A DNA stretch of 64,000 nt from an uncultured Gemmatimonadales bacterium (GTDB lineage: Bacteria > Gemmatimonadota > Gemmatimonadetes > Gemmatimonadales > GWC2-71-9). The position numbers and the translations under genes were made by a program. This document shows positions 1 through 64,000 of this stretch, piece by piece; positions within the stretch are counted from its first letter, which is position 1, and each line of letters begins with the position of its first letter. Where the stretch lies: positions 960,001 to 1,024,000 of the forward strand of contig CAVYSW010000003.1 of assembly GCA_963771275.1 (NCBI GenBank), in the 5' to 3' direction. Below the pieces are notes generated by a model. It had not been told where the DNA came from. It did no database searches and saw nothing but the letters and a program-made list of their open reading frames with translations.

Positions 1-1887
1 CACGCCGGACGGCCGGCCGTAGTAGAACGGCCCGCCGCGCACGTACAGCAGATTGCCCTTCACCGCATTGAGTCCGCTGTAGTCGTCGGCCGCCACGGGC
101 ACCGCCTGGACACGCCCGGCGAGCCCGTCGAAGTCGATCGTCACCGCCGCGGGGCCTTTCTTGGGGGCGTCCCCCGGCTTGGCGGGCGCCGATGGCGTGG
201 CTGCCGTGGTGTCGATCTTCACCTCGTCGCTCCGCGGCGGGAACGGCGGCGGCACGTCTTTCCGCAACGCCAGCGCGAAGATGCCGGTGGTGCGATCGGT
301 CGCGAAATCCCATTCCGCCGAGCTGATCTGCGGGGCGTACTCCCGGTCGCTCAGGAAGAACAGGTACTTCCCCTCCGGGTCGAACACCGGCTCCTGCGCG
401 TTGAACAGCTCGTCGGTGATGCGGCGCGGCGCGGCGTCACCGACGCCCCAGAGGTAGAGCGCGCGGTACCCGGCGGCGCGGCTCAGGCTGAACGCGAGCC
501 ACCGGCCGTCGGACGACCAGCTCTGGTCGCCCAACTGGCCGCTCGAGTCGCGCGCCACCTGGGTGAGCTGCTTGCCGGCCAGCTCCAGCACCCAGAGCCG
601 CCCCGCCTTGTCCGCCAACGCGAGCCGCTTGCCGTCCGGCGACCACACGGGCGGGTAGCGCATCATGTCGCCGCCGGTGGTGAGCCGCTCGGGAGCCCCG
701 CTCCCGTCCTGATCGATCAGGTAGAGCTCCTCCTCGCCCGACATGTCGGAGATGAACGCGATCTTGCGGCCGTCGGGCGACCAGCGTGCCGCCTTGTCGT
801 GCGCTGTCGAGCTGTGCGTGACGTTGCGCGTCGGGCCGTGCTCGACGGGCGCGGTGAACACGTCGCCGCGCGCCACGAACAGCGCGCGCGCCCCGTCGGG
901 GCTCAGCGCATAATCCTCCACGAAGCGCGCCACCGAGCGATGACTCGGCCGCGCGGCCAGCCCGTCGTCCGGCACGACGATATCGAGCTTCCGGTCCGTT
1001 CTGGCGCCGGTGTCGAACACGTGCAGCTCACCATCCATCTCGTACGCGATGTGTCCGGCCTCGTCCGCACTCGGCCAGCGCACGTCCCACGTCGTGCTGG
1101 TGGTGAGCTGCGCCAGATCGCTGCCGTCGGGCTTCACCGAGTACAGGTTGAGCGTACCACTCCGGTCCGACGCGAAGTAGATCCGGTCGCCGATCCACAT
1201 CGGATCGCGGTCGGTGCGCGGGTTGTTGGTGATGTTGCGCGCGTCGTGGCTCGCCAGGTCGAACACCCACAGGTCTTCGGCCCAGCCGCCCTCATAACGC
1301 TTCCACGCGCGAAAGTCGCGGAACAGCGGGGAATAGACCGCCCGCCTGCCGTCCGGCGAGAGATCTCCCGCGCCGGATTGGGGCATCGGCAGCGCCGTGG
1401 GCAGCCCGCCCTCCACCGGAACCGTGTAGAGCCGGTTGTCGCCCAGCTCCCACCCGTCACGCAGCGAGCGGAACACCACCGCCTTGCCGTCGGGCGTCCA
1501 GCCGTACACCTGGTTGTCGTAGCCCCAGCGCGGCGGCAGCGGCCCGCGGGCAGGATAGAACGTGAGCTGCCGCGGGACGCCGCCCCCGGCCGGAATCACG
1601 TAGACCTGCTCGTCGCCATCGTACTGGCCGGTGAACGCGATCGACTTGCCGTCGGGCGCGTACTTGGCGAACAGCTCGAGCCCGGGATGAGCCGTGAGCC
1701 GCGTAGCCGTGCCGCCGGCGGCCGGCGCGGTCCACAGGTCGCCCGCGTAGGTGAACACGACCTGCGAGCCGTGAATGTCGGGGAACCGCAGCAGCTTGGT
1801 CTGCGCGGCGCCGGGCAGCGTGGCCACGACGGCGAGCATCGCCGCCTCGCGTAGCGATCGAGTCATCAGTCTGCGGAACGGGTGCAT
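1..1887 (-). CDS. Tricorn protease-like S41 peptidase, N-terminal part (runs off the window start)
   Basis: Manual minus-strand translation from ATG 1887 (GGAG RBS) gives a signal peptide, then [23 protein letters not shown]...[14 protein letters not shown]...WTPDG, i.e. PD40 beta-propeller repeats and 'WKRYEGG'. Absent from the ORF track because no stop lies in the window. Confidence 0.9.
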
Positions 1888-2030
1888 GTGGGTCTCCTGG
1901 AGTGCGGCGATCGCGCGTCCGTCGACGAGGTGGCCGGTCCTTCCGACCACCGTGGCGACCGGAGTTGGTAATCTCGCGGCGTGTGTGTGTGTGGGCTAGT
2001 ACATCAGCTCACAACTACGGTTACGTATTG

Positions 2031-2142
2031 CACCGCAGAGGTCGCCGAGCACGCGGAGTGAGGGAACTGCTGCGCACCATGCGCCGACCCCAGCAACCGA
2101 CGATCACGGGCTTGCTCTGCGGTCTCTGCGGACTCCGCGGTG
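2031..2142. repeat. Inverted array of 9-bp units (REP-like palindromic element)
   Basis: CACCGCAGAG-GTCGCCGAG-CACGCGGAG (2031-2058) faces CTCTGCGGT-CTCTGCGGA-CTCCGCGGTG (2115-2142). Confidence 0.7.
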
Positions 2143-2307
2143 AGACGCGTCATCGAACGTATGACCAAGGGTACCAGCTAGCCCCGCGGCCGGCGTCTTC
2201 CCGATCGAACCGTTCGGAATTTCTCTTGCCGTTTGTGGTGCGGGGGTAATGTTAGTCCCGGTCTTCGCAAGCAGTGGAGCGGAACTCTGACGCCGAGGTT
2301 TGCCACC

Positions 2308-2994
2308 ATGACGGAGAAAGCGTGGCAGCGCACATTCATCTGGGGAACCGCGGTGTTCCTGGTGCTGCTCGTGGGGATGACCGCCGACTCGCTTCGCAAG
2401 GTCAGCGCGGGCCGCACACCGCCCGTGACCGACCAGGTCGCCCACGGCAAGTACGTCTTCCAGCGCAAGAACTGCAACGATTGCCATACGATCCTGGGCA
2501 TCGGCGGGTACTTCGCGCCTGACCTCACCAAGGAGGCCGACCGCCGCGACGCCGTGTGGCTGGCGAGCTACCTCACCGACCCTCAGGGAGTGAAGCCGGG
2601 CACCACGATGCCCAACCAGGGCGTGAGCCCGGCCGACGCCGCCGACCTCGTCGCGTTCCTCGGCTGGGTACGGCACATCGACACGAACGGGTGGCCGCCG
2701 CAGCCGCTCACGATGCTCGCCACCGCCCCCGGCCGGCCCAAGGCGCCGGGCGTGTACGAGGCGAAGGGGTGCAGCGCCTGCCACATGATCGACGGCCAGG
2801 GCGCGGCGGGTCCCGGGCCGGACCTCTCGCACCTCGGCAGCACCCCGTATGACGACTTGCCCAACACGGCCGAGTACCTCTCCCGGTGGCTGGCCGATCC
2901 CCCGGCCGTGAAGCCGGGCACGCTGATGCCGAAGCTGCCCCTCAGCCAGGCGGAGCTGGACAGCCTCGTGCAGTACTTCGTGGCGCTGAAGTGA
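2308..2994 (+). CDS. norC: Nitric oxide reductase cytochrome c subunit, di-heme variant
   Basis: N-terminal TM helix, GKYVFQRKNCNDCHTILGIGGYFAPDLT (NorC-like), and a second CSACH domain; directly upstream of norB. Confidence 0.8.
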   Translation: MTEKAWQRTFIWGTAVFLVLLVGMTADSLRKVSAGRTPPVTDQVAHGKYVFQRKNCNDCHTILGIGGYFAPDLTKEADRRDAVWLASYLTDPQGVKPGTTMPNQGVSPADAADLVAFLGWVRHIDTNGWPPQPLTMLATAPGRPKAPGVYEAKGCSACHMIDGQGAAGPGPDLSHLGSTPYDDLPNTAEYLSRWLADPPAVKPGTLMPKLPLSQAELDSLVQYFVALK

Positions 2995-3007
2995 GGAGAA
3001 TCGATCC

Positions 3008-4372
3008 ATGACACCACATGCGAGCGTCACCCACCGATCGCAGCTCGTCGCCTATCCGTTCTTCCTCGCGGCCGCGATCCTGTTCCTGCTCCAGGTTGTC
3101 TTTGGTCTCATCATCGCCGCGCAGTTCGTGTGGCCCACGTTTCTCATGGACGCGCTGCCGTTCAACTTCGGTCGCGCCACCCATCTCAACCTCCTGGTCT
3201 TCTGGCTGCTCCTCGGCCTGATGGGCGCGTCCTACTACCTGGTGGCCGACGAGACCGATTCCGAGATCTTCTCCGTGCCGCTGGCATGGGCCAACCTCGT
3301 CGTGCTGCTTCTCGCCGGCGTCGGCACGCTGGCGACCTACTGGTTCGGCCACATCGCCAGAGGGAAGCCCTTCACCGAAGCGCCGATGCCGTTCCCGCTC
3401 CTGATCGCGCTCGGGGTCGTGCTCTTCCTCGTCAATATCTTCGTCACGCTGTTCCGCGCGAAGCGCTGGAATGCCATCACGTTCACGCTGGCCTTCGGCA
3501 TGGTGGGGCTGACGCTGCTCTACCTCTTCAACCTCCCGTTCTACCGCAACCTCACGGTGGACTACTACTGGTGGTGGTGGATCATCCACCTGTGGGTCGA
3601 GGGGACGTGGGAGATCATCGCGGCGGCGATCATGGCTTACCTCCTGGTGAAGCTCACCGGCGCGGATCGGACCAGGCTGGCGAAGTGGCTGTACGCCGAG
3701 GTCGCGCTCGTGCTCTTCACCGGGATCGTCGGGATCGGCCATCACTACTACTGGATCGGCACCCCGCGCTACTGGCTGTTGTGGGGCGCGGTGTTCAGCG
3801 CGCTGGAGCCCATCCCGCTCGTGCTGATGGTCTGGGACACGTTCTCGACCATGAAGCAGCGCCACCTCCAGCCCGCCAATCATGTCACGTGGTATTGGCT
3901 CGGCGGCTCCGCGGTCGGGCACCTGGTCGGCGCGGGGGTGTGGGGCTTTGCGATGACCCTGCCGCAGATCAACAAGTGGACGCACGGCACGCAGGTCACC
4001 GCGTCGCACGGCCATTTCGCCTTCTTCGGCGCCTTCGGGATGCTCGTGCTCGCGGCGATGTACTTCATGGTCCCGCGGCTCCGCGGGATGGAGCGCCTGG
4101 CGCGCCGGCGCTCGATGTGGGCGTTCTGGCTGATGTCCATCGGGATGCTGGGAATGGTGATCGCCTTCACCGTCGCGGGCGTGGTCCAGACCTATCTGAC
4201 GCGGCTCATCGGGATGGACTTCATGACGGTGCGGACGCAGTACGTGAGCTTCTGGCTCCTGGTGGTCTGGGCGTTCGGGCTCGTCGTGTTCTTGCCCGGT
4301 GCGGTGGCCTTCGTGTGGGACTTCCTGGCGGGGAAGCCGGCGGACGAGGGCGCCGCGCCGGTGGCTCTGTAG
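3008..4372 (+). CDS. norB: Cytochrome c-dependent nitric oxide reductase large subunit (heme-copper oxidase superfamily)
   Basis: 454-aa polytopic membrane protein with HLWVEGTWE, GIGHHYYW, SALEPIP and SHGHFAFFG motifs. Confidence 0.92.
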   Translation: MTPHASVTHRSQLVAYPFFLAAAILFLLQVVFGLIIAAQFVWPTFLMDALPFNFGRATHLNLLVFWLLLGLMGASYYLVADETDSEIFSVPLAWANLVVLLLAGVGTLATYWFGHIARGKPFTEAPMPFPLLIALGVVLFLVNIFVTLFRAKRWNAITFTLAFGMVGLTLLYLFNLPFYRNLTVDYYWWWWIIHLWVEGTWEIIAAAIMAYLLVKLTGADRTRLAKWLYAEVALVLFTGIVGIGHHYYWIGTPRYWLLWGAVFSALEPIPLVLMVWDTFSTMKQRHLQPANHVTWYWLGGSAVGHLVGAGVWGFAMTLPQINKWTHGTQVTASHGHFAFFGAFGMLVLAAMYFMVPRLRGMERLARRRSMWAFWLMSIGMLGMVIAFTVAGVVQTYLTRLIGMDFMTVRTQYVSFWLLVVWAFGLVVFLPGAVAFVWDFLAGKPADEGAAPVAL

Positions 4373-4495
4373 CGGCCTCCGCCCACCACCCGCGATCGAG
4401 CCGTGCTTGAGGGACGCGGGGGTCGCGGAGGATTCCGTCACGGCGCGCGGCGAATCGGTGGGGTGCGGCGCGGGCGAGTCGCCGAGTGTAGCTGC

Positions 4496-5334
4496 ATGGG
4501 AACGCTGTTGGCGGACGTGCGGCGGGCCTTGCGGGTACGTCATTGCGCCGCGCGCACCGAGGGGGTCTACGTCGGGTGGGTCGGGCGGCTGGTGCGGTTC
4601 CATGGGATGCGGCACCCGCGGGACCTGGGGCCGGAGGAGCTGGCCCGTTTTCTCTCCGATCTCGCGGTGCGCGGCGGCGTCAGCGCGTCCACGCAGAACC
4701 AGGCGCGCAGCGCGATCGTGTTTCTCTATCACGAGGTGCAGGGCCAGCCGCTTGCTCCGCTCGACGGGCTGGTGCGCGCCAGGCGACCGCCGCGGCTCCC
4801 GGTGGTCCTGACCCGCGCGGAGGTACAGGGAGTCCTGGGACATCTGGACGGCACGCCTCGGCTGGTGGCCGGCATGCTGTACGGCGGCGGGCTCCGCCTC
4901 GAGGCGCTGCGGTTGCGGGTCAAGGACCTCGAGGTCTCGTACGGCCCGCTGGTCGTCCGCGGGGGCATGTGCCGCTCCCGACGGCACTGCACCGGAAGTA
5001 CCCGCGGGCGGGGCGGGAATGGGTGTGGCAGTGGGTGTTCCCCGCCACCCGAGCCTACCGCGACCGGGTCACGCACGCGCGGCACCGCCATCACCTCCAT
5101 CCCACCGTCGTTCAGCGGGCGTTTCGCGCGGCGGTGCGAGAGGCCGGGTTGGCGAAGCGGGCGACGTGCCACAGTCTGCGTCACTCGTTCGCCACGCACC
5201 TCCTCGACGCGGGCCACGACATTCGGACCGTGCGGGAGCTGCTCGGCCACCGCGACGTGCGGACCACCATGATCTACACCCACGTCCTCAATCGGCCCGG
5301 ACTCGGCGTGCGGAGCCCGCTTGAGTCGTTTTGA
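4496..5334 (+). pseudogene. intI: Integron integrase with an internal deletion and frameshift near 4960
   Basis: First frame: STQNQA, RLPVVLT, LYGGGLR. Second frame: the integron-specific [24 protein letters not shown], then [15 protein letters not shown] and [11 protein letters not shown]. The segment carrying the catalytic Lys (KGxKDR) is missing. Confidence 0.9.
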
Positions 5335-5360
5335 GGGCCGGAAACCCTTTTTCAGCAACC

Positions 5361-5387
5361 TGCTAACCGGCGCTTGAAGCTGGCCGG
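5361..5387 (+). other. Probable left arm of an attC site, interrupted by the IS
   Basis: GCTAAC-CGGCGC-TTGAAGCTGGC resembles attC R''/L'' boxes; no matching right arm seen. Confidence 0.5.
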
Positions 5388-5594
5388 GAAACCTCCCTCA
5401 CGTTTGTAGACACTTCCATCTAACAAGCTTGGAGGTGTCTGTGCCCCGAGCGGGTCCGAAGAAGGTTCAGGAATACAGTGCGGAGTTTAAACTGGCGGCG
5501 GTGCGCCTCAGTCGGCAGCGCGGGGTGCAGGTGCAAGCGGTTGCGGCCGCGCTCGACATTCACCCGTTCATGTTCTCGCGGTGGCGGAAGGAAG
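5387..5594 (+). mobile_element. IS3-family remnant (left end plus truncated OrfA)
   Basis: GAAACCTCCCTCACGTTTGTAGACACTT terminal-like sequence, GGAGG RBS, and GTG 5441 giving PRAGPKKVQEYSAEFKLAAVRLS...VAAALDIHPFMFSRWRKE (HTH_Tnp_1-like); no OrfB. Confidence 0.75.
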
Positions 5595-5986
5595 TGAAGG
5601 GCTTTCTCGTAGGTCTAGCTGGTGGGAAGCATGTTCAGCAGAATGCCTCTCTCGCTGGCGGGTGTTTGGAGCTCGTTCGGTATCCACGGTCAACACCAGG
5701 CAAGAAGACTTTCTTCATCATGGTAACCTCCGACGAGGATTCTGGGGGCTGGGTAGTGCCGGAACTCGAACGGAACATTCGCTTGTGCATCGATGACAAG
5801 TCGCGCAAGATAGCGGCTGTGAGATCTCGCTATCCTGAATGGTGGCTGGTCCTGCTTGACCACATTGCATTTGGTCTCGACGATTTTGACTGGGCCCAAT
5901 TCTGTGCGAGTGTGTCGATAGCTCACGACTGGAATAGGGTAGTTCCTGTAAATCCTGTGTTGCCACACCACTACCGCGAGCTCTGA
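5595..5986 (+). pseudogene. 3' part of a low-GC hypothetical, cassette-like gene fused in frame to the IS OrfA
   Basis: Clear drop in GC; reads ...DSGGWVVPELERNIRLCIDDKSRK...YPEWWLVLLDHI...; followed by an attC-like half site. Confidence 0.55.
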
Positions 5987-5996
5987 CTCTGCGGCT

Positions 5997-6024
5997 GGCT
6001 AACGAGGCCGTGAACTTGTCAAAG
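5997..6024 (+). other. Second attC-like left arm (truncated)
   Basis: GGCTAAC-GAGGCC-GTGAACTTGTCAAAG lies about 10 nt after the stop of the cassette-like ORF. Confidence 0.5.
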
Positions 6025-6080
6025 AGCCATGTGGACTCGATCTTCCATACGGCCTCAATCGCCTTCGGCACATCCTTCAT
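6025..6080 (-). pseudogene. N-terminal fragment of an ECF-type sigma factor
   Basis: MKDVPKAIEAVWKIEST resembles the 'AIEAVWRIES' start of the ECF sigma factors often found after SRPBCC/DHFR-family genes; truncated. Confidence 0.45.
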
Positions 6081-6132
6081 GCCTGCGAGATTGCGGCGTT
6101 CCGGTATTCACTAACGATGTCGCGTTGTCGAA

Positions 6133-6715
6133 CTATCCGCCCTTCAATGGCCCGGCAACCTTGTACGCACTGAGGATGACGCCGGACGGCATGGCGTTCG
6201 TGCTGACGAGCTCGAATGAGCGTGCCGGGGTTCCTTCCGCAAAGAACCGCTTCCCCGTGCCCAACAGGACCGGAGAGACGATCAGCAGGACTTCATCCGC
6301 AAGGCCATGTTCGAGCAGCGTCGATGTCAGCGTGGAGCTACCCGAGAGGATAAGGTGCGGGCCGTCCTGCGACTTGATGCGGCGAATGCCCTCGACGATG
6401 TCCGGTCCAAGCGCCCTCGAACGGGCCCCATTCAAGACTTTGCGGTCGGTGGGTAGCGACATATTTCGTTGCCGCATTGAGGCCGTCCGCCATCGGACTG
6501 CTCGGCGCCTTTGGCCAGAAGCCCGACCAGATATCGTAGGTGCGACGGCCAAGCAGCAGATCGAAGCGCTCGCCATACGCGGCCATGACTGCGTCCCGGC
6601 CAGCCGGGGTTCGATAGGGAGCGGTCCAGTCGCTGTAGGGGAAATCGTCGTCATCGGCGGAATGCTGGATCACGCCGTCCAGCGAGATGTGTTCGATGAT
6701 TTTGAGCTTTCTCAT
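6133..6715 (-). pseudogene. Dihydrofolate reductase-like (RibD_C) protein with a +1 frameshift near 6412 (possibly a sequence error)
   Basis: MRKLKIIEHISLDGVIQ...LLLGRRTYDIW in one frame; LGPDIVEGIRRIK...GSSTL...DEVLLIVSPVLLGTGKRFF in the next. Confidence 0.8.
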
Positions 6716-7536
6716 TTGCTCTTGCTCGGCTCCGTGGGCATCGGGAAGCGTTCCTGGAACCACGCTTGCCACAGCGGCGTTTCGCGGGCGACGGTTCCGG
6801 CCGCCTGATCGCCGTACAGATACAAGTTCATCGCCACCATGCCCTGGCCACCGGGATAGGTGACGGCGCCAAGGGCGGCTACGCCTGGCCCCGGCTTGTC
6901 GAGCCTCAGCAGGGCGTCGTACGGATTCTCGGTGAGATACTCCACCACGCCGCTGAGCGGTGAGACACCAGCGGGAGTCGTCCAACGCTGCCCGACGCTC
7001 AAGCCTTTCACTCCCAATGCCGCGGTCAGCGCTTCCCATGACTCGGCGTCCGGACCCGCGACGGGAGCCGTGACCTGCATGATCGCGGAGCGTTGTCCGC
7101 GGAAGTGCGTGAGATAGATCCGCAGGATGGCCAAGAAACCCGACCATCCGGAGTTGGCGCCTTCCAGCTGGTTGTCCCACTCGTCCGTGCTGGCGAAAAG
7201 GCTATGGACAATGCGGACGAGGCACACACCACCCGCGCGCGCTTCAACGCTCCACTCGGTTGCGATGGGCGGCGAGCCACCGTAGACCTCACCCTCCCCG
7301 GCAAACATCCGCGGCGGATCCCAGGCCGTCACGGCACCACGGATCTCCGTGTCCGGGCCGAACTTGAACTTCATTGCGACGGGCTTCCCGTCGCGCTCCT
7401 CGATCTCAGCCGGCACGAACCAGGACGAAATACCCGGCCCGGTGGCGATGGCCTGCCAGACTTCCTCCGGCGTGCCGGGGACTTCGAATTCGACCTGCAC
7501 CGAACGGCGACCGTTGGCTTCTTGCTTCACGCTCAT
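6712..7536 (-). CDS. SRPBCC (Aha1-like) domain protein
   Basis: EVPGTPEEVWQAIATGPGISSWF...VTAWDPPR; overlaps both neighbours by 4 nt. Confidence 0.85.
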   Translation of the reverse strand: MSVKQEANGRRSVQVEFEVPGTPEEVWQAIATGPGISSWFVPAEIEERDGKPVAMKFKFGPDTEIRGAVTAWDPPRMFAGEGEVYGGSPPIATEWSVEARAGGVCLVRIVHSLFASTDEWDNQLEGANSGWSGFLAILRIYLTHFRGQRSAIMQVTAPVAGPDAESWEALTAALGVKGLSVGQRWTTPAGVSPLSGVVEYLTENPYDALLRLDKPGPGVAALGAVTYPGGQGMVAMNLYLYGDQAAGTVARETPLWQAWFQERFPMPTEPSKSK

Positions 7537-8135
7537 GACGGCTCCTTGGGCTGGGATTTCTGCGGTAAGGGGTGCGCCACGACCACCAGGCGATGCGCGC
7601 GGCCGCCGGGGGCGGATTCATCGTGGTATTTTGAAACCAGTTTGGTGATGGCCTCGGTGAGTTCGTGGCTGAAAGCCGCCCGGTCCGTCGGCGACCGGAA
7701 GCGAACCTCGGTATCCACCGCCAGGGTCGCCAGGCGTTTGCCCGACTCGTTCGCACGACGAACGAGATCGCCCACCTCGCGGACAACCCGTGCGCCCAAG
7801 GCGATGAGATAGCTCGCGGACAGCCGATCGACTTCCCGATTCGGATCGACGGCGACCGGGCCCAAGGCGCTCGGCGAAACGACGTAGGAAGCGGCCGTCG
7901 CGACGAGCAGCCGTTCCGTCAGCCCGCCCCACTTGCGTTCCTGGGCCAGCCGCACCAGCCCGTGCGCCTCCAGCGCGTGCAGATGGTAGTTGACCTTCTG
8001 CCGAGCCAGGCCGACCCGCATGGCCAACGTCGCCGCCGAGGCGGGCGCGGCCAGCTCGGAGAGGAGTCGACTCCGCATGGGCCCCAAGGCCACCGTCGCC
8101 GCCGCCGGATCATCGATGACTTGGATGTCGAGCAT
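7533..8135 (-). CDS. ArsR-family HTH transcriptional regulator
   Basis: RSRLLSELAAPASAATLA...RQKVNYHLHALEAHGLV winged-HTH pattern. Confidence 0.85.
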   Translation of the reverse strand: MLDIQVIDDPAAATVALGPMRSRLLSELAAPASAATLAMRVGLARQKVNYHLHALEAHGLVRLAQERKWGGLTERLLVATAASYVVSPSALGPVAVDPNREVDRLSASYLIALGARVVREVGDLVRRANESGKRLATLAVDTEVRFRSPTDRAAFSHELTEAITKLVSKYHDESAPGGRAHRLVVVAHPLPQKSQPKEPS

Positions 8136-8150
8136 GAGGAGATGGTATCA

Positions 8151-8170
8151 TTGACAACTTTTATTGTCAA
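8151..8170. promoter_or_regulatory. Palindromic operator/promoter of the ArsR-SRPBCC-DHFR operon
   Basis: Perfect inverted repeat TTGACAA-CTTTTA-TTGTCAA, 15 nt upstream of the ArsR start. Confidence 0.7.
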
Positions 8171-8203
8171 GCATGATCCAAGGCTTGAGCAGGCGGCGGC
8201 GAT

Positions 8204-8655
8204 ATGAGACTCCAGGTACTAGCCTTCGGTCTTGGCCTGGTCCCGCTCCAGCTCTCTGCTCAGGAGCGGCTCCCGATCATCGACATGCATCTCCACGCAT
8301 TTGCAGCCGATGCGCAGGGGCCGCCGCCGCTTGCCATGGGTACGCCCATCGACCCCTTTCCCGCATGGGACCCGGCGCAGCCTTACGCGGCTACCTTCTT
8401 GGCGATGTTCAAGAAGCCGCCTTGCGCTGACCCCGTGTGGTCACCGATGACGGATCGGGAACTGATGCAGCAGACCCTCGAAGTGATGGAGCGGCTGAAC
8501 ATCATCGCCGTGGTTAGCGGATCGTCTGAGCGGTGGCGACCTGGCGGGCGGCGGCGCCGCATCGTCTGATTCCCGCGCTCGAGCTGCGGATGGACGAGGC
8601 GACGCCGGCTCCGGATGCGCTTCGAGATCTTCACAGGCGCGGCGACCTTGCGATG
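8204..8655 (+). pseudogene. Secreted amidohydrolase-family protein, 5' fragment (frameshift near 8533, then truncated)
   Basis: Signal peptide and PIIDMHLHA metal motif; continues out of frame as ATWRAAAPHRLIPALEL...LHRRGDLAM and then stops matching. Confidence 0.65.
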
Positions 8656-8936
8656 TCGTGCGTGAAGCAACGGCCCGCCGTTCCCTGGTGATCGGGGCGG
8701 TCGTCTACGACCGACGCGCCATCGAGCAGTTGCAGAAGGCCGGGCAGCGGCTGTCGCTTCGGGTGGTGGGGCTCCTCGTGATCAGCGAGGACGTACCGCC
8801 TGGGCTGGCGCGGGAGACGATCGAGTCGATCACCGTGCACGGGGTGTTCAAAGCCAGCGACGCGGTCAAGAAGGCGCTGGCCGATCGCATGACCAGTTAG
8901 CAATTGTGGCTCGACCGACTCTGAGAGGCGCGATCC

Positions 8937-9860
8937 ATGGACATTCTCCACGCCATTGGCAACACCTCGATGGTTCGACTCCGCAAGGTGACTCCTCCCG
9001 GTTGGGCCCACGTATTCGTGAAGCTCGAGTGGGAAAACCCCAGCGGTAGCCTCAAGGACCGGATGGCGCAGGCCGTGATTGCGCGCGCGGAGGAGGACGG
9101 TCGCCTGAAGCCCGGGGACACCGTCGTCGAGTACACCGGTGGGAGCACGGGGACATCGCTGGCTCTGGTCTGCGCCGCCAAGGGCTACCGCCTCCGGATC
9201 GTCAGCTCCGATGCGTTCAGCCAGGAGAAACGGGATCACATGGCGGCGCTGGGTGCGGAGCTGACACTCGTCCCAAGCGAGGGAGGTCGCACCACCAAGC
9301 AGCTGATCTTGGCCATGATCGAGGCCGCCCGTCAGCTGAGCCAGGCGCCCCGCACCTACTGGACCGACCAGCTCAACAACCATGACAGCATCGCCGGCTA
9401 TCAGTCGCTGGGCGAAGAGATCTGGCGGCAAACGCAGGGAGAGATCGACGCGTTCGTCCACTGCGTCGGCACGGCGGCTTCCCTGCGTGGAGTCGCGACC
9501 GTGCTGAAGCGCTACAAGCCGAGTGTCGCGATCGTCGCCGTCGAACCCGCGGAATCCTCGGTGTTGCTGGGAGGCCAGGCGGGGCCTCACAAGATCGAGG
9601 GAGTGGGGATTGGCTACACGCCTCCGCTCTGGGACCCGACCCTCGTAGACGAGATCCTGCCGGTCAGCACCGACGCCGCCAAGGACATGGCGAGGCGCCT
9701 GGCACGGGAGGAGGCGCTGTTCGCAGGGACATCCTCCGGCGCGAACGCCGTCGCCGCGCTGCGCGTCGCGCAGCGGCTGGGGCCGGACGCCAAGGTCGTC
9801 ACGCTGATGGCCGACTCCGGCCTCAAGTACATGAGCACCGACGTGTACGGGAGCAGGTAG
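8937..9860 (+). CDS. PLP-dependent cysteine synthase family protein
   Basis: KLEWENPSGSLKDR, EYTGGSTG, VGTAASLRG, HKIEGVG, GTSSGAN. Confidence 0.9.
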   Translation: MDILHAIGNTSMVRLRKVTPPGWAHVFVKLEWENPSGSLKDRMAQAVIARAEEDGRLKPGDTVVEYTGGSTGTSLALVCAAKGYRLRIVSSDAFSQEKRDHMAALGAELTLVPSEGGRTTKQLILAMIEAARQLSQAPRTYWTDQLNNHDSIAGYQSLGEEIWRQTQGEIDAFVHCVGTAASLRGVATVLKRYKPSVAIVAVEPAESSVLLGGQAGPHKIEGVGIGYTPPLWDPTLVDEILPVSTDAAKDMARRLAREEALFAGTSSGANAVAALRVAQRLGPDAKVVTLMADSGLKYMSTDVYGSR

Positions 9861-9863
9861 GAC

Positions 9864-10250
9864 ATGGTCCTGATCATGTGGGGTGCGGCGATACTCGCCG
9901 CCGCGGTGCACGTCCTGATCTTCTGCATGGAGAGCCTCTGGTGGGGGCGTCCAAGCATCCGGCAGCGCTTTCGCCAGACGGCCGCCGAGGCCGAGACCAA
10001 CCGGCTCTTCGCCTTCAACCAGGGGTTCTACAATCTCTTCCTGGCAATCGGGATCGCCGCGGGGCTGGCGCTCACGCTCCGCGGGCATGACGCTGTCGGG
10101 ATCGCGCTGGTGAGCTGGAACTGCCTATCCATGCTCGGCGCGGCGGTGGTGCTCGCGGCCTCGGCGCGCCGCATGCTGGCGGCTGCCCTGCTGCAAGGTG
10201 CGGCGCCCCTGGTATACCTGCTGGCGCTCGCGATCCGCGCCATCGCGTAG
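9864..10250 (+). CDS. DUF1304-family membrane protein
   Basis: HVLIFCMES and FNQGFYNLFLA motifs; four hydrophobic segments. Confidence 0.8.
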   Translation: MVLIMWGAAILAAAVHVLIFCMESLWWGRPSIRQRFRQTAAEAETNRLFAFNQGFYNLFLAIGIAAGLALTLRGHDAVGIALVSWNCLSMLGAAVVLAASARRMLAAALLQGAAPLVYLLALAIRAIA

Positions 10251-10284
10251 CAGCCGTCGATGCGCAAAGGCCGTGCGGGATCCC

Positions 10285-10672
10285 GGGCTACGTGAAGACC
10301 CTGGATCGGGTGGAGCAGACGCTGCGCTGCTTCGGGCAGCATCTGGAGCCTCGTGGCGTCGTGCTCGTCGAGCCGTGGTTTCCGCCGGGCAAGATGCGCA
10401 CCGGGACGCATTCAGAGCGCACCGGGGAGGGCCCGGGCGTGCGGGTGCGCCGCGTCGGCACGACGGAGGTGGACGGCCGCCTCTCGCGGCTCACGTTCGA
10501 GTACACCATCGAGACCGCCGACGGCACGCGCCACGCGACGGAGGTTCACGAGCTGGGCCTGTTTACGGTAGACGAGATGCTCGCGGCATTCGCCGCAGCA
10601 GGCCTGTCCGCCGAGTACCGCCCTGAAGCCCTCGCGGACCGGGGCCTGTACGTCGCGCGGATTGCCGTCTGA
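10285..10672 (+). pseudogene. C-terminal half of a class I SAM-dependent methyltransferase
   Basis: GYVKTLDRV...HLEPRGVVLVEPWFPP...HELGLFT...RGLYVA; the SAM-binding N-terminus is absent. Confidence 0.7.
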
Positions 10673-10749
10673 GGGGCGCGCATCGCGTCCCGGTTGACGA
10701 CGAGCCCGGAGCGAGGTAGAACCAGGGTGTCATTGGGGTCGAAGGGCTC

Positions 10750-11340
10750 GTGTCCACCAACGCCGCATACCTGCTTGCCGTCCCCGGGTTTGCCGACTGG
10801 GAGCCCGCGCATGCCCTCGCGGAGCTACGTCGCTCGGGGGGATACCGCGTGGAAGTCGTCGGTCTCGGTCGTGACCCGGTGGAGTCGATGGGCGGCCTGT
10901 CCGTCCGGCCGACCCGTTCGCTCGGCGACGTCGATCCGGCGGACGTGGCCGTCTTCATCCTGCCGGGAGGCGACTGGTGGGAGGCGACCCCGCCCGGGCG
11001 GGATCTGGTCACGCTGCTCGAGGCACTCGACGAAACCGGCGTTCCGATCGCCGCGATTTGCGGCGCGACGGTCGGCATCGCGCGGGCCGGTCTCCTGCGC
11101 GGCCGCCGGCACACCTCCAACGGGCTCGCGTACCTCAAGGAGCAGGTCCCGGGATACCGCGAGGGCGAGAACTACGTCGACCGGCCCGCGGTCCGGGACC
11201 GCCACCTGATCACCGCCAGCGGGCTCGCGGACGTGGAGTTCGCGGCCGAGATCTTCGCCGAGCTCGGTGTCCTCACCGAGGCCGATCGCGTCCTGTGGGT
11301 GCGGTACTTCCGCGAGGGTCGGGTGGGCGGCGCCGCGTGA
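10750..11340 (+). CDS. DJ-1/PfpI family protein
   Basis: FADWE, SMGGL, ILPGGD, AAICGAT (catalytic Cys), HTSN, LITASG. Confidence 0.88.
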   Translation: MSTNAAYLLAVPGFADWEPAHALAELRRSGGYRVEVVGLGRDPVESMGGLSVRPTRSLGDVDPADVAVFILPGGDWWEATPPGRDLVTLLEALDETGVPIAAICGATVGIARAGLLRGRRHTSNGLAYLKEQVPGYREGENYVDRPAVRDRHLITASGLADVEFAAEIFAELGVLTEADRVLWVRYFREGRVGGAA

Positions 11341-11786
11341 CGGCACACACGGGGCTTGAAGCGAGGCGCCGGTCCAGGCAGGTATCCTCCCATGATGACG
11401 GTCGTCGCCGGCGGGTTTCGCAAACCGAGATCGGGCAGGTGCGCCTGGAGATTGCGGGAGGGCGCTACACCCTGAGAGGTTCGAGCTGGAGCCCGCCCCC
11501 TGATGGGCGGGCGGACCGGCGGGCCGCCATCGCCTTCGCCCTTCTCGGGACCTTCTCTGCCGGCTGCCATCGCCCCCGGGACCGCGCTCGGACTCGGCGG
11601 GCGTCAGCTATCGCCTGCCCGGTGGCTTCGTCGAGCGCAGCGATCCGAGCCTGCCGTACCGCCGGTGGAGCTTGGAGGGTCCGTCCTCAGGGGACGTCTC
11701 GAATCGGGCGGGGCCGACCGCCTTGCCAGCGGCCCAGTTGTGGCATAGGATCGTCTCCGATCCCAGCGCCTCCCCGGGTCCTCGGA

Positions 11787-12344
11787 ATGTCGACGATCAA
11801 CGAATTGGTCACCGCCGCCGACAGCGGCGACGGTGCCGCGGCAAGGGAGCTGTTCGCCACGCTCTACCAGGAGCTGCACACCCTGGCGGAGCACCATGTG
11901 CGACGCGGGGGGGCGCAGCTTACGATCAGCACCACGACCCTGCTGCACGAGGCCTACCTCCGACTGTCGGAGCGGGATGGTGCCCGCTTCCCCGATCGAC
12001 ACCGGTTCCTCGCGTACGCCTCCAAGGCCATGCGCGGGCTGGTCATCGATTACGCCAGGGCCCGTCGCGCGCAGAAGCGGGGCGGCGGCGTCGAGATCAC
12101 CCGGCTCGAGGACGAGGAGGGTCCGGGCAGTCCCGCTCCCGACGAGAGCCTGGAGCGCCTGGGCCACGCCATGGAGCGCCTGACGGACCTTGACAGCGCG
12201 CTGGCGCAGCTCGTGGACCTGCACTTCTTCGCCGGGTTCTCATTGGTCGAAATCGCCGCGCTTCAAGGATCGTCCGAGCGAACCGTGCAGCGTGACTGGA
12301 AGAAGGCCCGCGTGCTGCTGCAGCGACTCGTGGAAGACGCGTGA
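11787..12344 (+). CDS. ECF-type sigma factor of the kinase-associated group (TIGR02999-like)
   Basis: LFATLYQELHTLA...TTTLLHEAYLRL...AMRGLVIDYARARRAQKRGGG...LHFFAGFS...SERTVQRDWKKAR. Confidence 0.9.
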   Translation: MSTINELVTAADSGDGAAARELFATLYQELHTLAEHHVRRGGAQLTISTTTLLHEAYLRLSERDGARFPDRHRFLAYASKAMRGLVIDYARARRAQKRGGGVEITRLEDEEGPGSPAPDESLERLGHAMERLTDLDSALAQLVDLHFFAGFSLVEIAALQGSSERTVQRDWKKARVLLQRLVEDA

Positions 12345-12367
12345 GCGACGGTGGTCTGGTCGTCCCG

Positions 12368-12398
12368 TGGCGGGGTCGCGCCCGGGATTGCGATTGAC
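12368..12398 (+). promoter_or_regulatory. Putative ECF promoter, copy 1 (upstream of the kinase)
   Basis: TGGCGGG-N11-GATTGCGATTGA; aligns without gaps to the copy at 15194. Confidence 0.6.
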
Positions 12399-12424
12399 AC
12401 GATAGACACACGCCCGGGGGAGGC

Positions 12425-15164
12425 ATGGCGGGACTTTCCAAGGAGCTCTGGGCCGTCGTCGGTCCGCTGCTCGATCAGGCGCTCGACCTGGGTCCCGAGG
12501 AGCGGGAGCGGCTCCTGGTCGGACTGCGGGCGGAATCCCCCGTGGTGGCCGCGGAGCTCGAGGCCCTGCTCGCCGCCGAGGCGACCCCGGTGCCCGGCCT
12601 GCTCGGTGAATCCCCCGCGCCCGAGCTCCGGGGGCGCGGCCTGGCGGGCCAGTCCGTCGGCCGATACACGCTCGACCGGCCGCTCGGGCAGGGTGGCATG
12701 GCGACGGTCTGGCTCGCGCACCGCGCCGATGGACGGTTCGAAGGCCAGGTGGCCGTGAAGCTCCTGAACCTGGCGCTCGTGGGCCGCGCCGGCGAAGAGC
12801 GGTTCGCCCAGGAGGGCAACCTCCTGGCCCGGCTCACGCATCCCCACATCGCCCGGCTGCTGGACGCGGGGGTCACCACCGCCGGCCAACCGTTTCTGGT
12901 CCTCGAGCACATCGTCGGAGAGCGCATCGACCGCTTCGCGGACGAGCGCCGTTACGGCCCACACCAGCGCATCGCCCTCTGCCTCGACGTGCTCGACGCG
13001 CTGGCCGCGGCGCACGCCAACCTGATCATCCATCGGGACATCAAGCCGTCGAACATCCTGGTCACGAACGACGGCGCCGTGAAGCTGCTCGACTTCGGGA
13101 TTGCGAAGATGCTGCTCGACGGCGGGGCCAGTGCCGGCCCTGCCACGTTGACCGATCATGGCGGCCGCGCGCTCACGCCGGAATACGCCGCGCCGGAGCT
13201 GACCATCGGCGAGCCGGTGTCGGCGGCGACGGACGTGTACTCGACGGCCGTCCTGCTGTACATCCTGCTGAGCGGACGCCATCCCACGGGCGAGGACTGT
13301 CAGACCCCGGCGGACCACCTGCGCTCCGTGCTCGATGTCGAGCCGCCGCGGCTGAGCGATGCCGTGATGGCGGGGCCCCGGCCGGAGGTCGAGCGGCGGG
13401 CGGCCGCGCGTGGTGCTACGCCCGAGCGGCTGCGCCGGGTCTACGCCGGGGACCTCGACAACATCCTGGCCAAGGCGCTCAGGAAACGGCCTGCCGACCG
13501 CTACCAGACCGTCGCCGCGTTCGCGGACGACCTGACCCGCTTCCGCGACCACCAGCCGGTCAGCGCCCGCCCCGACGCGTGGGCGTACCGCGCGCGGAAG
13601 TTCCTCCGCCGCCATCGCGGGAGCCTCGCCGCGGCCACGCTGGTCGGCGCGACGCTGATCGGCGCCACCGGATTCTCGCTGCGACAGATGGTGGTCGCCC
13701 GGCGGGAGCGCGACCACGCGGCCGACGCCCTGCGGCGCTCCAAGGCCACCACCGCCTTCGAGGCCCTGCTGTTCCGGCTGATCGAGCCCGGCGGCCAGGC
13801 GCTCACCTACCGGCAGCTGCTCGACCGGGGACGGGAGGTGCTCGATCACCGGTTCCGGAGCGATCCCGTCGGCAGCATGCAGCTGGGGATCCAGTTCGCC
13901 CAGAACTACCTGCGGGAAGGGGACGTCGCCGCCGCCGACACGATCATCCGGCGCGCGGTCGCGATCGCCGACTCGATTGACGAGGCGGCCTGGCGTGCCC
14001 GGACGCGCTGCGAGCTGGCCTTCGTCCAGGCGAATCAGCACCTGGGCGACTCGGCGCGGGCGCTGGTCCGCGAGGCGCGTGGCTTCCTCGCCCGAGTCGA
14101 TGACCCGGAGGTGGGCACGCTGAACGCCTGCGACGGCGGCGAGGCGAACGCCTTGCTGGAGCTCGGCAAACCCGACTCGGCCGCGATCTACTTCGGGGCG
14201 GTCGCCGATCGCTTCGCACAGTCGGAGGATTCGACCTCGGACGACTACCTCTACGCCCTCAACGACCACGCCCGGGCCTTGTTCGCGAGCCGCCAGATGC
14301 GCGCGGCCCGGGACGCGGTCCTCCGGATCGTGGCGGCCAGCCAGGTGGGCGCCCTGGCCGATCCGCAGGCGCGGCCGGTCATGATCCACAACGCGGCCAT
14401 GGCGTTCGAGGGGCTGGGCGAGGTGCATGGCGAGCAGGGCTTCCTACAGAAGGAGATCGGCTTCGCGGGCGGCCTCGACACCGCGAGTGCAGCCTACTCG
14501 CTGGTCGCCTTCCTCTACGGCATGGCGCTGGACCAGCTGGAGCAGCCCGATTCGGCGCGAGCCTGGCTGAGGCGCGCGCTGGACCGGCCGGATCCGCTGG
14601 GGCCGGCACGGGTGTACACCGTGGATCTCACCCTCGCACGGCTCGCGCGCCACGCCGGGCACGCGGCCGAGGCCGACCAGCACGAGCGGGACGCCGCGCC
14701 GCTCGCCATCGCCGCGCGGTCCAGCAAGATGGCGCTGGCGATTGCAGCGGCGTATCGCATCGACGCCGCGCGCGAGCGTGCCGATGACCGCACCCGGATG
14801 CTCGCGACGGTCAAGCGGGAGCTCGACTCATTGCGCTATGAGCCGACGGCCATGTCGAGCACCCTGGTGGCTCCGCTGACCGCGGCCGCCGCCGCCCTGG
14901 TCGATGTCGGCGCCTTCGCGGAGGCGGCCGAGTACGCGGCGCACGTGGTCCGCATCGGCGGCGTGGATTCGCTCGCCCTGGAGCGGAGCGCGACTCGTCG
15001 GTCGCGGCCTGCTGCTCGGCGCCCGGGCCGAGGCCGGACGCGGCGACCGCGCCCGGGCAGCCGACCTGGCCCGGCGCGCCGTGGCACCGCTCGCGTTCGG
15101 CCTGGGACCCCGCCACCCCCTGTCCCTCCAAGCCGTGGCGTTGCGGGACTCGCTGGCCCGCTGA
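12425..15164 (+). CDS. Membrane Ser/Thr protein kinase with a TPR-like C-terminal region; probable +1 frameshift near 14993
   Basis: LGQGGMATV, VAVK, HRDIKPSN, DFGIAK, TPEYAAPE, TM helix and helical repeats. The natural-looking C-terminus (LVGRGLLLGARA...LGPRHPLSLQAVALRDSLAR) is in the frame ending at 15164, not 15223. Confidence 0.85.
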
Positions 15165-15193
15165 CCCCCCCCACCCCCCCGGGCACACCCGGG

Positions 15194-15224
15194 TGTCGGG
15201 TTTGGGACCCCGATTCCGATTGAT
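15194..15224 (+). promoter_or_regulatory. Putative ECF promoter, copy 2 (upstream of the peroxidase)
   Basis: TGTCGGG-N11-GATTCCGATTGA. Confidence 0.6.
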
Positions 15225-15268
15225 GGATTGCGCGCCCCCCATGCGGCGCGATCCCCGGAGGAGGGACC

Positions 15269-16657
15269 ATGAAGCCACCGTTCTCGTGGGCAGGCGCCGC
15301 CTGCCTCACCGTCGCCGCGCTGGCCATCACCGCGTGCGACGCCGACCAGCCTGCGGCCCCGATGTCTGCTGCCCCCAGCACTCACCGTGGGGCGCCCCTG
15401 CCCCCCGAGCTCATCGCCGCCGTTCGGCAGCTCGCCGCCGGACGGGGTGTCGGTCCACTCGAGCGTCCCGGGCCGGTCCGCCCCGCGCTGGTCCGCCTCG
15501 GCCAGATGCTCGTGTTCGACAAGGTCCTGAGCGGCAATCGCGACATCGCGTGCATGACCTGCCACCTGCCGCCGTTCGCCACCGGTGACGGCCGGAGCCT
15601 CTCGATCGGGCAGGGCGCCACGGGCCTCGGTCCCCAGCGCGTGCACCCGAAGGGCGCGTTCATTCCACGCAACGCCCCCTCCCTGTTCAACCTGACCGCC
15701 TTCAGGTCGCTGTTCTGGGATGGGCGCGTCGCGGTCGACTCGTCCGGCGCGTTCCATACGCCCGCGGGTGACCAGGTCACGCCGGCGATGACCGCGGTGT
15801 TCGAGTTCGGCCCGGTGTCAGCGCTCGGCCTATTCCCGGTCACCTCGCGGGAAGAGATGCGCGGGGCCAACGGTAACGAGCTGGCGGCCATCCCCGACGA
15901 CGCGCCCGCGGCCATCTGGCAGGCGCTGATGGCGCGGCTGGGGCGGATTCCGGAGTACCGGCGCCTGTTCGAGGCCGCCTATCCCGGAACCCGGTTCAGC
16001 CGCATGACGTTCGCCCACGCGTCGAACGCCATGGCCGCGTTTCTCGTGAGCCGGCTCTCGTTCACCAACAGCCCGTGGGATCGGTTTCTCGCCGGAGACG
16101 ACCGGGCGCTGAACCTGGCGCAGCTCACCGGCGCCAGCACGTTCATGTCGATTCGGTGCTCGCTGTGCCACAACGGTGCGGCGTTCACCGACAACCAGTT
16201 CCATAACGTGGCGCTGGCGCAGTTCGGACCGGGGGAGGGAGACGGTCCGGACGGCTCCGACGATTTCGGACGGATGCGGGTGACCGGGCTCGAGAGTGAC
16301 CGCTATCGGTTTCGGACGACGCCGCTCCGGAACGTCGAGCTGACCGGCCCCTACGGCCACGACGGCGCGTTCGCGAACCTGCGCGAGTTCATCGCCCACT
16401 ACAGCGAGTCGGACGTGAAGCTCCGGACGTTCGATCCTTCGACGCTCGAAGCGCTGCTTCAGCCCACGCTGCTCCCGAGCGCCGAGGCGATCCTGGCCAC
16501 GCGCGACACGATCATCAACGGCGTGGTGCTGCCGGACACGACGGTGGACCAGCTGACCACCTTCATGGGCGCGCTGACGGACCCCGCGGCGCGCCATCTC
16601 GACCGGCTCATCCCCATCAGGGTCCCGAGCGGGATCCCGGTCGACGGCAGGCGCTAG
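15269..16657 (+). CDS. Di-heme cytochrome c peroxidase / MauG-family lipoprotein
   Basis: Lipobox-like ITAC, LSGNRDIACMTCH, PRNAPSLFN, LFWDGR, CSLCHNG, FRTTPLRNVELTGPYGHDG. Confidence 0.9.
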   Translation: MKPPFSWAGAACLTVAALAITACDADQPAAPMSAAPSTHRGAPLPPELIAAVRQLAAGRGVGPLERPGPVRPALVRLGQMLVFDKVLSGNRDIACMTCHLPPFATGDGRSLSIGQGATGLGPQRVHPKGAFIPRNAPSLFNLTAFRSLFWDGRVAVDSSGAFHTPAGDQVTPAMTAVFEFGPVSALGLFPVTSREEMRGANGNELAAIPDDAPAAIWQALMARLGRIPEYRRLFEAAYPGTRFSRMTFAHASNAMAAFLVSRLSFTNSPWDRFLAGDDRALNLAQLTGASTFMSIRCSLCHNGAAFTDNQFHNVALAQFGPGEGDGPDGSDDFGRMRVTGLESDRYRFRTTPLRNVELTGPYGHDGAFANLREFIAHYSESDVKLRTFDPSTLEALLQPTLLPSAEAILATRDTIINGVVLPDTTVDQLTTFMGALTDPAARHLDRLIPIRVPSGIPVDGRR

Positions 16658-16840
16658 GGCCCAGTCGGCGTTGCGCGGGGACGCTCGAGGGAGGGGCGGG
16701 TGCCACTCCCTCGGGCGAGGCCGTGTGCCTTGCCTGCTGCCGGGCCCCGGATAGCGCGAGGCCGTATTTGCGATAAGTTTTATCCGGTATGGTCGCGCGC
16801 GTCACGCCTCGGAGTCTGCGGACCGATCCCGGGAAGGTCG

Positions 16841-17239
16841 ATGGCAGCCACCCACGTTGAGATCGCCGAAGCCAGCTATCACCGGTGCGCGGACAATCCG
16901 GCGTTCTACGCCGCGCTCTATGAACGCCTGCTGGCCAGTGACGCGCGGATCCCCCCGATGTTCGCGAACACCCGGTTCGAGCGGCAGCACAAGCTGCTCA
17001 AGCACAGCCTCGGTATGCTGATCATCTACGCGAAGCGGCCGAACCCGGCGCTGCTCGAGCGGATTGCGGTGCGGCACTCCCGGGCCGACGTGGGTGTGCC
17101 GCCCGACCTCTATCCGTGCTTCGTCGAAAGTCTCGTGCACGCCGTGGCGGAGCACGACCCCGAGTACGGACCGCTCGTCGACACCGCCTGGCGGCAGGTC
17201 GTGATCCCGGGGATCGAATACCTGCAGTCCAAGTACTAG
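16841..17239 (+). CDS. Single-domain globin
   Basis: FYAALYERLL...PMFANTRFERQHKLL...RIAVRHS...LYPCFVESLV...AW; globin pattern with a proximal His. Confidence 0.8.
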   Translation: MAATHVEIAEASYHRCADNPAFYAALYERLLASDARIPPMFANTRFERQHKLLKHSLGMLIIYAKRPNPALLERIAVRHSRADVGVPPDLYPCFVESLVHAVAEHDPEYGPLVDTAWRQVVIPGIEYLQSKY

Positions 17240-17250
17240 GACGCCACGCG

Positions 17251-19566
17251 ATGCCGACCGGCGGAGTCCGTTGCAGCCAGTGCGGCGCCCAGATCACGGC
17301 GGGCGCGCGCTTCTGCATGCGGTGCGGCGCCGACGTCTCCGGCGAGCAGACGCGGGTGGCCACCCGCACGACGGTCCGGCCGGAGCCCGAGTCCACAGCG
17401 ACGCAGCCGCCGCGGACGGACCTGATGGAGACGCTCCGCGAGGTCACCCTGGGCGACTACGAAGTGCTGGCCGAGCTGGGGCGCGGCGGCATGGCCACGG
17501 TCTATCTGGCGCACGACCTCCAGCTCGATCGCAAGGTCGCCATCAAGGTCATGAGCCCCCACCTCGTGTTCGGGGAAGGGATGGTCGAGCGGTTCAAGCT
17601 GGAGGCCCGCACGGCCGCCGGGCTCTCCCACCCGCACATCATCCCGATCTACGCGGTCAAGGAGGTCGGCGACCTCTTCTTTTTCGTCATGAAGTTCATC
17701 GAGGGTTGCGCCCTCGACTCGATCCTCCGGCAGGCGGCGCCGCTGCCCGTTCCGATGGTGCGGACCATCGTGTCGAAGACCGGCGAGGCGCTCGGCTATG
17801 CCCATCGCCGTGGGATCATCCACCGGGACGTCAAGCCCGCGAACATCATGATCGACATCGAGGGGATGCCGATCGTGATGGACTTCGGCATCGCCAAGGT
17901 GTCCGACAAGCAAGGCCTCACGATGACCGGGACCACGATGGGGACCCCGACGTACATGAGTCCCGAACAGTGCAACGCGGATCCCGTCACGGGGGCGTCC
18001 GACCAGTACTCCCTCGGCGCGATGGCGTACGAAATGCTCACCGGCCGGCCGCCGTACGACGGCGACAGCGTCATGAACATCATGTTCAAGCACTGTCATG
18101 CTCCGGTGCCGGAGCCCGAGTCGTTGGGGCCTGACGTGCCGCTCGAGCTCGCCAGAGTGATCGTCCGAATGCTCGCCAAGGATCCGCGCGAGCGGTGGCC
18201 CACGATCGAGGACGCGCTCCCGCTGATCGGCGGCTCGTCCCTCGCATACGACGATGTCGTGCGCGGGCAGATGATCGCGTTCGCCCTGGCGGGCGCAAAC
18301 CGGCAGATCCTGGCCCGTGTCAGCACCCCCGTGAGTCCAATGCCCATCGGGCAGCGGCTGGCGGGACAGCAGGTGGCCGCCGTGCGGCCCGTGTCGGGCC
18401 CCAGAAGCCCGGTGGGGGCCGAGACCACCGTGCGACGCGGACGCCCCAGGCGTTCGCGCGCCGGGGTGCTTGTCGGAGTCGCAGCCACGCTCGTGGTGCT
18501 CGCCGCCGCCGCCCTCGCGCTCACGCAGCCGTGGCGCGGACGGCCCGGCACCGCGGTGCGGCAGGCCCCGCCGACGGACGCGGCTCCGGTGGACTCCGCG
18601 CCGACGGCCCCGGTCGCGGTCGCCGAGCCCGTCATTCCGGACTCGATCCCCCGACCAGCCGTCCAGGAACAGGCGCCACCGCCCGCACCTGCCCCCGTCG
18701 TGCGCGAAGTGCGCATCCTCGGGGCGCCTGCGACGCTCCCGATGGGCGATACGGTCGTCCTCCAGGCCTTGGTGCTCGATCAGCAGGGGCGCCTGCTGGG
18801 GCGGCGGCCCCGATGGTCCTCCAGCAACCCGGCGGTCGCCGAGGTGGGAGGGGACGGGCGCCTCCGGGCGCTGACGCCGGGGCGCGTGACCATCATTGCG
18901 GAAGCCGATGGTCGTCGCGCGCAAGCTGACCTCACGGTCACCGCGATCGTCGCCGGGGTCGACGTCGCGCCCGCAACGGCCGCCCTCCAGGTCGGTCAGG
19001 CGCTTGTTCTGGCCGGGACCGCCCACGGGCCGGACGGCCGCGCCCTCCCGGATCGCCCAATCACCTGGCAATCCTCGAATGAGGCCGTGGTGGTCGTGTC
19101 GACCACCGGGCGGGTGACCGCGGTGGGGCCGGGCACGGCGGTCGTGAGCGCCGCCAGCGCGGGTCAGGTGGGGAGCGCCGCGATCACCGTGGCCGCGCTG
19201 AGCGCCGCCCGGCCGGAGACGCTGCCCGCGCCGGCTGCGCCGCCGGTCGTCGCGGAAGATCCCGGCGTCGCGATCGGCGGGGTCGTGCAAGCCTACGCGC
19301 AGGCGCTCCAGGCAAAGGACATGGCGCGCGTTCGGACGCTCTATCCCGCGATCTCGTCAGCGACCGAGCAGCAGACCCGCGAGGCGCTTCAGGCGATGGA
19401 GGGGCTCCAGGTGAGCCTCGCCGCCGCGAACATCGTGGTGGACGGCACCAGCGCCCGCGCCCGGGTGACCGGGGCGTGGGTGTACCGGGGCGGTCGGCTC
19501 GACGTCAACAACACCTACACGTTCGAGCGCCGCTCGGACCGATGGGTGATCGTCGGGATCAACTAG
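17251..19566 (+). CDS. Ser/Thr kinase with N-terminal zinc ribbon, TM helix, two Ig-like (Big_2) domains and an NTF2-like tail
   Basis: CSQC...CMRC, LGRGGMATV, HRDVKPAN, DFGIAK, GTPTYMSPE; WSSSNPAVAEV and WQSSNEAVVVV Big_2 repeats. Confidence 0.88.
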   Translation: MPTGGVRCSQCGAQITAGARFCMRCGADVSGEQTRVATRTTVRPEPESTATQPPRTDLMETLREVTLGDYEVLAELGRGGMATVYLAHDLQLDRKVAIKVMSPHLVFGEGMVERFKLEARTAAGLSHPHIIPIYAVKEVGDLFFFVMKFIEGCALDSILRQAAPLPVPMVRTIVSKTGEALGYAHRRGIIHRDVKPANIMIDIEGMPIVMDFGIAKVSDKQGLTMTGTTMGTPTYMSPEQCNADPVTGASDQYSLGAMAYEMLTGRPPYDGDSVMNIMFKHCHAPVPEPESLGPDVPLELARVIVRMLAKDPRERWPTIEDALPLIGGSSLAYDDVVRGQMIAFALAGANRQILARVSTPVSPMPIGQRLAGQQVAAVRPVSGPRSPVGAETTVRRGRPRRSRAGVLVGVAATLVVLAAAALALTQPWRGRPGTAVRQAPPTDAAPVDSAPTAPVAVAEPVIPDSIPRPAVQEQAPPPAPAPVVREVRILGAPATLPMGDTVVLQALVLDQQGRLLGRRPRWSSSNPAVAEVGGDGRLRALTPGRVTIIAEADGRRAQADLTVTAIVAGVDVAPATAALQVGQALVLAGTAHGPDGRALPDRPITWQSSNEAVVVVSTTGRVTAVGPGTAVVSAASAGQVGSAAITVAALSAARPETLPAPAAPPVVAEDPGVAIGGVVQAYAQALQAKDMARVRTLYPAISSATEQQTREALQAMEGLQVSLAAANIVVDGTSARARVTGAWVYRGGRLDVNNTYTFERRSDRWVIVGIN

Positions 19567-19592
19567 GGCGGAGCCGCGGCAACCCGCCGTCC

Positions 19593-20873
19593 TCAGTACG
19601 CATACTCGACGCCCGCGGTCCAGATGTAGTCGGGCTGGAGCCCCGCTCGCCTGAGTGGCACGATGCCGTTGAGCACCAGGACCGTGCCGCCGCGCACCGC
19701 GAACTTGACGCCGAACGCGGCGTTCAGGACGTTGTCGCGCTTCTCGGGAATCGTGGTGGACGGGTAGATGCGCTCGAACGGTATCGAATACACGATCGGG
19801 CCGGGCAGCGCGATCTTGTTGGCCCCGAGCTGCCACTCCGAGCTGATGTCGAACGCCACCGTGGCCCACTGGGCGGCCAGCGCGTCGAATCCCAGGGTCG
19901 CCAGGATGGCATCGTTCTGGAGGGAGTCGGAGCGGGCGACGTACCCGCCGTTGAAATGCGGGGCGAAGGTACCGAACTGGGTGCCGACGATCGCCAGGGC
20001 GCGGATCGCCGTCGAGCCGGCGCCGAGCAGATCCTCCTCACGGCCCGTGGGAAGCCGCACCTCGGCCAGCAGGGCCACGCCGACATGCTCGCCCTGCCCC
20101 GCGTTGATCTTCACCCGCCCCACCACGTCGCCGACCCCCGTGGCGGAGCCATGGGCGCTCTTCGTGGCACGGAGGATCGGATTGAGGGAGTCACCGCTGA
20201 ACCGGTGCACGGCCACCGCGCCGAACGGGGTGAATTGCGCGATGCTGCTCCCGCTGATCGACGTGCGCACGAACGGGACCGCGAGTCCGATATCCACGAA
20301 ATCGGTGGGGGCCCACGTGGCAAACAGCGACGCCACCTGCACGCTGATGTCCAGGGCCAGCTGCACCGAGATCATGTCGTTCTCGAGCGGCGGATCGCCG
20401 AGCCCCGGGGCGCCGACATCCTGATGGGCGAAGTTGAAGCGCAGGTCGCTGATCGGATCGCCGTTCAGCGACGAGTAGGAGATACCACTCACGTTGGCGC
20501 CGAGGAAGAACCGGCCGCGTCCCAGGGTCTGTGACCGTTCGGCGTAGATCGGACCCGCGGACGTCGACGTCTTGACGGGCAGCCCGCCCACGATCCTGAA
20601 GGTCGTCCCGCTGCTCGTCGCCGAGATGGGCAGGTTGGCGGTGCTCCGGCTGATGGACTGCGTCAGGAATCCCAGGACCGTCTGATTCCCCTGCGTCACC
20701 GAGGGAATGAAATGCTCGCCGTGCTGCGGCCCCACGTCCAGGCACAGCGGCTTGCCACACGTCCCGAAGGTGAACAGATCGTTGATCAGGCTGTCGAGAC
20801 TCTGGGCGTGTGCCCGCGCGGGGTGGATGAACAGCAACGCGGACAACACGAAGGGCAGCGGGCTGGGACGCAT
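19593..20873 (-). CDS. Putative outer-membrane beta-barrel (transporter-like) protein
   Basis: Signal peptide, ERSQTLGRG, GVGDVVGRVK, RLPTG...LLGAG, and an aromatic C-terminus (AGVEYAY). Confidence 0.7.
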   Translation of the reverse strand: MRPSPLPFVLSALLFIHPARAHAQSLDSLINDLFTFGTCGKPLCLDVGPQHGEHFIPSVTQGNQTVLGFLTQSISRSTANLPISATSSGTTFRIVGGLPVKTSTSAGPIYAERSQTLGRGRFFLGANVSGISYSSLNGDPISDLRFNFAHQDVGAPGLGDPPLENDMISVQLALDISVQVASLFATWAPTDFVDIGLAVPFVRTSISGSSIAQFTPFGAVAVHRFSGDSLNPILRATKSAHGSATGVGDVVGRVKINAGQGEHVGVALLAEVRLPTGREEDLLGAGSTAIRALAIVGTQFGTFAPHFNGGYVARSDSLQNDAILATLGFDALAAQWATVAFDISSEWQLGANKIALPGPIVYSIPFERIYPSTTIPEKRDNVLNAAFGVKFAVRGGTVLVLNGIVPLRRAGLQPDYIWTAGVEYAY

Positions 20874-20952
20874 GCGCACTCCGGTGAAGTAAGGTGGCCA
20901 ACAAGGTACTTCTCCCCTGGAGGGGGGGAAGGAGGTCCAGGGGGGCCAAGCG

Positions 20953-21993
20953 CTACACGTTGAACCGGATGTGCAGAATGTCCCCGTCCGACACCACGTA
21001 GTCCTTGCCCTCGATCTGCAGCCGGCCGGCATCCTTCACCGCCGGCTCGGACCCGTACTCCATGAACACCGCATAGGGGATCACCTCCGCGCGGATGAAG
21101 CCGCGCTCGAGGTCCGAGTGGATGCGGCCGGCCGCCTGCCGCGCCCGGGTGCCCCGGCGGATCGGCCACGCCCGCACCTCGTCCGGCCCGACGGTGAAGA
21201 ACGACACGAGGTCTTGCAGACCATAGGCGGTGCGAATGAACCGCGTCAGCGCCGACTCCGCGAGGCCCAGATCCTCCAGAAACGCCGCGCGGTCCGCCGG
21301 GTCCATGCTCGCGATCTCGGCCTCCACACTGGCCGAGAGCACCAGGCCCGCGGCGTTGAGCTCGCCGAGCCGCGCCGCCAGTGCCGTAGGGAGCGGCTTG
21401 GCGGCCTCCTGCTCGCTGCGATTGAGCGCGATCAGCAGCGGCCGATCGGTGAGCAGCCCGTAGCCTCTGAGCGCGTCGCGATGCAGCGCCTCGGCCGAGA
21501 GCGACCGGATCGGGCGCTCCCGCTCGAGGGTTGCTTTCATCAGTTCGAACGCGGTCAGCTCGAGCGCATCGGGCTTGTCCTTCTTCGCGCGATCCAGCCG
21601 GCGCTCGACGATGTCGAGATCGGACAGCAGGCATTCGGTGTGGAACGCTTCGAGGTCGGCGGCGGGATCGGGATCGGCGTCGAGGGCGGGGTTGGGGAAC
21701 GCCCGCAGCACGAGACAGAGCACCTCCTGGTCGCGAATCTGCTGCAGGGCTTTGCGCGACAGCCCTTTGCGGTCGGCGCCGTGCTCGCCCGGAACGTCGC
21801 AGAAGACGATCTCGGCGTAGGTGGTCTTCTTGGGGGAGTAGATCCTGCTCAGGATGTCGATCCGCTCGTCAGGCACCTTCACCGTGCCGAGCCGCAGCTC
21901 GCCGCCGTAGCCGACCGGCACGGCAAGCCCGGTCATCGTATTGAACACGGTCGTCTTGCCCGAGCCTGCGAAGCCTACCAACCCGACTTTCAT
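20953..21993 (-). CDS. ychF: YchF/OLA1-family ATPase (DUF933 C-terminus)
   Basis: GFAGSGKTT, VKVPDERI, FFTVGPDEVRAW, AAGRIHSDLERGFIRAEV, EGKDYVVSDGDILHIRFNV. Confidence 0.9.
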   Translation of the reverse strand: MKVGLVGFAGSGKTTVFNTMTGLAVPVGYGGELRLGTVKVPDERIDILSRIYSPKKTTYAEIVFCDVPGEHGADRKGLSRKALQQIRDQEVLCLVLRAFPNPALDADPDPAADLEAFHTECLLSDLDIVERRLDRAKKDKPDALELTAFELMKATLERERPIRSLSAEALHRDALRGYGLLTDRPLLIALNRSEQEAAKPLPTALAARLGELNAAGLVLSASVEAEIASMDPADRAAFLEDLGLAESALTRFIRTAYGLQDLVSFFTVGPDEVRAWPIRRGTRARQAAGRIHSDLERGFIRAEVIPYAVFMEYGSEPAVKDAGRLQIEGKDYVVSDGDILHIRFNV

Positions 21994-22171
21994 CCGGCGG
22001 AACTCCGTGCCAACGGGATCGGTAATCTCGCGGACGGGTCCGGGCAGGGCTAGGTGCCCGGGCCCTGAAACCGATCGCGCTCGCGCCCGTACGCTTCTTC
22101 TGAGCGACGTCCGACTCGACGGCAGGCGCCGCGAGCAGGAGATTCCTCATCCCATGATCAGGAGCATCGCG

Positions 22172-23608
22172 ATGAACGCACGGCTTCCACTCGGGGCGGT
22201 CCCGGTCCTGCTGGTGCTCGTCGCCTGCGGCGCACGCGAATCCGGTCCCCCATCGAAGGACCTCGCGCTCACCGATCTGCGCCTCGATCTGGCGCTCAAC
22301 TACGACGACGGCAGCATGGCGGGCCGGGCGACGATCACCGTGCTCAACGTCGGCGACGCGCCGGCCCGCCGGATACCGGTGCAGCTCGGCCGGCTGTTTC
22401 GGGTGTCCGCGGTGAGCGACTCGGCCAACGGCCCGGTACCGTTCACCCAGGACCTCATCACGCTGACCGATTGGCCGATCTTCCAGGTGAACCAGATCTA
22501 TCTGACCGCCGACCCGGCGTTGCGGTCCGGGGAATCACGTGCGTTTACGGTCGCCTACGGAGGATATCTCGTAGGCTACACCGAAACCGGCATGATGTAC
22601 GTGCGGGATCACATCGACCACGCCTTCACCATGCTCCGCGAAGACGCCCTGGCGTTCCCCACCCTCCACCTGCCGTCGAGCCACGACTCGCGCGGCATGC
22701 CGCGGCGCGACTTCAGCTATCACCTGCGGATCAGCGTTCCGTCGGACCTCGTCGTGGCCGCGGCGGTGCCACCGGCCGGGCGCAGCGACAGCGGCGGCGT
22801 GTCGACGTGGACGTTCGAGAGCACGGCACCGGTGCCGTTTCTCAACGTGCCGATCGCCCCATACGCGCTGCTGGAGCGCGGCGGCGTCCGGATCTTCCAC
22901 TTCCCGGCGGACAGCGCGGGCGCCCGCACCGTGCTGCGGGGGATCGAGCGCGTCACCGATACGTACACCCGCTGGCTCGGCCCGATCGAGCGCCGCACGA
23001 CACTCACGGTGATGGAGATCCCGGAGGACTGGGGCTCGCAGGCGAGCCTCACGGCCGGCATCATCCAGACCGCCGACCAGTTCGCGGGTGGGGCCAACCT
23101 CATCGGCATGTATCACGAGCTCGCGCATCTCTGGCATGCCACCGACACCGACACGCCCCCGGTGCGCTGGAACGAAGGCCTTGCCACCTTCCTGCAATTC
23201 CGGGCGGCCAGCGCGCTGGACGGCCGGTCACTGGAGGAGTCGATGCGCTGGGTGACCTCGCGCCTGGTGAGCCGCGCAGCCGACGATTCCGCCGTGGCCA
23301 CCGTGCCGATGGCGCAGTACGGACAGCGCGCGCTCACCGATTTCTCCTACTCGACAGGCGCCCTGCTGTTCTACGCCCTGTTCCGCGTGCTGGGCGACAC
23401 CGCGTTCGACCGCCTGCTCCAGAGCTATGGCGCCGCGTACGGGGCGAGCGGCAGCTCGACGGAGCAAATGGCGCGACACTTCAGTGAGCACTCGCCCGCG
23501 GATCTGCGACCGGTGTTCGACGACTGGCTCACCACGACCAACGGGTACCGACGACTGGCGGCCGGCGAGACGATCGACGCCATCATCGCGGGATACCGGC
23601 GCCGGTGA
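22172..23608 (+). CDS. M1-like gluzincin metallopeptidase lipoprotein
   Basis: AGGAG RBS, lipobox LVAC, HELAHLW...WNEGLATF, YSTGALLFYAL. Confidence 0.82.
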   Translation: MNARLPLGAVPVLLVLVACGARESGPPSKDLALTDLRLDLALNYDDGSMAGRATITVLNVGDAPARRIPVQLGRLFRVSAVSDSANGPVPFTQDLITLTDWPIFQVNQIYLTADPALRSGESRAFTVAYGGYLVGYTETGMMYVRDHIDHAFTMLREDALAFPTLHLPSSHDSRGMPRRDFSYHLRISVPSDLVVAAAVPPAGRSDSGGVSTWTFESTAPVPFLNVPIAPYALLERGGVRIFHFPADSAGARTVLRGIERVTDTYTRWLGPIERRTTLTVMEIPEDWGSQASLTAGIIQTADQFAGGANLIGMYHELAHLWHATDTDTPPVRWNEGLATFLQFRAASALDGRSLEESMRWVTSRLVSRAADDSAVATVPMAQYGQRALTDFSYSTGALLFYALFRVLGDTAFDRLLQSYGAAYGASGSSTEQMARHFSEHSPADLRPVFDDWLTTTNGYRRLAAGETIDAIIAGYRRR

Positions 23609-23689
23609 CCTCCCACTCTCCGTCTTCGGTGTCGCTCCGCCTGCGGCGCTTCAAACTGACTCAACGGGTTTTCGGGCAAGTGCCGACAC

Positions 23690-23872
23690 TCACCCCGTGT
23701 TCGGGTAAGGAATCGGGATCGGTCCACCGGCCGTTGGGACTCTGGCTGGTGCGATCCGCTCCTCCAGCTCCTCGACACCCAACTCGATCGCTTCGGCGTC
23801 CTTGCCCGTGAGCGCCTTCACAGCCTGGCGCTGCGCGGGGGTGAGCTGCAGCGCAATCCGCTTCTCCGTCAT
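23690..23872 (-). CDS. 60-aa peptide, leader-plus-core-like (ELEERIAP ... GPIPIPYPNTG)
   Basis: GGGAG RBS 6 nt before ATG 23872; MTEKRIALQLTPAQRQAVKALTGKDAEAIELGVEELEERIAPARVPTAGGPIPIPYPNTG. Confidence 0.7.
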   Translation of the reverse strand: MTEKRIALQLTPAQRQAVKALTGKDAEAIELGVEELEERIAPARVPTAGGPIPIPYPNTG

Positions 23873-24122
23873 GCTGGGCTCCCGGTCGTGGGGTCCGCCG
23901 AAGCTAGATCGGAGCCGTGAAAGGCCCGTGAAACCCGGCTCGAGCGGGAAGGGCCGCGCGCACCGCGCGCCGTCCCGGACTGGTGCGGTCGACGCGCGAA
24001 CGCTATGAATGGTGGGCGCCATCCTGCGGGACGCTGCGGGGGACCCGGCATGCCTGGCGCCCCAGGACCCTCGCTGCGCTGGCTCGCCGGGCCGACGACC
24101 TGATCGGAGGAAGACGAACCCG

Positions 24123-24401
24123 ATGCGCAGAACCCCCAAGCCGGTCGCGGACCCGCTGCAGACCATCCCCGGGATCGGCCCGAGCCTCGCGCAGGACCTG
24201 CGCGACCTCGGTATCCGCCGCGTGGCCGACCTCGAGCGGCGCGACCCCGAACGCCTCTACGCCAGACTGAACCGCCTACGGGGAGTGCGACAGGATCCCT
24301 GCGTGCTCTACGCGTTCCGCTGCGCGGTCTACTATGCCCGCACGCCCCGGCCCAGACCCGAGCTGCTCAGGTGGTGGAACTGGAAGGACCGGGAGATCTG
24401 A
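24123..24401 (+). CDS. Helix-hairpin-helix protein (Cdd1/pathogenicity-locus-like)
   Basis: LQTIPGIGPSLAQDL, DPERLYARL, QDPCVLYAFRCAVYYA, WWNWKD. Confidence 0.85.
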   Translation: MRRTPKPVADPLQTIPGIGPSLAQDLRDLGIRRVADLERRDPERLYARLNRLRGVRQDPCVLYAFRCAVYYARTPRPRPELLRWWNWKDREI

Positions 24402-24522
24402 GGTTGCCCCTCCGGGAGGGGCCATCCCCCAATACCTGCTACTGGTAGCAGTTGCGGATTCGGGTCCGGTGCCCGATTGTGGAGCGAACTCGCCGCCACA
24501 CACGTCGGAGGTCTGCACAGCG

Positions 24523-25442
24523 ATGGCGCAGGTGCTGACCTTCGCGGACGCCGACTTGGAGAAGCTCTACGTGTTCGCGCGCCACCTCCGCCGCTTGCTG
24601 CCGGCGGACCGGGCGGCCCTGCCCCGCGAGGTCCAGCAGAACATCGACATGGAGTCCTACCGCATCCAGCAGACCGGAAGCGGCGGAATCGCCCTCGACC
24701 GCAAGACGGGCGTGCTCGACCCGATGGGCACGAAGGGCGGCCACGGAACCGCTCCGGAAGAGATGGAGACGCTGTCGCGCATCATCGCCGAGCTGAACGA
24801 GCGCTTCGGGCTCAGCCTCGGCCCCGAGCACCGCGTCACCCTCGGCCAGATGTGGACTCGAACTTCGAGCTCTACAAGCGGATCACCGACGACCGCGCCT
24901 TCGGCGAGGCGGTGAAGAACTTCCTGTTCGACCAGTACCTGCGAACGCACCGCTTGGCCGAGGAGCTGATCAAGCAGGGCGAGTCGAAGACCCTGGAGTT
25001 CAAGTCCACGCTACGCTGGAACATCAGGGAGAGCCGCCAGGACGACAGGAACGTCACGCACGCCGTGCTCAAGACCATCGCCGCCTTCTTGAACACCGAG
25101 GGCGGCGACCTCCTCATCGGGGTCGCGGACGACGGCTCGATCGTCGGCATCGAGCGCGATCAGCTCGACACCGACGACAAGTTCATGCGCCATCTGGCTC
25201 AGATGGTGCGAAACGGCCTCGGGGACCGGGCGAGCACCTGCATCGACCCCAAGACCCAGATTGTAGACGGAAAGACGGTGTGCGTGGTGAGCTGCCAGCG
25301 GAGCCCGGAGCCGGTGCTCCTCAAGTGGAAGGGGATGGAGAAGAGTCCCGGCGGAGACCTCTATGTGCGGAGCGGGCCGGGGACCGTCGTGCTGCCTCCT
25401 GAGAGTGCCAGCGCGCTGCTGGTTGAGCGTCTGCTGACCTGA
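24523..25442 (+). pseudogene. Remnant of a type I restriction R-subunit C-terminus fused to an AlbA_2 (Schlafen-like) domain; internal deletion and frameshift near 24850
   Basis: QVLTFADADLEKLYVFARHL...LSRIIAELNERFG (HsdR tail), then ESKTLEFKSTLRWN...KTIAAFLNTEGGDLLIGVADDGSIVG (AlbA_2). Confidence 0.75.
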
Positions 25443-25478
25443 CGCTGAGGCCGCCATCCACGCGGCCTCACGTGATCG

Positions 25479-26594
25479 TCACACCAGCGTCCTGAGGAAC
25501 GTGACCGCAGGGGCGACGCGGATCCCCTCCGGCGTCTGGTAGTCCTTCCGTCCCTCCGCGGCAATCTGCCAGGCCGCGGCGCTGGGGAACCGGGTCTTGA
25601 GATAGCGGAGCGCGGGATCCACGCGGGTATCGGACGACTTACACTCCACCAGGAGTCGGGGGACCCGTTTCTCCGCGACCACGAAATCGACCTCCCGCCC
25701 GTCCGTGTCGCGGAAGTAGCGCAGCTCGAGGTCGCGGCCCTTGGTGTCCTGCGTGTGGTGGACCCACTTGAGCAGGTGCGACGCGACCAGGTTCTCGAAT
25801 CGCGCGGCGGGGTCGTCCACGAGGCTCCAGTCCACGTGATAATGCTTCCGGGCCTTGCGGATGGCGCGGATGCGGGGGCCGCCGAGCGGCGGGAGGCGGA
25901 AGATGGCGTAGAGGCGCTCGAGGATCCCGATCCAGCGTTCGGCCGTCTTGTGACTGATCTCGAGATCTTCGCGGAGCGCGTTGACCGAGAGCGGCGAGCC
26001 GACCAACTCCGGGAGCCGGAGCATGAGCAGCTCCAGCCGCCCGAGGTCGTCCACGCGTTCCAGGCTGGTCACCTCCTCCCGGACCAGCAGGTTGCGGTAC
26101 TCCCGCGACCAACGGCGTGCCTCCACGTCCGATCCGGAAAGGAATGGCTCGGGGAACCCTCCGAGCCGAAGCAGGTCCCGCAGCGCGCTCGGTCCTGTCA
26201 GATCCAGCTCGGCCACGGACAGCGGGTGCAACCTGAGCAGGTGGTAGCGGCCCTGGAGAGAGTCACCGCCATAGCGATAGAAGTCGAGGCGCGCGGAGCC
26301 CGTGACCAGGATCCGCTGTCCCGTCGGTCGGCCGTCGTAGACGCCTTTGAGCCAGTTCCGCCACCGCCGGTACTTGTGCACCTCATCGAAGATCCAGAGC
26401 CGTCCCACGGGCAGCTCGCCCTGCAGGATCCGCTGCCGGTCGGCGGATACGTCCCAGTTCAGGTACCCGCGCCGCGCCGCGGGAAGGGAGAGGGCGAGGG
26501 TGGTCTTGCCGACCTGGCGAGGCCCGCTGACGAAGACCATCCGTTTCGCCAGGTCCTTGAGGATCTGTGGCTTGAGGTAGCGCTCGGCGGGCAT
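25479..26594 (-). CDS. AAA_14 ATPase with a DUF4143 C-terminal domain
   Basis: SGPRQVGKTT, FDEVHK, VTGSARL, DSLQGR, GGFPEP, FENLVA, EVDFVV...VECK. Confidence 0.9.
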   Translation of the reverse strand: MPAERYLKPQILKDLAKRMVFVSGPRQVGKTTLALSLPAARRGYLNWDVSADRQRILQGELPVGRLWIFDEVHKYRRWRNWLKGVYDGRPTGQRILVTGSARLDFYRYGGDSLQGRYHLLRLHPLSVAELDLTGPSALRDLLRLGGFPEPFLSGSDVEARRWSREYRNLLVREEVTSLERVDDLGRLELLMLRLPELVGSPLSVNALREDLEISHKTAERWIGILERLYAIFRLPPLGGPRIRAIRKARKHYHVDWSLVDDPAARFENLVASHLLKWVHHTQDTKGRDLELRYFRDTDGREVDFVVAEKRVPRLLVECKSSDTRVDPALRYLKTRFPSAAAWQIAAEGRKDYQTPEGIRVAPAVTFLRTLV

Positions 26595-26607
26595 GCGGCA
26601 TGATACT

Positions 26608-26652
26608 GACGTTTTGGACAGAAGTCAAAAACGTCTGCCGACGTTTTGGACA
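26608..26652. promoter_or_regulatory. Three alternating-orientation copies of GACGTTTT(G/T)GAC upstream of the ATPase
   Basis: GACGTTTTGGACA (26608-26620), inverted GTCAAAAACGTC (26624-26635), GACGTTTTGGACA (26640-26652). Confidence 0.7.
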
Positions 26653-26659
26653 CGGAGTG

Positions 26660-26905
26660 AGCCGTGTGGGTCTGAGGTAGGATGGTCCAGCCAACAAGCG
26701 CTCGATATCGCCGAGCGCATCGTCCGTGTCGCCGATCCGTGCGAGAATCCTCGCACGATCCTCGGCGACCAGAGCTCCGTCTATGGCGTCGTTACGGTAG
26801 ATGTCGGACTCTTCGAGCCACTGAGCCTCGCGCCGTGCGTCCTGCGACCGTTCCAGTTCGGCCAAGGCCAGGCCGCGTGCCGCATGTACCCAGCAGTCGT
26901 GAGGG
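26660..26905 (-). pseudogene. Fragment of a TPR-type C-terminus (as in kinase/adenylate cyclase TPR proteins)
   Basis: VHAARGLALAELERSQDARREA...EDRARILARIGDTDDALGDIERLLAGPSYL; no credible start. Confidence 0.5.
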
Positions 26906-27359
26906 AGCACGGCCACCACGCCGGGCCTCCGTTCGCGAAGCCGGCGCCCTGATCCTTCAGAGCCGACACCTCGGTGTCGACGCGAAGGCAACGACATCGG
27001 TGATGTGAGCGGTCCGCCGATCGTCTCGCAGGTTGGCACCATGAAGTTTCGCGCCGGCGCGAATCGCCTGACCGAGGCCGCGAAGATCAACTCCGTCTCC
27101 TGCCTGCATCGGGGAAAGAACGGCCGCTACGCGCACGTCGCCGTCAGCACCACGCCGGTCGGGTCGCGGCTCGATTGCTTTCCAGATCGGTACTGCTGGG
27201 TGCGGGCGTGGGAGGGGAGCTAATCGGAGGGGCCGGCCGGCCGCGTCTGCTGCTGTGCCTGGACCGGTGCCGCCGTGCCCCGCAGGCCGATCAATCCCGC
27301 TCCACCAACCAGCGGCTGGATGAATCGCCGTCGCGACATCTAGCACCTCCCGCCGAAAT

Positions 27360-27443
27360 TCTTCACTTTTCACTTTTCGTTCTGCGCTCTGCACACTTCA
27401 CGCTGGACGCTGCACCTTGCACGCTGCGCGCTGCACGCTCCAT
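27360..27443. repeat. Degenerate heptamer tandem array (12 units)
   Basis: TCTTCAC TTTTCAC TTTTCGT TCTGCGC TCTGCAC ACTTCAC GCTGGAC GCTGCAC CTTGCAC GCTGCGC GCTGCAC GCTCCAT. Confidence 0.8.
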
Positions 27444-28687
27444 CACCATCCCGCCCACAGCGCCGCGACCCCGACGAGCGTGATCACCACCAAGCCCCAC
27501 GACGCGACCCGCCGGAACGCCGGGGTGCCGACCCCGACGATCAGCCCCAGCTTGAACACGCCGTTGGCGATCGTACCGATCGCGACCGCCTTGGCGGCGA
27601 TGACCGCCGGCTCCACGGGGCCCGTGAGCCGTGCCATCGCGAGGGTGAGCGCGTCCAGGTCCGACAGCCCGACGAGTGCCGCCGACCAGAGCACCCCTCC
27701 GGTGCCGAACTGCTGCTGCACCAGGTAGACCACCATCAGGACGACCTGGAATGCGAGCGTCATCTTGATGGCCGACGCGAGCCGCAGCGGACTGCGCTGC
27801 CCGGTGATGGGGCTCGCCCCACCCCGCGCCTCCGCGCCCTGGGCGCGGCTCCGCAGCAGCGGCACCAGCACGAGCGCCGCGCCCACGAGGAACGGCGGCA
27901 CGATGTAGGGCAGCAACCGCAGCGCCATCGCCGGGCTCAGCACGAGCGAGACGAGCAGCACGCGGGGGAACAGCATCGTGCAGGCGCCCAGCACCCCAAT
28001 GCCGAGCGGCCGCGCCGCGCCGGGCTCCCCGCGGGAGAGCTGCGAGAACCTGAGCGACACCACGGTGGACGACACCATCCCGCCCAGCAGGCCCGTGACG
28101 CCGTAGCCCATGGTGTCCCCGACGGCGCGGCGCGCGATGTAACCCACGAAATCCATACCCGAGAACAGCAGCACCACGACCCACAGCGCGCGGGGCCGGA
28201 TGCCGCCCAGCGGGCCGTACGGCCCCTCGGGCAGCAGCGGCAGGATCACCAGGGCGAGTACCGCGAACTGGAGACCGGCGCGCAGCTCCTGCTCGCCGAT
28301 GCTCCGGATCGCGCCGTGGATCCGCGTCTTCTCCTGCAGCGCGAGCACGATCACCGCGGTGGCGCCCGCCGCGAGCGTCACGTAACCCATGCCGGCCGCC
28401 GCGCCGAGCGCGAGCACGGCCAGGGCGGCGGCCTCGGTCGTCCCCTCGATTCCCTCCGCGTCGCGCCGCGCCGCGATCACGTACGCGGCAACCGTGAGGG
28501 CCACGCCGCCGGCGAGCAGCACGAAGGCGACCGCCACGCGCCCCGTCTCGTGCAGCCAGCCGGCCACCCCGGCCAGGAGACCGAGTACCAGAAACGTGCG
28601 CACGCCCGCGAACCGCCCGTGCGGGCCGGACGCATGCCCCGACCACTCGCGCTCGATCCCCACCGCCAGCCCGGCGAGCGCGGCCAC
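27443..28687 (-). CDS. MgtC/SapB-family membrane protein with DUF4010 (start uncertain)
   Basis: GLAVGIEREWS...FAGVRTFLVLG, GTTEAAAL, ILPLLP, GGMVSST, GLSDLDA. Confidence 0.85.
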   Translation of the reverse strand: MAALAGLAVGIEREWSGHASGPHGRFAGVRTFLVLGLLAGVAGWLHETGRVAVAFVLLAGGVALTVAAYVIAARRDAEGIEGTTEAAALAVLALGAAAGMGYVTLAAGATAVIVLALQEKTRIHGAIRSIGEQELRAGLQFAVLALVILPLLPEGPYGPLGGIRPRALWVVVLLFSGMDFVGYIARRAVGDTMGYGVTGLLGGMVSSTVVSLRFSQLSRGEPGAARPLGIGVLGACTMLFPRVLLVSLVLSPAMALRLLPYIVPPFLVGAALVLVPLLRSRAQGAEARGGASPITGQRSPLRLASAIKMTLAFQVVLMVVYLVQQQFGTGGVLWSAALVGLSDLDALTLAMARLTGPVEPAVIAAKAVAIGTIANGVFKLGLIVGVGTPAFRRVASWGLVVITLVGVAALWAGW

Positions 28688-28720
28688 GGCGATGTCGATC
28701 GCTACCCTGACGTCAAGGCC

Positions 28721-28776
28721 GTTTCCCGTTTCCCGTCTCCCTCCAGCGATCCTTCAATCCTCAATCTGCCTTCTGC
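28721..28776. repeat. Heptamer tandem repeats
   Basis: GTTTCCC GTTTCCC GTCTCCC TCCAGCG ATCCTTC AATCCTC AATCTGC CTTCTGC. Confidence 0.6.
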
Positions 28777-28850
28777 ATTGAAACGGGTGCGCCCACGGCA
28801 CTGCGCATGACCGCGAACGCACCCTGAACGCGCGGGAAGATCTGGGAGCC

Positions 28851-29246
28851 TTAGATCTTCGCCGTCGCGACCCCGCGGACGATGTCGCTCTGGGAGATCA
28901 CTCCCACGAGCGCGCCCTTGTCCTCGACGAACAACCGGTGGACCTCCAGGTACAGCATCTGCTGGGCCGCTTCCTTGACATCCGTTTCCAGCCCGACCGT
29001 GGCCGGTCGCGGCGTCATCAGATCGCGCACCACCGCCCCGTCGAACAGATCCTCGCGCGACCTCGCCCCCTCGGCCGCGGCCTGCAGCACGTCCGTCGTG
29101 GACAGCACGCCGATCAGCCGATCGCGGCTGTCGACGACCGGGAGCGCGGAAATGTGCGACTCGATCATCACCGCCACGGCATCGGCGACCGTGACCTCCG
29201 GTTCCACCGACTTGAGGTCCGTGACCATCAATTCGGCAACCCGCAT
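28851..29246 (-). CDS. Stand-alone CBS-pair protein
   Basis: MRVAELM...ISALPVVD...IGVLSTTDV; VRDLMT...VHRLFVED...LVGVISQSDIV. Confidence 0.9.
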   Translation of the reverse strand: MRVAELMVTDLKSVEPEVTVADAVAVMIESHISALPVVDSRDRLIGVLSTTDVLQAAAEGARSREDLFDGAVVRDLMTPRPATVGLETDVKEAAQQMLYLEVHRLFVEDKGALVGVISQSDIVRGVATAKI

Positions 29247-29316
29247 GGCTCCCTCCTCGAGCGGCGCCGCGCGGCGCGTCTCCGGCAGTCCTCAAGCCGA
29301 CGATACCGGCGACTCG

Positions 29317-29343
29317 ATCAAGTTTGCGTGAAGCCCGGATGAA
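29317..29343 (-). promoter_or_regulatory. 11-bp-phased repeats upstream of the CBS gene
   Basis: Minus strand reads TTCAT-N6-TTCAC-N6-TTGAT. Confidence 0.45.
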
Positions 29344-29346
29344 CCA

Positions 29347-29583
29347 TTACTCCCGCGCGCGGTCCTCCTCGGTCGGCTCGAGATCCTCCTCGAAGACGCC
29401 GTGCGTGTAGGCGATCGCGCGCAGCGTCGGCTCGTCGAGCATGCGGAAGAACTCCGCCACTCCGGCCAGGCCGTCTGCGCCCCTGCTGGACGAGAACGTG
29501 CGGTCCAGCACCGCCACGATCCCCTGCACCATCTCTTCCTTGCCGGCGAACTCGGCCTCGGTCGGCTTCGGCACTCTCGTCAT
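29347..29583 (-). CDS. Small acidic hypothetical protein
   Basis: 78 aa, GGAGGG RBS, co-oriented between rtcB and the CBS gene. Confidence 0.6.
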   Translation of the reverse strand: MTRVPKPTEAEFAGKEEMVQGIVAVLDRTFSSSRGADGLAGVAEFFRMLDEPTLRAIAYTHGVFEEDLEPTEEDRARE

Positions 29584-29638
29584 GCGTCCCTCCGGCTAGG
29601 CTCTCTGAGGCAATATTCCTGCGTGGAACGCCGCGCCG

Positions 29639-31075
29639 CTACCCCTTGAGCACCCCCACCGGCACCAGCCGCGCCACCCTGCGGGCCAGCCGGGCGCGGT
29701 GCACGACCTCCACCACCCGGTCCACGTCCTTGTAGGCGTGCGGCGCCTCCTCGGCCAGCTCCTGGTTGCCGGCACCGCAGACCACGATGCCCCGCCCCTC
29801 CAGCGCCCGGCGCACCTCCTGTCCCGACTGGGCGAGCTTGGCGGCGCGCCGACTCATCGCGCGCCCGGCACCGTGGCAACAGCTCCCGAATGAGCGCGTC
29901 AACGCGTCGTCCGTGCCGGCGAGGACGTACGACGCGGTGCCCATGCTCCCGGGAATGAGGACGGGCTGGCCCACGGCGCGGTACCGCGCCGGCGTTTCCG
30001 GGTGCGCCGGGCCGAATGCCCGCGTCGCGCCTTTGCGGTGCACCACGAGGCGCTGCGTCCCGTGTTGCTCGAGCTTCGCCATGTTGTGGGTCACGTCGTA
30101 CACCATCCGCAGCTGCACCCCCTCACCCAGCACCGCCCCGAATGTCTCGCGCACCCGGTGCGCGATCGCCTGTCGGTTGGCGAACGCGAAATTCGCGGCG
30201 GCGGACATCGCCGCGAAGTAGCGTTGCCCTTCCGGTGAGCCGAATGGCGCGCAGGCAAGCTCGCGATCCGGCAACGTGATGTCGTGGGCCCGCATCACGC
30301 CGTCCATCAGCCGGACGTAGTCGGTGCACACCTGATGCCCGAGCCCGCGCGAGCCCGAGTGAATCAGCACGGTGCACTCGCCCACCCTGAGGCCCATCGC
30401 AGCGGCCGCGGCGTCGTCGTACAGCTCGGTGACCTCCTGGACCTCGACGAAGTGGTTGCCCGAGCCGAGCGTGCCAAGCTGGTCGTGACCCCGCTGCTTG
30501 GCGCGTGGCGATACCGCGTCGGGATCGGCGTCGGGCATCCGACCCGAGGCTTCGGTGAGATCCAGGTCCTCAGGGGTCGCGAGCCCGCGCCGCACGAGCG
30601 CGCCGCTGCCGTTGGCGAGCACGTCGTCGAGCTCGTCCGGTGTGCACGCCACCCGCCCGCCACGTCCCGCACCCGCCGGCACGGCGCGGCTCAGCTCGTG
30701 CATCAGATCGGAAAGCCGCGGGCGCACGTCCGCGGACGCGAGCCCGGTCGTCAGCAGCCGCACCCCGCAGTTGATGTCGTAGCCCACGCCGCCTGGTGAG
30801 ATCACGCCGTCCGCCGCGCGAAACGCCGCGACACCACCCACGGGAAAGCCATACCCCTCGTGCGCATCGGGCATCGCGAGCACGGCCTCGACCACGCCGG
30901 GCAGCGTGGCCACGTTGAGCAGCTGCTGCAGCGTCCGGTCGCGCCGGATCTGGTCCCACAGTGCGTCATCCGCATACACGCGTGCGGCCACCCGCATGTC
31001 GCTCCGGGCGCTCGCCGGCACTTCCACCAGCGTGTGGTCGAGTCGCGTGAACGGGTAGCTCGGCCCGGCGCTCAT
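29639..31075 (-). CDS. rtcB: RtcB RNA ligase
   Basis: MPDAHEGYGFPVGGV, GVGYDINCGVR, GTLGSGNHFVE, HSGSRGLG, HN, HRKGATRAF, PGSMG, HGAGR, EEAPHAYKDV. Confidence 0.96.
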   Translation of the reverse strand: MSAGPSYPFTRLDHTLVEVPASARSDMRVAARVYADDALWDQIRRDRTLQQLLNVATLPGVVEAVLAMPDAHEGYGFPVGGVAAFRAADGVISPGGVGYDINCGVRLLTTGLASADVRPRLSDLMHELSRAVPAGAGRGGRVACTPDELDDVLANGSGALVRRGLATPEDLDLTEASGRMPDADPDAVSPRAKQRGHDQLGTLGSGNHFVEVQEVTELYDDAAAAAMGLRVGECTVLIHSGSRGLGHQVCTDYVRLMDGVMRAHDITLPDRELACAPFGSPEGQRYFAAMSAAANFAFANRQAIAHRVRETFGAVLGEGVQLRMVYDVTHNMAKLEQHGTQRLVVHRKGATRAFGPAHPETPARYRAVGQPVLIPGSMGTASYVLAGTDDALTRSFGSCCHGAGRAMSRRAAKLAQSGQEVRRALEGRGIVVCGAGNQELAEEAPHAYKDVDRVVEVVHRARLARRVARLVPVGVLKG

Positions 31076-31500
31076 ACGTCGAGAATCACCTCCGCTTCCA
31101 CCATGCCGCGCACGGAGCGCACCGCGAGGCCGTGGAACGTCGCCCCCTTGATGCGACTGGGGTGCCCGGCGAGTCGTACGCCGGGGACGTGGATCGTCGC
31201 GTGCGTGGCGTCCGCCTCGACCACCGCGCCGTCACGGGCCGGCGCCCACCCGGCGGTCTCCGCCAGGAACAGGATCTCGTTCAGCAGATCCACCAGCAGC
31301 GCCTCGCGATCGGATGCCGCCAGCTCGAGCACGCGCGCGTCGGCCGCTCCGGCGCTCCCGGCCTCGTCCACCAGCAGCGCGCCAAGGGCCGTCACGGCCT
31401 CGCCCAGCAACGCCGCGAACGACGGCGCGCGGAGCCTGAGCCCCAGCTCGGCGGTGTGATCCACGAACTCGTGCGATGCCCGGGCGCGCTTCGTCATCAC
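31072..31500 (-). CDS. Archease (RtcB activator)
   Basis: FVDHTAELGL, LLVDLLNEIL, IKGATFHGL, VILDV C-terminus; 4-nt overlap with rtcB. Confidence 0.9.
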   Translation of the reverse strand: MMTKRARASHEFVDHTAELGLRLRAPSFAALLGEAVTALGALLVDEAGSAGAADARVLELAASDREALLVDLLNEILFLAETAGWAPARDGAVVEADATHATIHVPGVRLAGHPSRIKGATFHGLAVRSVRGMVEAEVILDV

Positions 31501-31758
31501 GGCACCCGCCGGGCTCGAGCCCGTCTCACCGGGCAGGCCACGCCGAGTAGCTGCCTTGGCACCATCCTACGTTCCCCGAACTGGGCAACCCACCGAATCC
31601 GGAATGAACCTGTCGGAACCAGCATTGTGCCCGCCGTCCCCGCACTTCATACTCTCGTTGGGCGGGGACCGGAAGGGGCATCGCCCCGCCAGACTGGATC
31701 GACCTGACGCCACGAGCCCGGCGCGGGCCCGATTCAGGGGCCGGCAAGGGAGCACATC

Positions 31759-32217
31759 ATGGATGAACGGCATTTCGCCGTCACGCTGTCCCGACGGCAC
31801 GACTATGAGTTTACGGTCGCCTTCGACGAGGGTGGCCCCACCGACCTGACGATCGACGAGCCGCCGCCGCTTGGGCTCGCGCACGGGCCCAGCGCCTCCC
31901 GGGTGCTCGGCGCCGCCGTGGGACATTGCCTCGGGTCGAGCCTGCTGTTCTGTCTCGGCAAGGCGCGGGTCGCCGTGGCCGATCTCGGCGTGCGGGTGGC
32001 CGGCACGATCGCGCGCAACGACGCCGGCCGGTTTCGCATCACGGACCTCAAGGTGATCCTCTCGCCCGCCGTCGCGCACGCGGACCGCGAGCGGATCCAC
32101 CGCTGCGTGACGCTGTTCGAGGATTTCTGCATCGTCACCGCCTCGGTGCGCCAGGGAATCCCGGTCCACGTGGAGGTGGCGCCGACCGAGGCCCAACGGG
32201 ACGCGGGGGCTGCGTGA
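31759..32217 (+). CDS. OsmC-family protein
   Basis: DEPPPLG...GPSASRVLGAAVGHCL...FEDFCIVTASVRQG (two conserved Cys). Confidence 0.88.
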   Translation: MDERHFAVTLSRRHDYEFTVAFDEGGPTDLTIDEPPPLGLAHGPSASRVLGAAVGHCLGSSLLFCLGKARVAVADLGVRVAGTIARNDAGRFRITDLKVILSPAVAHADRERIHRCVTLFEDFCIVTASVRQGIPVHVEVAPTEAQRDAGAA

Positions 32218-33146
32218 CGGAGCGCTCGGGGCGCCCCGTAGTCGTCGGCGTCGATGCCTCGCCCGCCGCGCGTGACGCGGCGCGCATGGGATGGGCGTTG
32301 GCGCAGGCGACCGGTGCCACGTGCCGGCTGGTGCACGCGACCCCGGAAGCCTGGACGGTGCCCACGGTCCCGCACAGCTTCGCGGCGCAGCCGGACGCCG
32401 TGAACGAGGCCAGCCGGCAGGCGGCGCGTGCCCTCGTGCTCGAAGTGCTCGCCGGCAACGTCCCGGACCACCTGGTGGCCGAGCTGGAGGTGCGCACCGG
32501 CCGCGCAGCGGCGGCACTGCGGGACGCGGCCGCCGAGCTCGCCGCCGAAGTTGTCGTCCTGGGCGGCAAGCACCACTCCGTGCTCGGCCGGTGGGTGGTC
32601 GGCAGCACCGCGCATACGCTCGTCCGCAGCCTCGACCTGCCGCTCCTGGTCACGGCGCATACGCCGCTTCCCGTCTTGCAGGTCGTGGCGGCGATCGATC
32701 TCTCCGACGCGGCGGCGCCCACGATCCGCGCCGCCGAGCGCTATGCGGGGCTGTTCGGTGCCGCGCTGCACGTGCTGCACGTGGTGGAGCCGCTCCCGCT
32801 GGTGCCCGACGCTCCGCTGCACTTCAACGACGAGGAGGTGTACCGGCGCTCGATCGAGCACCTGGAGCAGTACGTCTGGCCGCTCGTGACCTATCCCGGA
32901 GCGACCACGGGGGTAACCCGCGGCCCGGCCCGGGACGGTATCGCGGCCGAGGTGGCCGCGCGGGAGGCCCAGCTCGTCGTGCTCGGCTCGCACGGCAAGG
33001 GCTGGGCGGACCGCATTCTGATTGGCAGCGTGACGGAGCGCGTGCTCGACATGCCCCCCTGCTCGATGCTGATCGTCCCCGTCCCCGGTCCGGTAGGCCA
33101 CCGGAAGGCGCGGGACAAGCGAGCGGACCATGGACCGGTTCTTTAG
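32214..33146 (+). CDS. Tandem universal stress protein (two USP domains)
   Basis: GTG start overlaps the OsmC stop; VVVGVDAS...VVLGGKH...VVGSTA and VVAAIDLS...VVLGSHGKG...IGSVTERV. Confidence 0.9.
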   Translation: MTERSGRPVVVGVDASPAARDAARMGWALAQATGATCRLVHATPEAWTVPTVPHSFAAQPDAVNEASRQAARALVLEVLAGNVPDHLVAELEVRTGRAAAALRDAAAELAAEVVVLGGKHHSVLGRWVVGSTAHTLVRSLDLPLLVTAHTPLPVLQVVAAIDLSDAAAPTIRAAERYAGLFGAALHVLHVVEPLPLVPDAPLHFNDEEVYRRSIEHLEQYVWPLVTYPGATTGVTRGPARDGIAAEVAAREAQLVVLGSHGKGWADRILIGSVTERVLDMPPCSMLIVPVPGPVGHRKARDKRADHGPVL

Positions 33147-33220
33147 TCAGGGGTGGTCTTTAGGTTCTTCATTAACCAGCCCCTAGCTTCGAACCGTACC
33201 CGCAAGTAGTTTCATGGCAT

Positions 33221-34456
33221 ATGGTTGCGCGCCGGTCTCCAGCGGCAGACGCCGACCGACTCAAGCGGTTGGTTCAGGCGGGAATTCGCGTGACCGCCGA
33301 GCGCTCGCTCGATGCGGTGCTCCAGACCGTGGCGGACAGCGCGCGGGAGTTGACCGACGCGCGCTACGCGGCGTTGGGCGTGCTCGACCTCACTGGCACC
33401 GAGCTGAGCCGCTTCGTCACCAGTGGCATGCCCGCGGAGCAAGCGCGGCTGATCGGTGCGCCGCCCACCGGCAAGGGCGTGCTCGGCCTGCTCATCGGCC
33501 GACCCCGGCCGCTGCGGATCGAAGACCTCACCACGCATCCCCAGGCCCACGGCTTTCCGCCCGGGCACCCGCCGATGACGTCCTTCCTCGGCGTGCCGAT
33601 CATGGGCCGCAAGGGCCCGATCGGGAACCTCTACCTCACGGACAAGGCCTCGGCCAAGGGCTTCACCGCGGAGGACGAGACGATCGTGACGCTGCTCGCC
33701 GCGCAGGCGGCGGTCGCCCTCGAGAACGCGTCGTTGTACGAGGACAGCCAGCGGCTGATTCACGAAGTGAAGGCGATGCAGGCGGCGCGCGACCGGTTCT
33801 TCGCGATGATCAATCACGAGCTGCGGAACGCGCTCACTGCCGTGTACGGCTGGGCGGACCTGCTGCTCCGCAAGCTCGGGCCCGATGCGCCGCGCTCGGC
33901 CCGGGAGGTGTACGAGTCGGCCGAGCGGACGCTCGCCCTGCTGAACGACCTGCTCGACCTGAGCCGGCTCGAGGCGGAGCGGCTGCGTCCCGTGGTGCGC
34001 AGCACCGACGCCGGCACGCTGATGGAGGATGCGATCGCCGCGCTCGAGCCGTCGGCCGAGAAGCGCGCGATCCGCATCGAGACCGTCGGGGTGACCGACA
34101 TCGTCGCCTGCCAGACCGACCCCCAGCGGGTACGGCAGATCCTGATCAACCTGCTCAGCAACGCCGTGCGTCATAGCCCCGCCGCGGGGGTGGTCACCGT
34201 GGCGCTGCGAGCCGATGACCGGCGCCTGCGGTTCGATGTGATCGACCGGGGCCCGGGGATCCCGGCTGCCGAGCAGGCCCTGATCTTCGAAGCGTTCGCC
34301 CGCGCGGGGACGTCGGACGAGCGTGGGACCGGCCTGGGACTCACCCTCTCGCGTCAGCTCGCGCTCCTCCTGGGCGGCGATCTCCGTGTCATCAGCGAAG
34401 TTGGGACCGGCGCGACGTTCACGCTCGACATCCCTCGCTGGTACGGAACGAGTTAA
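33221..34456 (+). CDS. Soluble GAF sensor histidine kinase with a DosS/DosT-like GAF domain
   Basis: ARYAALGV...GKGVLGLLI...HPQAHGFPPGHPPMTSFLGVPI...GNLYLTDK; HisKA HELRNALT; NLLSNA, DRGPGI, GTGLGL. Confidence 0.88.
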   Translation: MVARRSPAADADRLKRLVQAGIRVTAERSLDAVLQTVADSARELTDARYAALGVLDLTGTELSRFVTSGMPAEQARLIGAPPTGKGVLGLLIGRPRPLRIEDLTTHPQAHGFPPGHPPMTSFLGVPIMGRKGPIGNLYLTDKASAKGFTAEDETIVTLLAAQAAVALENASLYEDSQRLIHEVKAMQAARDRFFAMINHELRNALTAVYGWADLLLRKLGPDAPRSAREVYESAERTLALLNDLLDLSRLEAERLRPVVRSTDAGTLMEDAIAALEPSAEKRAIRIETVGVTDIVACQTDPQRVRQILINLLSNAVRHSPAAGVVTVALRADDRRLRFDVIDRGPGIPAAEQALIFEAFARAGTSDERGTGLGLTLSRQLALLLGGDLRVISEVGTGATFTLDIPRWYGTS

Positions 34457-34490
34457 AGATCGTTTCACGGAACGTTTAAAGTCGGATCAC
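34453..34490 (+). promoter_or_regulatory. Four 11-bp-phased half-sites upstream of the response regulator
   Basis: TTAAA (34453), TTCAC (34464), TTTAA (34475), ATCAC (34486), followed by a TACCTT -10-like box. Confidence 0.55.
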
Positions 34491-34515
34491 CGAAGCCATC
34501 TACCTTAAGGAAACG

Positions 34516-35208
34516 ATGCGGATTCTCGTCGTGGAGGACGATCGTAAGGTCGCCGGCTTCATTGAAATGGGGCTGCGGGAGGAAGGCTACGCCGTCGATC
34601 TGGCGCGCGACGGCGACGAGGCCATCGTCCTGGCCCACGTGAACGACTACGACGCGATCCTGCTCGACTTGATGCTCCCCAAGAAGAACGGCCTCCAAGT
34701 CGCGGCCGAGCTGCGTCGCGAGGGTCGCACGACCCCGATCCTCATGCTCACCGCGCGTGATGCCACGGAAGACGTGGTGCGCGGGCTGGACGCGGGCGCC
34801 GACGACTATCTCGCGAAGCCGTTCAAGTTCGACGAGCTGCTGGCCCGTCTGCGGGCGCTGGTGCGCCGCGGCGGGGCGACGCGGGTCGAGCGTCTGACCG
34901 CCGGCCCGCTCGAGCTCGACCGCCTGAAACACCAGGCGTACGCCGGGGGCAAGGCGCTCGACCTCACGCCCCGGGAGTTCCAGCTGCTCGAGCATTTCAT
35001 GATGCACAAGGACGACGTCGTCCGCCGCACCGAGTTGCTCGAGAAGGTCTGGGACATGCACTTCGACCCCGAGAGCAACGTGGTGGACGTGCATGTGGGC
35101 AACTTGCGGCGCAAGCTCCGCGAAGCCGGGTTCGAGGACCTCATCAAGACCGTGCGCGGTGTGGGGTTCCGACTGAACGGCTCCGGTACGACGAGTCCCG
35201 CCTCCTGA
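34516..35208 (+). CDS. OmpR/PhoB-family response regulator (CusR/CzcR-like)
   Basis: MRILVVEDD, LLDLMLP, LTARD, GADDYLAKPF, LTPREFQLL, SNVVDVHVGNLRRK, TVRGVGF. Confidence 0.95.
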   Translation: MRILVVEDDRKVAGFIEMGLREEGYAVDLARDGDEAIVLAHVNDYDAILLDLMLPKKNGLQVAAELRREGRTTPILMLTARDATEDVVRGLDAGADDYLAKPFKFDELLARLRALVRRGGATRVERLTAGPLELDRLKHQAYAGGKALDLTPREFQLLEHFMMHKDDVVRRTELLEKVWDMHFDPESNVVDVHVGNLRRKLREAGFEDLIKTVRGVGFRLNGSGTTSPAS

Positions 35209-35215
35209 GCAGCTG

Positions 35216-36616
35216 ATGCAGTCCCTGCGCCGCACGCTCTCCGTGCGGTTTTCGCTCACCATGTTCGCCGCACTCCTGGTGATCGCCCTGTGGGCGTACC
35301 TGGGAGCGCGGCGCGTGCTGCGGGAGGAGCTCGACCGCGGCCTGGCGGCGTCCGCCCACCTCGAGTCCGCGGTGCTCGCCGCCGGCTACCGCATCCCGCC
35401 GCTCTCGAGCCAGCGCGACTCCGAGGAGTTCGTGGAGGCGGTGAACCGCTACGTCGTGGTGCGCGACGCCGCGGGACGGGTGCTCGCCACCAACACGCCG
35501 CTCGCCGCCGGCCTGCCGTACGACCCGGCGAAGCTCGCCATCGCCGTGCAGGGAGGCACGGCCTGGGAGACGGCGACCTGGGGACCGGGCAGCGTGCGCT
35601 CCGTGTATCTCGGGGTCGCGCACGAGCGGGCGGGCGATGCCCGGGTAGTTCAGGTGAGCGCGTCGCTCGCGCCGATCGACACCGAGCGCCGCCAGATGCT
35701 GCTGCTCATGCTGGGCACGGTCGTGCTCGGCACCGTCGCGGCGATGCTGGGCGGGGGGTGGCTGGCGCGCTCGGCGGTGGCTCCCGTGGCCGAGATCGCC
35801 GCCCAGACGAACGCCGTCGCGGCGGGGGCGGTGGGGCAGCGCATCACGGCGCATGCGGAAGTGGAGGAGTTCAACGGGCTCGTCGCCGTGCTGAACCGCA
35901 TGCTCGAGCGGCTCGACCGTGGCCTGCTGGCCCAGCGACGGATCATCGCGGACGTGGGCCACGACCTCCGCACTCCGCTCACGGCCATGCGCGGCGAGGC
36001 CGAGGTGGCGCTGCGCAACCCGCGCTCGCCGGAGCAGTATCAGCGGATCCTCGCCAGCCTGCTCGAGGAGATCGACCACCTCGGCACGATCAGCGACACG
36101 CTGCTGCTGCTCGCGCGCATCGAGGCGGGCGACCTCGCGCTGCACTGCCTGGACACCGACGTGGGCGACCTCGTGACGCGCGCCGTCCAGCGGGTACGCC
36201 AGCGGGCGACCGATCATCCCTTCACCTACGCACCCACCACCGACGGCCTCGGGTCGGCGGCGCTCGACGGGCGGATGGTCTCGCTCGTGCTCGACCACCT
36301 GCTGGACAACGCGGTGCGGCACACGCCGCCCGGCACCCCGGTCACCGTGTCCGTGCAGGCCGACGCCGATGCGGCCAGTGTCACCGTGGAGGACGCGGGA
36401 CCGGGCGTTTCGGATGACATCCTGCCGCACCTCTTCGAGCGGTTCTACCGGGGCGACGCCGCGCGCGGGCGGGGCGCCGGGGCGGGCCTCGGTCTCACCG
36501 TGGCCGCCGCGATCGTGCACGCGCACAGCGGCACGATCTCCGCCAGCCGGGCCGAGAGCGGCGGGCTCCGGGTGACCGTCCGCCTGCCGCGCTGCGACGG
36601 GCCGGGGACGGCCTGA
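35216..36616 (+). CDS. Membrane sensor histidine kinase with HAMP domain
   Basis: Two TM helices, HDLRTPLT, LLDNAVRHT, DAGPG, FERFYRGD, GAGLGL. Confidence 0.92.
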   Translation: MQSLRRTLSVRFSLTMFAALLVIALWAYLGARRVLREELDRGLAASAHLESAVLAAGYRIPPLSSQRDSEEFVEAVNRYVVVRDAAGRVLATNTPLAAGLPYDPAKLAIAVQGGTAWETATWGPGSVRSVYLGVAHERAGDARVVQVSASLAPIDTERRQMLLLMLGTVVLGTVAAMLGGGWLARSAVAPVAEIAAQTNAVAAGAVGQRITAHAEVEEFNGLVAVLNRMLERLDRGLLAQRRIIADVGHDLRTPLTAMRGEAEVALRNPRSPEQYQRILASLLEEIDHLGTISDTLLLLARIEAGDLALHCLDTDVGDLVTRAVQRVRQRATDHPFTYAPTTDGLGSAALDGRMVSLVLDHLLDNAVRHTPPGTPVTVSVQADADAASVTVEDAGPGVSDDILPHLFERFYRGDAARGRGAGAGLGLTVAAAIVHAHSGTISASRAESGGLRVTVRLPRCDGPGTA

Positions 36617-36623
36617 GCCCAGT

Positions 36624-36661
36624 CTTACCACTTTTTCACGGGCCCTTACTGAGGATTTCAC
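36624..36661 (+). promoter_or_regulatory. Helically phased direct repeats upstream of the DUF2892/cytochrome-porin operon
   Basis: CTTAC (36624), TTCAC (36635), CTTAC (36645), TTCAC (36657). Confidence 0.5.
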
Positions 36662-36707
36662 CCGGCCCGCATGAACTTGCGGGTCGACGCAGGCATTCGG
36701 AGTCCGC

Positions 36708-36935
36708 ATGGCCAGGAACGTGAGCTCGCTTGACGCGTGCATCCGCGGCATCGTCGCCGTGGGTCTCGTCGTGTTCGGCGTGGCCTCTCACGGGACCGAG
36801 ATCCTCTCGTTCGGCGCCGTGCTCGTGGGCATCGTCCTGATGGCCACGGCGCTCACGCGCGAGTGCCCGTTCTATCGCGCCTTCCGCCTCCACACCCAGC
36901 GCCCGGGCACGGCCCCGGGATCCCGCCGGGACTGA
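36708..36935 (+). CDS. DUF2892 (YgaP-like) small membrane protein
   Basis: NVSSLDACIR, two TM helices, TALTRECPFYRAF. Confidence 0.8.
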   Translation: MARNVSSLDACIRGIVAVGLVVFGVASHGTEILSFGAVLVGIVLMATALTRECPFYRAFRLHTQRPGTAPGSRRD

Positions 36936-36961
36936 GCCCGGCTTTCTCGCAAGGAGCCCTC

Positions 36962-38161
36962 ATGCGGACAGTGCTCATCACTGCCCTGGCCGCGGCCTCG
37001 CTCGCCGCCGCCGCGACCCCGGCACAGGCGATCCCCGCGTTCGCGCGCAAGTACGCCGTGAGCTGCAACCTGTGCCACAACCCGATCCCGCGACTGACCG
37101 CGTTCGGGCAGAGCTTCGCCGCGAACGGGTACCGCATGGCCTCGCAGGAGCCGGCGCGCGACACGGTCGATACCGGAGATCCGCTCCTCACCCTCCTGCG
37201 CAGCACGCCCATCGCCCTGCGCCTCGACGCGTACGCCCAGGCCTATACCGAGGGCAACGCGGTAACCGACTTCGCAACGCCGTACGGGTTGAAGCTGCTC
37301 TCGGGCGGCGCGATCTCGTCGCAGCTCTCCTACTACCTCTATTTCTTCCTGCTCGAGCGGGGCGAGATCGGCGGGATCGAGGACGCCTTCGTCTCCGTGA
37401 ACGACATCGGCAACATCCCGCTCGACCTCACGGTCGGCCAGTTCCAGGTATCGGACCCGATCTTCAAGCGCGAGCTGCGCCTCGAGATCGACGACTACGC
37501 GATGTACCGCGTCCACGTGGGCGCCGAGCCCACCGACCTGACGTACGACCGCGGACTACTGGGATCGGTGGACGTCGCGGGCTTCACGCTCAGCGCCGAA
37601 GTGATCAACGGCACGGGGAAACAGCCCGCGCAGGCGAACATGCGGTTCGACAACGACAACTTCAAGAACCTGTTCGGCCACCTGCGCCGCGCGATCACGC
37701 CCAGCGTCCAGCTCGGCGCCATGGGCTACTACGGCAAGACGCGCGGCACCACCGAAGGCTCTCGGGACACGATCGTCAACCGGGTGTGGATGGTGGGCGG
37801 CGACCTCACCGTCCGGGCGGGGCCCGTGGAGCTCAACGCGCAGGTGATTCACCGCGAGGACGACGCGCCGCTGTTCACCGCCGGGGACTCGACCGTGACC
37901 ACCAACGGCGGGTTCGCGGAGCTCGTCGTGACCCCGCCGCGGAGCCGCTGGTACGGCTACGCGCTGTACAACTACATTGACGCGAGCGCGCCGCTGCTCG
38001 ACGTCGGGCTCGGCGGCCCCGCCGCCCTCAAGCGCTACCAGACGGCGGCGAGCGGTCTGGGGTACCTGATGCGCCGCAACGTCCGGGTTTACGGCGAGGC
38101 AACCTACGACATCGAGCAGAAGAACGGGAGATTCAGCCTCGGGTTGACGGCCGGATTCTGA
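36962..38161 (+). CDS. cyc2: Cyc2-like fused cytochrome c-porin
   Basis: Signal peptide (AQA), then IPAFARKYAVSCNLCHNPIPRLTAFGQSFAANGY, matching the Cyc2 PxFAR...CxxCH..P.L..FG..F...GY pattern. The rest is amphipathic beta-strand and ends in Phe. Confidence 0.75.
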   Translation: MRTVLITALAAASLAAAATPAQAIPAFARKYAVSCNLCHNPIPRLTAFGQSFAANGYRMASQEPARDTVDTGDPLLTLLRSTPIALRLDAYAQAYTEGNAVTDFATPYGLKLLSGGAISSQLSYYLYFFLLERGEIGGIEDAFVSVNDIGNIPLDLTVGQFQVSDPIFKRELRLEIDDYAMYRVHVGAEPTDLTYDRGLLGSVDVAGFTLSAEVINGTGKQPAQANMRFDNDNFKNLFGHLRRAITPSVQLGAMGYYGKTRGTTEGSRDTIVNRVWMVGGDLTVRAGPVELNAQVIHREDDAPLFTAGDSTVTTNGGFAELVVTPPRSRWYGYALYNYIDASAPLLDVGLGGPAALKRYQTAASGLGYLMRRNVRVYGEATYDIEQKNGRFSLGLTAGF

Positions 38162-38192
38162 CCGGCAGCAGCCACCCTGCCGGCGTCTTTCC

Positions 38193-38223
38193 AACGGGAT
38201 GGCCTCCGCGAGGCCATCCCGTT
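38193..38223. terminator. 14-bp perfect hairpin between the cyc2-like gene and cytochrome c
   Basis: AACGGGATGGCCTC-CGC-GAGGCCATCCCGTT; weak U-tail. Confidence 0.55.
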
Positions 38224-38280
38224 ACATCTTCATGTTCCTGGCCGGGTGTGCCCGGCCGTTCAACCCACTCCGAGGTGATC

Positions 38281-38670
38281 ATGCGCTCGCTGGTATTCGT
38301 TCTCGTGGCCGCGCTCGCGGTACCCGTTGCCGCCGCGGCACAGGCAAAGGACTCGCTGCCGCCGGGTGTGACGTCCGCGATGCTCAAGGAAGGGAAGACG
38401 CTGTTCGCCGGCGCGGGCATCTGCGCGGCCTGCCACGGCACGGACGCCAAGGGCATGCCGGGGATGGGGGCGAATCTCACGGACAACAAGTGGCTGCACA
38501 GCGACGGCTCGTACGACGCGATCGTGAAGCAGATCATGACCGGCGTCTCCTCCAGCGAGTCCTCGTCGGGGGCCGCGATGCCGCCGAAGGGCGGCAGCGC
38601 GCTGACCGACGCGCAGGTGAAGGCGGTTGCCGCCTACGTGTGGAGCCTCAGCCACCCCGGGACGAAGTAA
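38281..38670 (+). CDS. Periplasmic monoheme cytochrome c (CcoP/cbb3-subunit III-like fold)
   Basis: Sec signal, CAACHG, GANLTDNKWLH, AMPPKGG (axial Met). Confidence 0.9.
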   Translation: MRSLVFVLVAALAVPVAAAAQAKDSLPPGVTSAMLKEGKTLFAGAGICAACHGTDAKGMPGMGANLTDNKWLHSDGSYDAIVKQIMTGVSSSESSSGAAMPPKGGSALTDAQVKAVAAYVWSLSHPGTK

Positions 38671-38673
38671 CGC

Positions 38674-39780
38674 ATGATGGACGCCCGGCGGCGGCGCGTC
38701 GCGCTCACCGCGGCGCTGCTCGCCGTCTGCGCCCGACCCGCCGCGGCGCAGATCCAGCTGCCCGAAGGTGTCTCCGTGCGGCTGTCCGCGCTGCTGGAGA
38801 CCCAGTTCAACACGACATCGGTGGACTCCGCCGCCGGCGCGGCCGTGCCCGCGAGCGAGTTCGCGATCCGGCGGGCGCGCGTCACCTTCGACCTGAAGGT
38901 CGGTGACTTCCTCTCGGCGCGCTTCGAGCCCGATTACAACATCTACTCGAGCAGCACGGGCGCGGGGACCTTCTCCCTCCGCGACGGTTGGGTGCGGGCG
39001 ACGTTCGGTCCCGCGCTGCGGGCGACGCTGGGGCAGTTCAAGCGCCCGTTCGATCTCTTCCAGCTCACCGCCGCGAGTCAGCTGCTGGTGATCGAGCGCA
39101 CCGGAGCCGTGCGGGGCACGGCGTGCGGGGCGCTGCCGTCGGTGTGCTCGTTCAGCACCCTCACCGCGGGCCTGCTCTACGCCGACCGGGACGTCGGCGT
39201 CATGCTGGACGGCGAAGTGGTCGCCGGGCGAATCCGCTACGCCGCCGCGCTCACCAACGGCCGGCCGCCCAACCAGCGGGAGAACAGCAGCAACAAGTCA
39301 TACACCGGCCGAGTGTCGGTCCGCCCGGCGAAGGACGTCCTGCTGAGCGCGAACGCCGCCTACAAGGACTACGCGCACCCGACGAGTGGCGCGCAGACGT
39401 TCGCCACGGCGTGGGGCGCCGATGTTGAGCTCGGCAGCTACACTCGCGGACTGCACGTGCAGGCGGGGCTCGTGGGGGGCGACGACTGGCTGGTGGCAGC
39501 CGGTCCCCAGGACGTCGCACGGTTCTTCGCGATGCAGGCGATCGTGACGTACAAGGCGCCGGTGCGCCACAAGCGGATCACGAGCATCGAGCCGGTCGTC
39601 CGAGCGAGTTGGGCCGACCCGGACACCGACACGGCCGGCGACGACGGCTGGCTGCTCACCCCCGGGCTCAACGTGTATCTTGGGGGCCGGAACGTGCTGC
39701 TCACCGACGTCGACGTGTGGACCCCACATGTGGGGGCAACGCAGTATTCACTCAAGACGCAGTGGAATTTCTACTTCTAA
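38674..39780 (+). CDS. Outer-membrane porin (OprO/P-like family)
   Basis: Signal peptide, FAIRRARV, GQFKRPF, RDVGVML, C-terminal WNFYF. Confidence 0.8.
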   Translation: MMDARRRRVALTAALLAVCARPAAAQIQLPEGVSVRLSALLETQFNTTSVDSAAGAAVPASEFAIRRARVTFDLKVGDFLSARFEPDYNIYSSSTGAGTFSLRDGWVRATFGPALRATLGQFKRPFDLFQLTAASQLLVIERTGAVRGTACGALPSVCSFSTLTAGLLYADRDVGVMLDGEVVAGRIRYAAALTNGRPPNQRENSSNKSYTGRVSVRPAKDVLLSANAAYKDYAHPTSGAQTFATAWGADVELGSYTRGLHVQAGLVGGDDWLVAAGPQDVARFFAMQAIVTYKAPVRHKRITSIEPVVRASWADPDTDTAGDDGWLLTPGLNVYLGGRNVLLTDVDVWTPHVGATQYSLKTQWNFYF

Positions 39781-39802
39781 CCTTCAGACGAGGCGACACA
39801 TC

Positions 39803-40252
39803 ATGAGTAGGCGCAGTCTTGCGGCATCGTCGGTCCTGCTCGCACTCGCGTTCAGTGCGTGCAAGGGTGGGGAGAAGGCTCAGGAGCAGCAGGCGGCTCC
39901 GGAAGCGGCGGCGCCATCACAGACCGCGGCCATCCCCGCCGGCGAGCTTCCGCCCGGCGTCACCCAGGCCTTGGTGGACGAGGGCAACACGCTGTTCCAC
40001 GGGGCCGGGCTCTGCGCGACGTGTCACGGCGCCGACGGCAAGGGCGTACCGGGACTCGGCGCCAATCTCACCGACAGCACGTGGCTCCACAGCGATGGCT
40101 CGTACGACGCCATCGTGAAGCAGGTCATCGAGGGCGTGCCGGCGAACGTCTCCACCTCGGGGGCCGCGATGCCGGCCAAGGGTGGCTCGAGCCTCACGGA
40201 CGACCAGGTCAAGGCGGTCGCCTCGTACGTCTGGAGCCTGAGCAAGAAGTAG
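39803..40252 (+). CDS. Lipoprotein monoheme cytochrome c, paralog of 38281-38670
   Basis: Lipobox FSAC, Ala/Gln linker, CATCHG, GANLTDSTWLHSDGSYDAIVKQ, AMPAKGG. Confidence 0.9.
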   Translation: MSRRSLAASSVLLALAFSACKGGEKAQEQQAAPEAAAPSQTAAIPAGELPPGVTQALVDEGNTLFHGAGLCATCHGADGKGVPGLGANLTDSTWLHSDGSYDAIVKQVIEGVPANVSTSGAAMPAKGGSSLTDDQVKAVASYVWSLSKK

Positions 40253-40335
40253 CCGTCGCCACAGCGGTCGGGCCGGCCGGTTGCCGCAGCGAACCGGCCG
40301 ACCCTCACCGTGCGACGTGCCCGGAGCGCGCAGCG

Positions 40336-41550
40336 TCAGCTGCCGCACACCTCCGTGGCGTTGTACCGCGTGAAACCCATCGGGCCCCATTGCAGGAACA
40401 TGGCGGACCGACCACCCTCGGCGCTCCGCACGGGCAGCAGCGTCTGGACGAAGTGCCGCGACGTGCTCTCCATGCGGTGCCACAGCCTCGCCGACTGCTC
40501 TTGCCGGACGATCGCCGCCTGCGGCACGCCGCTCGGCTCGCCCGTCAGCGGATTCAGCGGCGTTACCGTGAGCCGGCCGTCGGCGCGGAAGTCGCGCCGG
40601 TACTCGCCGCTCCGCGTGAGCACGTCGGTCTGCCAGAGGCTCACCGACCCCTGGATGTCGATGTACTTGTCGCCGTTCGGATTGCAGATCGGCTTCGGCG
40701 CCACGATGTCGTACGGCAGCGTGATGCGCTGCTCGAACGCGCCCGGCTGCAGGGGCACCGCGGCGGCAACCTGCAGGATCGTGGCGTTCCCGTCGTTCGG
40801 GATCCCAACAGGATCGGTCGCGACGTACCCCGGATTCCCCGTCACGATGTACTTGAGGTCGCCGGGCAGGGCGTTGAACAGCTGCGGAATGATCGTCCGG
40901 AACGTCGGCGCATCCGTGATGGGACCCGTCCCGCCCGCGGGTCCACCAAGCCCGCCGCGGATGAAGTCGGCGAAGACCAGCGTCTCCGCCAGCTCCCAGG
41001 AGAGCACCTGGTGGTCCGCCGTGCCCGGAATCAGGATCTCGAAATGCGCGTTGCCGACGGTATGGTCGCCGGCCGGGAACAGGCGCAGGTGCACGCGTGC
41101 GGGCTGGTAGTCACCACAGCTCAGCTGGATCACCGATCCCGCCCACTTGTCGCTCGCGAACGTCACCTGCTCGTCGCCGCCGAGCGCATCCTGCCACGTA
41201 CAGGTGAACGCCGCGAGGGGCGCGAGGGCCGGATCGATGGCGCCGAGCCCGCTGCGGTCGCCGTTGAGGCTCATCAGCGCCGCGCGGATGTTCAGCGGGC
41301 CCGCGTTGCCCGTGAAGATCAGGTTGATGGGATCCTGATTGTCTGACTGATAGTGGTTGAGGGTGTAGGGAAGGAACTCGATGCCGTCTGCCATCACCAA
41401 ACCCGCGGGCGCCGGATACGTCGCCCGATGCAGCTCGGCGTCGGGCGCGTCCGTCGCCACCGGGTTGCGGTCGTCGGTACAACCGATCGAGACCGCCAAC
41501 GTCAGGCCGGCCACCACGCCGACCGCCCGTCCTGCCAGATTGCCACGCAT
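40336..41550 (-). CDS. Hypothetical lipoprotein
   Basis: GGAGGAGG RBS, lipobox SIGC, DPINLIF and RVHLRLF segments; family not recognised. Confidence 0.7.
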   Translation of the reverse strand: MRGNLAGRAVGVVAGLTLAVSIGCTDDRNPVATDAPDAELHRATYPAPAGLVMADGIEFLPYTLNHYQSDNQDPINLIFTGNAGPLNIRAALMSLNGDRSGLGAIDPALAPLAAFTCTWQDALGGDEQVTFASDKWAGSVIQLSCGDYQPARVHLRLFPAGDHTVGNAHFEILIPGTADHQVLSWELAETLVFADFIRGGLGGPAGGTGPITDAPTFRTIIPQLFNALPGDLKYIVTGNPGYVATDPVGIPNDGNATILQVAAAVPLQPGAFEQRITLPYDIVAPKPICNPNGDKYIDIQGSVSLWQTDVLTRSGEYRRDFRADGRLTVTPLNPLTGEPSGVPQAAIVRQEQSARLWHRMESTSRHFVQTLLPVRSAEGGRSAMFLQWGPMGFTRYNATEVCGS

Positions 41551-41594
41551 GACCGCCTCCTCCGAGAGAGTGTGCTGCCAGGGAGTCGGCGGGA

Positions 41595-41628
41595 ACGCTA
41601 CGGAAGGACCGTCAAGCGGGCGTCAAGC
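41595..41628 (-). promoter_or_regulatory. SARP-type 11-bp-spaced direct repeat plus -10 box
   Basis: Minus strand reads GCTTGACG-CCC-GCTTGACG-N9-TAGCGT, upstream of the lipoprotein gene. Confidence 0.6.
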
Positions 41629-43519
41629 TGGCCGCCTCCAACACCCTGCGCTTCTGGCCGGGAGTGAGCATGTCACGGGCGATCACGTCCCTCACGATCC
41701 GCGCGACGAACGTATAGCCGCGGGACTCGGCCAGCGCCCAACGCTGCCATTCCAGCTCGTCGAGCGCGTTCCGCGCGTCCTCGGCGGCAAGGGCGGTGGC
41801 CTGCCGGACGAGATCCTCGGTCACCCGGTCCGGCAGCACCGACATGGCCGCGAGGACGACCTGGGCATCGCGCGAGAGACCGCGGAAGCCCACCCGGATC
41901 GCGGCGACGACCGCATCGGGCAGGTCGCCCGGCAGCGTCTGCTCGAGCGTGCGGTACGGCGCCGGCCACGCGCCGCCCGCCTCCGCGGGCTCGAGTCCGC
42001 GCACCACGGCGTGCAGCAGCTCGACGACCAGCAACGGCACGCCCGCCGAGTCGAGCGCGACGCGACGCGCCAGCCGATCGGCGGCGTCCGCCGTGTAGTG
42101 GGGGAGCGCCCACCGCACGAGCGTCGCGATCTCCGTCCGGGTGAGCCGGTCGAGCGCGAGTGCCGTCCCATCGAGTGACCGTCCCACGTCGGCCCGCAGC
42201 TCGTTCACGATCGGGTGGTCGTACCCGGTCATCACCGCCAGCACGACCAGCACCGGCCCGTGCGCGAGATCCCGCAACACGGCCTGCAGCCCGAGCAGTG
42301 AGGCGTCGTCCAGCCATTGCGCGTCGTCGAGCGCCAGGAGCACCGGGCGCTCTTCCGCGGCGGCACCGACGATCTCGCGGAATCCGCCGCCGACGGGCGA
42401 CTCCGCGCCGGTGCGGGCGGCGGGGAAGCGATCGCCCCAGGCCGGGATGCGTCGCGCGAACGCGCTGAGCGCCTCGACCGGCGCCGAGCCGATGCCGGGC
42501 GCCTCGAGCAACCCGCCGCGGGCAAGGCCGATCAGTCCGCTGCATGGCTCGGCGGCGTCCGCGCGCACCGCCAGCGCCGCGGCCGTCGTCCAGCCGGCGA
42601 GCGCGAGCCGGCCGGCCAGCTCCTCGAGCACGCGCGTCTTGCCGATGCCCATGTCGCCCTCGATCACCGCGAGGCCGGCGCGCGGTCCCCCGGCCACGCG
42701 CTCGCACAGGCTCGCCAGATCGCCGAGCGCGCGCTCGCGGCCCACCAGCGGCGCGCGGCGCGACCAGAGATCCTGCTGCTCGGCGACCAGCCGCGGGCGC
42801 GTCGGCGCCCGGGCGCGACGGATGCGGTCGGCCAGCTCGGCGGTCCCGGGCTCGGGCTCCGCCCCGGTTTCGCGTCGCACCCGGTCGGCAAACGCGGTGA
42901 ACACCTCGAGCGCCGCCGCCCGGTCGCCCGCGAGCGCCTCCGCCTGCATCACGGTCCGGACCACGGAGTCCGACAACGGCTCCATCGCAAGGGCGCGGCG
43001 CGCAGCCTCGAGCGCTTCCCGCGTCTGGCCGATGCACAGCCGGCCCGCGGCCGCCCGCCGTAGCGCCTCGGCCGCCCGCCGGCGCCATGTGGACCGCTGC
43101 GCCGCGAGCCAGTCCTCGAACGGCGACGCGTCGGGCACCACGAAGCCTTCCATGAAGTCGCCGGCCACGAGCGCCGCCGCCTCCGGCCACCGGCCCGCGG
43201 CCACATGGTGGTCGAACTCCTCGGTGTCGAGAGTCACGGCCTCACCCACGAGGCGTACCTGCGTGCCGTCGGCGTCCACCGCCGCTTCCCCAATGCTGTG
43301 CCGCAGGATCCGGATCGCCTCGCGCACCGAATGCCGCGCCTGGGTCTCCTGCTTGTCGCCCCATAACAGCCCGACGATGTGGTCGCGGGTGCGCGCCCGC
43401 TTGGGGGAGAGCGCGAGGTAGACCAGCAGCGCGAGGTGCTTGCGCCAGAGCAGCTCGGCCGGCGCGGGCCGTCCGTCCGCGCTCACCTCGACGGGACCGA
43501 GCAGCCGGCAGGAGATCAT
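41612..43519 (-). CDS. SARP/BTAD transcriptional activator with an AAA ATPase domain
   Basis: CRLLGPVEV...KHLALLVYLAL...GLLWG, FEDWLAAQR, EPLSD, LVGRE, EGDMGIGKTR, LDDAQWLD. Confidence 0.88.
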   Translation of the reverse strand: MISCRLLGPVEVSADGRPAPAELLWRKHLALLVYLALSPKRARTRDHIVGLLWGDKQETQARHSVREAIRILRHSIGEAAVDADGTQVRLVGEAVTLDTEEFDHHVAAGRWPEAAALVAGDFMEGFVVPDASPFEDWLAAQRSTWRRRAAEALRRAAAGRLCIGQTREALEAARRALAMEPLSDSVVRTVMQAEALAGDRAAALEVFTAFADRVRRETGAEPEPGTAELADRIRRARAPTRPRLVAEQQDLWSRRAPLVGRERALGDLASLCERVAGGPRAGLAVIEGDMGIGKTRVLEELAGRLALAGWTTAAALAVRADAAEPCSGLIGLARGGLLEAPGIGSAPVEALSAFARRIPAWGDRFPAARTGAESPVGGGFREIVGAAAEERPVLLALDDAQWLDDASLLGLQAVLRDLAHGPVLVVLAVMTGYDHPIVNELRADVGRSLDGTALALDRLTRTEIATLVRWALPHYTADAADRLARRVALDSAGVPLLVVELLHAVVRGLEPAEAGGAWPAPYRTLEQTLPGDLPDAVVAAIRVGFRGLSRDAQVVLAAMSVLPDRVTEDLVRQATALAAEDARNALDELEWQRWALAESRGYTFVARIVRDVIARDMLTPGQKRRVLEAASLTPA

Positions 43520-43520
43520 G

Positions 43521-44680
43521 TCAGAACAGCTGCCCCACGTCGATGTAGAACTGCACGCCCGCCTCCCGCCCGTACGCCACGTCGAACGTGACGATGAAGG
43601 CGTCGCCCCACGTGAGCCGCCCGCCGCCGCCGGTGCCCCAGGCCACGTTGCGGAGCGTCAGGGACTCGCCCGGCGACCACACGCGGCCGGCATCGAGGAA
43701 TGCCACGAGGCCGGGCCGCAGCCGCTGGCCGAGCAGGTCGAACCGGCCCCCGCGCCAGCGCGCTTCCAGGTTGGCAAGCCCGCGCCGCCGGTCGAGCAGG
43801 CGTCCGCGAAACACCCCGCGGAGCGTCCGCCCGCCGCCGAGCTCCGTGAGGTCGCCAAGCGACGAGCCCATGTCGGGCAGCATGGAGATCGGCATGTCGC
43901 CCGCCACGGTCTCACCGAGCACGCGGAGCGCGACGTTCAGGCCGCGCGTGAGTGGCAGATAGCCGCGGAACGTGCCGGTGAGTCGCGTGAACGTGTGGTC
44001 GCTCCCGAGCGCCGGCATGCCGCGCCATACCAGGGCATCGATCCAGACGCCGCGCTGCGGGTCACGCTCCTGGTCCCGCGTATCCAGCACCAATCCCAGC
44101 TTCACGCCCGCCGAGACCGTGATGCCGTCGGTGGCCGGGAACACGCCCGCGGCGGAATCGGCCGCGAACCGGGTCGCGGGGCTCCTCGACGAGGCGTCCA
44201 TCCGGTGCGCCGCGTATCCCACCAGCACCCGGAGCGGGCCGAGCGCGCGCCACTGCAGATCCGCGAGCCCCGTCAGGCGCTCGCGTACGTACGTGTAGTA
44301 GTTCGGCCCGAGGTCGGGGTTCGCGAGCACCGGGTCGTACGTGGTGGCATTGCCGAGGCCATAGTAGGGCAGGCAGCAGTCCTGGTCCCACAGCACGAGC
44401 CCGCTGACCCGCAGGCGGCGGTGCACCAGGTACGGGATGTCGGCAAACACCCGCAGCTCACGCCGCCCGTTCGTCGTGAAGAAGATCAGCGGCTCGACCG
44501 CCCAGTAGTACGGATCCACCGCCCCGTCGCCGTGCCCGTACACGCCGCCGATGACCCCGTAGCCGAATCCCTCGTCGGAGTTGTAGTTGAGCGCCGGGAG
44601 CGCGGACACGCGCGTGCCGGTGATGCGCTGCGCGGACGCTCCGTGCCAGCCGCCCGCGAGCGCGAGCGCCGCGATCAGTA

Positions 44681-44693
<13 letters not shown>
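43521..44693 (-). CDS. BamA/TamA (Omp85) family barrel-only outer-membrane protein
   Basis: LPALNYNSDEGFGYG, LDTRD, LGGGRTLRG, ANLEARW, FLDAGRVW, GQLF C-terminus. Confidence 0.82.
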
Positions 44694-47584
<2,891 letters not shown>

Positions 47585-47605
47585 CCCCGGGTTTGGGTAA
47601 TCTCC

Positions 47606-47634
47606 ACGCTACGCCCCGGGGACGGCCCGGTCAA
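47606..47634 (-). promoter_or_regulatory. Sigma70-like promoter of the kinase operon
   Basis: Minus strand reads TTGACC-N17-TAGCGT, about 21 nt upstream of ATG 47584. Confidence 0.5.
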
Positions 47635-47722
47635 GCACGCGTGCCGGGCCGGCGATTCCGTTTCGCCGTCAGTATGTGCAGCTTTTGCGATGCGGGGGCG
47701 CACTATCTTCCAGGAGGCCGCC

Positions 47723-48397
47723 ATGACACTCGCGATCACGTACCTCGGTCACGCCGGCTTCATGCTCGGGGGCGGCGGCCACACCTTGCTCGTCGACCCG
47801 TTTCTCACCGGCAATCCGGTGGCGAAGCATGCGGCCCGGGACCTGCGCTGCGACTACATCGCGCTCACGCACGGCCACAGCGACCACCTCGGCGACACGG
47901 TGGCGATCGCCAAGGCCACCGGCGCCGCGGTGATCGCCGTGTTCGAGATCTGCTCGTTTCTCGAGGCGCAGGGCGTGCACCGCACCGAGCCCGGCAACAC
48001 GGGCGGCCGAATCCTGACCCCGTTCGGGTGGGTCGCGTTCACGCCCGCGTTTCACTCGTCGTCGTTCGAGGGCCACTACCTGGGCATGCCATGCGGGCTC
48101 GTGATCCACATGGGCGGCGTCACGCTCTATCACTGCGGCGACACGGGCCTGTTCGGCGACATGCGGCTGCTCGGCGAGATCTACGAGCCCGACATCGCGT
48201 GCATCCCGATCGGCGACCGGTTCACGATGGGCCCGGCGCTCGCGACCCGCGCCGCCGAGCTGATCAACCCCAAGGTCGCGATCCCGATGCACTACGACAC
48301 CTGGCCGCTGATCGCGCAGGACCCCAAGGCGTTCGCGCCGAAGGGCGTGCCGGTACGCGTCATGCGTCCAGGGGATACGTGGGAGTACACCACGTGA
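47723..48397 (+). CDS. Metal-dependent hydrolase (metallo-beta-lactamase fold, UPF0173)
   Basis: YLGHAGF, VDPFLTGNP, THGHSDHLGD, AFHSS, HCGDTGLF, PIGDRFTMG, PMHYDTW. Confidence 0.92.
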   Translation: MTLAITYLGHAGFMLGGGGHTLLVDPFLTGNPVAKHAARDLRCDYIALTHGHSDHLGDTVAIAKATGAAVIAVFEICSFLEAQGVHRTEPGNTGGRILTPFGWVAFTPAFHSSSFEGHYLGMPCGLVIHMGGVTLYHCGDTGLFGDMRLLGEIYEPDIACIPIGDRFTMGPALATRAAELINPKVAIPMHYDTWPLIAQDPKAFAPKGVPVRVMRPGDTWEYTT

Positions 48398-48410
48398 AGC
48401 GGCGGGGACG

Positions 48411-49361
48411 TTGCGCGCCGTCCTGATCGCGCACCCCGGCGGCCCCGAGGTTCTCGAGCTGCGCGACGTGCCGACGCCGCTGCCCGCGGACGGCCAGGTC
48501 CGCGTTCGCGTGCGGGCGTTCGGCATCAACCGGGCCGATCTGCTGCAGCGCCGCGGACTCTACCCGGCCCCGCCCGACGCATCACAGAACATCCCCGGAC
48601 TCGAGTTCGCGGGCGAGGAGGAACGGTCGGGAAGACGGGTCATGGGCATCGTGGGCGGCGGCGCCTACGCCGAGTACGTGATCGTTCCGGCGAACCAGTT
48701 GCTCCCGATACCCGCCGGGCTGAGCTTCGCGGAAGCGGCGGCCGTGCCCGAGGCATTCCTTACCGCCTTCGACGCGTTGGAGCGGCTGGCGGTGGGCGCC
48801 GGCGAATGGGTGCTCGTGCACGCGGTGGGGAGCGGTGTGGGAACTGCGGCCGTTCAGCTGATCCGCGCCCGCGGCGCCCGCTCGATCGGCACGTCCCGCA
48901 CGCCCGCCAAGCTCGCGCGCGCGCGTGCGCTGGGCCTCGATCACGGGGCGGATGCCACGGCGCCCGATTTCGTGGCGACGGTCCGGCGCATCACGGACGG
49001 CGGCGCGCACGCCGCGCTCGACCTGATAGGGGGGCCGCGGTTCCCGGTCACCCTCGAGGCGCTGCGCGAGCGCGGCCGGCTCGTCCTGGTCGGGCTCACC
49101 GCCGGCGCGCGTGCCGACGTGGACCTGAGCCTCATCTTGCGCCGGCGGCTCCGCATCGAAGGGACGGCGCTCAGGACCCGTGGCGCCTCGGAGAAGGCCG
49201 CGCTGGCAGCGGCGTTCCACGAGGCGGTGCTGCCGCTGTTCGAGCGCGGCGCGCTGCGGCCGGTGCTCGACCGCATCATGCCGCTCGAGCGGGTGGCGGA
49301 GGCGCACGCCTACATGGAATCCAACGCGGGCTTCGGGAAGATCGTGGTGGAGGTGCCGTGA
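48411..49361 (+). CDS. NAD(P)H-quinone oxidoreductase (PIG3/MDR family)
   Basis: GINRADLLQRRGLYP, PGLEFAG, GGGAYAEY, HAVGSGVGTAA, GKIVV. Confidence 0.9.
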   Translation: MRAVLIAHPGGPEVLELRDVPTPLPADGQVRVRVRAFGINRADLLQRRGLYPAPPDASQNIPGLEFAGEEERSGRRVMGIVGGGAYAEYVIVPANQLLPIPAGLSFAEAAAVPEAFLTAFDALERLAVGAGEWVLVHAVGSGVGTAAVQLIRARGARSIGTSRTPAKLARARALGLDHGADATAPDFVATVRRITDGGAHAALDLIGGPRFPVTLEALRERGRLVLVGLTAGARADVDLSLILRRRLRIEGTALRTRGASEKAALAAAFHEAVLPLFERGALRPVLDRIMPLERVAEAHAYMESNAGFGKIVVEVP

Positions 49362-50860
49362 TCGGCATCCCGGCGGACCTGCGGCAGGCGCTGATGGAGC
49401 GCTACGACCTCGAGGAGCCGATCGGCCGCGGCGGCATGGCGACCGTGTACCGCGCGCGCGACGTGAAGCACGGCCGGTCTGTCGCGGTGAAGGTGCTGCG
49501 GCCGGATCTCGGCGAGCTGATCGGACCCGAGCGGTTCCACCGCGAGATCGAGATCGCGGCACGGCTCACGCACCCCAACATCCTGCCGCTCTACGACTCC
49601 GGCGAGGCGGCGGGCGCCTTGTACTACGTCATGCCGTTCGTCGAGGGCGAATCGCTGCGCGGCCTGCTGAGCCGCGTGGGCCTGATGGATACCGAGGGGG
49701 CGCTCGAGCTGGTGCGGCGCGTGGCCGACGCGCTCGACTACGCGCACGGCGAGGGGATCCTCCACCGCGACATCAAGCCGGAGAACATCCTGCTCCCCGG
49801 CGGTCAGGCGGTGCTCGCGGACTTCGGCATCGCCAAGGCGGTGAGCAGCGCCACGAGTCCAGGCAACCTCACGCGCACCGGCATCGCCCTCGGCACGCCG
49901 GGATACATGAGCCCGGAACAGGCCGCAGGCCTGCTCGACCTCGATGCCACAACCGACGTCTACAGCCTCGCCGTCGTGACCTACGAGATGCTGGTGGGCG
50001 GGCTTCCGGGCGCGTGGATCACGCCGGATCAGCTCGCGGCGGGCCGGTTCCTCGAGGCGACCGCCGAGCATCGTACCCAGCTCGACCGGCTCCCCGCCGG
50101 CCTGGAGCAGGCCCTGCTCCACGGGTTGGCCCTGCGGCCCGAGCAGCGGTTCCCCAGCGCGGGCGAGTTCGCCTCCGCGTTGGAGCGGCCCGAGACAGTG
50201 ACCCTCGCGCCGCGGCGCGCCGAACGGGTGGTCGCAATGGCCGCGCCCGATCCCGGGCCGTCCATGCCACGGCCGTTCGCCGCGGCACCCGTCGAGGCAC
50301 CGGCGCCCGAGAGCGCGCTGCTCGGTGCCCCGACGATGCTCCGGCTCGAGCGCGTCATCGAGGGCGAGGTCCCACCAGAGGAGTTCCCGGCGCTGGTCGA
50401 GGAGATCCGGGCGACATTTGGCGTCATGGGCCACCTCGCCACGACCGAGCGCTCCCTGCTATGGACCGGGCGCAAGCCGAAGAAGCCGTTCAACGTGCTC
50501 AACCTGTCCGAGCTGCTCGAATCCGGCACCGGCGACGGGCCCGACGCCCTCGTGCGGATCGCCCCGCGCGGGGGCCGCACGCGGATCCAGATCGAGCAGC
50601 GCCTGGGCGAGGTCGCCGGGGGTGTGTTCGGCGGCGTGTGGGGTGGCGTCGGGGGGGGTGGGCTGGGCATCGTGTTCGGCGTCGGGATCGGCGCGCTGGG
50701 GCTGCCGCTCGGGCTCGTATTCGCCGGCGCCGCCGGCACCGTCGCCGGGAGCTATGCGCTCGCCCGCGCGATCTACCGGGCGGTGGTCGGCAGCAAGCGC
50801 CGGCGCGCCGAGCTGCTGCTGGACCGGCTCGTCGAGCACTGTGAGGAAACCGCGGAGTAG
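49358..50860 (+). CDS. Ser/Thr kinase with a Gly-rich C-terminal membrane hairpin
   Basis: IGRGGMATV, VAVK, HRDIKPEN, DFGIAK, GTPGYMSPE; GGVFGGVWGGVGGGGLG near the C-terminus. Confidence 0.88.
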   Translation: MIGIPADLRQALMERYDLEEPIGRGGMATVYRARDVKHGRSVAVKVLRPDLGELIGPERFHREIEIAARLTHPNILPLYDSGEAAGALYYVMPFVEGESLRGLLSRVGLMDTEGALELVRRVADALDYAHGEGILHRDIKPENILLPGGQAVLADFGIAKAVSSATSPGNLTRTGIALGTPGYMSPEQAAGLLDLDATTDVYSLAVVTYEMLVGGLPGAWITPDQLAAGRFLEATAEHRTQLDRLPAGLEQALLHGLALRPEQRFPSAGEFASALERPETVTLAPRRAERVVAMAAPDPGPSMPRPFAAAPVEAPAPESALLGAPTMLRLERVIEGEVPPEEFPALVEEIRATFGVMGHLATTERSLLWTGRKPKKPFNVLNLSELLESGTGDGPDALVRIAPRGGRTRIQIEQRLGEVAGGVFGGVWGGVGGGGLGIVFGVGIGALGLPLGLVFAGAAGTVAGSYALARAIYRAVVGSKRRRAELLLDRLVEHCEETAE

Positions 50861-50893
50861 CGAGCGAACCCCGGCCCAACCGCGCCGCCGCCG

Positions 50894-51335
50894 TTACGCC
50901 AACAGAGTGACCGGGTCGCCGACGGCGATCTCGCCGTCGTCGAGCACCTCGCCGTAGACGCCACCGCGCCCGTCGACGCCGAGCGCGTCCCTCAAGCCCG
51001 GAAACGCCTCGTCCATCCGCTCGCACGGCCGCGTCTCGCCGTTCACCCGGATGCGCACCGGCCCCACCTGTAGCACCCGCCCTCGGGCGTCGGGTAGCGC
51101 GATGCCCGACACCATGAGGTTGGCACGGCGCATCGCGGGTTCCACTCCTGCCCCCAGGGTCCGGCGCAGCTCGTCGAACACCTCGCGGGCGATGATCGTC
51201 ACCTGCCGCTGTCCTCCCTGATTGGCGTTGCCGACGAATGCCCCTCCCCGCCACGAGCGCGGCGCGCGAGGCGGAGTCCATCGGCCCGAGATGGGCCCGC
51301 TTGACCCAGATGGCGTCGAGACGCGGAGAAGGCAT
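50894..51335 (-). pseudogene. MOSC-domain protein with a +1 frameshift near 51237 (possibly a sequence error)
   Basis: LDAIWVKRAHLGPMD...GRGI, then VGNANQGGQRQVTII...RRANLMVSG...ETRPCERMD...RGGVYGEVL. Confidence 0.8.
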
Positions 51336-51649
51336 GGGGTTCTCGAGTCCGCAAGAAGGCGCTTCAGTTCCGGCTAGGAGGTACTATAACCGCGCTCCCG
51401 TGCGCCGAGCGACCTCGAGGTGGTGCTGATCCTCCTCCACAGGCTGGACCTCGGCACCGGCCTGATGGCCATCTGCTTCGCTCTGTTCTTCGGTGGCGTG
51501 TTCTCCGGATTGTCCGCGATCGAACGCGACGTGCGGGCGCTGCGAAGGCACTTCATGTCGACCGATCGAGGCACGGACGCCAAGTAGCGAGGTGCCATTG
51601 CGTCGCGGGCGAGGACCTTCCGCGCCGCGGACCCCGTAGGGATCTTGGT

Positions 51650-52087
51650 ATGGCCATGACCGGAGTGTCCGCGTCCCCCGAGTTCCTCGCCCTGCAGGAG
51701 GCGGTGGCCGGCCGATACTCGCTCGAGCGCGAGTTGGGCCGCGGGGGCATGGGCGTCGTGTTCCTCGCCCGCGACGTGGCCCTGGACCGTCTGGTCGCGA
51801 TCAAGCTGCTCCCCCCGGACCTCGCAGCCCTCTCGGAGGTGCGCACGCGGTTCCTGCGCGAAGCGCGGACAGCCGCGGGTCTCGCTCACCCCAACATCGT
51901 GCCGATCCACAGCGTCGAGGAGACGCGCGGTCTGGTGTTCTTCGTGATGGGGTATGTGGACGGCGAGACGCTGGGCGCCCGGGTGCGGCGCGCGAGGCCG
52001 CTTCCCCCGCGCGACGTGATGCGGGTGATCCAGGAAGTGGCGTGGGATCGTGCATCGCGACGTGAAGCCCGACAACGTGCTGATCGA

Positions 52088-52088
<1 letters not shown>
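51650..52088 (+). pseudogene. Truncated Ser/Thr kinase N-lobe with a small internal deletion
   Basis: LGRGGMGVV, VAIK, HPNIVPI; EVAW jumps out of frame to [15 protein letters not shown], then the kinase sequence ends. Confidence 0.8.
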
Positions 52089-53327
<1,239 letters not shown>

Positions 53328-53527
53328 TCACGAACCACACGATCGCAGGACGAGTCGTCGTCATCGCCATGCCCCAAGGGATGCACCCCTGCGCCCGGGA
53401 GTTGTGAGGCGCGGGAGCTGCGGTCGAACAGCGGGCGTGGCTCCGATGCCAAGGGGCCGGGCGGATTCGATCCTGAGGCGCGAGTCGCCAGACGAGCGCC
53501 GTGGACTGAAGCGGCCCGGCGCCAACA

Positions 53528-53555
53528 CGAAGGGCCCGCATACGCGGGCCCTTCG
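53528..53555 (-). terminator. Hairpin terminator downstream of tRNA-Cys
   Basis: 12-bp stem CGAAGGGCCCGC/GCGGGCCCTTCG with a 4-nt loop. Confidence 0.75.
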
Positions 53556-53557
53556 AG

Positions 53558-53629
<72 letters not shown>

Positions 53630-53694
53630 GTGGGCTAGGAACTTCGCCACCGCCGGCGCCGCGAGCAAGTCTTGGACCTCGAACACAGGATTCG

Positions 53695-54819
53695 TCAGGA
53701 ATCGCGCGATTCCGGCCGCGATTCGGCCGGCCCTTCGACATCCTCGCGGGGCAGCTCGGTGGCCAGGAACTCCAGTGTCTGCCGGCGGCCCACGGCGCTG
53801 CTGAGCGCCGCGACCACCGCGGGATCGAACACGCTGCCGGCCAGCTCGCGCATCTGCGCCACCGCTTCCGCCGGCGCCACGCTCCGGTGGTACGGCCGCT
53901 GCGACGTCAGGGCGTCATACGTCTCGGCCGCATGGATGATCCGGGCGCCAACCGGAATGCTCGCCCCCGCCAGGCCACCGGGATACCCCTTGCCGTCCCA
54001 CCGCTCGTGGTGGCTCCGCACGAAATCCCGGACGATCCCCAGGTGCTTCAAGGGCGCCAAGATGCGCGCGCCCACCGCGGCATGCTCTCGCACGCGCTGG
54101 AACTCCTCATCGGTGAGCCGCCCCTCCTTGCCCAGCACCGAGTCCGGCACCCCGATCATGCCGATGTCGTGCAGCCGGCCCGCCGTCCGCATCTGCTCGA
54201 TCTCGTTCTCGCCGAGTCCCATCTGCGACGCGATGGTCGCGGCGAACGCCGCCACCCGCTCCGAATGGCCCGCCCAGTACGAGCTCCGCGCCTCCAGCGC
54301 CATGACCAGCGTGGCCAGCGTGGCGACGCTCACCTCCTCGAGCTGCTGTTTGGCAAGCTCCAGCTCGCGCGTGCGCCGGGTGACCTCGCGCCTGAGCCAC
54401 GCGCCGATCTCCCGGTCCTGTGTGAGCACGTCCCGGCGCTTGAGGGCCTTCTTGATCGTCGCCTCGAGCGTGGCGAAATCGACGGGCTTCTGCAGGTAGT
54501 CGAGCGCACCGCGTTGCACGGCGGTGGCCGCCCCCACGGGATCGCCGACTCCGCTCAGCATGACGATCGCCAGGTCCGGGGCGATCTCCAGCGCACCGGG
54601 GATCATGTCCACTCCGCTCGTCCCCGGCATGTTGATGTCCAGCAACATGAGATCTGGCGCGTGGCTGCGGATCAGCTCGAGGGCCGCATCGGCCGAGGCC
54701 GCGTCGAGCACGGCGTAGTGGTTCAGCTCGAACCACTTCCGTAGGGTACGCCGGATGCCGCCCTCATCGTCCACGACGAGGACACGAATCGGATCCATCC
54801 CCGCGTTCTCTGACACCAT
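53695..54819 (-). CDS. Response regulator with HD-GYP phosphodiesterase domain (RpfG-like)
   Basis: VLVVDDE, LLDINMPG, YLQKP; GHSERVA, LHDIG, HHERWDGKGYP. Confidence 0.92.
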   Translation of the reverse strand: MVSENAGMDPIRVLVVDDEGGIRRTLRKWFELNHYAVLDAASADAALELIRSHAPDLMLLDINMPGTSGVDMIPGALEIAPDLAIVMLSGVGDPVGAATAVQRGALDYLQKPVDFATLEATIKKALKRRDVLTQDREIGAWLRREVTRRTRELELAKQQLEEVSVATLATLVMALEARSSYWAGHSERVAAFAATIASQMGLGENEIEQMRTAGRLHDIGMIGVPDSVLGKEGRLTDEEFQRVREHAAVGARILAPLKHLGIVRDFVRSHHERWDGKGYPGGLAGASIPVGARIIHAAETYDALTSQRPYHRSVAPAEAVAQMRELAGSVFDPAVVAALSSAVGRRQTLEFLATELPREDVEGPAESRPESRDS

Positions 54820-55120
54820 GCCGCCTCGGGCGTGATCGGGGTGACGCATGGTTCGACGACGCCGTGCTGCCGCGGACGACGCACCGCGAGCTTCAACTGC
54901 TGGGTCAAGCACGTATACAGTTGACGACACCGGGCCAGGTGTCAACCTGCTACTGGTAGCAAGGGAGGATTGGTCGCGCGGCCAGCCACAGCTGGATGCG
55001 GTGCGACAGCAACGAGCCAAGTACCTGTGGCACTTGTTGTTAGCGAATCACCGCGGTGCGAAGGCGAGGATCGCCCGACCCGGGTGGCAGGGCGCGGTTC
55101 GCGCCCCGCCACCCGGCTTT

Positions 55121-55741
55121 TCACCCGCCGAACGGCACCCCCAGCCCAAGGTGCAGCTGGATGTCGAGCTGCCGGAGCTGCTGCGCGGTGGCCGTCGTTC
55201 CTTGATACTGCCCCGTGTAGGTGAACAGGTCAGCCCCCACATGCAGCCCGATCGGCCCGAGCCGAACCGCCGCGCCGCCGCCGAACACGCCGGAGACGTC
55301 CGTCGTGCCCGCCTCACTCGTGAACGCCACCCCGCCACGGCTCACGACCCCCACGCCGCCGTTCACGTAGAGCGACAGCGGGCTGGACGCCGGAATGAGA
55401 AACAGCACCACCTGCCCGGCACCCGTGAACAGCCGGGCCTTCTGCGAGGAGAGCGACGTGCCGCTGCTGTCGAGCTTGAAGGTGGTCGGCACATAGTTGC
55501 CGCTCAGGTCGATCCCGATCCGGTTGCCGAACCACAGGCCGACCCGGGCGCCGAACGAGAGGCCGGCCTCCAGCTTGTAGATGTCGGTCGTGGTGGCGAC
55601 GTCGTACATCGCCTTGGTCGGGACATACAGGCCGATCTGTGGCGACAGACTCAGGCGCTGGGCGTGCGCGACGCCTCCAGACGTCAGCGCCAGTACCATC
55701 CCTCCCACTACCAGCCATCCGCCGCGACGATTGACGGACAT
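55121..55741 (-). CDS. Small outer-membrane beta-barrel protein
   Basis: Signal peptide (AHA) followed by about 8 amphipathic beta-strands. Confidence 0.7.
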   Translation of the reverse strand: MSVNRRGGWLVVGGMVLALTSGGVAHAQRLSLSPQIGLYVPTKAMYDVATTTDIYKLEAGLSFGARVGLWFGNRIGIDLSGNYVPTTFKLDSSGTSLSSQKARLFTGAGQVVLFLIPASSPLSLYVNGGVGVVSRGGVAFTSEAGTTDVSGVFGGGAAVRLGPIGLHVGADLFTYTGQYQGTTATAQQLRQLDIQLHLGLGVPFGG

Positions 55742-55848
55742 GATTCCCCCCCCGAACGCGTTTGGCGGGCGCCGCCGAATGCGGCGTCTCCTTCACGCCA
55801 ACCTAGGGACGCCGGCGGAGAGGATCGTGACCCGGGTCACGCTGCGTG

Positions 55849-56655
55849 TCAGGCGCCTCGCACGACGATGTCAAACGCGGCATCCGGAGTGGTCAAGCGG
55901 CTTGGCGTGCCGCCCTGCCGCGACGGCGGGATGATCTCGAAGCGCAGCAGGCGCGCGGCACCGGGCACCGCTCGCTCGCGGTGACCGCGCCACCAGACGT
56001 TCGCCCCGACGTGATGATGGTAGCCGTCATAGGCCAGAAACAACGCGCCGGGATAGCTCCGCACGGTGACCTCCATACCGAGCTGGCCGGCGAATAGCCG
56101 TTCCGCCACATCCAGGTCGGCGACGCTGAGGTGGATGTGCCCGACAACGGTCCCGGCGGGCAGGCCGGCCCCCGCCGGCTCGCCGTCATCCGCCGCGTCG
56201 GCGAGCAGCCCGCGCAGATCGAGTCGCTCCGTACGCATTACGAGCTCGCCATCCGATCGGCGCCACGCCGCCCGCGGCCGGTCGGCGTAGATCTCGATTC
56301 CGTGGCCGTCCGGATCGGCGAGATACAGCGCCTCGCTCACCGTATGGTCCGCGGCGCCCTGGAGCGGCCACCCGGCGGCCTGCAGCCCGGCGAGCGCCCG
56401 CGCGAGGTCGCGGCGCCGCGGCACGAGGAGGGCAACGTGATATAGCCCGGGCCCGACTCCCGCCGGTGTCGCGGCCCCTCCGGAGAGCGCCAGCAGGACC
56501 GTTCCGCCGGGCTCGGCGAGCAGCACGCGCCCGTCGTCCTGCGGTGTGGGGACCATCCCGAGAACGTCCCGGTAGAAGGCGAGCGAGCGGTCGAGATCGG
56601 TGACCGTGAGGTCTACGCGACCGATCCGACGCGCTGGGGCAGGCACAATCGACAT
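55849..56655 (-). CDS. VOC-family protein (CatE-like glyoxalase/dioxygenase)
   Basis: DLDRSLAFYRDVLG, GLYHVALL, DHTVSEALYLADPDGHGIEIYADRP, GHIHL, GYHHHVGAN. Confidence 0.9.
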   Translation of the reverse strand: MSIVPAPARRIGRVDLTVTDLDRSLAFYRDVLGMVPTPQDDGRVLLAEPGGTVLLALSGGAATPAGVGPGLYHVALLVPRRRDLARALAGLQAAGWPLQGAADHTVSEALYLADPDGHGIEIYADRPRAAWRRSDGELVMRTERLDLRGLLADAADDGEPAGAGLPAGTVVGHIHLSVADLDVAERLFAGQLGMEVTVRSYPGALFLAYDGYHHHVGANVWWRGHRERAVPGAARLLRFEIIPPSRQGGTPSRLTTPDAAFDIVVRGA

Positions 56656-56664
56656 GGGCGTGAT

Positions 56665-57918
56665 CTACTGCCGCAGCGCCGCCAGGCGCCGCGCGACCGC
56701 CGCGCGCCGGTCGTCCGTCGCTTCGCTGAGCGCGAGGAACTTGGCGTATTGCGCCGCGGCCCCCTCCCGGTCATCGAGCCGTTGGAGTGCGAGACCCCGT
56801 AGCAGGTAGGGCTCCGCCCAGTACGGCTCGCGCTCGAGCAGCGGCTCCAGCGTCGTGGCGGCGGCGCGGCTGTCACCGCTGCCGTAGTAGTGGTTGGCGA
56901 GCGTCAGGCGGGCCACCGCGGCGTCGGGGGCAACCTCCAGCGCCAGCTCGAGCTCCTTCCGGGCGCCGGCCGTATCGCCCGCGGCCGCCAGCAGTCTGCC
57001 AAGCCGGACGTGGGCGGGATAGAACGCAAGATCTTCGACCAGCGCCCGGCCGTACGCTTCCCGCGCGCCCGCCGTGTCGCCCGCGCTCTCCAACGCGACG
57101 CCGAGGCTGTGCTCCAGCAGCGCCTTGGATTCGTAGACCCGGATCGTCACGCTCTCGTCGCGACGCCGCAGCTCGTCGATCGCCCACTGCAACTCGACCT
57201 GGGCCGAGTCCCGGCGTCCGCTGAGGTAGAACGCGCGCCCGCGTTGTGCATGGAGCCGGCTGCGATAGTCGTGCTCGTCGCCGGGAGCCTTGCGCAGCGC
57301 TTCCGCGTAGTACCTCAGCGCGTCGGGCAACCGCCGCTCGGCATACGCCAGCCACGCTCGCCACCACGCCGCCGCCGGGGTCCTCAGGTACAACTCCACC
57401 GCGTTCTTCACCTCCTGGCGCATGCGCTCCACGTCGGACGCCAGATAGCGCTGTCGGAGGTCGGCCATCGTCCGCTCGGTCAGGTATGCCATGATGACGT
57501 CGCGCTCGAGATCCTCATAGACGAACGGATCGACCTCCAGCGCGCGCAGGCGCAGCGAGTCCAGCTGGCGTGCCTCGGGCGACTCGATGACCGACCTCGC
57601 CCCCTCCATGAAGGACACCAGCCGGTCCGGGCGCGACAGGATCAGCGCGTCCCGGCGCGCATAGAGCGGGTCGGCCCAGTCCGGCGCGAGGCGCGAGGCC
57701 CAGAAGAACGCGTCCGCGGCCACACCGGCACGGCCCGCGCGCAGGCGCTCCACGCCGAACGCGTAGTACGCCGCGGCGCTGTTCGTATCGGCTCCCTGGG
57801 AAAGGCGGGGCCGCCCGGGAGCCTGACCCTGGGCACGCACCCCGGCCGGGGTCGTGACGAGGACCGCCAACAGCAACGCCCCTCCGGCGAAGGAGCCCGA
57901 TCGAGGCAGTGACATCAT
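56665..57918 (-). CDS. Secreted tetratricopeptide-repeat protein
   Basis: Signal peptide, DTNSAAAYY...AFFWASRLAP, multiple TPRs (AREAYGRAL...FYPAHVRLG; EPYWAEPYLLRG). Confidence 0.8.
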   Translation of the reverse strand: MMSLPRSGSFAGGALLLAVLVTTPAGVRAQGQAPGRPRLSQGADTNSAAAYYAFGVERLRAGRAGVAADAFFWASRLAPDWADPLYARRDALILSRPDRLVSFMEGARSVIESPEARQLDSLRLRALEVDPFVYEDLERDVIMAYLTERTMADLRQRYLASDVERMRQEVKNAVELYLRTPAAAWWRAWLAYAERRLPDALRYYAEALRKAPGDEHDYRSRLHAQRGRAFYLSGRRDSAQVELQWAIDELRRRDESVTIRVYESKALLEHSLGVALESAGDTAGAREAYGRALVEDLAFYPAHVRLGRLLAAAGDTAGARKELELALEVAPDAAVARLTLANHYYGSGDSRAAATTLEPLLEREPYWAEPYLLRGLALQRLDDREGAAAQYAKFLALSEATDDRRAAVARRLAALRQ

Positions 57919-57986
57919 ACCCGGTGAACGCGACACGGGCGGGAAGCTATGGCCTCCCGCCCGTGCGTCAAACCCTGTCCGGCGCG

Positions 57987-58826
57987 CTACTTCGTGAACG
58001 TCGTGATCAGTGTGCCGTCGCCAAGGCCGCCCTGATCGCCGGTCCCGTTGAACGAGCCGGTGAACGTCTGGGGCGACTTCCCCTTCACATACACCGTGAC
58101 GACGTAGTTGGTGGACGCCGCACTGCAGTTGGACCAGTAGTCCAGTCGCACGATGTACGAGCCGCTCGGCGCCGTGCCGCTGGGCCACGTGACGTTCTCG
58201 TTGCGGGGTTGATCCGTCCCGCAGGCCGCGTTCGAGTCGAGGTCGAGCTCGCCGCCGGACGCGGCAGAACTGTTCCCGTAGTAGATCTCCTCGCCGCTCG
58301 GATCCACGACGTGGAGGTCCACGTCGGCCGCGGTGTTCCACGACACGCTCACCTGGACATCGCCGGTGCCGACCGTCACCAGGGCCACGCTCTGGCTGGC
58401 ATACGCGCCGATCGTCGTGGCGCTCGCGCCCGCGGCCAGCGACAGCGTGAAGGACGCCGTCGGGATCTGCTGGGCCAAGGTGATCACGAGGTTCGCCGCG
58501 TTGGTCGCCGCCGGGAGCGTGAGCTGGTAGTAGTCCGACTGCCCGTCCACGGCAATGATCACGACCGTGAACTGATCGGCGCTCGTCAGCCCCACCTCGG
58601 AGCTGCCGCCGTTGATCGCCTGGGACGGGGCGGTGGCGCTCACCGTGGGGCCGGCCGCGGCGGTGGGCGCGTTGCCGCGCACCAGGGTCGCCGTCACGGT
58701 GCCGCCGGCCAGGGCCACTTTGGCCAGGTACTGCTGGATGCCCGTGAGGGGGGCCGTCGAATCACTGCAACTCAGCACCGCTGCCGCGCACGCGACCGCG
58801 AAGACACTGCGCACTACCGCTCGCAT
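57987..58826 (-). CDS. Lipoprotein with a YfaP/DUF2135-like domain
   Basis: Lipobox VLSC; GDVQVSVSWN..ADVDLHVVDPSGEEIYYG...LDLDSN...NENVTW. Confidence 0.8.
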   Translation of the reverse strand: MRAVVRSVFAVACAAAVLSCSDSTAPLTGIQQYLAKVALAGGTVTATLVRGNAPTAAAGPTVSATAPSQAINGGSSEVGLTSADQFTVVIIAVDGQSDYYQLTLPAATNAANLVITLAQQIPTASFTLSLAAGASATTIGAYASQSVALVTVGTGDVQVSVSWNTAADVDLHVVDPSGEEIYYGNSSAASGGELDLDSNAACGTDQPRNENVTWPSGTAPSGSYIVRLDYWSNCSAASTNYVVTVYVKGKSPQTFTGSFNGTGDQGGLGDGTLITTFTK

Positions 58827-58954
58827 GGATGCTCTCCTTGAAGAACACTGGGGTTCCGTACGGGACCGGCCTCGAACGAGACAAGATACATACACGGCGG
58901 TGGCTGGGCGTGATCCACGTCACGCCCCGGCCCGGCCCGCTCCCGCCGCGCAGC

Positions 58955-61060
58955 TCAGCCGCCCCGCTGCCCCGGCTGGTCGATCAGCCAATGCACGAGC
59001 CACGACCGGATCCGTTCCAGCCGGTCCACCAGGAGCCACGGCTCGCCGGTCCGCGACAGCCCATGCGACGACCGCGGGTACCGCACGAGCTCGACCGGGA
59101 CCTGGCGCTTCTTGAGCGCCATGAACCACTGCTCGCCCTCGGCCATCGGTGTCCGGTAGTCGTTCTCGCCCTCGATGATCAGGGTCGGCGCGGTGACGTG
59201 CTCGACGTACGAGATCGGGGAAAGCCGGCGATAGCGCTCCCGCTCCGCCCATGGCGACCCGAAGAACGCGTAGTCGGTGAGCCCCTGCGCGTCCGATGCG
59301 CCGTACCAGCTCTCCCAGTTGGCGATCGAGCGGCTGGTGACCGCCGCGGCGAAGCGGTTGGTCGTGGCCGTGAGCCAGTTGGTCATGTACCCGCCGTAGC
59401 TCCCCCCCGAGACGCCGAGCCGCTTGGGATCGATCTCGGGGTACTTGGCCAGCGCGGCGTCCACGCCCTTGAGATAGTCCTCCGAGTCCACTTCGCCCCA
59501 CGCGCCCCGCGTCGCCCACTGGTACTTGTGACCGTATCCGGTCGAACCGCGGGGGTTGGTGTACAGCACGAACATCCCCGCCCCGGAGAGGATGTGGAAC
59601 GTGTCGAAGTAGGTGTTGCCGTAGGCGCCGTACGGCCCGCCGTGGATCTTGAGCACCATCGGGTACTTCCTGCCCGGCTGGAACCCGACCGGCTTCACCA
59701 CCCAGCCCTCGATCTCGGTTCCGTCTGCCACCCGCCAGGTGAGGCGCTCGGCGGGCATGCGGACGGTCTCGGCGAGCCAGGCGCCGTTGAACGAGGTCGC
59801 CCGCGTTTCGCCCCGCCCGTCACCCAGCGCCACGAACACCTCCGCCGGCGTCACGGCGTCGGTCGCCGTGTACGCCATGACCCGCCCGTCGCCGCTCCAC
59901 GAAACGGCGTTGAGCTGGCGGTCACCGGTCGTGATCTGTCGCACCGCCCCACCCGTCGCCGCGACTTCGAACACCTGCGCGTTGCCACCGATCCCCGCCT
60001 CCCAGTGCAGCGCCCGCGAGTCGGCGGTCCACGACGGGCTCTCGGGAATCAGGTCCCAGTCCCCCGTGAGATTCATCGGCTCGCCCGCGAAGCCCCCGTC
60101 GGCGCCGAGCGCCACGACCATGATCTCGGGCTGGCTGCCGCGCTCGGCGGTGGCGACGTAGGCCAGCATCTTCCCGTCGGGGGAGACCGCCGGCGCGGTT
60201 TCCGAGCCGGGGTTCCTCGTCAGGGCTCGGGGCTCGCCGCCCGCGACGGCGACGGCGTAGACCTGCTGCGTGTTCTCCTCGTTGTACTCGTTGTCCTGCT
60301 CGGGATTGCCGGTGAAATAGAGCGTGCGGCCGTCGCGGCTCCACACCACGCCGCCCACGTCGAACGGCAGGCTCGTGAGCTGCCGCGGCTCGCCGCCCGC
60401 GGCCGGCACCACGAACAGCTGGCTCTTCTTGCGGATCGACGGATCGGGCAGCAGTGCCAACGTGCCATCCCGCTTGTAGCGGATCGCCGTGACCACCCGG
60501 CCGTCGAACCGCTTGGCGTCGAGCGTGTGGCTGATCGCGTTGGCCGCGATCCACCCTTCTCGCTGCCCCCCTGCCTCTCTGCCCCCTTCCTGCTCGTCTT
60601 CCCCGCCCGGCGCCCGCGTGTACGCGATCCAGTTTCCGTCAGGCGACCAGACCGGCGAGCCGTTCACCCCGGCGATGTGGTACGCCTCGCCGCCCGGCGC
60701 CGTAACGCGGGCGAACCAGACGGAGTTCCGGTCGTCACCGCGCCGGGAGGAGAATGCCAGCACGGCGCCGTCCGGCGCCCAGCGTGGGGCCGACGACTCC
60801 ACGGTGGGGTCGGTGAACCGGAACGGCGCCCCGGTGGGGCGCCCGCGGTCGAGCCGCTGGAGCCAGATCTCCTGGTGCCGCCGGTTCTTGTCTTCGACCA
60901 CGGTCTGCACCGTGAACGCGACGTAGTCACCGGTGGGTGACACCTGGACGTCGCTCACGAACGTCATGCGGTAGTAGTCCTGCGGGAGGACGCCGCGGGT
61001 CTGGGCCGCGGCCGGTCCGGCCGCGCCAAACAGGAGGACGCCGAGGATGAGTCCACGCAT
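58955..61060 (-). CDS. S9 family peptidase (acylaminoacyl/dipeptidyl peptidase)
   Basis: Signal peptide, PD40 propeller repeats, IHGGP, NPRGSTGYG, GGSYGG, ENDYR, HG. Confidence 0.93.
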   Translation of the reverse strand: MRGLILGVLLFGAAGPAAAQTRGVLPQDYYRMTFVSDVQVSPTGDYVAFTVQTVVEDKNRRHQEIWLQRLDRGRPTGAPFRFTDPTVESSAPRWAPDGAVLAFSSRRGDDRNSVWFARVTAPGGEAYHIAGVNGSPVWSPDGNWIAYTRAPGGEDEQEGGREAGGQREGWIAANAISHTLDAKRFDGRVVTAIRYKRDGTLALLPDPSIRKKSQLFVVPAAGGEPRQLTSLPFDVGGVVWSRDGRTLYFTGNPEQDNEYNEENTQQVYAVAVAGGEPRALTRNPGSETAPAVSPDGKMLAYVATAERGSQPEIMVVALGADGGFAGEPMNLTGDWDLIPESPSWTADSRALHWEAGIGGNAQVFEVAATGGAVRQITTGDRQLNAVSWSGDGRVMAYTATDAVTPAEVFVALGDGRGETRATSFNGAWLAETVRMPAERLTWRVADGTEIEGWVVKPVGFQPGRKYPMVLKIHGGPYGAYGNTYFDTFHILSGAGMFVLYTNPRGSTGYGHKYQWATRGAWGEVDSEDYLKGVDAALAKYPEIDPKRLGVSGGSYGGYMTNWLTATTNRFAAAVTSRSIANWESWYGASDAQGLTDYAFFGSPWAERERYRRLSPISYVEHVTAPTLIIEGENDYRTPMAEGEQWFMALKKRQVPVELVRYPRSSHGLSRTGEPWLLVDRLERIRSWLVHWLIDQPGQRGG

Positions 61061-61121
61061 GCGGAAGCTCCGAGGGTCGAGAGTCGTGGCAACGGAACGG
61101 TGTAAGATGGCGGCGGCGGAC

Positions 61122-61220
61122 GGGAGTGGCGAGGGGCGAGGCGTGCAGCGTGTAGCGTGTAGCGAGAAACGGGAAACGACGTTGTCTCGGTCGGCTCCCG
61201 TTTCCCCTTTCCCGCCTCCC
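61122..61220. repeat. Heptamer arrays in inverted arrangement
   Basis: GGGAGTG GCGAGGG GCGAGGC GTGCAGC GTGTAGC GTGTAGC GAGAAAC GGGAAAC ... GGCTCCC GTTTCCC CTTTCCC GCCTCCC. Confidence 0.7.
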
Positions 61221-61224
61221 CCGC

Positions 61225-61929
61225 CTATCGCCCCGGCATCTTCATCTCGCGATAGTCGCTTGGTGGGGCGAACAACCCCGGGTCGAGCGACTTCTTCTCG
61301 ACCTGGGTCGCGACCATGCTCATCTCGTTCTTGTCGGATTTCCTGAAATCCATCTTGAGAAGAAAGGCGCCGTCCTTCAACGTCTTGGCGAATTCCGCCG
61401 CGCCGGGCGGCAGGCTGCCCATCCCCGGCATCCGGCCCATCCCGCTCATCGGCCCGCCGCCCGCGGGCACGCTGAGCCCCATGAACGTGCCCATGCCCTT
61501 GGCCAGACAGAAGTCCGCCTGCGTATCGTCCTTGCTCTGCGTCATCCGGTAGTGCTCGCAGCTGATCCCGGCGATCGTCTCCTTCTGCCCCGTGGGCTCG
61601 AACTTGACGTCCGGATCCGGATGCGCGCGGTCCTGGAGATTCTGCGCCATCGCTCCCACGTTCATCGTGATGTACATCTTCTGTGCAGGCATCAGCGCCG
61701 TCATCGTGCCCGACGCGAGATCCATCAGCATGACGGCCATCTGCCCGCCCGCGTTCATCTCGACCCGCGTCTTCGCACCCTTGATGTAGTACACCGGGTC
61801 CATCGCCTGGCCGCCCTGCCCGGTCATGCGGTAGTGCACCACCCCCTCGAAGCTCCCCTGCGCGGCGAGGCCGCCGGAGCCGAGCATCAGGGCGGTCGGG
61901 ACGAGCAGGCACAACGGTGAGCGGACCAT
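61225..61929 (-). CDS. DUF4412-family secreted protein
   Basis: Signal peptide, FEGVVHYRM, TGQKETIAGISCEHY, LFAPPSDY. Confidence 0.8.
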   Translation of the reverse strand: MVRSPLCLLVPTALMLGSGGLAAQGSFEGVVHYRMTGQGGQAMDPVYYIKGAKTRVEMNAGGQMAVMLMDLASGTMTALMPAQKMYITMNVGAMAQNLQDRAHPDPDVKFEPTGQKETIAGISCEHYRMTQSKDDTQADFCLAKGMGTFMGLSVPAGGGPMSGMGRMPGMGSLPPGAAEFAKTLKDGAFLLKMDFRKSDKNEMSMVATQVEKKSLDPGLFAPPSDYREMKMPGR

Positions 61930-61991
61930 GTGAAGCGACTCCTTGCGAAACGTTATCGTGAATGAGGCGCGACTCCGCGTCGCACCCAGTG

Positions 61992-62471
61992 TCATGGACC
62001 CTGCCGGTTTGGCGACTGCACCCGCCGGCGCAGCCCACGGGCTTCCTCCGGCGTGTACCCCGCCGCCACGAGCCGCCGCTCCGCGTCGAGCGCCTTCACC
62101 GCGCCCTGCAGCGCGTCGAGGCCCACCGCGGCACAGCGCTCGCGAAACCCCACCACCTCCCGGCCGACCAGGTCGAGGTGCCCCTCGAGCGTCATCGCCC
62201 GCACCTCCGCCAGCGTCGGCCGCGTGCGGTTGATCCGCTGAACCAGAAGCGAGGCCGCACCTTGGCTGATGGTACAACCGCTCCCCTCGAACGCCACGGC
62301 CTCGATGTGCTCACCATCGGGCGCGACCTTGACGTGGACACTCACTACATCACCGCATCCGGGGTTGCCCGCCCCGACCACGATGTCCGCGTCCGGGATA
62401 GCGCCCCGATGGCGCGGGTGGCGCTGGTGATCCACCAAGCGCTCGATCAGCTGCTCGCGGCTCAGCGTCAT
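61992..62471 (-). CDS. SufU/IscU-type Fe-S scaffold or sulfur-transfer protein
   Basis: HPRHRG, NPGCGD, FEGSGCTISQGAAS, RERCA. Confidence 0.85.
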   Translation of the reverse strand: MTLSREQLIERLVDHQRHPRHRGAIPDADIVVGAGNPGCGDVVSVHVKVAPDGEHIEAVAFEGSGCTISQGAASLLVQRINRTRPTLAEVRAMTLEGHLDLVGREVVGFRERCAAVGLDALQGAVKALDAERRLVAAGYTPEEARGLRRRVQSPNRQGP

Positions 62472-62478
62472 CGCGTCC

Positions 62479-63369
62479 TCACCGCTCGATCGGCGCGCGC
62501 ACCAGATTGCCCCACTCGGTCCAGGAGCCGTCGTAGTTCCGGACGTGCGCGAAGCCGAGCAGGTACGTGAGCGCGAACCACGTGTGCGACGACCGCTCGC
62601 CGATCCGGCAGTACGCGATCACGTCGTCCGTCGGCGCGAGGCCCTGTTCCGCGACGTAGATCGCCCTGAGCTCCTCGGCGGTGCGGAACACGTGCGTGTC
62701 GGGGTCGACGGCCCGGGCCCACGGGACGTTCCGCGCACCGTGAATGTGCCCGCCGCGGACGGCGCCTTCGTTGGGATAGTCCGGCATGTGCAGCCGCTCG
62801 CCGCGATACTCCTCCGGGCTCCGCACGTCCACCAGCGGCTCCCCCGCGGCAATGTGCGCGAACACGTCGTCCCGCAGCGCGCGGATCTCGCCGTCGTGGC
62901 GCGGGCCCACCACGATCGTACCACGCGGCACCGTCGGGACCTCCCGCACGAGCGGCCGCCCCTCCTGCTCCCAGCGCGCCCGCCCGCCGTCCATGATCTT
63001 CAGGTTGAACGGCCCGAACAGCCCGAAGACCCAGAACGCATAGGTCGCCCACCAGTTGTCCTTGTCGCCATAGAGGACGATCATCGTGTCCCGGTTGATG
63101 CCCTTGGCGCGGAGCAGCTCCTGGAACCGGTCGCTGTCCACGTAGTCGCGCGTCACCGGATCGTTGAGATCGCCCACCCAGTCGATCTTCAGCGCCGCCG
63201 GGATGTGGCCGATCTCGTAGAGCAACAGGTCCTCGTCCGACTCGAGCAGGCGCACCTTCCGGTCGTGCAGGTGGTCCGCGACCCACTGGGTGGACACCAG
63301 CACCTCGGGGCGCGCGTAGCCACGCCGCTCGATCGGCGCGACCGCGGGGGCCGACTGCATCCTCGCCAT
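62479..63369 (-). CDS. sseA: Tandem-domain rhodanese sulfurtransferase (SseA-like)
   Basis: [59 protein letters not shown]. Confidence 0.88.
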
Positions 63370-63528
63370 GTGCACCTCCTCCGTCCAAGCAGCCAACATC
63401 CTGACCACGACGCCAGATGATAGACAAATATGACACGAATGGTCGGCTTTGCGATGCACCGGCTGGCGGCCCGCCGTTTCCCGCGCCACACTTTGCCGGG
63501 CAATCTCCTCGCGCGATCTGGAGCCGAC

Positions 63529-64000
63529 ATGCGACGACCCTGCATTGACCCGCGCCCAGCCCGGCGCATCCAAGCAGCCCTGCTCGTTGTGCTCGCCACC
63601 GCCGCGTGCACCGCGTGGCCCCAGGCGGCGGCCCAGCAGCGTGTCGACTTCCGGAAGCTCGACGCCTATTTCGCCCAGGCCCGCGCCGACTGGCAGGTGC
63701 CGGGCATGGCCGTCGCCATCGTCAAGGACGGCCAGGTCGTCTTCGAGCGGGGCTATGGCGTCCGCCACGCGACCGACGGCGGCCCGGTGGACGCGCACAC
63801 GCTGTTCGCCATCGCCTCGAACACCAAGGCCTTCACGGCGGCCTCCCTCGCGATCCTTGTGGACGAAGGCAAGCTCGGCTGGGACACGCGCGTCACCGAC
63901 CTGCTGCCCTACTTCCAGCTGTACGACCCGTACGTCACGCGCGAGATGCGCGTGCGCGACCTCCTGTCCCACCGCAGCGGGCTCGGCACGTACAGCGGCG
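63529..64000 (+). CDS. Serine hydrolase of the beta-lactamase family, N-terminal part (runs off the window end)
   Basis: Manual translation: signal peptide, [23 protein letters not shown] (SxxK), RDLLSHRSG. Confidence 0.88.

Follow-up and report, generated by a model that had tools for sequence, protein, structure and literature searches.

The locus at positions 27443 to 40252 of the window (the 64,000-nucleotide stretch of contig CAVYSW010000003.1 analysed here, from a Gemmatimonadota bacterium, an uncultured member of the Gemmatimonadales, GWC2-71-9) probably encodes a low-oxygen (O2/NO/CO) two-component switch of a large, mostly uncultured Gemmatimonadales family, with a few of its targets adjoining it. 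The conserved unit is a GAF sensor kinase and an OmpR-type response regulator, whose predicted operator is an 11-bp direct repeat of (C/T)TTCA, hereafter the box.

Gene content and conservation of the locus

The initial annotation had described a divergent gene cluster, and all 15 of the genes that it named are intact ORFs, placed and classed as it stated. On the reverse strand lie an MgtC-DUF4010 membrane protein (27443..28687; PF02308, PF13194), a stand-alone tandem CBS protein (28851..29246; two PF00571 domains), a 78-aa ORF (29347..29583) conserved in relatives and of no known family, an RtcB RNA ligase of the archease-linked type (29639..31075; PF01139, E 3e-168) and archease itself (31072..31500; PF01951). 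The MgtC-DUF4010 gene is probably co-transcribed with CBS, and the order CBS, MgtC-DUF4010 recurs in genomes G001 and G002. RtcB carries, besides its domain and the adjoining archease, the catalytic-type motifs for metal binding and guanylylation. A search of the ESM Atlas with the 78-aa ORF returned no family; homologues of this ORF adjoin Balon/baeRF10 in G133 and G150.

The forward strand begins with an OsmC-like protein with four cysteines (31759..32217) and a tandem universal stress protein (USP; 32214..33146; two PF00582 domains), followed by the kinase and regulator, a second kinase, a YgaP-like (DUF2892) small membrane protein (36708..36935), a Cyc2-type fused monoheme cytochrome-porin (36962..38161), a periplasmic monoheme cytochrome c (38281..38670, start taken from sequence), an OprO/P-family porin (38674..39780) and another monoheme cytochrome c, this one bearing a lipoprotein-type signal (39803..40252). 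The two cytochromes c are paralogues, with 74% identity over 99 aa. Rfam and ARAGORN found only a tRNA-Cys (53557-53629) in the window, and no match inside the island.

Cyc2 proteins are recognized by PxFAR[QK][TY] and CxxCH motifs, a length of at least 365 aa and an OprP-like barrel (PMC8406198). The cytochrome-porin has PAFARKY, CNLCH at 35 and 399 aa. A single-sequence fold gave a pLDDT of only 30, so a 120-sequence alignment was used instead; the resulting model is a porin barrel with an N-terminal heme domain (pLDDT 84), and its best match is OprP (Z 24.5, RMSD 3.2, 297 aligned residues). It thus shares the motifs, length and barrel of the Cyc2 family, as judged here from sequence and predicted fold, and differs in lying under a predicted low-oxygen promoter in this genome. 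An ESM Atlas search with it returned no family.

A single contig carries the same arrangement in G001 and in G005, and in G002 and G006 it spans contig ends, so the gene order is not a matter of chance. G004 lacks cyc2, porin, CBS and MgtC, and G003 yielded a fragment only. The co-location described in the initial annotation holds mostly within the genus; the unit conserved more widely is the kinase-regulator pair. The island is mostly genus-level, and gene content around the pair is very variable: rtcB occurs in the fetched flank of only 3/56 kinase loci, all from the same genus, and cyc2 in that of 5/56, which rules out the island as a conserved unit. It is probably a selection of regulon members particular to one lineage.

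A DosT-like GAF kinase and its likely OmpR-type partner

The soluble GAF-HisKA-HATPase kinase (33221..34456, forward strand; 411 aa) has a heme-type GAF domain that matches DosT (2vzw) and DosS at E-values of 5e-40 to 6e-38, the next match being at 2.5e-7. Its key residues are His116, Tyr138 and Gly53 in the GAF and His199 in the HisKA domain. His116 and Tyr138 align with the heme-ligating H149 and distal Y171 in GAF-A from DosS; both are invariant in all 29 aligned homologues, and glycine stands at the position of DosT G85 in 28/28. The roles of these heme-pocket residues have been described in DosS and DosT (PMC4082495), and glycine at the DosT position would favour a stable oxy complex. The kinase is thus a probable oxygen sensor, with a predicted heme pocket like that of the tuberculosis dormancy sensor.

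The "DosS-like sensor" of the initial annotation is apt for this pocket, and not for the protein as a whole. There is a single GAF where DosS and DosT have two in tandem, the core is HisKA (PF00512), and the neighbour is OmpR-type. DosS has a HisKA_3-type core and DosR, its partner, is NarL-type; the actinobacterial relatives that we fetched mostly have HisKA_3 cores and NarL-type neighbours. In a tree, the Gemmatimonadota GAF domains form a separate clade (support 100/98). With one GAF, a HisKA core and a clade of its own, the kinase is not a member of the DosS family.

The pairing of such a sensor with an OmpR-type regulator was supported: the two are adjacent in 52/56 kinase loci, with the regulator (34516..35208, forward strand, here) directly 3′ of the kinase in 50 and divergent in 2. 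The kinase is present in 84 of 105 family genomes and in 5 of 115 others, and the recognition helix of the regulator is near-invariant. The regulator is likely the partner of the GAF kinase, judging from this gene pairing. By analogy with DosT, His116 of the GAF domain would bind the heme and Tyr138 would read the distal ligand; the kinase would be off when O2 is bound, and without O2, or with NO or CO, would autophosphorylate at His199 and then phosphorylate the regulator.

The membrane-bound HAMP-HisKA second kinase (35216..36616, forward strand) is CusS-like and probably adds another, periplasmic, signal to the same regulator. It could instead be the main input of a CusRS/CzcRS-like copper system, with the GAF kinase secondary and copper supply or detoxification for oxidases, NosZ and NirK as the output. 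The regulator and second kinase do score highest to the heavy-metal models TIGR01387 and TIGR01386, but both fall under the cut-offs (229.9 bits against 279.2, and 216.4 against 292.55). Genes near the pair often encode P-type ATPases, ZIP transporters or copper enzymes. G028 and G030 hold paralogous regulator-kinase pairs without a GAF kinase (regulator 65–68% identical), which sit 5′ of efflux-type operons bearing the box at 20.7–21.4 bits, in G028 an OEP-CusB-AcrB/CusA family operon; the box alone therefore cannot name the signal. Against a copper system, the second kinase adjoins the regulator in only 19/56 kinase loci (of the 50 loci with the regulator downstream, 30 have another gene next), and nine well-assembled genomes (G008, G011, G016, G021-G024, G036, G038) that retain the GAF kinase and regulator yielded no second kinase. 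The partner here is a soluble, putatively heme-binding kinase, and boxed islands consist mainly of USP genes and genes for hibernation, fermentation and anaerobic respiration rather than metal efflux. We regard the copper reading as unlikely, and prefer the low-oxygen switch.

An 11-bp direct repeat as predicted operator

The box was found de novo twice. With a matrix built from other genera, the top score genome-wide (31.7 bits) is the regulator's own promoter (34453..34489, forward strand), where four repeat units are followed 11 nt downstream by a -10-like hexamer, TACCTT; this site is conserved across genera. The CBS promoter (29317..29355, reverse strand) has TTCA repeats 11 bp apart (18.6 bits), then a TATCGT -10-like hexamer, and its orthologous sites score 11.8–19.4 bits at 3/3 loci of the same genus. 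Upstream of the ygaP-cytochrome-porin operon (36612..36672, forward strand), overlapping windows score 11.7–14.9 bits, with orthologous sites at 16.8–21.7 bits in 5/5 such loci. An Fnr-type palindrome is ruled out as the operator, the repeat being direct with an 11-bp period.

A second motif model, trained with regulator promoters left out, detects 36/40 regulator, 33/38 USP and 9/11 CBS upstream regions versus 28/185 unlabelled ones. In the source genome, 44 of 1850 upstream regions exceed 12 bits, compared with a mean of 9 and a maximum of 19 for shuffled matrices, and heme-c or 4Fe-4S motifs occur in 13 of these 44 boxed operons versus 72 of 1806 others. A strict box pattern, counted by hand, is present in 62/84 family genomes with the kinase and 4/21 without it, these genomes being related rather than independent and some having also supplied motif-training loci. 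Outside the family it is found in 14/115 genomes, where a reversed control gives 13. Spacing counts are not specific: across the whole genome there are 25 at the box spacing and 65 at another, and the counts for upstream regions of this genome peak also at spacings of 3 and 10.

We conclude that the direct repeat is likely the operator of the OmpR-type regulator, with binding predicted from these sequence patterns. The repeats end 11–12 nt 5′ of a TAnnnT hexamer, from which position the regulator would activate in a PhoB-like manner at -35. A sigma factor or a different OmpR-family protein might instead bind the repeat, the two halves of the island having accreted by chance without relation to the kinase. 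The genome does encode four further OmpR-family regulators, gene content near the pair is highly variable, and G040, G051 and G058 have several boxes and no detected kinase (in G040, 87% complete, there are six strict boxes and the regulator was not found either). Yet the top site is the regulator's own conserved promoter, no upstream region scored for the other four regulators exceeds 7.1 bits, and within the family the box tracks the kinase. Such accretion is highly improbable, and we retain the regulator as the candidate binding protein.

Predicted targets, known systems and significance

The regulator would activate its own gene and, inside the island, CBS-MgtC together with the ygaP-cytochrome-porin operon. 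Its further predicted targets in this genome are multiheme cytochromes and enzymes of the NrfCD type or linked to ferredoxin; those in relatives are USPs, genes for ribosome hibernation and RNA repair, and some genes for NosZ and nitrite reductase. For many of the 44 predicted targets, such as thiolase, glutamine synthetase and dCTP deaminase, a connection with oxygen is not obvious. No box was found in the source genome 5′ of osmC-USP-kinase, cydAB, norCB (2308-4372), the aa3 oxidase region, the second tandem USP or the Balon homologue, so norCB and cydAB were rejected as boxed targets. The archease-rtcB site (31593..31620, reverse strand) is weak and irregular, its score of 6.2 bits, which 6.7% of genes attain, being not significant alone; archease sites of the genus reach at most 8.8 bits (0/6 above 12). 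Among unlinked archease-rtcB loci (one rtcB locus, L232, was excluded because its extraction was faulty), 10/19 in a close clade of other genera exceed 12 bits and 0/13 in a distant clade. Archease-rtcB is thus a predicted regulon member in many relatives and a doubtful one here. Of the genes in the initial annotation's cluster, CBS and the ygaP-cyc2 operon have a predicted operator in common with the regulator's promoter; osmC-USP-kinase has no box, and rtcB has the weak site alone.

Box-dense islands of 75–110 kb in relatives have gene sets like those of DosR and lxa, and the overlap with the DosR regulon already pointed out for this locus is larger there. Neighbouring genes in relatives include cbb3 and B-type oxidases, nosZ, NirK-like, nitroreductase, Hsp20, HPF, Balon, acetate kinase and HemN-like genes. 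A nosZ search of the source genome gave no match, and its controls gave none either.

O2 level might not be the signal: the GAF could sense NO, CO or the redox state and govern general survival genes in stress or stationary phase. Both NO and CO are ligands of DosS and DosT, and a redox-sensing role has been proposed for DosS (PMC4082495); general stress operons contain USP, OsmC, BON, Hsp20, Balon and RtcB (PMC10901736), and cydAB is unboxed. However, the glycine favours a stable oxy complex, norCB, which is unboxed in the window, would be expected in an NO regulon, and the pair clusters with genes for high-affinity oxidases, with nosZ and with HemN-like genes. A general stress or NO/redox regulon seems improbable, and a low-oxygen switch the better reading. 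More tentatively, and a little short of an even chance, it may be a master switch, derived from a DosT-type sensor set on a CusRS-like OmpR system in a genome whose three Crp/Fnr proteins lack the Cys cluster, with one operator coupling dormancy (ribosome hibernation, RNA repair), N2O/nitrite respiration and outer-membrane electron transfer.

With DosS/DosT-DosR the system shares a heme-type GAF in which the proximal residue is His and the distal one Tyr, target families (USP, CBS, RtcB, M50 protease, nitroreductase, Hsp20, PRTase, HPF, Balon), the use of one operator (here a predicted one) before many members and possibly two kinases feeding one regulator. It differs in its direct-repeat motif, and its predicted targets also include the cytochrome-porin and N2O/nitrite respiration. 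FixL sensors have a heme-PAS domain, FixJ is not OmpR-type, and FixLJ controls cbb3 oxidase and fixGHI genes. Common to both are a soluble, here putatively heme-based, O2-sensing kinase (PMC8534201) and, in relatives, linkage to cbb3 oxidase and fixGHI genes. The lxa locus of Burkholderia cenocepacia is a 50-gene low-oxygen island with one promoter motif and a gene order that varies between genomes (PMC3721108). It shares USPs, alpha-crystallin, nitroreductase, sulfate transporter, cation ATPase and acetate kinase; its motif is the Fnr/Anr-like TGA-N6-TCA, in contrast to the direct repeat and candidate heme-GAF kinase here.

The initial annotation knew of no description of this combination. 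DosR-like sets outside Actinobacteria are in fact known, from lxa (PMC3721108) and from Balon operons with RtcB, OsmC and Hsp20 (PMC10901736). What is new is the regulator in this role and its predicted operator, the operator being absent from the initial annotation and neither being found in the literature searched, mainly open-access main texts. The passages of one review list no such pairing, and the same literature yielded no account of oxygen sensing in Gemmatimonadota.

Gemmatimonadota, common in soil and sediment, have numerous nosZ genes, making them candidate N2O sinks in oxic-anoxic shifts (PMC10581226). A named sensor, regulator and predicted operator can be tested without culturing and used to predict which genes of metagenome bins belong to the regulon. 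In a heterotroph, a Cyc2-type gene may be part of a low-oxygen programme instead of marking iron oxidation. The comparison of DosR, the Fnr-like lxa and the OmpR type here suggests that regulators unrelated to one another can come to control a dormancy-type gene set by re-wiring. If the proposed switch is correct, it would be a heme-based O2-sensing wiring separate from FixLJ and DosST-DosR, and its operator would read out the hypoxia regulon, nosZ included, from any genome of the family.

Gene content and neighbourhood of the island

All 15 genes in 27443–40252 are intact and of the families that the initial annotation had named, with archease, rtcB, a 78-aa ORF, CBS and MgtC/DUF4010 genes running leftward and osmC, a USP gene, a GAF-HisKA-HATPase kinase (33221–34456, +), an OmpR/PhoB-family regulator (34516–35208, +), a membrane HAMP-HisKA second kinase (35216–36616, +), ygaP, cyc2 and cytochrome/porin genes running rightward. 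The 399-aa product of 36962–38161 had no Pfam match; it has a signal peptide, and its PAFARKY and CxxCH motifs satisfy the Cyc2 inclusion rule given in excerpts of PMC8406198, which also advise caution over divergent homologues of uncertain function. Its predicted fold is a porin barrel, with OprP nearest. The orthologue in G001, a genome of the same genus (L027, G001:C61:833–2004), matched across two frames, interrupted by a stop at about residue 365, and is possibly frameshifted. Elsewhere in the window lie a tyrosine integrase C-terminal fragment (PF00589; 4969–5334), integron-integrase-like by eye and followed by short genes of lower GC up to about 11300, a remnant resembling a restriction enzyme, which carries a Schlafen/AlbA_2 domain and apparently spans two frames (24477–25442), and a tRNA-Cys gene (53557–53629).

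Among the six other genomes of the genus, G001 and G005 have the island whole or nearly whole; contig ends divide it in G002 and G006, while G004 has a reduced form and G003 a fragmentary one. Such conservation bears out the expected co-location among close relatives but not across the 56 kinase loci counted (three duplicates and two fragments excluded), whose retrieved flanks include rtcB in 3 and cyc2 in 5. In another genus (G086), archease-rtcB is divergent from the kinase without cyc2; in two further genomes outside the genus (G106, G023), cyc2 lies near the kinase and rtcB at another place. Kinase neighbours vary between loci but are drawn from one common pool: USP (35 loci), P-type ATPase (24), CBS (18), a small COX2/COX1 pair whose HPLVYFW motif we take to be of B-family type (12–13), an oxidase that we assign from motifs as NirK-like (9), cbb3 oxidase (8) and a nosZ cluster (5), along with SulP, Hsp20, nitroreductase, PRTase, M50-CBS and Balon.

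A DosT-like kinase paired with an OmpR-type regulator

Full-length kinase is present in 84 of the 105 genomes of one large Gemmatimonadales family vs. 5 of 115 Gemmatimonadota genomes outside it. The regulator lies directly downstream in 50 of the 56 loci and divergent in 2, is absent from 3 and was untestable in 1. The second kinase adjoins the regulator in 19, and was not found in nine genomes (88–100% complete) having both kinase and regulator.

In a scan of species genomes, the nearest full-length relatives of the kinase were 32 Gemmatimonadota contigs, which places the window in this phylum. Its GAF domain matched DosT (2vzw), which is the heme-GAF example in the part of a kinase-sensing review consulted (PMC8534201), and DosS GAF-A with E-values of 5e-40 to 6e-38, the following PDB match being at 2.5e-7. 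According to excerpts of PMC4082495, His149 is the heme ligand of DosS and Tyr171 discriminates between gases, while Gly at position 85 of DosT is proposed to permit a stable oxy complex. His116 and Tyr138, the kinase counterparts of the DosS residues, are kept in 29/29 aligned homologues and Gly53 in 28/28; a cruder check of the Gly position over further loci found other letters in some. The DosS-like sensor of the initial annotation, joined to an OmpR-type regulator, therefore stands as to GAF match and His/Tyr pair but not as to family. The kinase has a single GAF and a HisKA core, whereas fetched actinobacterial relatives have mostly HisKA_3 motifs and NarL-type neighbours (GAF-HisKA in a few), and in a GAF tree of 78 rows (two duplicate loci excluded) the Gemmatimonadota GAFs form a single clade (support 100/98). 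Since the heme-pocket residues match but architecture and clade differ, the kinase probably acts like DosT, judging from sequence, yet is outside the DosS/DosT family.

A predicted operator and its rival readings

The recognition helix of the regulator is near-invariant among homologues, and we therefore searched for its site. Gibbs sampling of 18 regulator promoters of other genera gave TGAAG-N5-CTTCA-N7-TT-N9-TTCA, ending mostly 23–27 nt upstream of the regulator start codon; on the 3.86-Mb genome that contains the window, the top match of this matrix was window 34453–34489 (31.7 bits; runner-up 17.3). Unseeded EM on non-regulator upstream regions returned the same 11-bp direct repeat of (C/T)TTCA, hereafter the box. 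TTCA-N7-TTCA was counted 60 times in the upstream regions, and no alternative spacing between 3 and 13 exceeded 4. Of 156 sites, 39 have a TAnnnT hexamer beginning 12 nt past their final repeat (other offsets, at most 5); activators of the PhoB type have sites arranged in this way. A seeded EM model, trained on all scored classes except the held-out regulator promoters, was used afterwards. It exceeded 10 bits in 36/40 held-out promoters and, among training classes, in USP 33/38, CBS 9/11, NirK-like 6/9, nosZ 2/4, ccoNO 2/3, COX2 0/10 and unlabelled regions 28/185.

Predicted island sites precede CBS (18.6 bits), ygaP-cyc2 (14.9) and the regulator (13.0), and weak ones archease (6.2) and the kinase (6.3); the proposed link of sensing to electron transfer thus gains a predicted box, but that to RNA repair is weak here. 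Upstream of osmC the model found no site in this genome, and 10.8–13.5 bits in three others of the genus; USP reaches 13.9–15.0 bits in two. Box-like sites also stand at 23917–23944 (−; 16.2 bits), before a 60-aa ORF (23690–23872), and at 41600–41627 (−; 14.0 bits), before a 404-aa lipoprotein gene that borders the island (40336–41550).

Release of O2 from a bound heme would switch the kinase on; the active kinase would phosphorylate the regulator, which would then bind and activate boxed promoters, its own among them. We consider this O2-release-triggered activation likely. What the sequences demonstrate is the pocket residues, the gene pairing, the motif, the co-occurrence and the enrichment among targets; heme binding, gas gating, phosphotransfer, DNA binding and induction are deduced. 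None of the genome's three Crp/Fnr proteins has a Cys cluster, leaving room for the pair as main O2 sensor. That the pair answers NO or general stress instead of O2 level is improbable. The main rival, a metal system, draws on close paralogous regulator-kinase pairs without a GAF kinase that precede efflux operons bearing the same box; we rate it equally improbable. Such pairs were seen at L189 (G028:C217) and L192 (G030:C10), and a distant Cyc2-type gene follows the efflux genes in G028. These paralogues suggest a CusRS-like ancestry of the system and a second kinase that may still feed in another signal.

The predicted regulon

Scores above 12 bits are reached by 44 of 1850 upstream regions in the genome (mean 9 and maximum 19 with shuffled matrices). 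CxxCH or ferredoxin motifs occur in 13/44 boxed operons vs. 72/1806 others (p 3e-8; shuffled mean 2.5, maximum 4). Pfam, run on 71 genes behind 39 of the top sites, identified 8- and 19-heme cytochromes, two NrfC/NrfD sets, two 2-oxoacid:ferredoxin oxidoreductase operons, FeoB, ferritin, CcmEF and pyruvate formate-lyase, as well as unrelated enzymes. The 19-heme cytochrome gene is divergent from an NrfC/NrfD operon and boxed on both sides (G000:C3:285549–289548; 20.7 and 14.6 bits). No box was found in this genome before cydAB, norCB, the aa3 oxidase region or the Balon homologue; the norC-norB pair, of the cytochrome c-dependent NO reductase type, is at window 2308–4372.

By a hand count over genomes that are kin rather than independent, some having supplied training loci, a strict box pattern occurs in 62/84 family genomes with the kinase and 4/21 without; outside the family it occurs in 14/115 (reversed control, 13). 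Exceptions are G040, G051 and G058; in G040 (87% complete), with 6 strict matches, no regulator was found. Three genomes outside training (G133, G139, G150) have box-dense stretches of 75–110 kb round the kinase, picked because strict matches clustered there, with 16/49, 26/53 and 20/50 upstream regions boxed (shuffled mean <1). All three hold many USPs, Hsp20, PRTase and Balon; those of G133 and G150 hold nitroreductase, HPF and archease-rtcB, and those of G133 and G139 boxed nosZ. Acetate kinase, alcohol dehydrogenase, BON proteins, a HemN-like enzyme, hydrogenase and cbb3 oxidase also occur in these stretches. The G139 stretch includes a cluster of very large multiheme cytochromes with 7 to 23 CxxCH motifs (L208–L209, G139:C5:280001–320000). 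An unlinked cyc2 in G022 has a box of 23.7 bits.

The family has two RtcB clades, about 60–75% and 51–57% identical to the RtcB of the window, and only the closer tends to bear the box. Among close-clade archease-rtcB loci outside the genus, most of which are distant from the kinase, 10/19 exceed 12 bits within 400 nt, against 0/13 in the distant clade and 0/6 in the own genus; these loci are only part of 43 matches, at a background of 1.3% per 200 nt. The 78-aa ORF (29347–29583; L204, L214) follows rtcB in the own genus and directly adjoins Balon/baeRF10 in G133 and G150, and is a candidate small partner in ribosome hibernation or RNA repair.

Rv2630 is archease and Rv2626c a CBS protein. The DosR regulon takes in Rv2623–Rv2631, Rv2631 being RtcB (excerpts of PMC5309233). 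The initial annotation was not aware of a description of the combination; the gene set itself is not new, because excerpts of earlier papers already describe a DosR-like low-oxygen island with an Fnr-like motif in Burkholderia, outside Actinobacteria (PMC3721108), and Balon operons with RtcB, OsmC and Hsp20 across phyla (PMC10901736; PMC6514570). Our literature search, which covered mainly open-access papers, found no paper pairing rtcB and archease with DosR or with USP and CBS, and none on a Gemmatimonadota DosS-type heme GAF; in the portion seen of a phylum-wide genome survey, the single passage on two-component systems names only PhoR-PhoB (PMC10581226). The observation is confirmed and its interpretation partly supported: a DosT-like putative heme sensor, an OmpR-type regulator, a definable predicted operator and a family-wide predicted regulon are a variant on a known theme.

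What the first reader, a model, noticed from the sequence alone, without database searches (positions are those of the whole stretch)
36708..40252. Cyc2-like cytochrome-porin operon with twin cytochromes c and a second porin: candidate outer-membrane electron-transfer conduit
Seen: DUF2892, then a 399-aa protein with the N-terminal IPAFARKY-x3-CNLCH-x3-PRLTAFGQSF-x3-GY heme motif on a beta-barrel ending in Phe, then a soluble cytochrome c, an OprO/P-like porin and a lipoprotein cytochrome c. Established: this N-terminal motif defines Cyc2 fused cytochrome-porins; some clades oxidise Fe(II), many have unknown function. Inference: the cluster encodes an outer-membrane-to-periplasm electron path in a probable Gemmatimonadota, a lineage not classically linked to it. 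It could feed the cNOR or peroxidase in this window.
Basis: partly seen in the sequence, partly recalled or inferred. Interest (0 to 1): 0.85.

Follow-up and report, generated by a model that had tools for sequence, protein, structure and literature searches.

The report
Cyc2-type haem-porin with partner cytochromes
This soil or sediment bacterium carries a genuine member of the known Cyc2 family, an outer-membrane pore with a built-in haem that iron-oxidising bacteria use to take electrons from dissolved iron; it sits beside small partner cytochromes and a second, haem-less pore, and is a well-supported but unsurprising addition to a known family.

Summary
At 36708-40252 (+) lie a YgaP-like membrane protein, a 399-aa Cyc2-type protein, a soluble monohaem cytochrome c, an OprO/P-family porin and a lipoprotein cytochrome c. 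The 399-aa protein meets every sequence and fold criterion that Keffer et al. 2021 give for Cyc2: the AxPxFARKY motif, a single CxxCH, PxL, length of at least 365 aa and a 16-strand OprP-like barrel. In my tree it sits in a clade of Gemmatimonadota, Bacteroidota and Ignavibacteria. That clade is on the Cluster-3 side, away from the Zetaproteobacteria and Acidithiobacillus clades whose Cyc2 proteins are validated. Published work calls function in this part of the family the least certain.

The conserved partner is the downstream cytochrome c. The second porin and the lipoprotein cytochrome are restricted to one family. That porin is a remote homologue of the Cyc2 barrel. In other genera the cytochrome c-porin pair also occurs without Cyc2.

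A DevS/DosT-like haem sensor kinase and a shared regulator are syntenic, which suggests low-oxygen control. Fe(II) oxidation is plausible but unproven. The genome shows no RuBisCO.

FeGenie surveys have already reported Cyc2 in Gemmatimonadota, and this scan has found it before on other DNA. This is a new member of a known kind.

The parts
31926..33146 (+). Tandem universal stress protein (context gene). The start of the ORF is uncertain.
   Evidence: PF00582 Usp, two stretches. Syntenic in the genus relatives G002, G005 and G001, and a Usp gene is also near the Cyc2-like gene in G023.
33221..34456 (+). GAF histidine kinase whose GAF domain resembles the haem-binding GAF-A of DevS/DosT. It is a probable O2/NO/CO or redox sensor.
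   Evidence: Pfam GAF_2 + HisKA + HATPase_c. PDB 2vzw (chain named only 'probable histidine kinase response regulator'; DosT from recall), E 4e-39, and DevS 2w3d, E 5e-37. The alignment keeps the HPPM...FLGVP stretch. Syntenic with the Cyc2-like gene in genus g1, G023 and G154.
34516..35208 (+). OmpR/PhoB-type response regulator, the only regulator between the two kinases.
   Evidence: PF00072 + PF00486. Best NCBIfam hits are CopR/CzcR 230 bits, RppA 221 and PhoB 214, all below their cut-offs. It is 94-95% identical in the genus relatives.
35216..36616 (+). Membrane histidine kinase with a periplasmic loop and a HAMP domain.
   Evidence: HAMP, HisKA and HATPase_c. TIGR01386 heavy-metal sensor kinase scores 216 bits against a cut-off of 292.55, so that family is not met. 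Its orthologue precedes YgaP-cyt c-porin in G093, G179 and G282.
36708..36935 (+). Small YgaP-like transmembrane protein (DUF2892) with a conserved Cys in ECPFY.
   Evidence: PF11127, E 9.2e-15. Present upstream of the module in genus g1 and in L140, L144 and L145.
36962..38161 (+). Cyc2-family fused monohaem cytochrome-porin, 399 aa. It has a signal peptide, a haem peptide (residues about 23-60) and a 16-strand barrel (residues 84-398).
   Evidence: Motif AIPAFARKY-x3-CNLCH-x3-PRL, checked against the definition in Keffer 2021. P25, F27, R29, C35, C38, H39, P43 and L45 are conserved in at least 90% of 42 sequences. AF2 gives pLDDT 88.5, pTM 0.86 and 16 strands. Foldseek finds OprP 2o4v at rank 2, E 2.6e-12, and OprO 4rjw at rank 23. 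No Pfam, NCBIfam or PDB sequence family was found.
37034..37078 (+). DNA encoding the defining motif P-x-F-A-R-K-Y-x3-C-x-x-C-H.
   Evidence: Single pattern match in the window, against 0 expected.
38193..38223 (+). 14-bp stem-loop in the 119-nt spacer between the Cyc2-like gene and cytochrome c 1.
   Evidence: An 81-nt fold gives -36.2 kcal/mol and z -3.88, and 1 of 200 shuffles folds as well. All 4 genus relatives have a hairpin in the same spacer, and G001 and G002 share the same core.
38281..38670 (+). Periplasmic monohaem class I cytochrome c (129 aa, signal peptide, CAACH, MPPKGG Met ligand region). It is the conserved partner.
   Evidence: PF13442 at 1.2e-12 and PF00034 at 2.7e-12. Homologues lie directly downstream of Cyc2-like genes in L016, L025, L033, L052, G022, G023 and G037, and directly upstream of porin2 homologues in 6 of 29 loci.
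38674..39780 (+). Haem-less 16-strand OprO/OprP-family porin (368 aa). It starts 4 nt after the cytochrome c 1 stop codon.
   Evidence: PF07396, 32.8 bits against a cut-off of 20.9. AF2 gives pLDDT 86.4 and 16 strands. Foldseek finds OprP at rank 2 with TMq 0.68. hhalign against the Cyc2-like family gives probability 87.5% and E 3.6e-6 over 151 columns. It has no CxxCH.
39803..40252 (+). Lipoprotein monohaem cytochrome c (149 aa), a genus-level duplicate of cytochrome c 1 with an Ala/Pro/Gln-rich linker of about 35 residues.
   Evidence: 74% identical to cytochrome c 1 over 99 aa. It forms a 4-row genus clade with support 97/98 inside the partner-cytochrome clade. PF00034/PF13442.

Best explanation
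The 399-aa gene encodes a true Cyc2-family outer-membrane protein. A single c-type haem is carried on a short N-terminal peptide fused to a 16-strand OprO/P-like barrel.

Proposed mechanism, which is inferred rather than shown: a small dissolved redox species enters the barrel and gives an electron to the haem. By analogy with the characterised Cyc2 proteins that species is most likely Fe2+. The electron passes to the periplasmic monohaem cytochrome c encoded just downstream. From there it goes to whichever cytochrome-c-dependent sinks the cell has. In this genome those are an aa3-type oxidase, a NOR-like haem-copper oxidase and a MauG/CCP-type dihaem protein.

Expression is probably controlled through the single OmpR-type regulator. 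That regulator is served by a DevS/DosT-like haem-GAF kinase, which senses low O2, NO or redox state, and by a second kinase that senses the periplasm.

The haem-less OprO/P paralogue and the lipoprotein duplicate of the cytochrome are add-ons restricted to one family, built around the same cytochrome.

The genome shows no RuBisCO. The likely benefit is therefore supplementary energy or Fe(II) detoxification in a heterotroph at oxic-anoxic interfaces, not lithoautotrophy.

My odds for each step:
- Cyc2-family membership: about 0.9.
- Electron relay to the adjacent cytochrome c: about 0.7.
- Fe(II) as the physiological donor: about 0.45.
For: Family criteria:
- All published sequence criteria are met (definition; sequence).
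- The model has 16 strands and an OprP/OprO-like fold. Keffer et al. report the same templates for Cyc2PV-1.

Homology to the wider family:
- A profile of the window's family scores all 69 of 69 full-length motif-bearing proteins from the genome scan at E<=1e-5.
- These include an Acidithiobacillus sp. protein (69 bits, profile positions 5-134) and proteins of the Zetaproteobacteria clade (49-61 bits).

Conserved partner:
- A cytochrome c lies immediately downstream in 4 of 4 named Gemmatimonadota loci of the window's 8-row clade.
- The same holds in 7 of 8 relatives' loci.
- In the sister clade of Bacteroidota, Ignavibacteria and relatives, a 4-5-haem cytochrome of about 450 aa sits directly upstream in 11 of 13 loci. 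The barrel therefore always travels with c-type cytochromes.

Regulation:
- The GAF kinase matches the DevS/DosT haem domains at E 4e-39.
- It is syntenic in genus g1, G023 and G154.

Sinks: an aa3-type COX1 on contig 9 and a NOR-like oxidase in the window.

Habitat: besides the likely source run, near-identical DNA is held by peat (0.72 of the sampled words) and freshwater-sediment (0.50) runs.
Against: - No biochemical evidence exists for this clade. In my tree the protein is separated from the Zetaproteobacteria/Nitrosomonadales clade and from the Acidithiobacillus clade. Keffer et al. call Cluster 3 function 'most uncertain'.
- The same 28-row clade holds cultured heterotrophs not known as iron oxidisers, Marinilabilia salmonicolor and Wenzhouxiangella sediminis. 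That they are not iron oxidisers is my recollection, not a call result.
- The gene is patchy in the phylum: 41 of 301 genomes and 29 of 126 genera. In the genus it was found in 4 of 6 other genomes, and the two without it are 77% and 87% complete.
- The direction of electron flow cannot be read from sequence.
- No RuBisCO and no NosZ were found in the 96.7%-complete genome.
- FeGenie HMMs and the reference Cyc2 alignment were not available, so the Cluster label rests on taxon names in my own tree.
- The profile test is partly circular, because its targets were chosen by the motif.
Confidence: 0.5

Rival explanations
1. Split cytochrome-porin. The real unit is the cytochrome c with the haem-less OprO/P paralogue (HK-YgaP-cyt c-porin). 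The barrel docks a separate cytochrome (soluble, lipoprotein or both) and does the same job as the fused Cyc2. The Cyc2-like gene is a second, parallel entry point that shares the cytochrome.
For: - A cyt c homologue lies directly upstream of porin2 homologues in 6 of 29 loci. Three of these also have the orthologous HK and YgaP upstream and no Cyc2-like gene in the locus.
- G093 and G282 are not among the 41 genomes with a Cyc2-like match.
- In the window only 4 nt separate cyt c 1 and the porin.
- The porin is a remote homologue of the Cyc2-like barrel (hhalign 87.5%, E 3.6e-6).
- The own genome keeps a separate porin in its pstB-phoU-porin-pstS locus, so porin2 is not the housekeeping phosphate porin.
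- Cytochromes beside Cyc2-like genes and beside porin2 genes form one unresolved clade (98/96, 18 rows).
Against: - The wider porin2 family is an ordinary phosphate-porin family. 11 of the 24 neighbouring ORFs I scanned are PstS-like binding proteins, and 84 of 301 genomes carry the family.
- In one genus member (G005) only porin residues 304-368 remain while both cytochromes are kept. The porin therefore looks dispensable, or that assembly is faulty.
- No haem site exists in the porin.
- Adjacency alone does not show binding.
Confidence: 0.15
2. Same proteins, different substrate or direction. The haem-porin exchanges electrons with something other than Fe2+. Candidates are Mn(II), Cu(I), reduced sulfur or nitrogen species, or chelated Fe(III) or humics as acceptors when electrons flow outward under hypoxia.
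For: - Published authors allow other functions for Cyc2, and Cluster 3 is the least certain part of the family.
- The clade holds heterotrophs.
- The DevS/DosT-like kinase suggests induction when O2 is scarce. That would suit an alternative acceptor as well as a donor.
- Partners in the sister clade are multihaem cytochromes with MtrC/F-like and NapC/NirT-like stretches.
- A survey of Gemmatimonadota MAGs says iron oxidation and iron reduction cannot be told apart from such annotations.
- The search listing and abstract of PMC9040806 point to Cyc2 homologues in manganese oxidisers (listing only, paper not read).
Against: - All three biochemically tested family members oxidise Fe(II), according to passages of PMC8406198 and PMC7029218.
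- A single haem inside a narrow barrel limits substrates to small dissolved species.
- No enzyme for another substrate lies in the cluster.
Confidence: 0.22
3. A stress or homeostasis device rather than respiration. The cluster is a regulon that responds to metal, hypoxia or envelope stress. Its haem-porin and cytochromes detoxify periplasmic Fe(II) or reactive species, or they feed a redox signal to the kinases.
For: - Two kinases, one regulator and universal stress proteins are syntenic with the cluster.
- In G154 an LTXXQ/Metal_resist (CpxP/Spy-like) gene sits inside the cluster.
- The kinase and the regulator resemble Cu/Ag/Zn-type systems, though below cut-off.
- The distribution is patchy and accessory.
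Against: - The heavy-metal family cut-offs are not met.
- Detoxification by oxidation is mechanistically the same as the best explanation.
- No sensing role is known for any Cyc2 protein.
Confidence: 0.1

Closest known systems
Cyc2 fused cytochrome-porins: Cyc2PV-1 of Mariprofundus ferrooxydans, Cyc2 of Acidithiobacillus ferrooxidans, Cyt572 of Leptospirillum (Keffer et al. 2021, PMC8406198; McAllister et al. 2020, PMC7029218; passages read)
   Same: - Signal peptide and a single CxxCH.
- The AxPxFAR[Q/K][T/Y] motif, and PxL four residues after the haem site.
- Length over 365 aa.
- A 16-strand barrel that matches OprP/OprO.
- A periplasmic cytochrome c gene alongside.
   Different: - It lies outside the clades that hold Zetaproteobacteria/Nitrosomonadales and Acidithiobacillus sequences. 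It is of the FARKY type and short (399 aa).
- The host is a heterotroph-like Gemmatimonadota genome without RuBisCO.
- There is no rusticyanin or rus-type operon.
- The partner is a monohaem cytochrome of the cbb3-subunit-III type.
- Activity is untested.
OprP/OprO phosphate-selective porins (PF07396; PDB 2o4v, 4rjw)
   Same: - The second porin passes the Pfam cut-off.
- It models as a 16-strand barrel with an internal loop.
- It has conserved Arg/Lys columns: R66, R67 and R69 are invariant, and K123 and R124 are nearly invariant.
- Its wider family sits beside PstS-like genes.
   Different: - Here it is wedged between two cytochrome c genes and lies downstream of YgaP and a two-component system.
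- The genome has another porin in its pst-phoU locus.
ExtI porin of the Geobacter ExtHIJKL cluster (PMC5877670, passages read; NCBIfam NF040900)
   Same: It is an OprO/P-like porin encoded among c-type cytochromes and next to a sulfur-transferase-related gene. In Geobacter that gene is the rhodanese ExtH. Here it is only the YgaP-like membrane domain.
   Different: - NF040900 scores 34.9 bits against a cut-off of 150, so the porin is not a member.
- The cytochromes here are monohaem.
- The cluster has no rhodanese domain, no bc-type module and no selenocysteine cytochrome.
Porin-cytochrome conduits MtrCAB / MtoAB / PioAB
   Same: They also provide an outer-membrane barrel plus cytochrome route for electrons.
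   Different: According to Keffer et al., those use 26-strand barrels threaded by decahaem proteins. Here the barrels have 16 strands and the cytochromes have one haem.
DevS/DosT-DosR hypoxia system of mycobacteria (PDB 2vzw, 2w3d)
   Same: - The GAF domain of the first kinase aligns at E 4e-39 and keeps the HPPM stretch. That this stretch holds the haem-ligand histidine is my recollection.
- Universal stress proteins lie next to it.
   Different: - There is a single GAF domain.
- The regulator is OmpR-type, not NarL-type.
- Haem binding is untested.

Membership tests
Cyc2 fused cytochrome-porin | Signal peptide and exactly one CxxCH near the N-terminus | tested here: met
   MRTVLITALAAASLAAAATPAQA, then CNLCH. 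These are the only cysteines in the protein.
Cyc2 fused cytochrome-porin | AxPxFAR[Q/K][T/Y] motif, with the R five residues before CxxCH (Keffer 2021) | tested here: met
   AIPAFARKY-AVS-CNLCH. Definition read. The columns are conserved in at least 90% of 42 family members. The DNA pattern is unique in the window.
Cyc2 fused cytochrome-porin | PxL four residues after CxxCH | tested here: met
   H-NPI-PRL. P43 and L45 are nearly invariant.
Cyc2 fused cytochrome-porin | Length of at least 365 aa, with a 16-strand beta-barrel structurally like OprO/OprP | tested here: met
   399 aa. AF2 gives pLDDT 88.5 and 16 strands. OprP 2o4v is at rank 2 and OprO 4rjw at rank 23.
Cyc2 fused cytochrome-porin | Score above the FeGenie Cyc2 cluster HMM cut-offs | not testable with these tools
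   The FeGenie HMMs are not held. As a substitute, a profile of the window's family hits 69 of 69 motif-bearing proteins, including sequences from Acidithiobacillus and Zetaproteobacteria. This test is partly circular.
Cyc2 fused cytochrome-porin | Placement in Cluster 1, 2 or 3 of the reference tree | tested here: inconclusive
My own 82-row tree puts the protein in a 28-row clade (SH-aLRT 99). That clade is on the side holding a Mariprofundus/Zetaproteobacteria pair, Nitrospira and Acidobacteria, away from the Zetaproteobacteria/Nitrosomonadales clade and the Acidithiobacillus clade. No reference sequences were available.
Cyc2 fused cytochrome-porin | Covalent haem, outer-membrane location and Fe(II) oxidation | not testable with these tools
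   This needs expression and biochemistry.
OprO/OprP phosphate-selective porin (PF07396), for the second porin | Pfam gathering score, a 16-strand fold and a link to phosphate uptake genes | tested here: inconclusive
   The score (32.8 against 20.9) and the fold are met. The pst link is not met at this locus. Relatives sit by PstS-like genes, and the own genome has another porin in its pst-phoU locus.
ExtI porin (NF040900) | NCBIfam equivalog cut-off of 150 bits | tested here: not met
   34.9 bits.
Heavy-metal (Cu/Ag/Zn) two-component systems (TIGR01386/TIGR01387) | Curated cut-offs of 292.55 and 279.2 bits | tested here: not met
   216.4 and 229.9 bits.
Class I monohaem cytochrome c (PF00034/PF13442), for both small cytochromes | Pfam gathering score, CxxCH and a distal Met region | tested here: met
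   48 and 46 bits against cut-offs of 21-27. C48, C51, H52 and M100 are invariant in 15 sequences.

The most novel reading that the evidence does not exclude
One small cytochrome c is the hub of two related outer-membrane barrels. One barrel has its own fused haem (Cyc2 type). The other is a haem-less OprO/P paralogue that borrows a separate cytochrome, either soluble or lipid-anchored. The HK-YgaP-cytochrome c-porin module, which occurs without any Cyc2 gene in other genera, would then be an undescribed 'split' cytochrome-porin. It would be either the evolutionary precursor of Cyc2 or a disassembled form of it.
Probability: 0.15. Interest if true: 0.65.

Novelty: new member of a known kind. 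Interest (0 to 1): 0.35.

Why it matters
Cyc2 is the most widely used marker gene for microbial iron oxidation. Gemmatimonadota are abundant in soils and sediments, yet their part in iron cycling is unknown. This locus adds a clean, complete example with its partner cytochrome and a probable low-oxygen sensor.

It also shows that the marker sits in a heterotroph-like genome and in the least understood part of the family. That argues for caution when surveys count such genes as 'iron oxidisers'.

The one feature that could repay work is the recurrent pairing of the same cytochrome c with a haem-less relative of the Cyc2 barrel. It offers a natural fused-versus-split comparison for how electrons cross an outer membrane through a small porin.

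Tried and rejected
- **The search for related loci** with the 42-sequence alignment failed, because no stretch was conserved enough. I used a degenerate DNA pattern instead.
- **Complex prediction** (porin residues 26-368, haem, cytochrome c 1 residues 23-129) gave no verdict, with scores of 0.00 and 0.00. It counts neither for nor against binding.
- **Sequencing runs:** no RNA holder is listed.
- **Promoter/terminator scan of 36300-40700:** 0 promoter-like sites. The 2 terminator-like sites on the minus strand are no more than the shuffles give.
- **NrfA idea** for the cytochromes of about 450 aa beside the sister-clade genes: rejected. Pfam gives only generic multihaem families.
- **ExtI and heavy-metal two-component labels:** below cut-off.
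- **A link to N2O reduction,** suggested by nosZ next to the cluster in G154: not applicable here. No NosZ was found in the own genome with PF18764 or with the G154 protein. The PF18764 control rang in no control genome.
- **'Porin2 is simply the phosphate porin':** weakened. The own genome has a pstB-phoU-porin-pstS locus elsewhere.
- **BLASTP of the two barrels** shows nothing significant. Only the profile comparison does.
- **Earlier notes of this scan:** look-ups by sequence and by place returned nothing.
- **Papers:** PMC10654088 and PMC12442345 hold no mention of Gemmatimonadota.
- **Not available:** figure supplements and figshare files of Keffer et al. (reference alignment, tree) and the FeGenie HMMs. 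They could change the Cluster assignment.

Full report
**What is there**

Between 36708 and 40252 the + strand carries five genes.
- A 75-aa YgaP-like membrane protein (PF11127, E 9e-15).
- A 399-aa protein at 36962-38161 with no Pfam, NCBIfam or PDB sequence match.
- A 129-aa cytochrome c at 38281-38670.
- A 368-aa Porin_O_P protein at 38674-39780.
- A 149-aa lipoprotein cytochrome c. Its real ATG is at 39803, and my calls used 39800.

Both barrels end in Phe. The two cytochromes are 74% identical over 99 residues. Upstream on the same strand lie a tandem universal stress protein, a GAF histidine kinase, an OmpR-type regulator and a second kinase. The Cyc2-like ATG follows AAGGAG, and the cytochrome ATG follows GAGG.

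**Is the 399-aa protein a Cyc2?**

Keffer et al. 2021 (PMC8406198, passages read) define the family by these features:
- a signal peptide and a single CxxCH;
- the motif AxPxFAR[Q/K][T/Y] upstream of the haem site;
- PxL four residues downstream of it;
- a length of at least 365 aa;
- a 16-strand barrel that models on OprO/OprP.

The window protein reads AIPAFARKY-AVS-CNLCH-NPI-PRL. Its only cysteines are the haem pair. The back-translated pattern occurs once in the window, against none in 100 shuffles. In an alignment of 42 diverse relatives the motif columns are invariant or nearly so.

AlphaFold2 on that alignment gives pLDDT 88.5 and pTM 0.86. The model has two short N-terminal helices and 16 strands. 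Foldseek places OprP (2o4v) second and OprO (4rjw) 23rd among general 16-strand porins. Every criterion that I could test is met. The FeGenie HMMs and the reference alignment were not available.

**Where in the family**

I kept the 68 proteins of at least 365 aa. I dropped those cut by contig ends or by short flanks, and one duplicate locus. I then added the window protein and 13 representatives and built an 82-row tree (quick search, SH-aLRT only).

One half of the tree (30 rows, FARQT type) holds two clades:
- a Zetaproteobacteria/Nitrosomonadales/Rhodocyclales clade;
- a 23-row clade with an Acidithiobacillus sp. sequence.

From McAllister et al. I read these as Cluster 1 and Cluster 2. The window protein lies in the other half (52 rows, FARKY type). 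That half also holds a Mariprofundus/Zetaproteobacteria pair, Nitrospira and Acidobacteria. Within it the protein sits in a 28-row clade (support 99) of proteins of about 390-430 aa from Gemmatimonadota, Bacteroidota, Ignavibacteria, Kapabacteria and Wenzhouxiangella. Inside that it sits in an 8-row Gemmatimonadota clade (support 99).

I call this Cluster-3-like. The label rests on taxon names, not on reference sequences. Keffer et al. state that function in Cluster 3 is the most uncertain.

A profile of the window's family scores all 69 of 69 motif-bearing proteins. The Acidithiobacillus protein scores 69 bits over profile positions 5-134, well beyond the motif itself. This test is partly circular.

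**Distribution**

- The word-indexed search found 2336 relatives, and the top ones are named Gemmatimonadota or Gemmatimonadales 'hypothetical protein'.
- The exhaustive search found 2190 clusters at E<=1e-3 and 103 at E<=1e-30.
- Among whole genomes, 9 of 41 close relatives carry it. This includes 4 of 6 other genomes of the genus, and the two without it are 77% and 87% complete.
- In the phylum sample, 41 of 301 genomes and 29 of 126 genera carry it.

It is an accessory gene.

**Neighbours**

*Within the genus.* G002 and G006 keep the whole series Usp, GAF kinase, regulator, kinase, YgaP, Cyc2-like, cytochrome c, porin and lipoprotein cytochrome. G001 keeps it up to a contig end inside the porin. 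G005 keeps both cytochromes but only porin residues 304-368.

*Outside the genus.* The Cyc2-like gene is followed by the cytochrome c alone in G022, G023 and G037. The same holds in the four named Gemmatimonadota loci of the 8-row clade (L016, L025, L033, L052). G036 has no cytochrome hit. No porin2 hit occurred in any pattern-scan locus.

*The porin family.*
- 84 of 301 genomes carry a porin2 homologue.
- 11 of the 24 neighbouring ORFs I scanned are PstS-like binding proteins, so the family at large looks like the phylum's phosphate porin.
- In 6 of the 29 best loci, however, a homologue of the same cytochrome c lies directly upstream of the porin.
- In three of those six (G093, G179, G282) the orthologous kinase and YgaP precede it and no Cyc2-like gene is in the locus.
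- G154 has the merged layout, with an LTXXQ/Metal_resist gene inside it and nosZ behind it.
- The own genome has three Porin_O_P genes, one of them in a pstB-phoU-porin-pstS locus on contig 9. The window's porin is therefore a dedicated paralogue.

*The cytochromes.* Those beside Cyc2-like genes and those beside porins form one unresolved 18-row clade (98/96). The lipoprotein copies form a genus-level clade inside it (97/98).

*The two barrels.* They are remote homologues. hhalign gives probability 87.5% and E 3.6e-6 over 151 columns around a shared GQF motif. BLASTP sees nothing. The porin model has 16 strands (pLDDT 86.4) and matches OprP best by TM-score.

*The sister clade.* In the sister clade of Bacteroidota, Ignavibacteria and relatives, a cytochrome of about 450 aa with 4-5 CxxCH sites sits directly upstream of the Cyc2-like gene in 11 of 13 loci. 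Pfam sees only generic multihaem families there, not NrfA.

**Regulation and sinks**

- The GAF domain of the first kinase matches the haem-binding GAF of DosT/DevS at E 4e-39 and keeps the HPPM...FLGVP stretch. That the ligand histidine lies there is my recollection.
- The second kinase and the regulator resemble Cu/Ag/Zn systems only below the curated cut-offs.
- The genome is 3.86 Mb and 96.7% complete. It has an aa3-type COX1 on contig 9 and the NOR-like oxidase in the window.
- No RuBisCO and no NosZ were found.
- The window's 'cNOR' is not confirmed by NCBIfam, and the 'peroxidase' is MauG-like. Both lie far from the cluster.

**Reading**

The shown facts are family membership by sequence and fold, a conserved cytochrome c partner, and a syntenic haem-sensor kinase.

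The inferred steps are these. A small dissolved donor, most likely Fe2+, is oxidised at the barrel haem. The electron goes to the cytochrome c and on to an oxidase. Expression rises when oxygen is scarce.

The rivals are a split cytochrome-porin built on the haem-less barrel, another substrate or the outward direction of flow, and a stress or homeostasis role.

**Novelty**

Cyc2 homologues in Gemmatimonadota MAGs are already in print from FeGenie surveys: PMC11316326, PMC9769843 and PMC10367259 (passages read; listings). This scan has itself reported the same kind of gene pair in other Gemmatimonadota genomes.

I found no paper describing the cytochrome c plus OprO/P-paralogue module. My searches were not aimed at it, so this is no claim of absence from print.

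Verdict: a real, well-formed new member of a known kind. Its one lineage-restricted feature worth a bench test is the cytochrome c shared between a fused and an unfused barrel.

Noticed in passing
L169:6198-7607 (-), in the window's own genome (contig 3, about 315 kb upstream of the window): A second Cyc2-family gene (469 aa, PSFARQT...CNVCH type). In the tree it falls in the 23-row clade with the Acidithiobacillus sp. sequence. Two M16 peptidase genes follow it, and no cytochrome is nearby.
   Followed up: partly
window 38193-38223: A 14-bp perfect stem-loop in the spacer between the Cyc2-like gene and cytochrome c 1 (z -3.88). All four genus relatives also have a hairpin in this spacer, and G001 and G002 share the ACGGGATGG...CCATCCCGT core. 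It could set different levels for the upstream and downstream genes.
   Followed up: partly
L132:8695-8917 (G005, same genus): Only the last 65 residues of the second porin remain between the two cytochrome genes. This is either a deletion or an assembly fault in an 82%-complete genome.
   Followed up: partly
L014, L017, L034, L035, L038, L040, L059, L060, L073, L074, L080: In Bacteroidota, Ignavibacteria, Kapabacteria and Thermoanaerobaculia, the closest non-Gemmatimonadota relatives of the Cyc2-like gene are each preceded by a cytochrome of about 450 aa with 4-5 CxxCH sites. This holds in 11 of 13 loci examined. Marinilabilia salmonicolor, a cultured strain, is among them.
   Followed up: partly
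L170 (G154, same family): The same regulator-kinase-Cyc2-like-cytochrome c-porin series is followed by a nosZ-type gene (nos_propeller plus cupredoxin). It also encloses an LTXXQ/Metal_resist gene on the other strand. The own genome shows no NosZ.
   Followed up: partly
L021 (Nitrospinaceae MAG): A Cyc2-like gene is preceded by a metallo-beta-lactamase/rhodanese fusion and a small cytochrome c. In Wenzhouxiangella (L049) an NnrU gene lies downstream.
   Followed up: no
window 2233-4372 and 15269-16657: The 'cNOR' is a cytochrome c plus a COX1-family protein. Its only NCBIfam hit is ccoN, at 40 bits against a cut-off of 583. The 'peroxidase' scores best as a His-Xaa-Ser-system MauG-like protein (223 bits, below its cut-off of 340).
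   Followed up: partly
window 40336-41550 (-) and 41612-43519 (-): A 404-aa putative lipoprotein with no family in Pfam or NCBIfam, and a BTAD/AAA_16 (AfsR-like) regulator. The regulator is conserved beside the cluster in the relatives G002, G005 and G006; the 404-aa protein was found only in G002.
   Followed up: no
L174 (own genome, contig 9): A pstB-phoU-porin-pstS locus lies about 8 kb from the aa3-type oxidase gene. It carries the genome's likely true phosphate porin.
   Followed up: no
window 29639-31500 (-): An RtcB RNA ligase with archease lies just upstream of the stress and kinase genes. RtcB keeps this position in G005 and G001.
   Followed up: no
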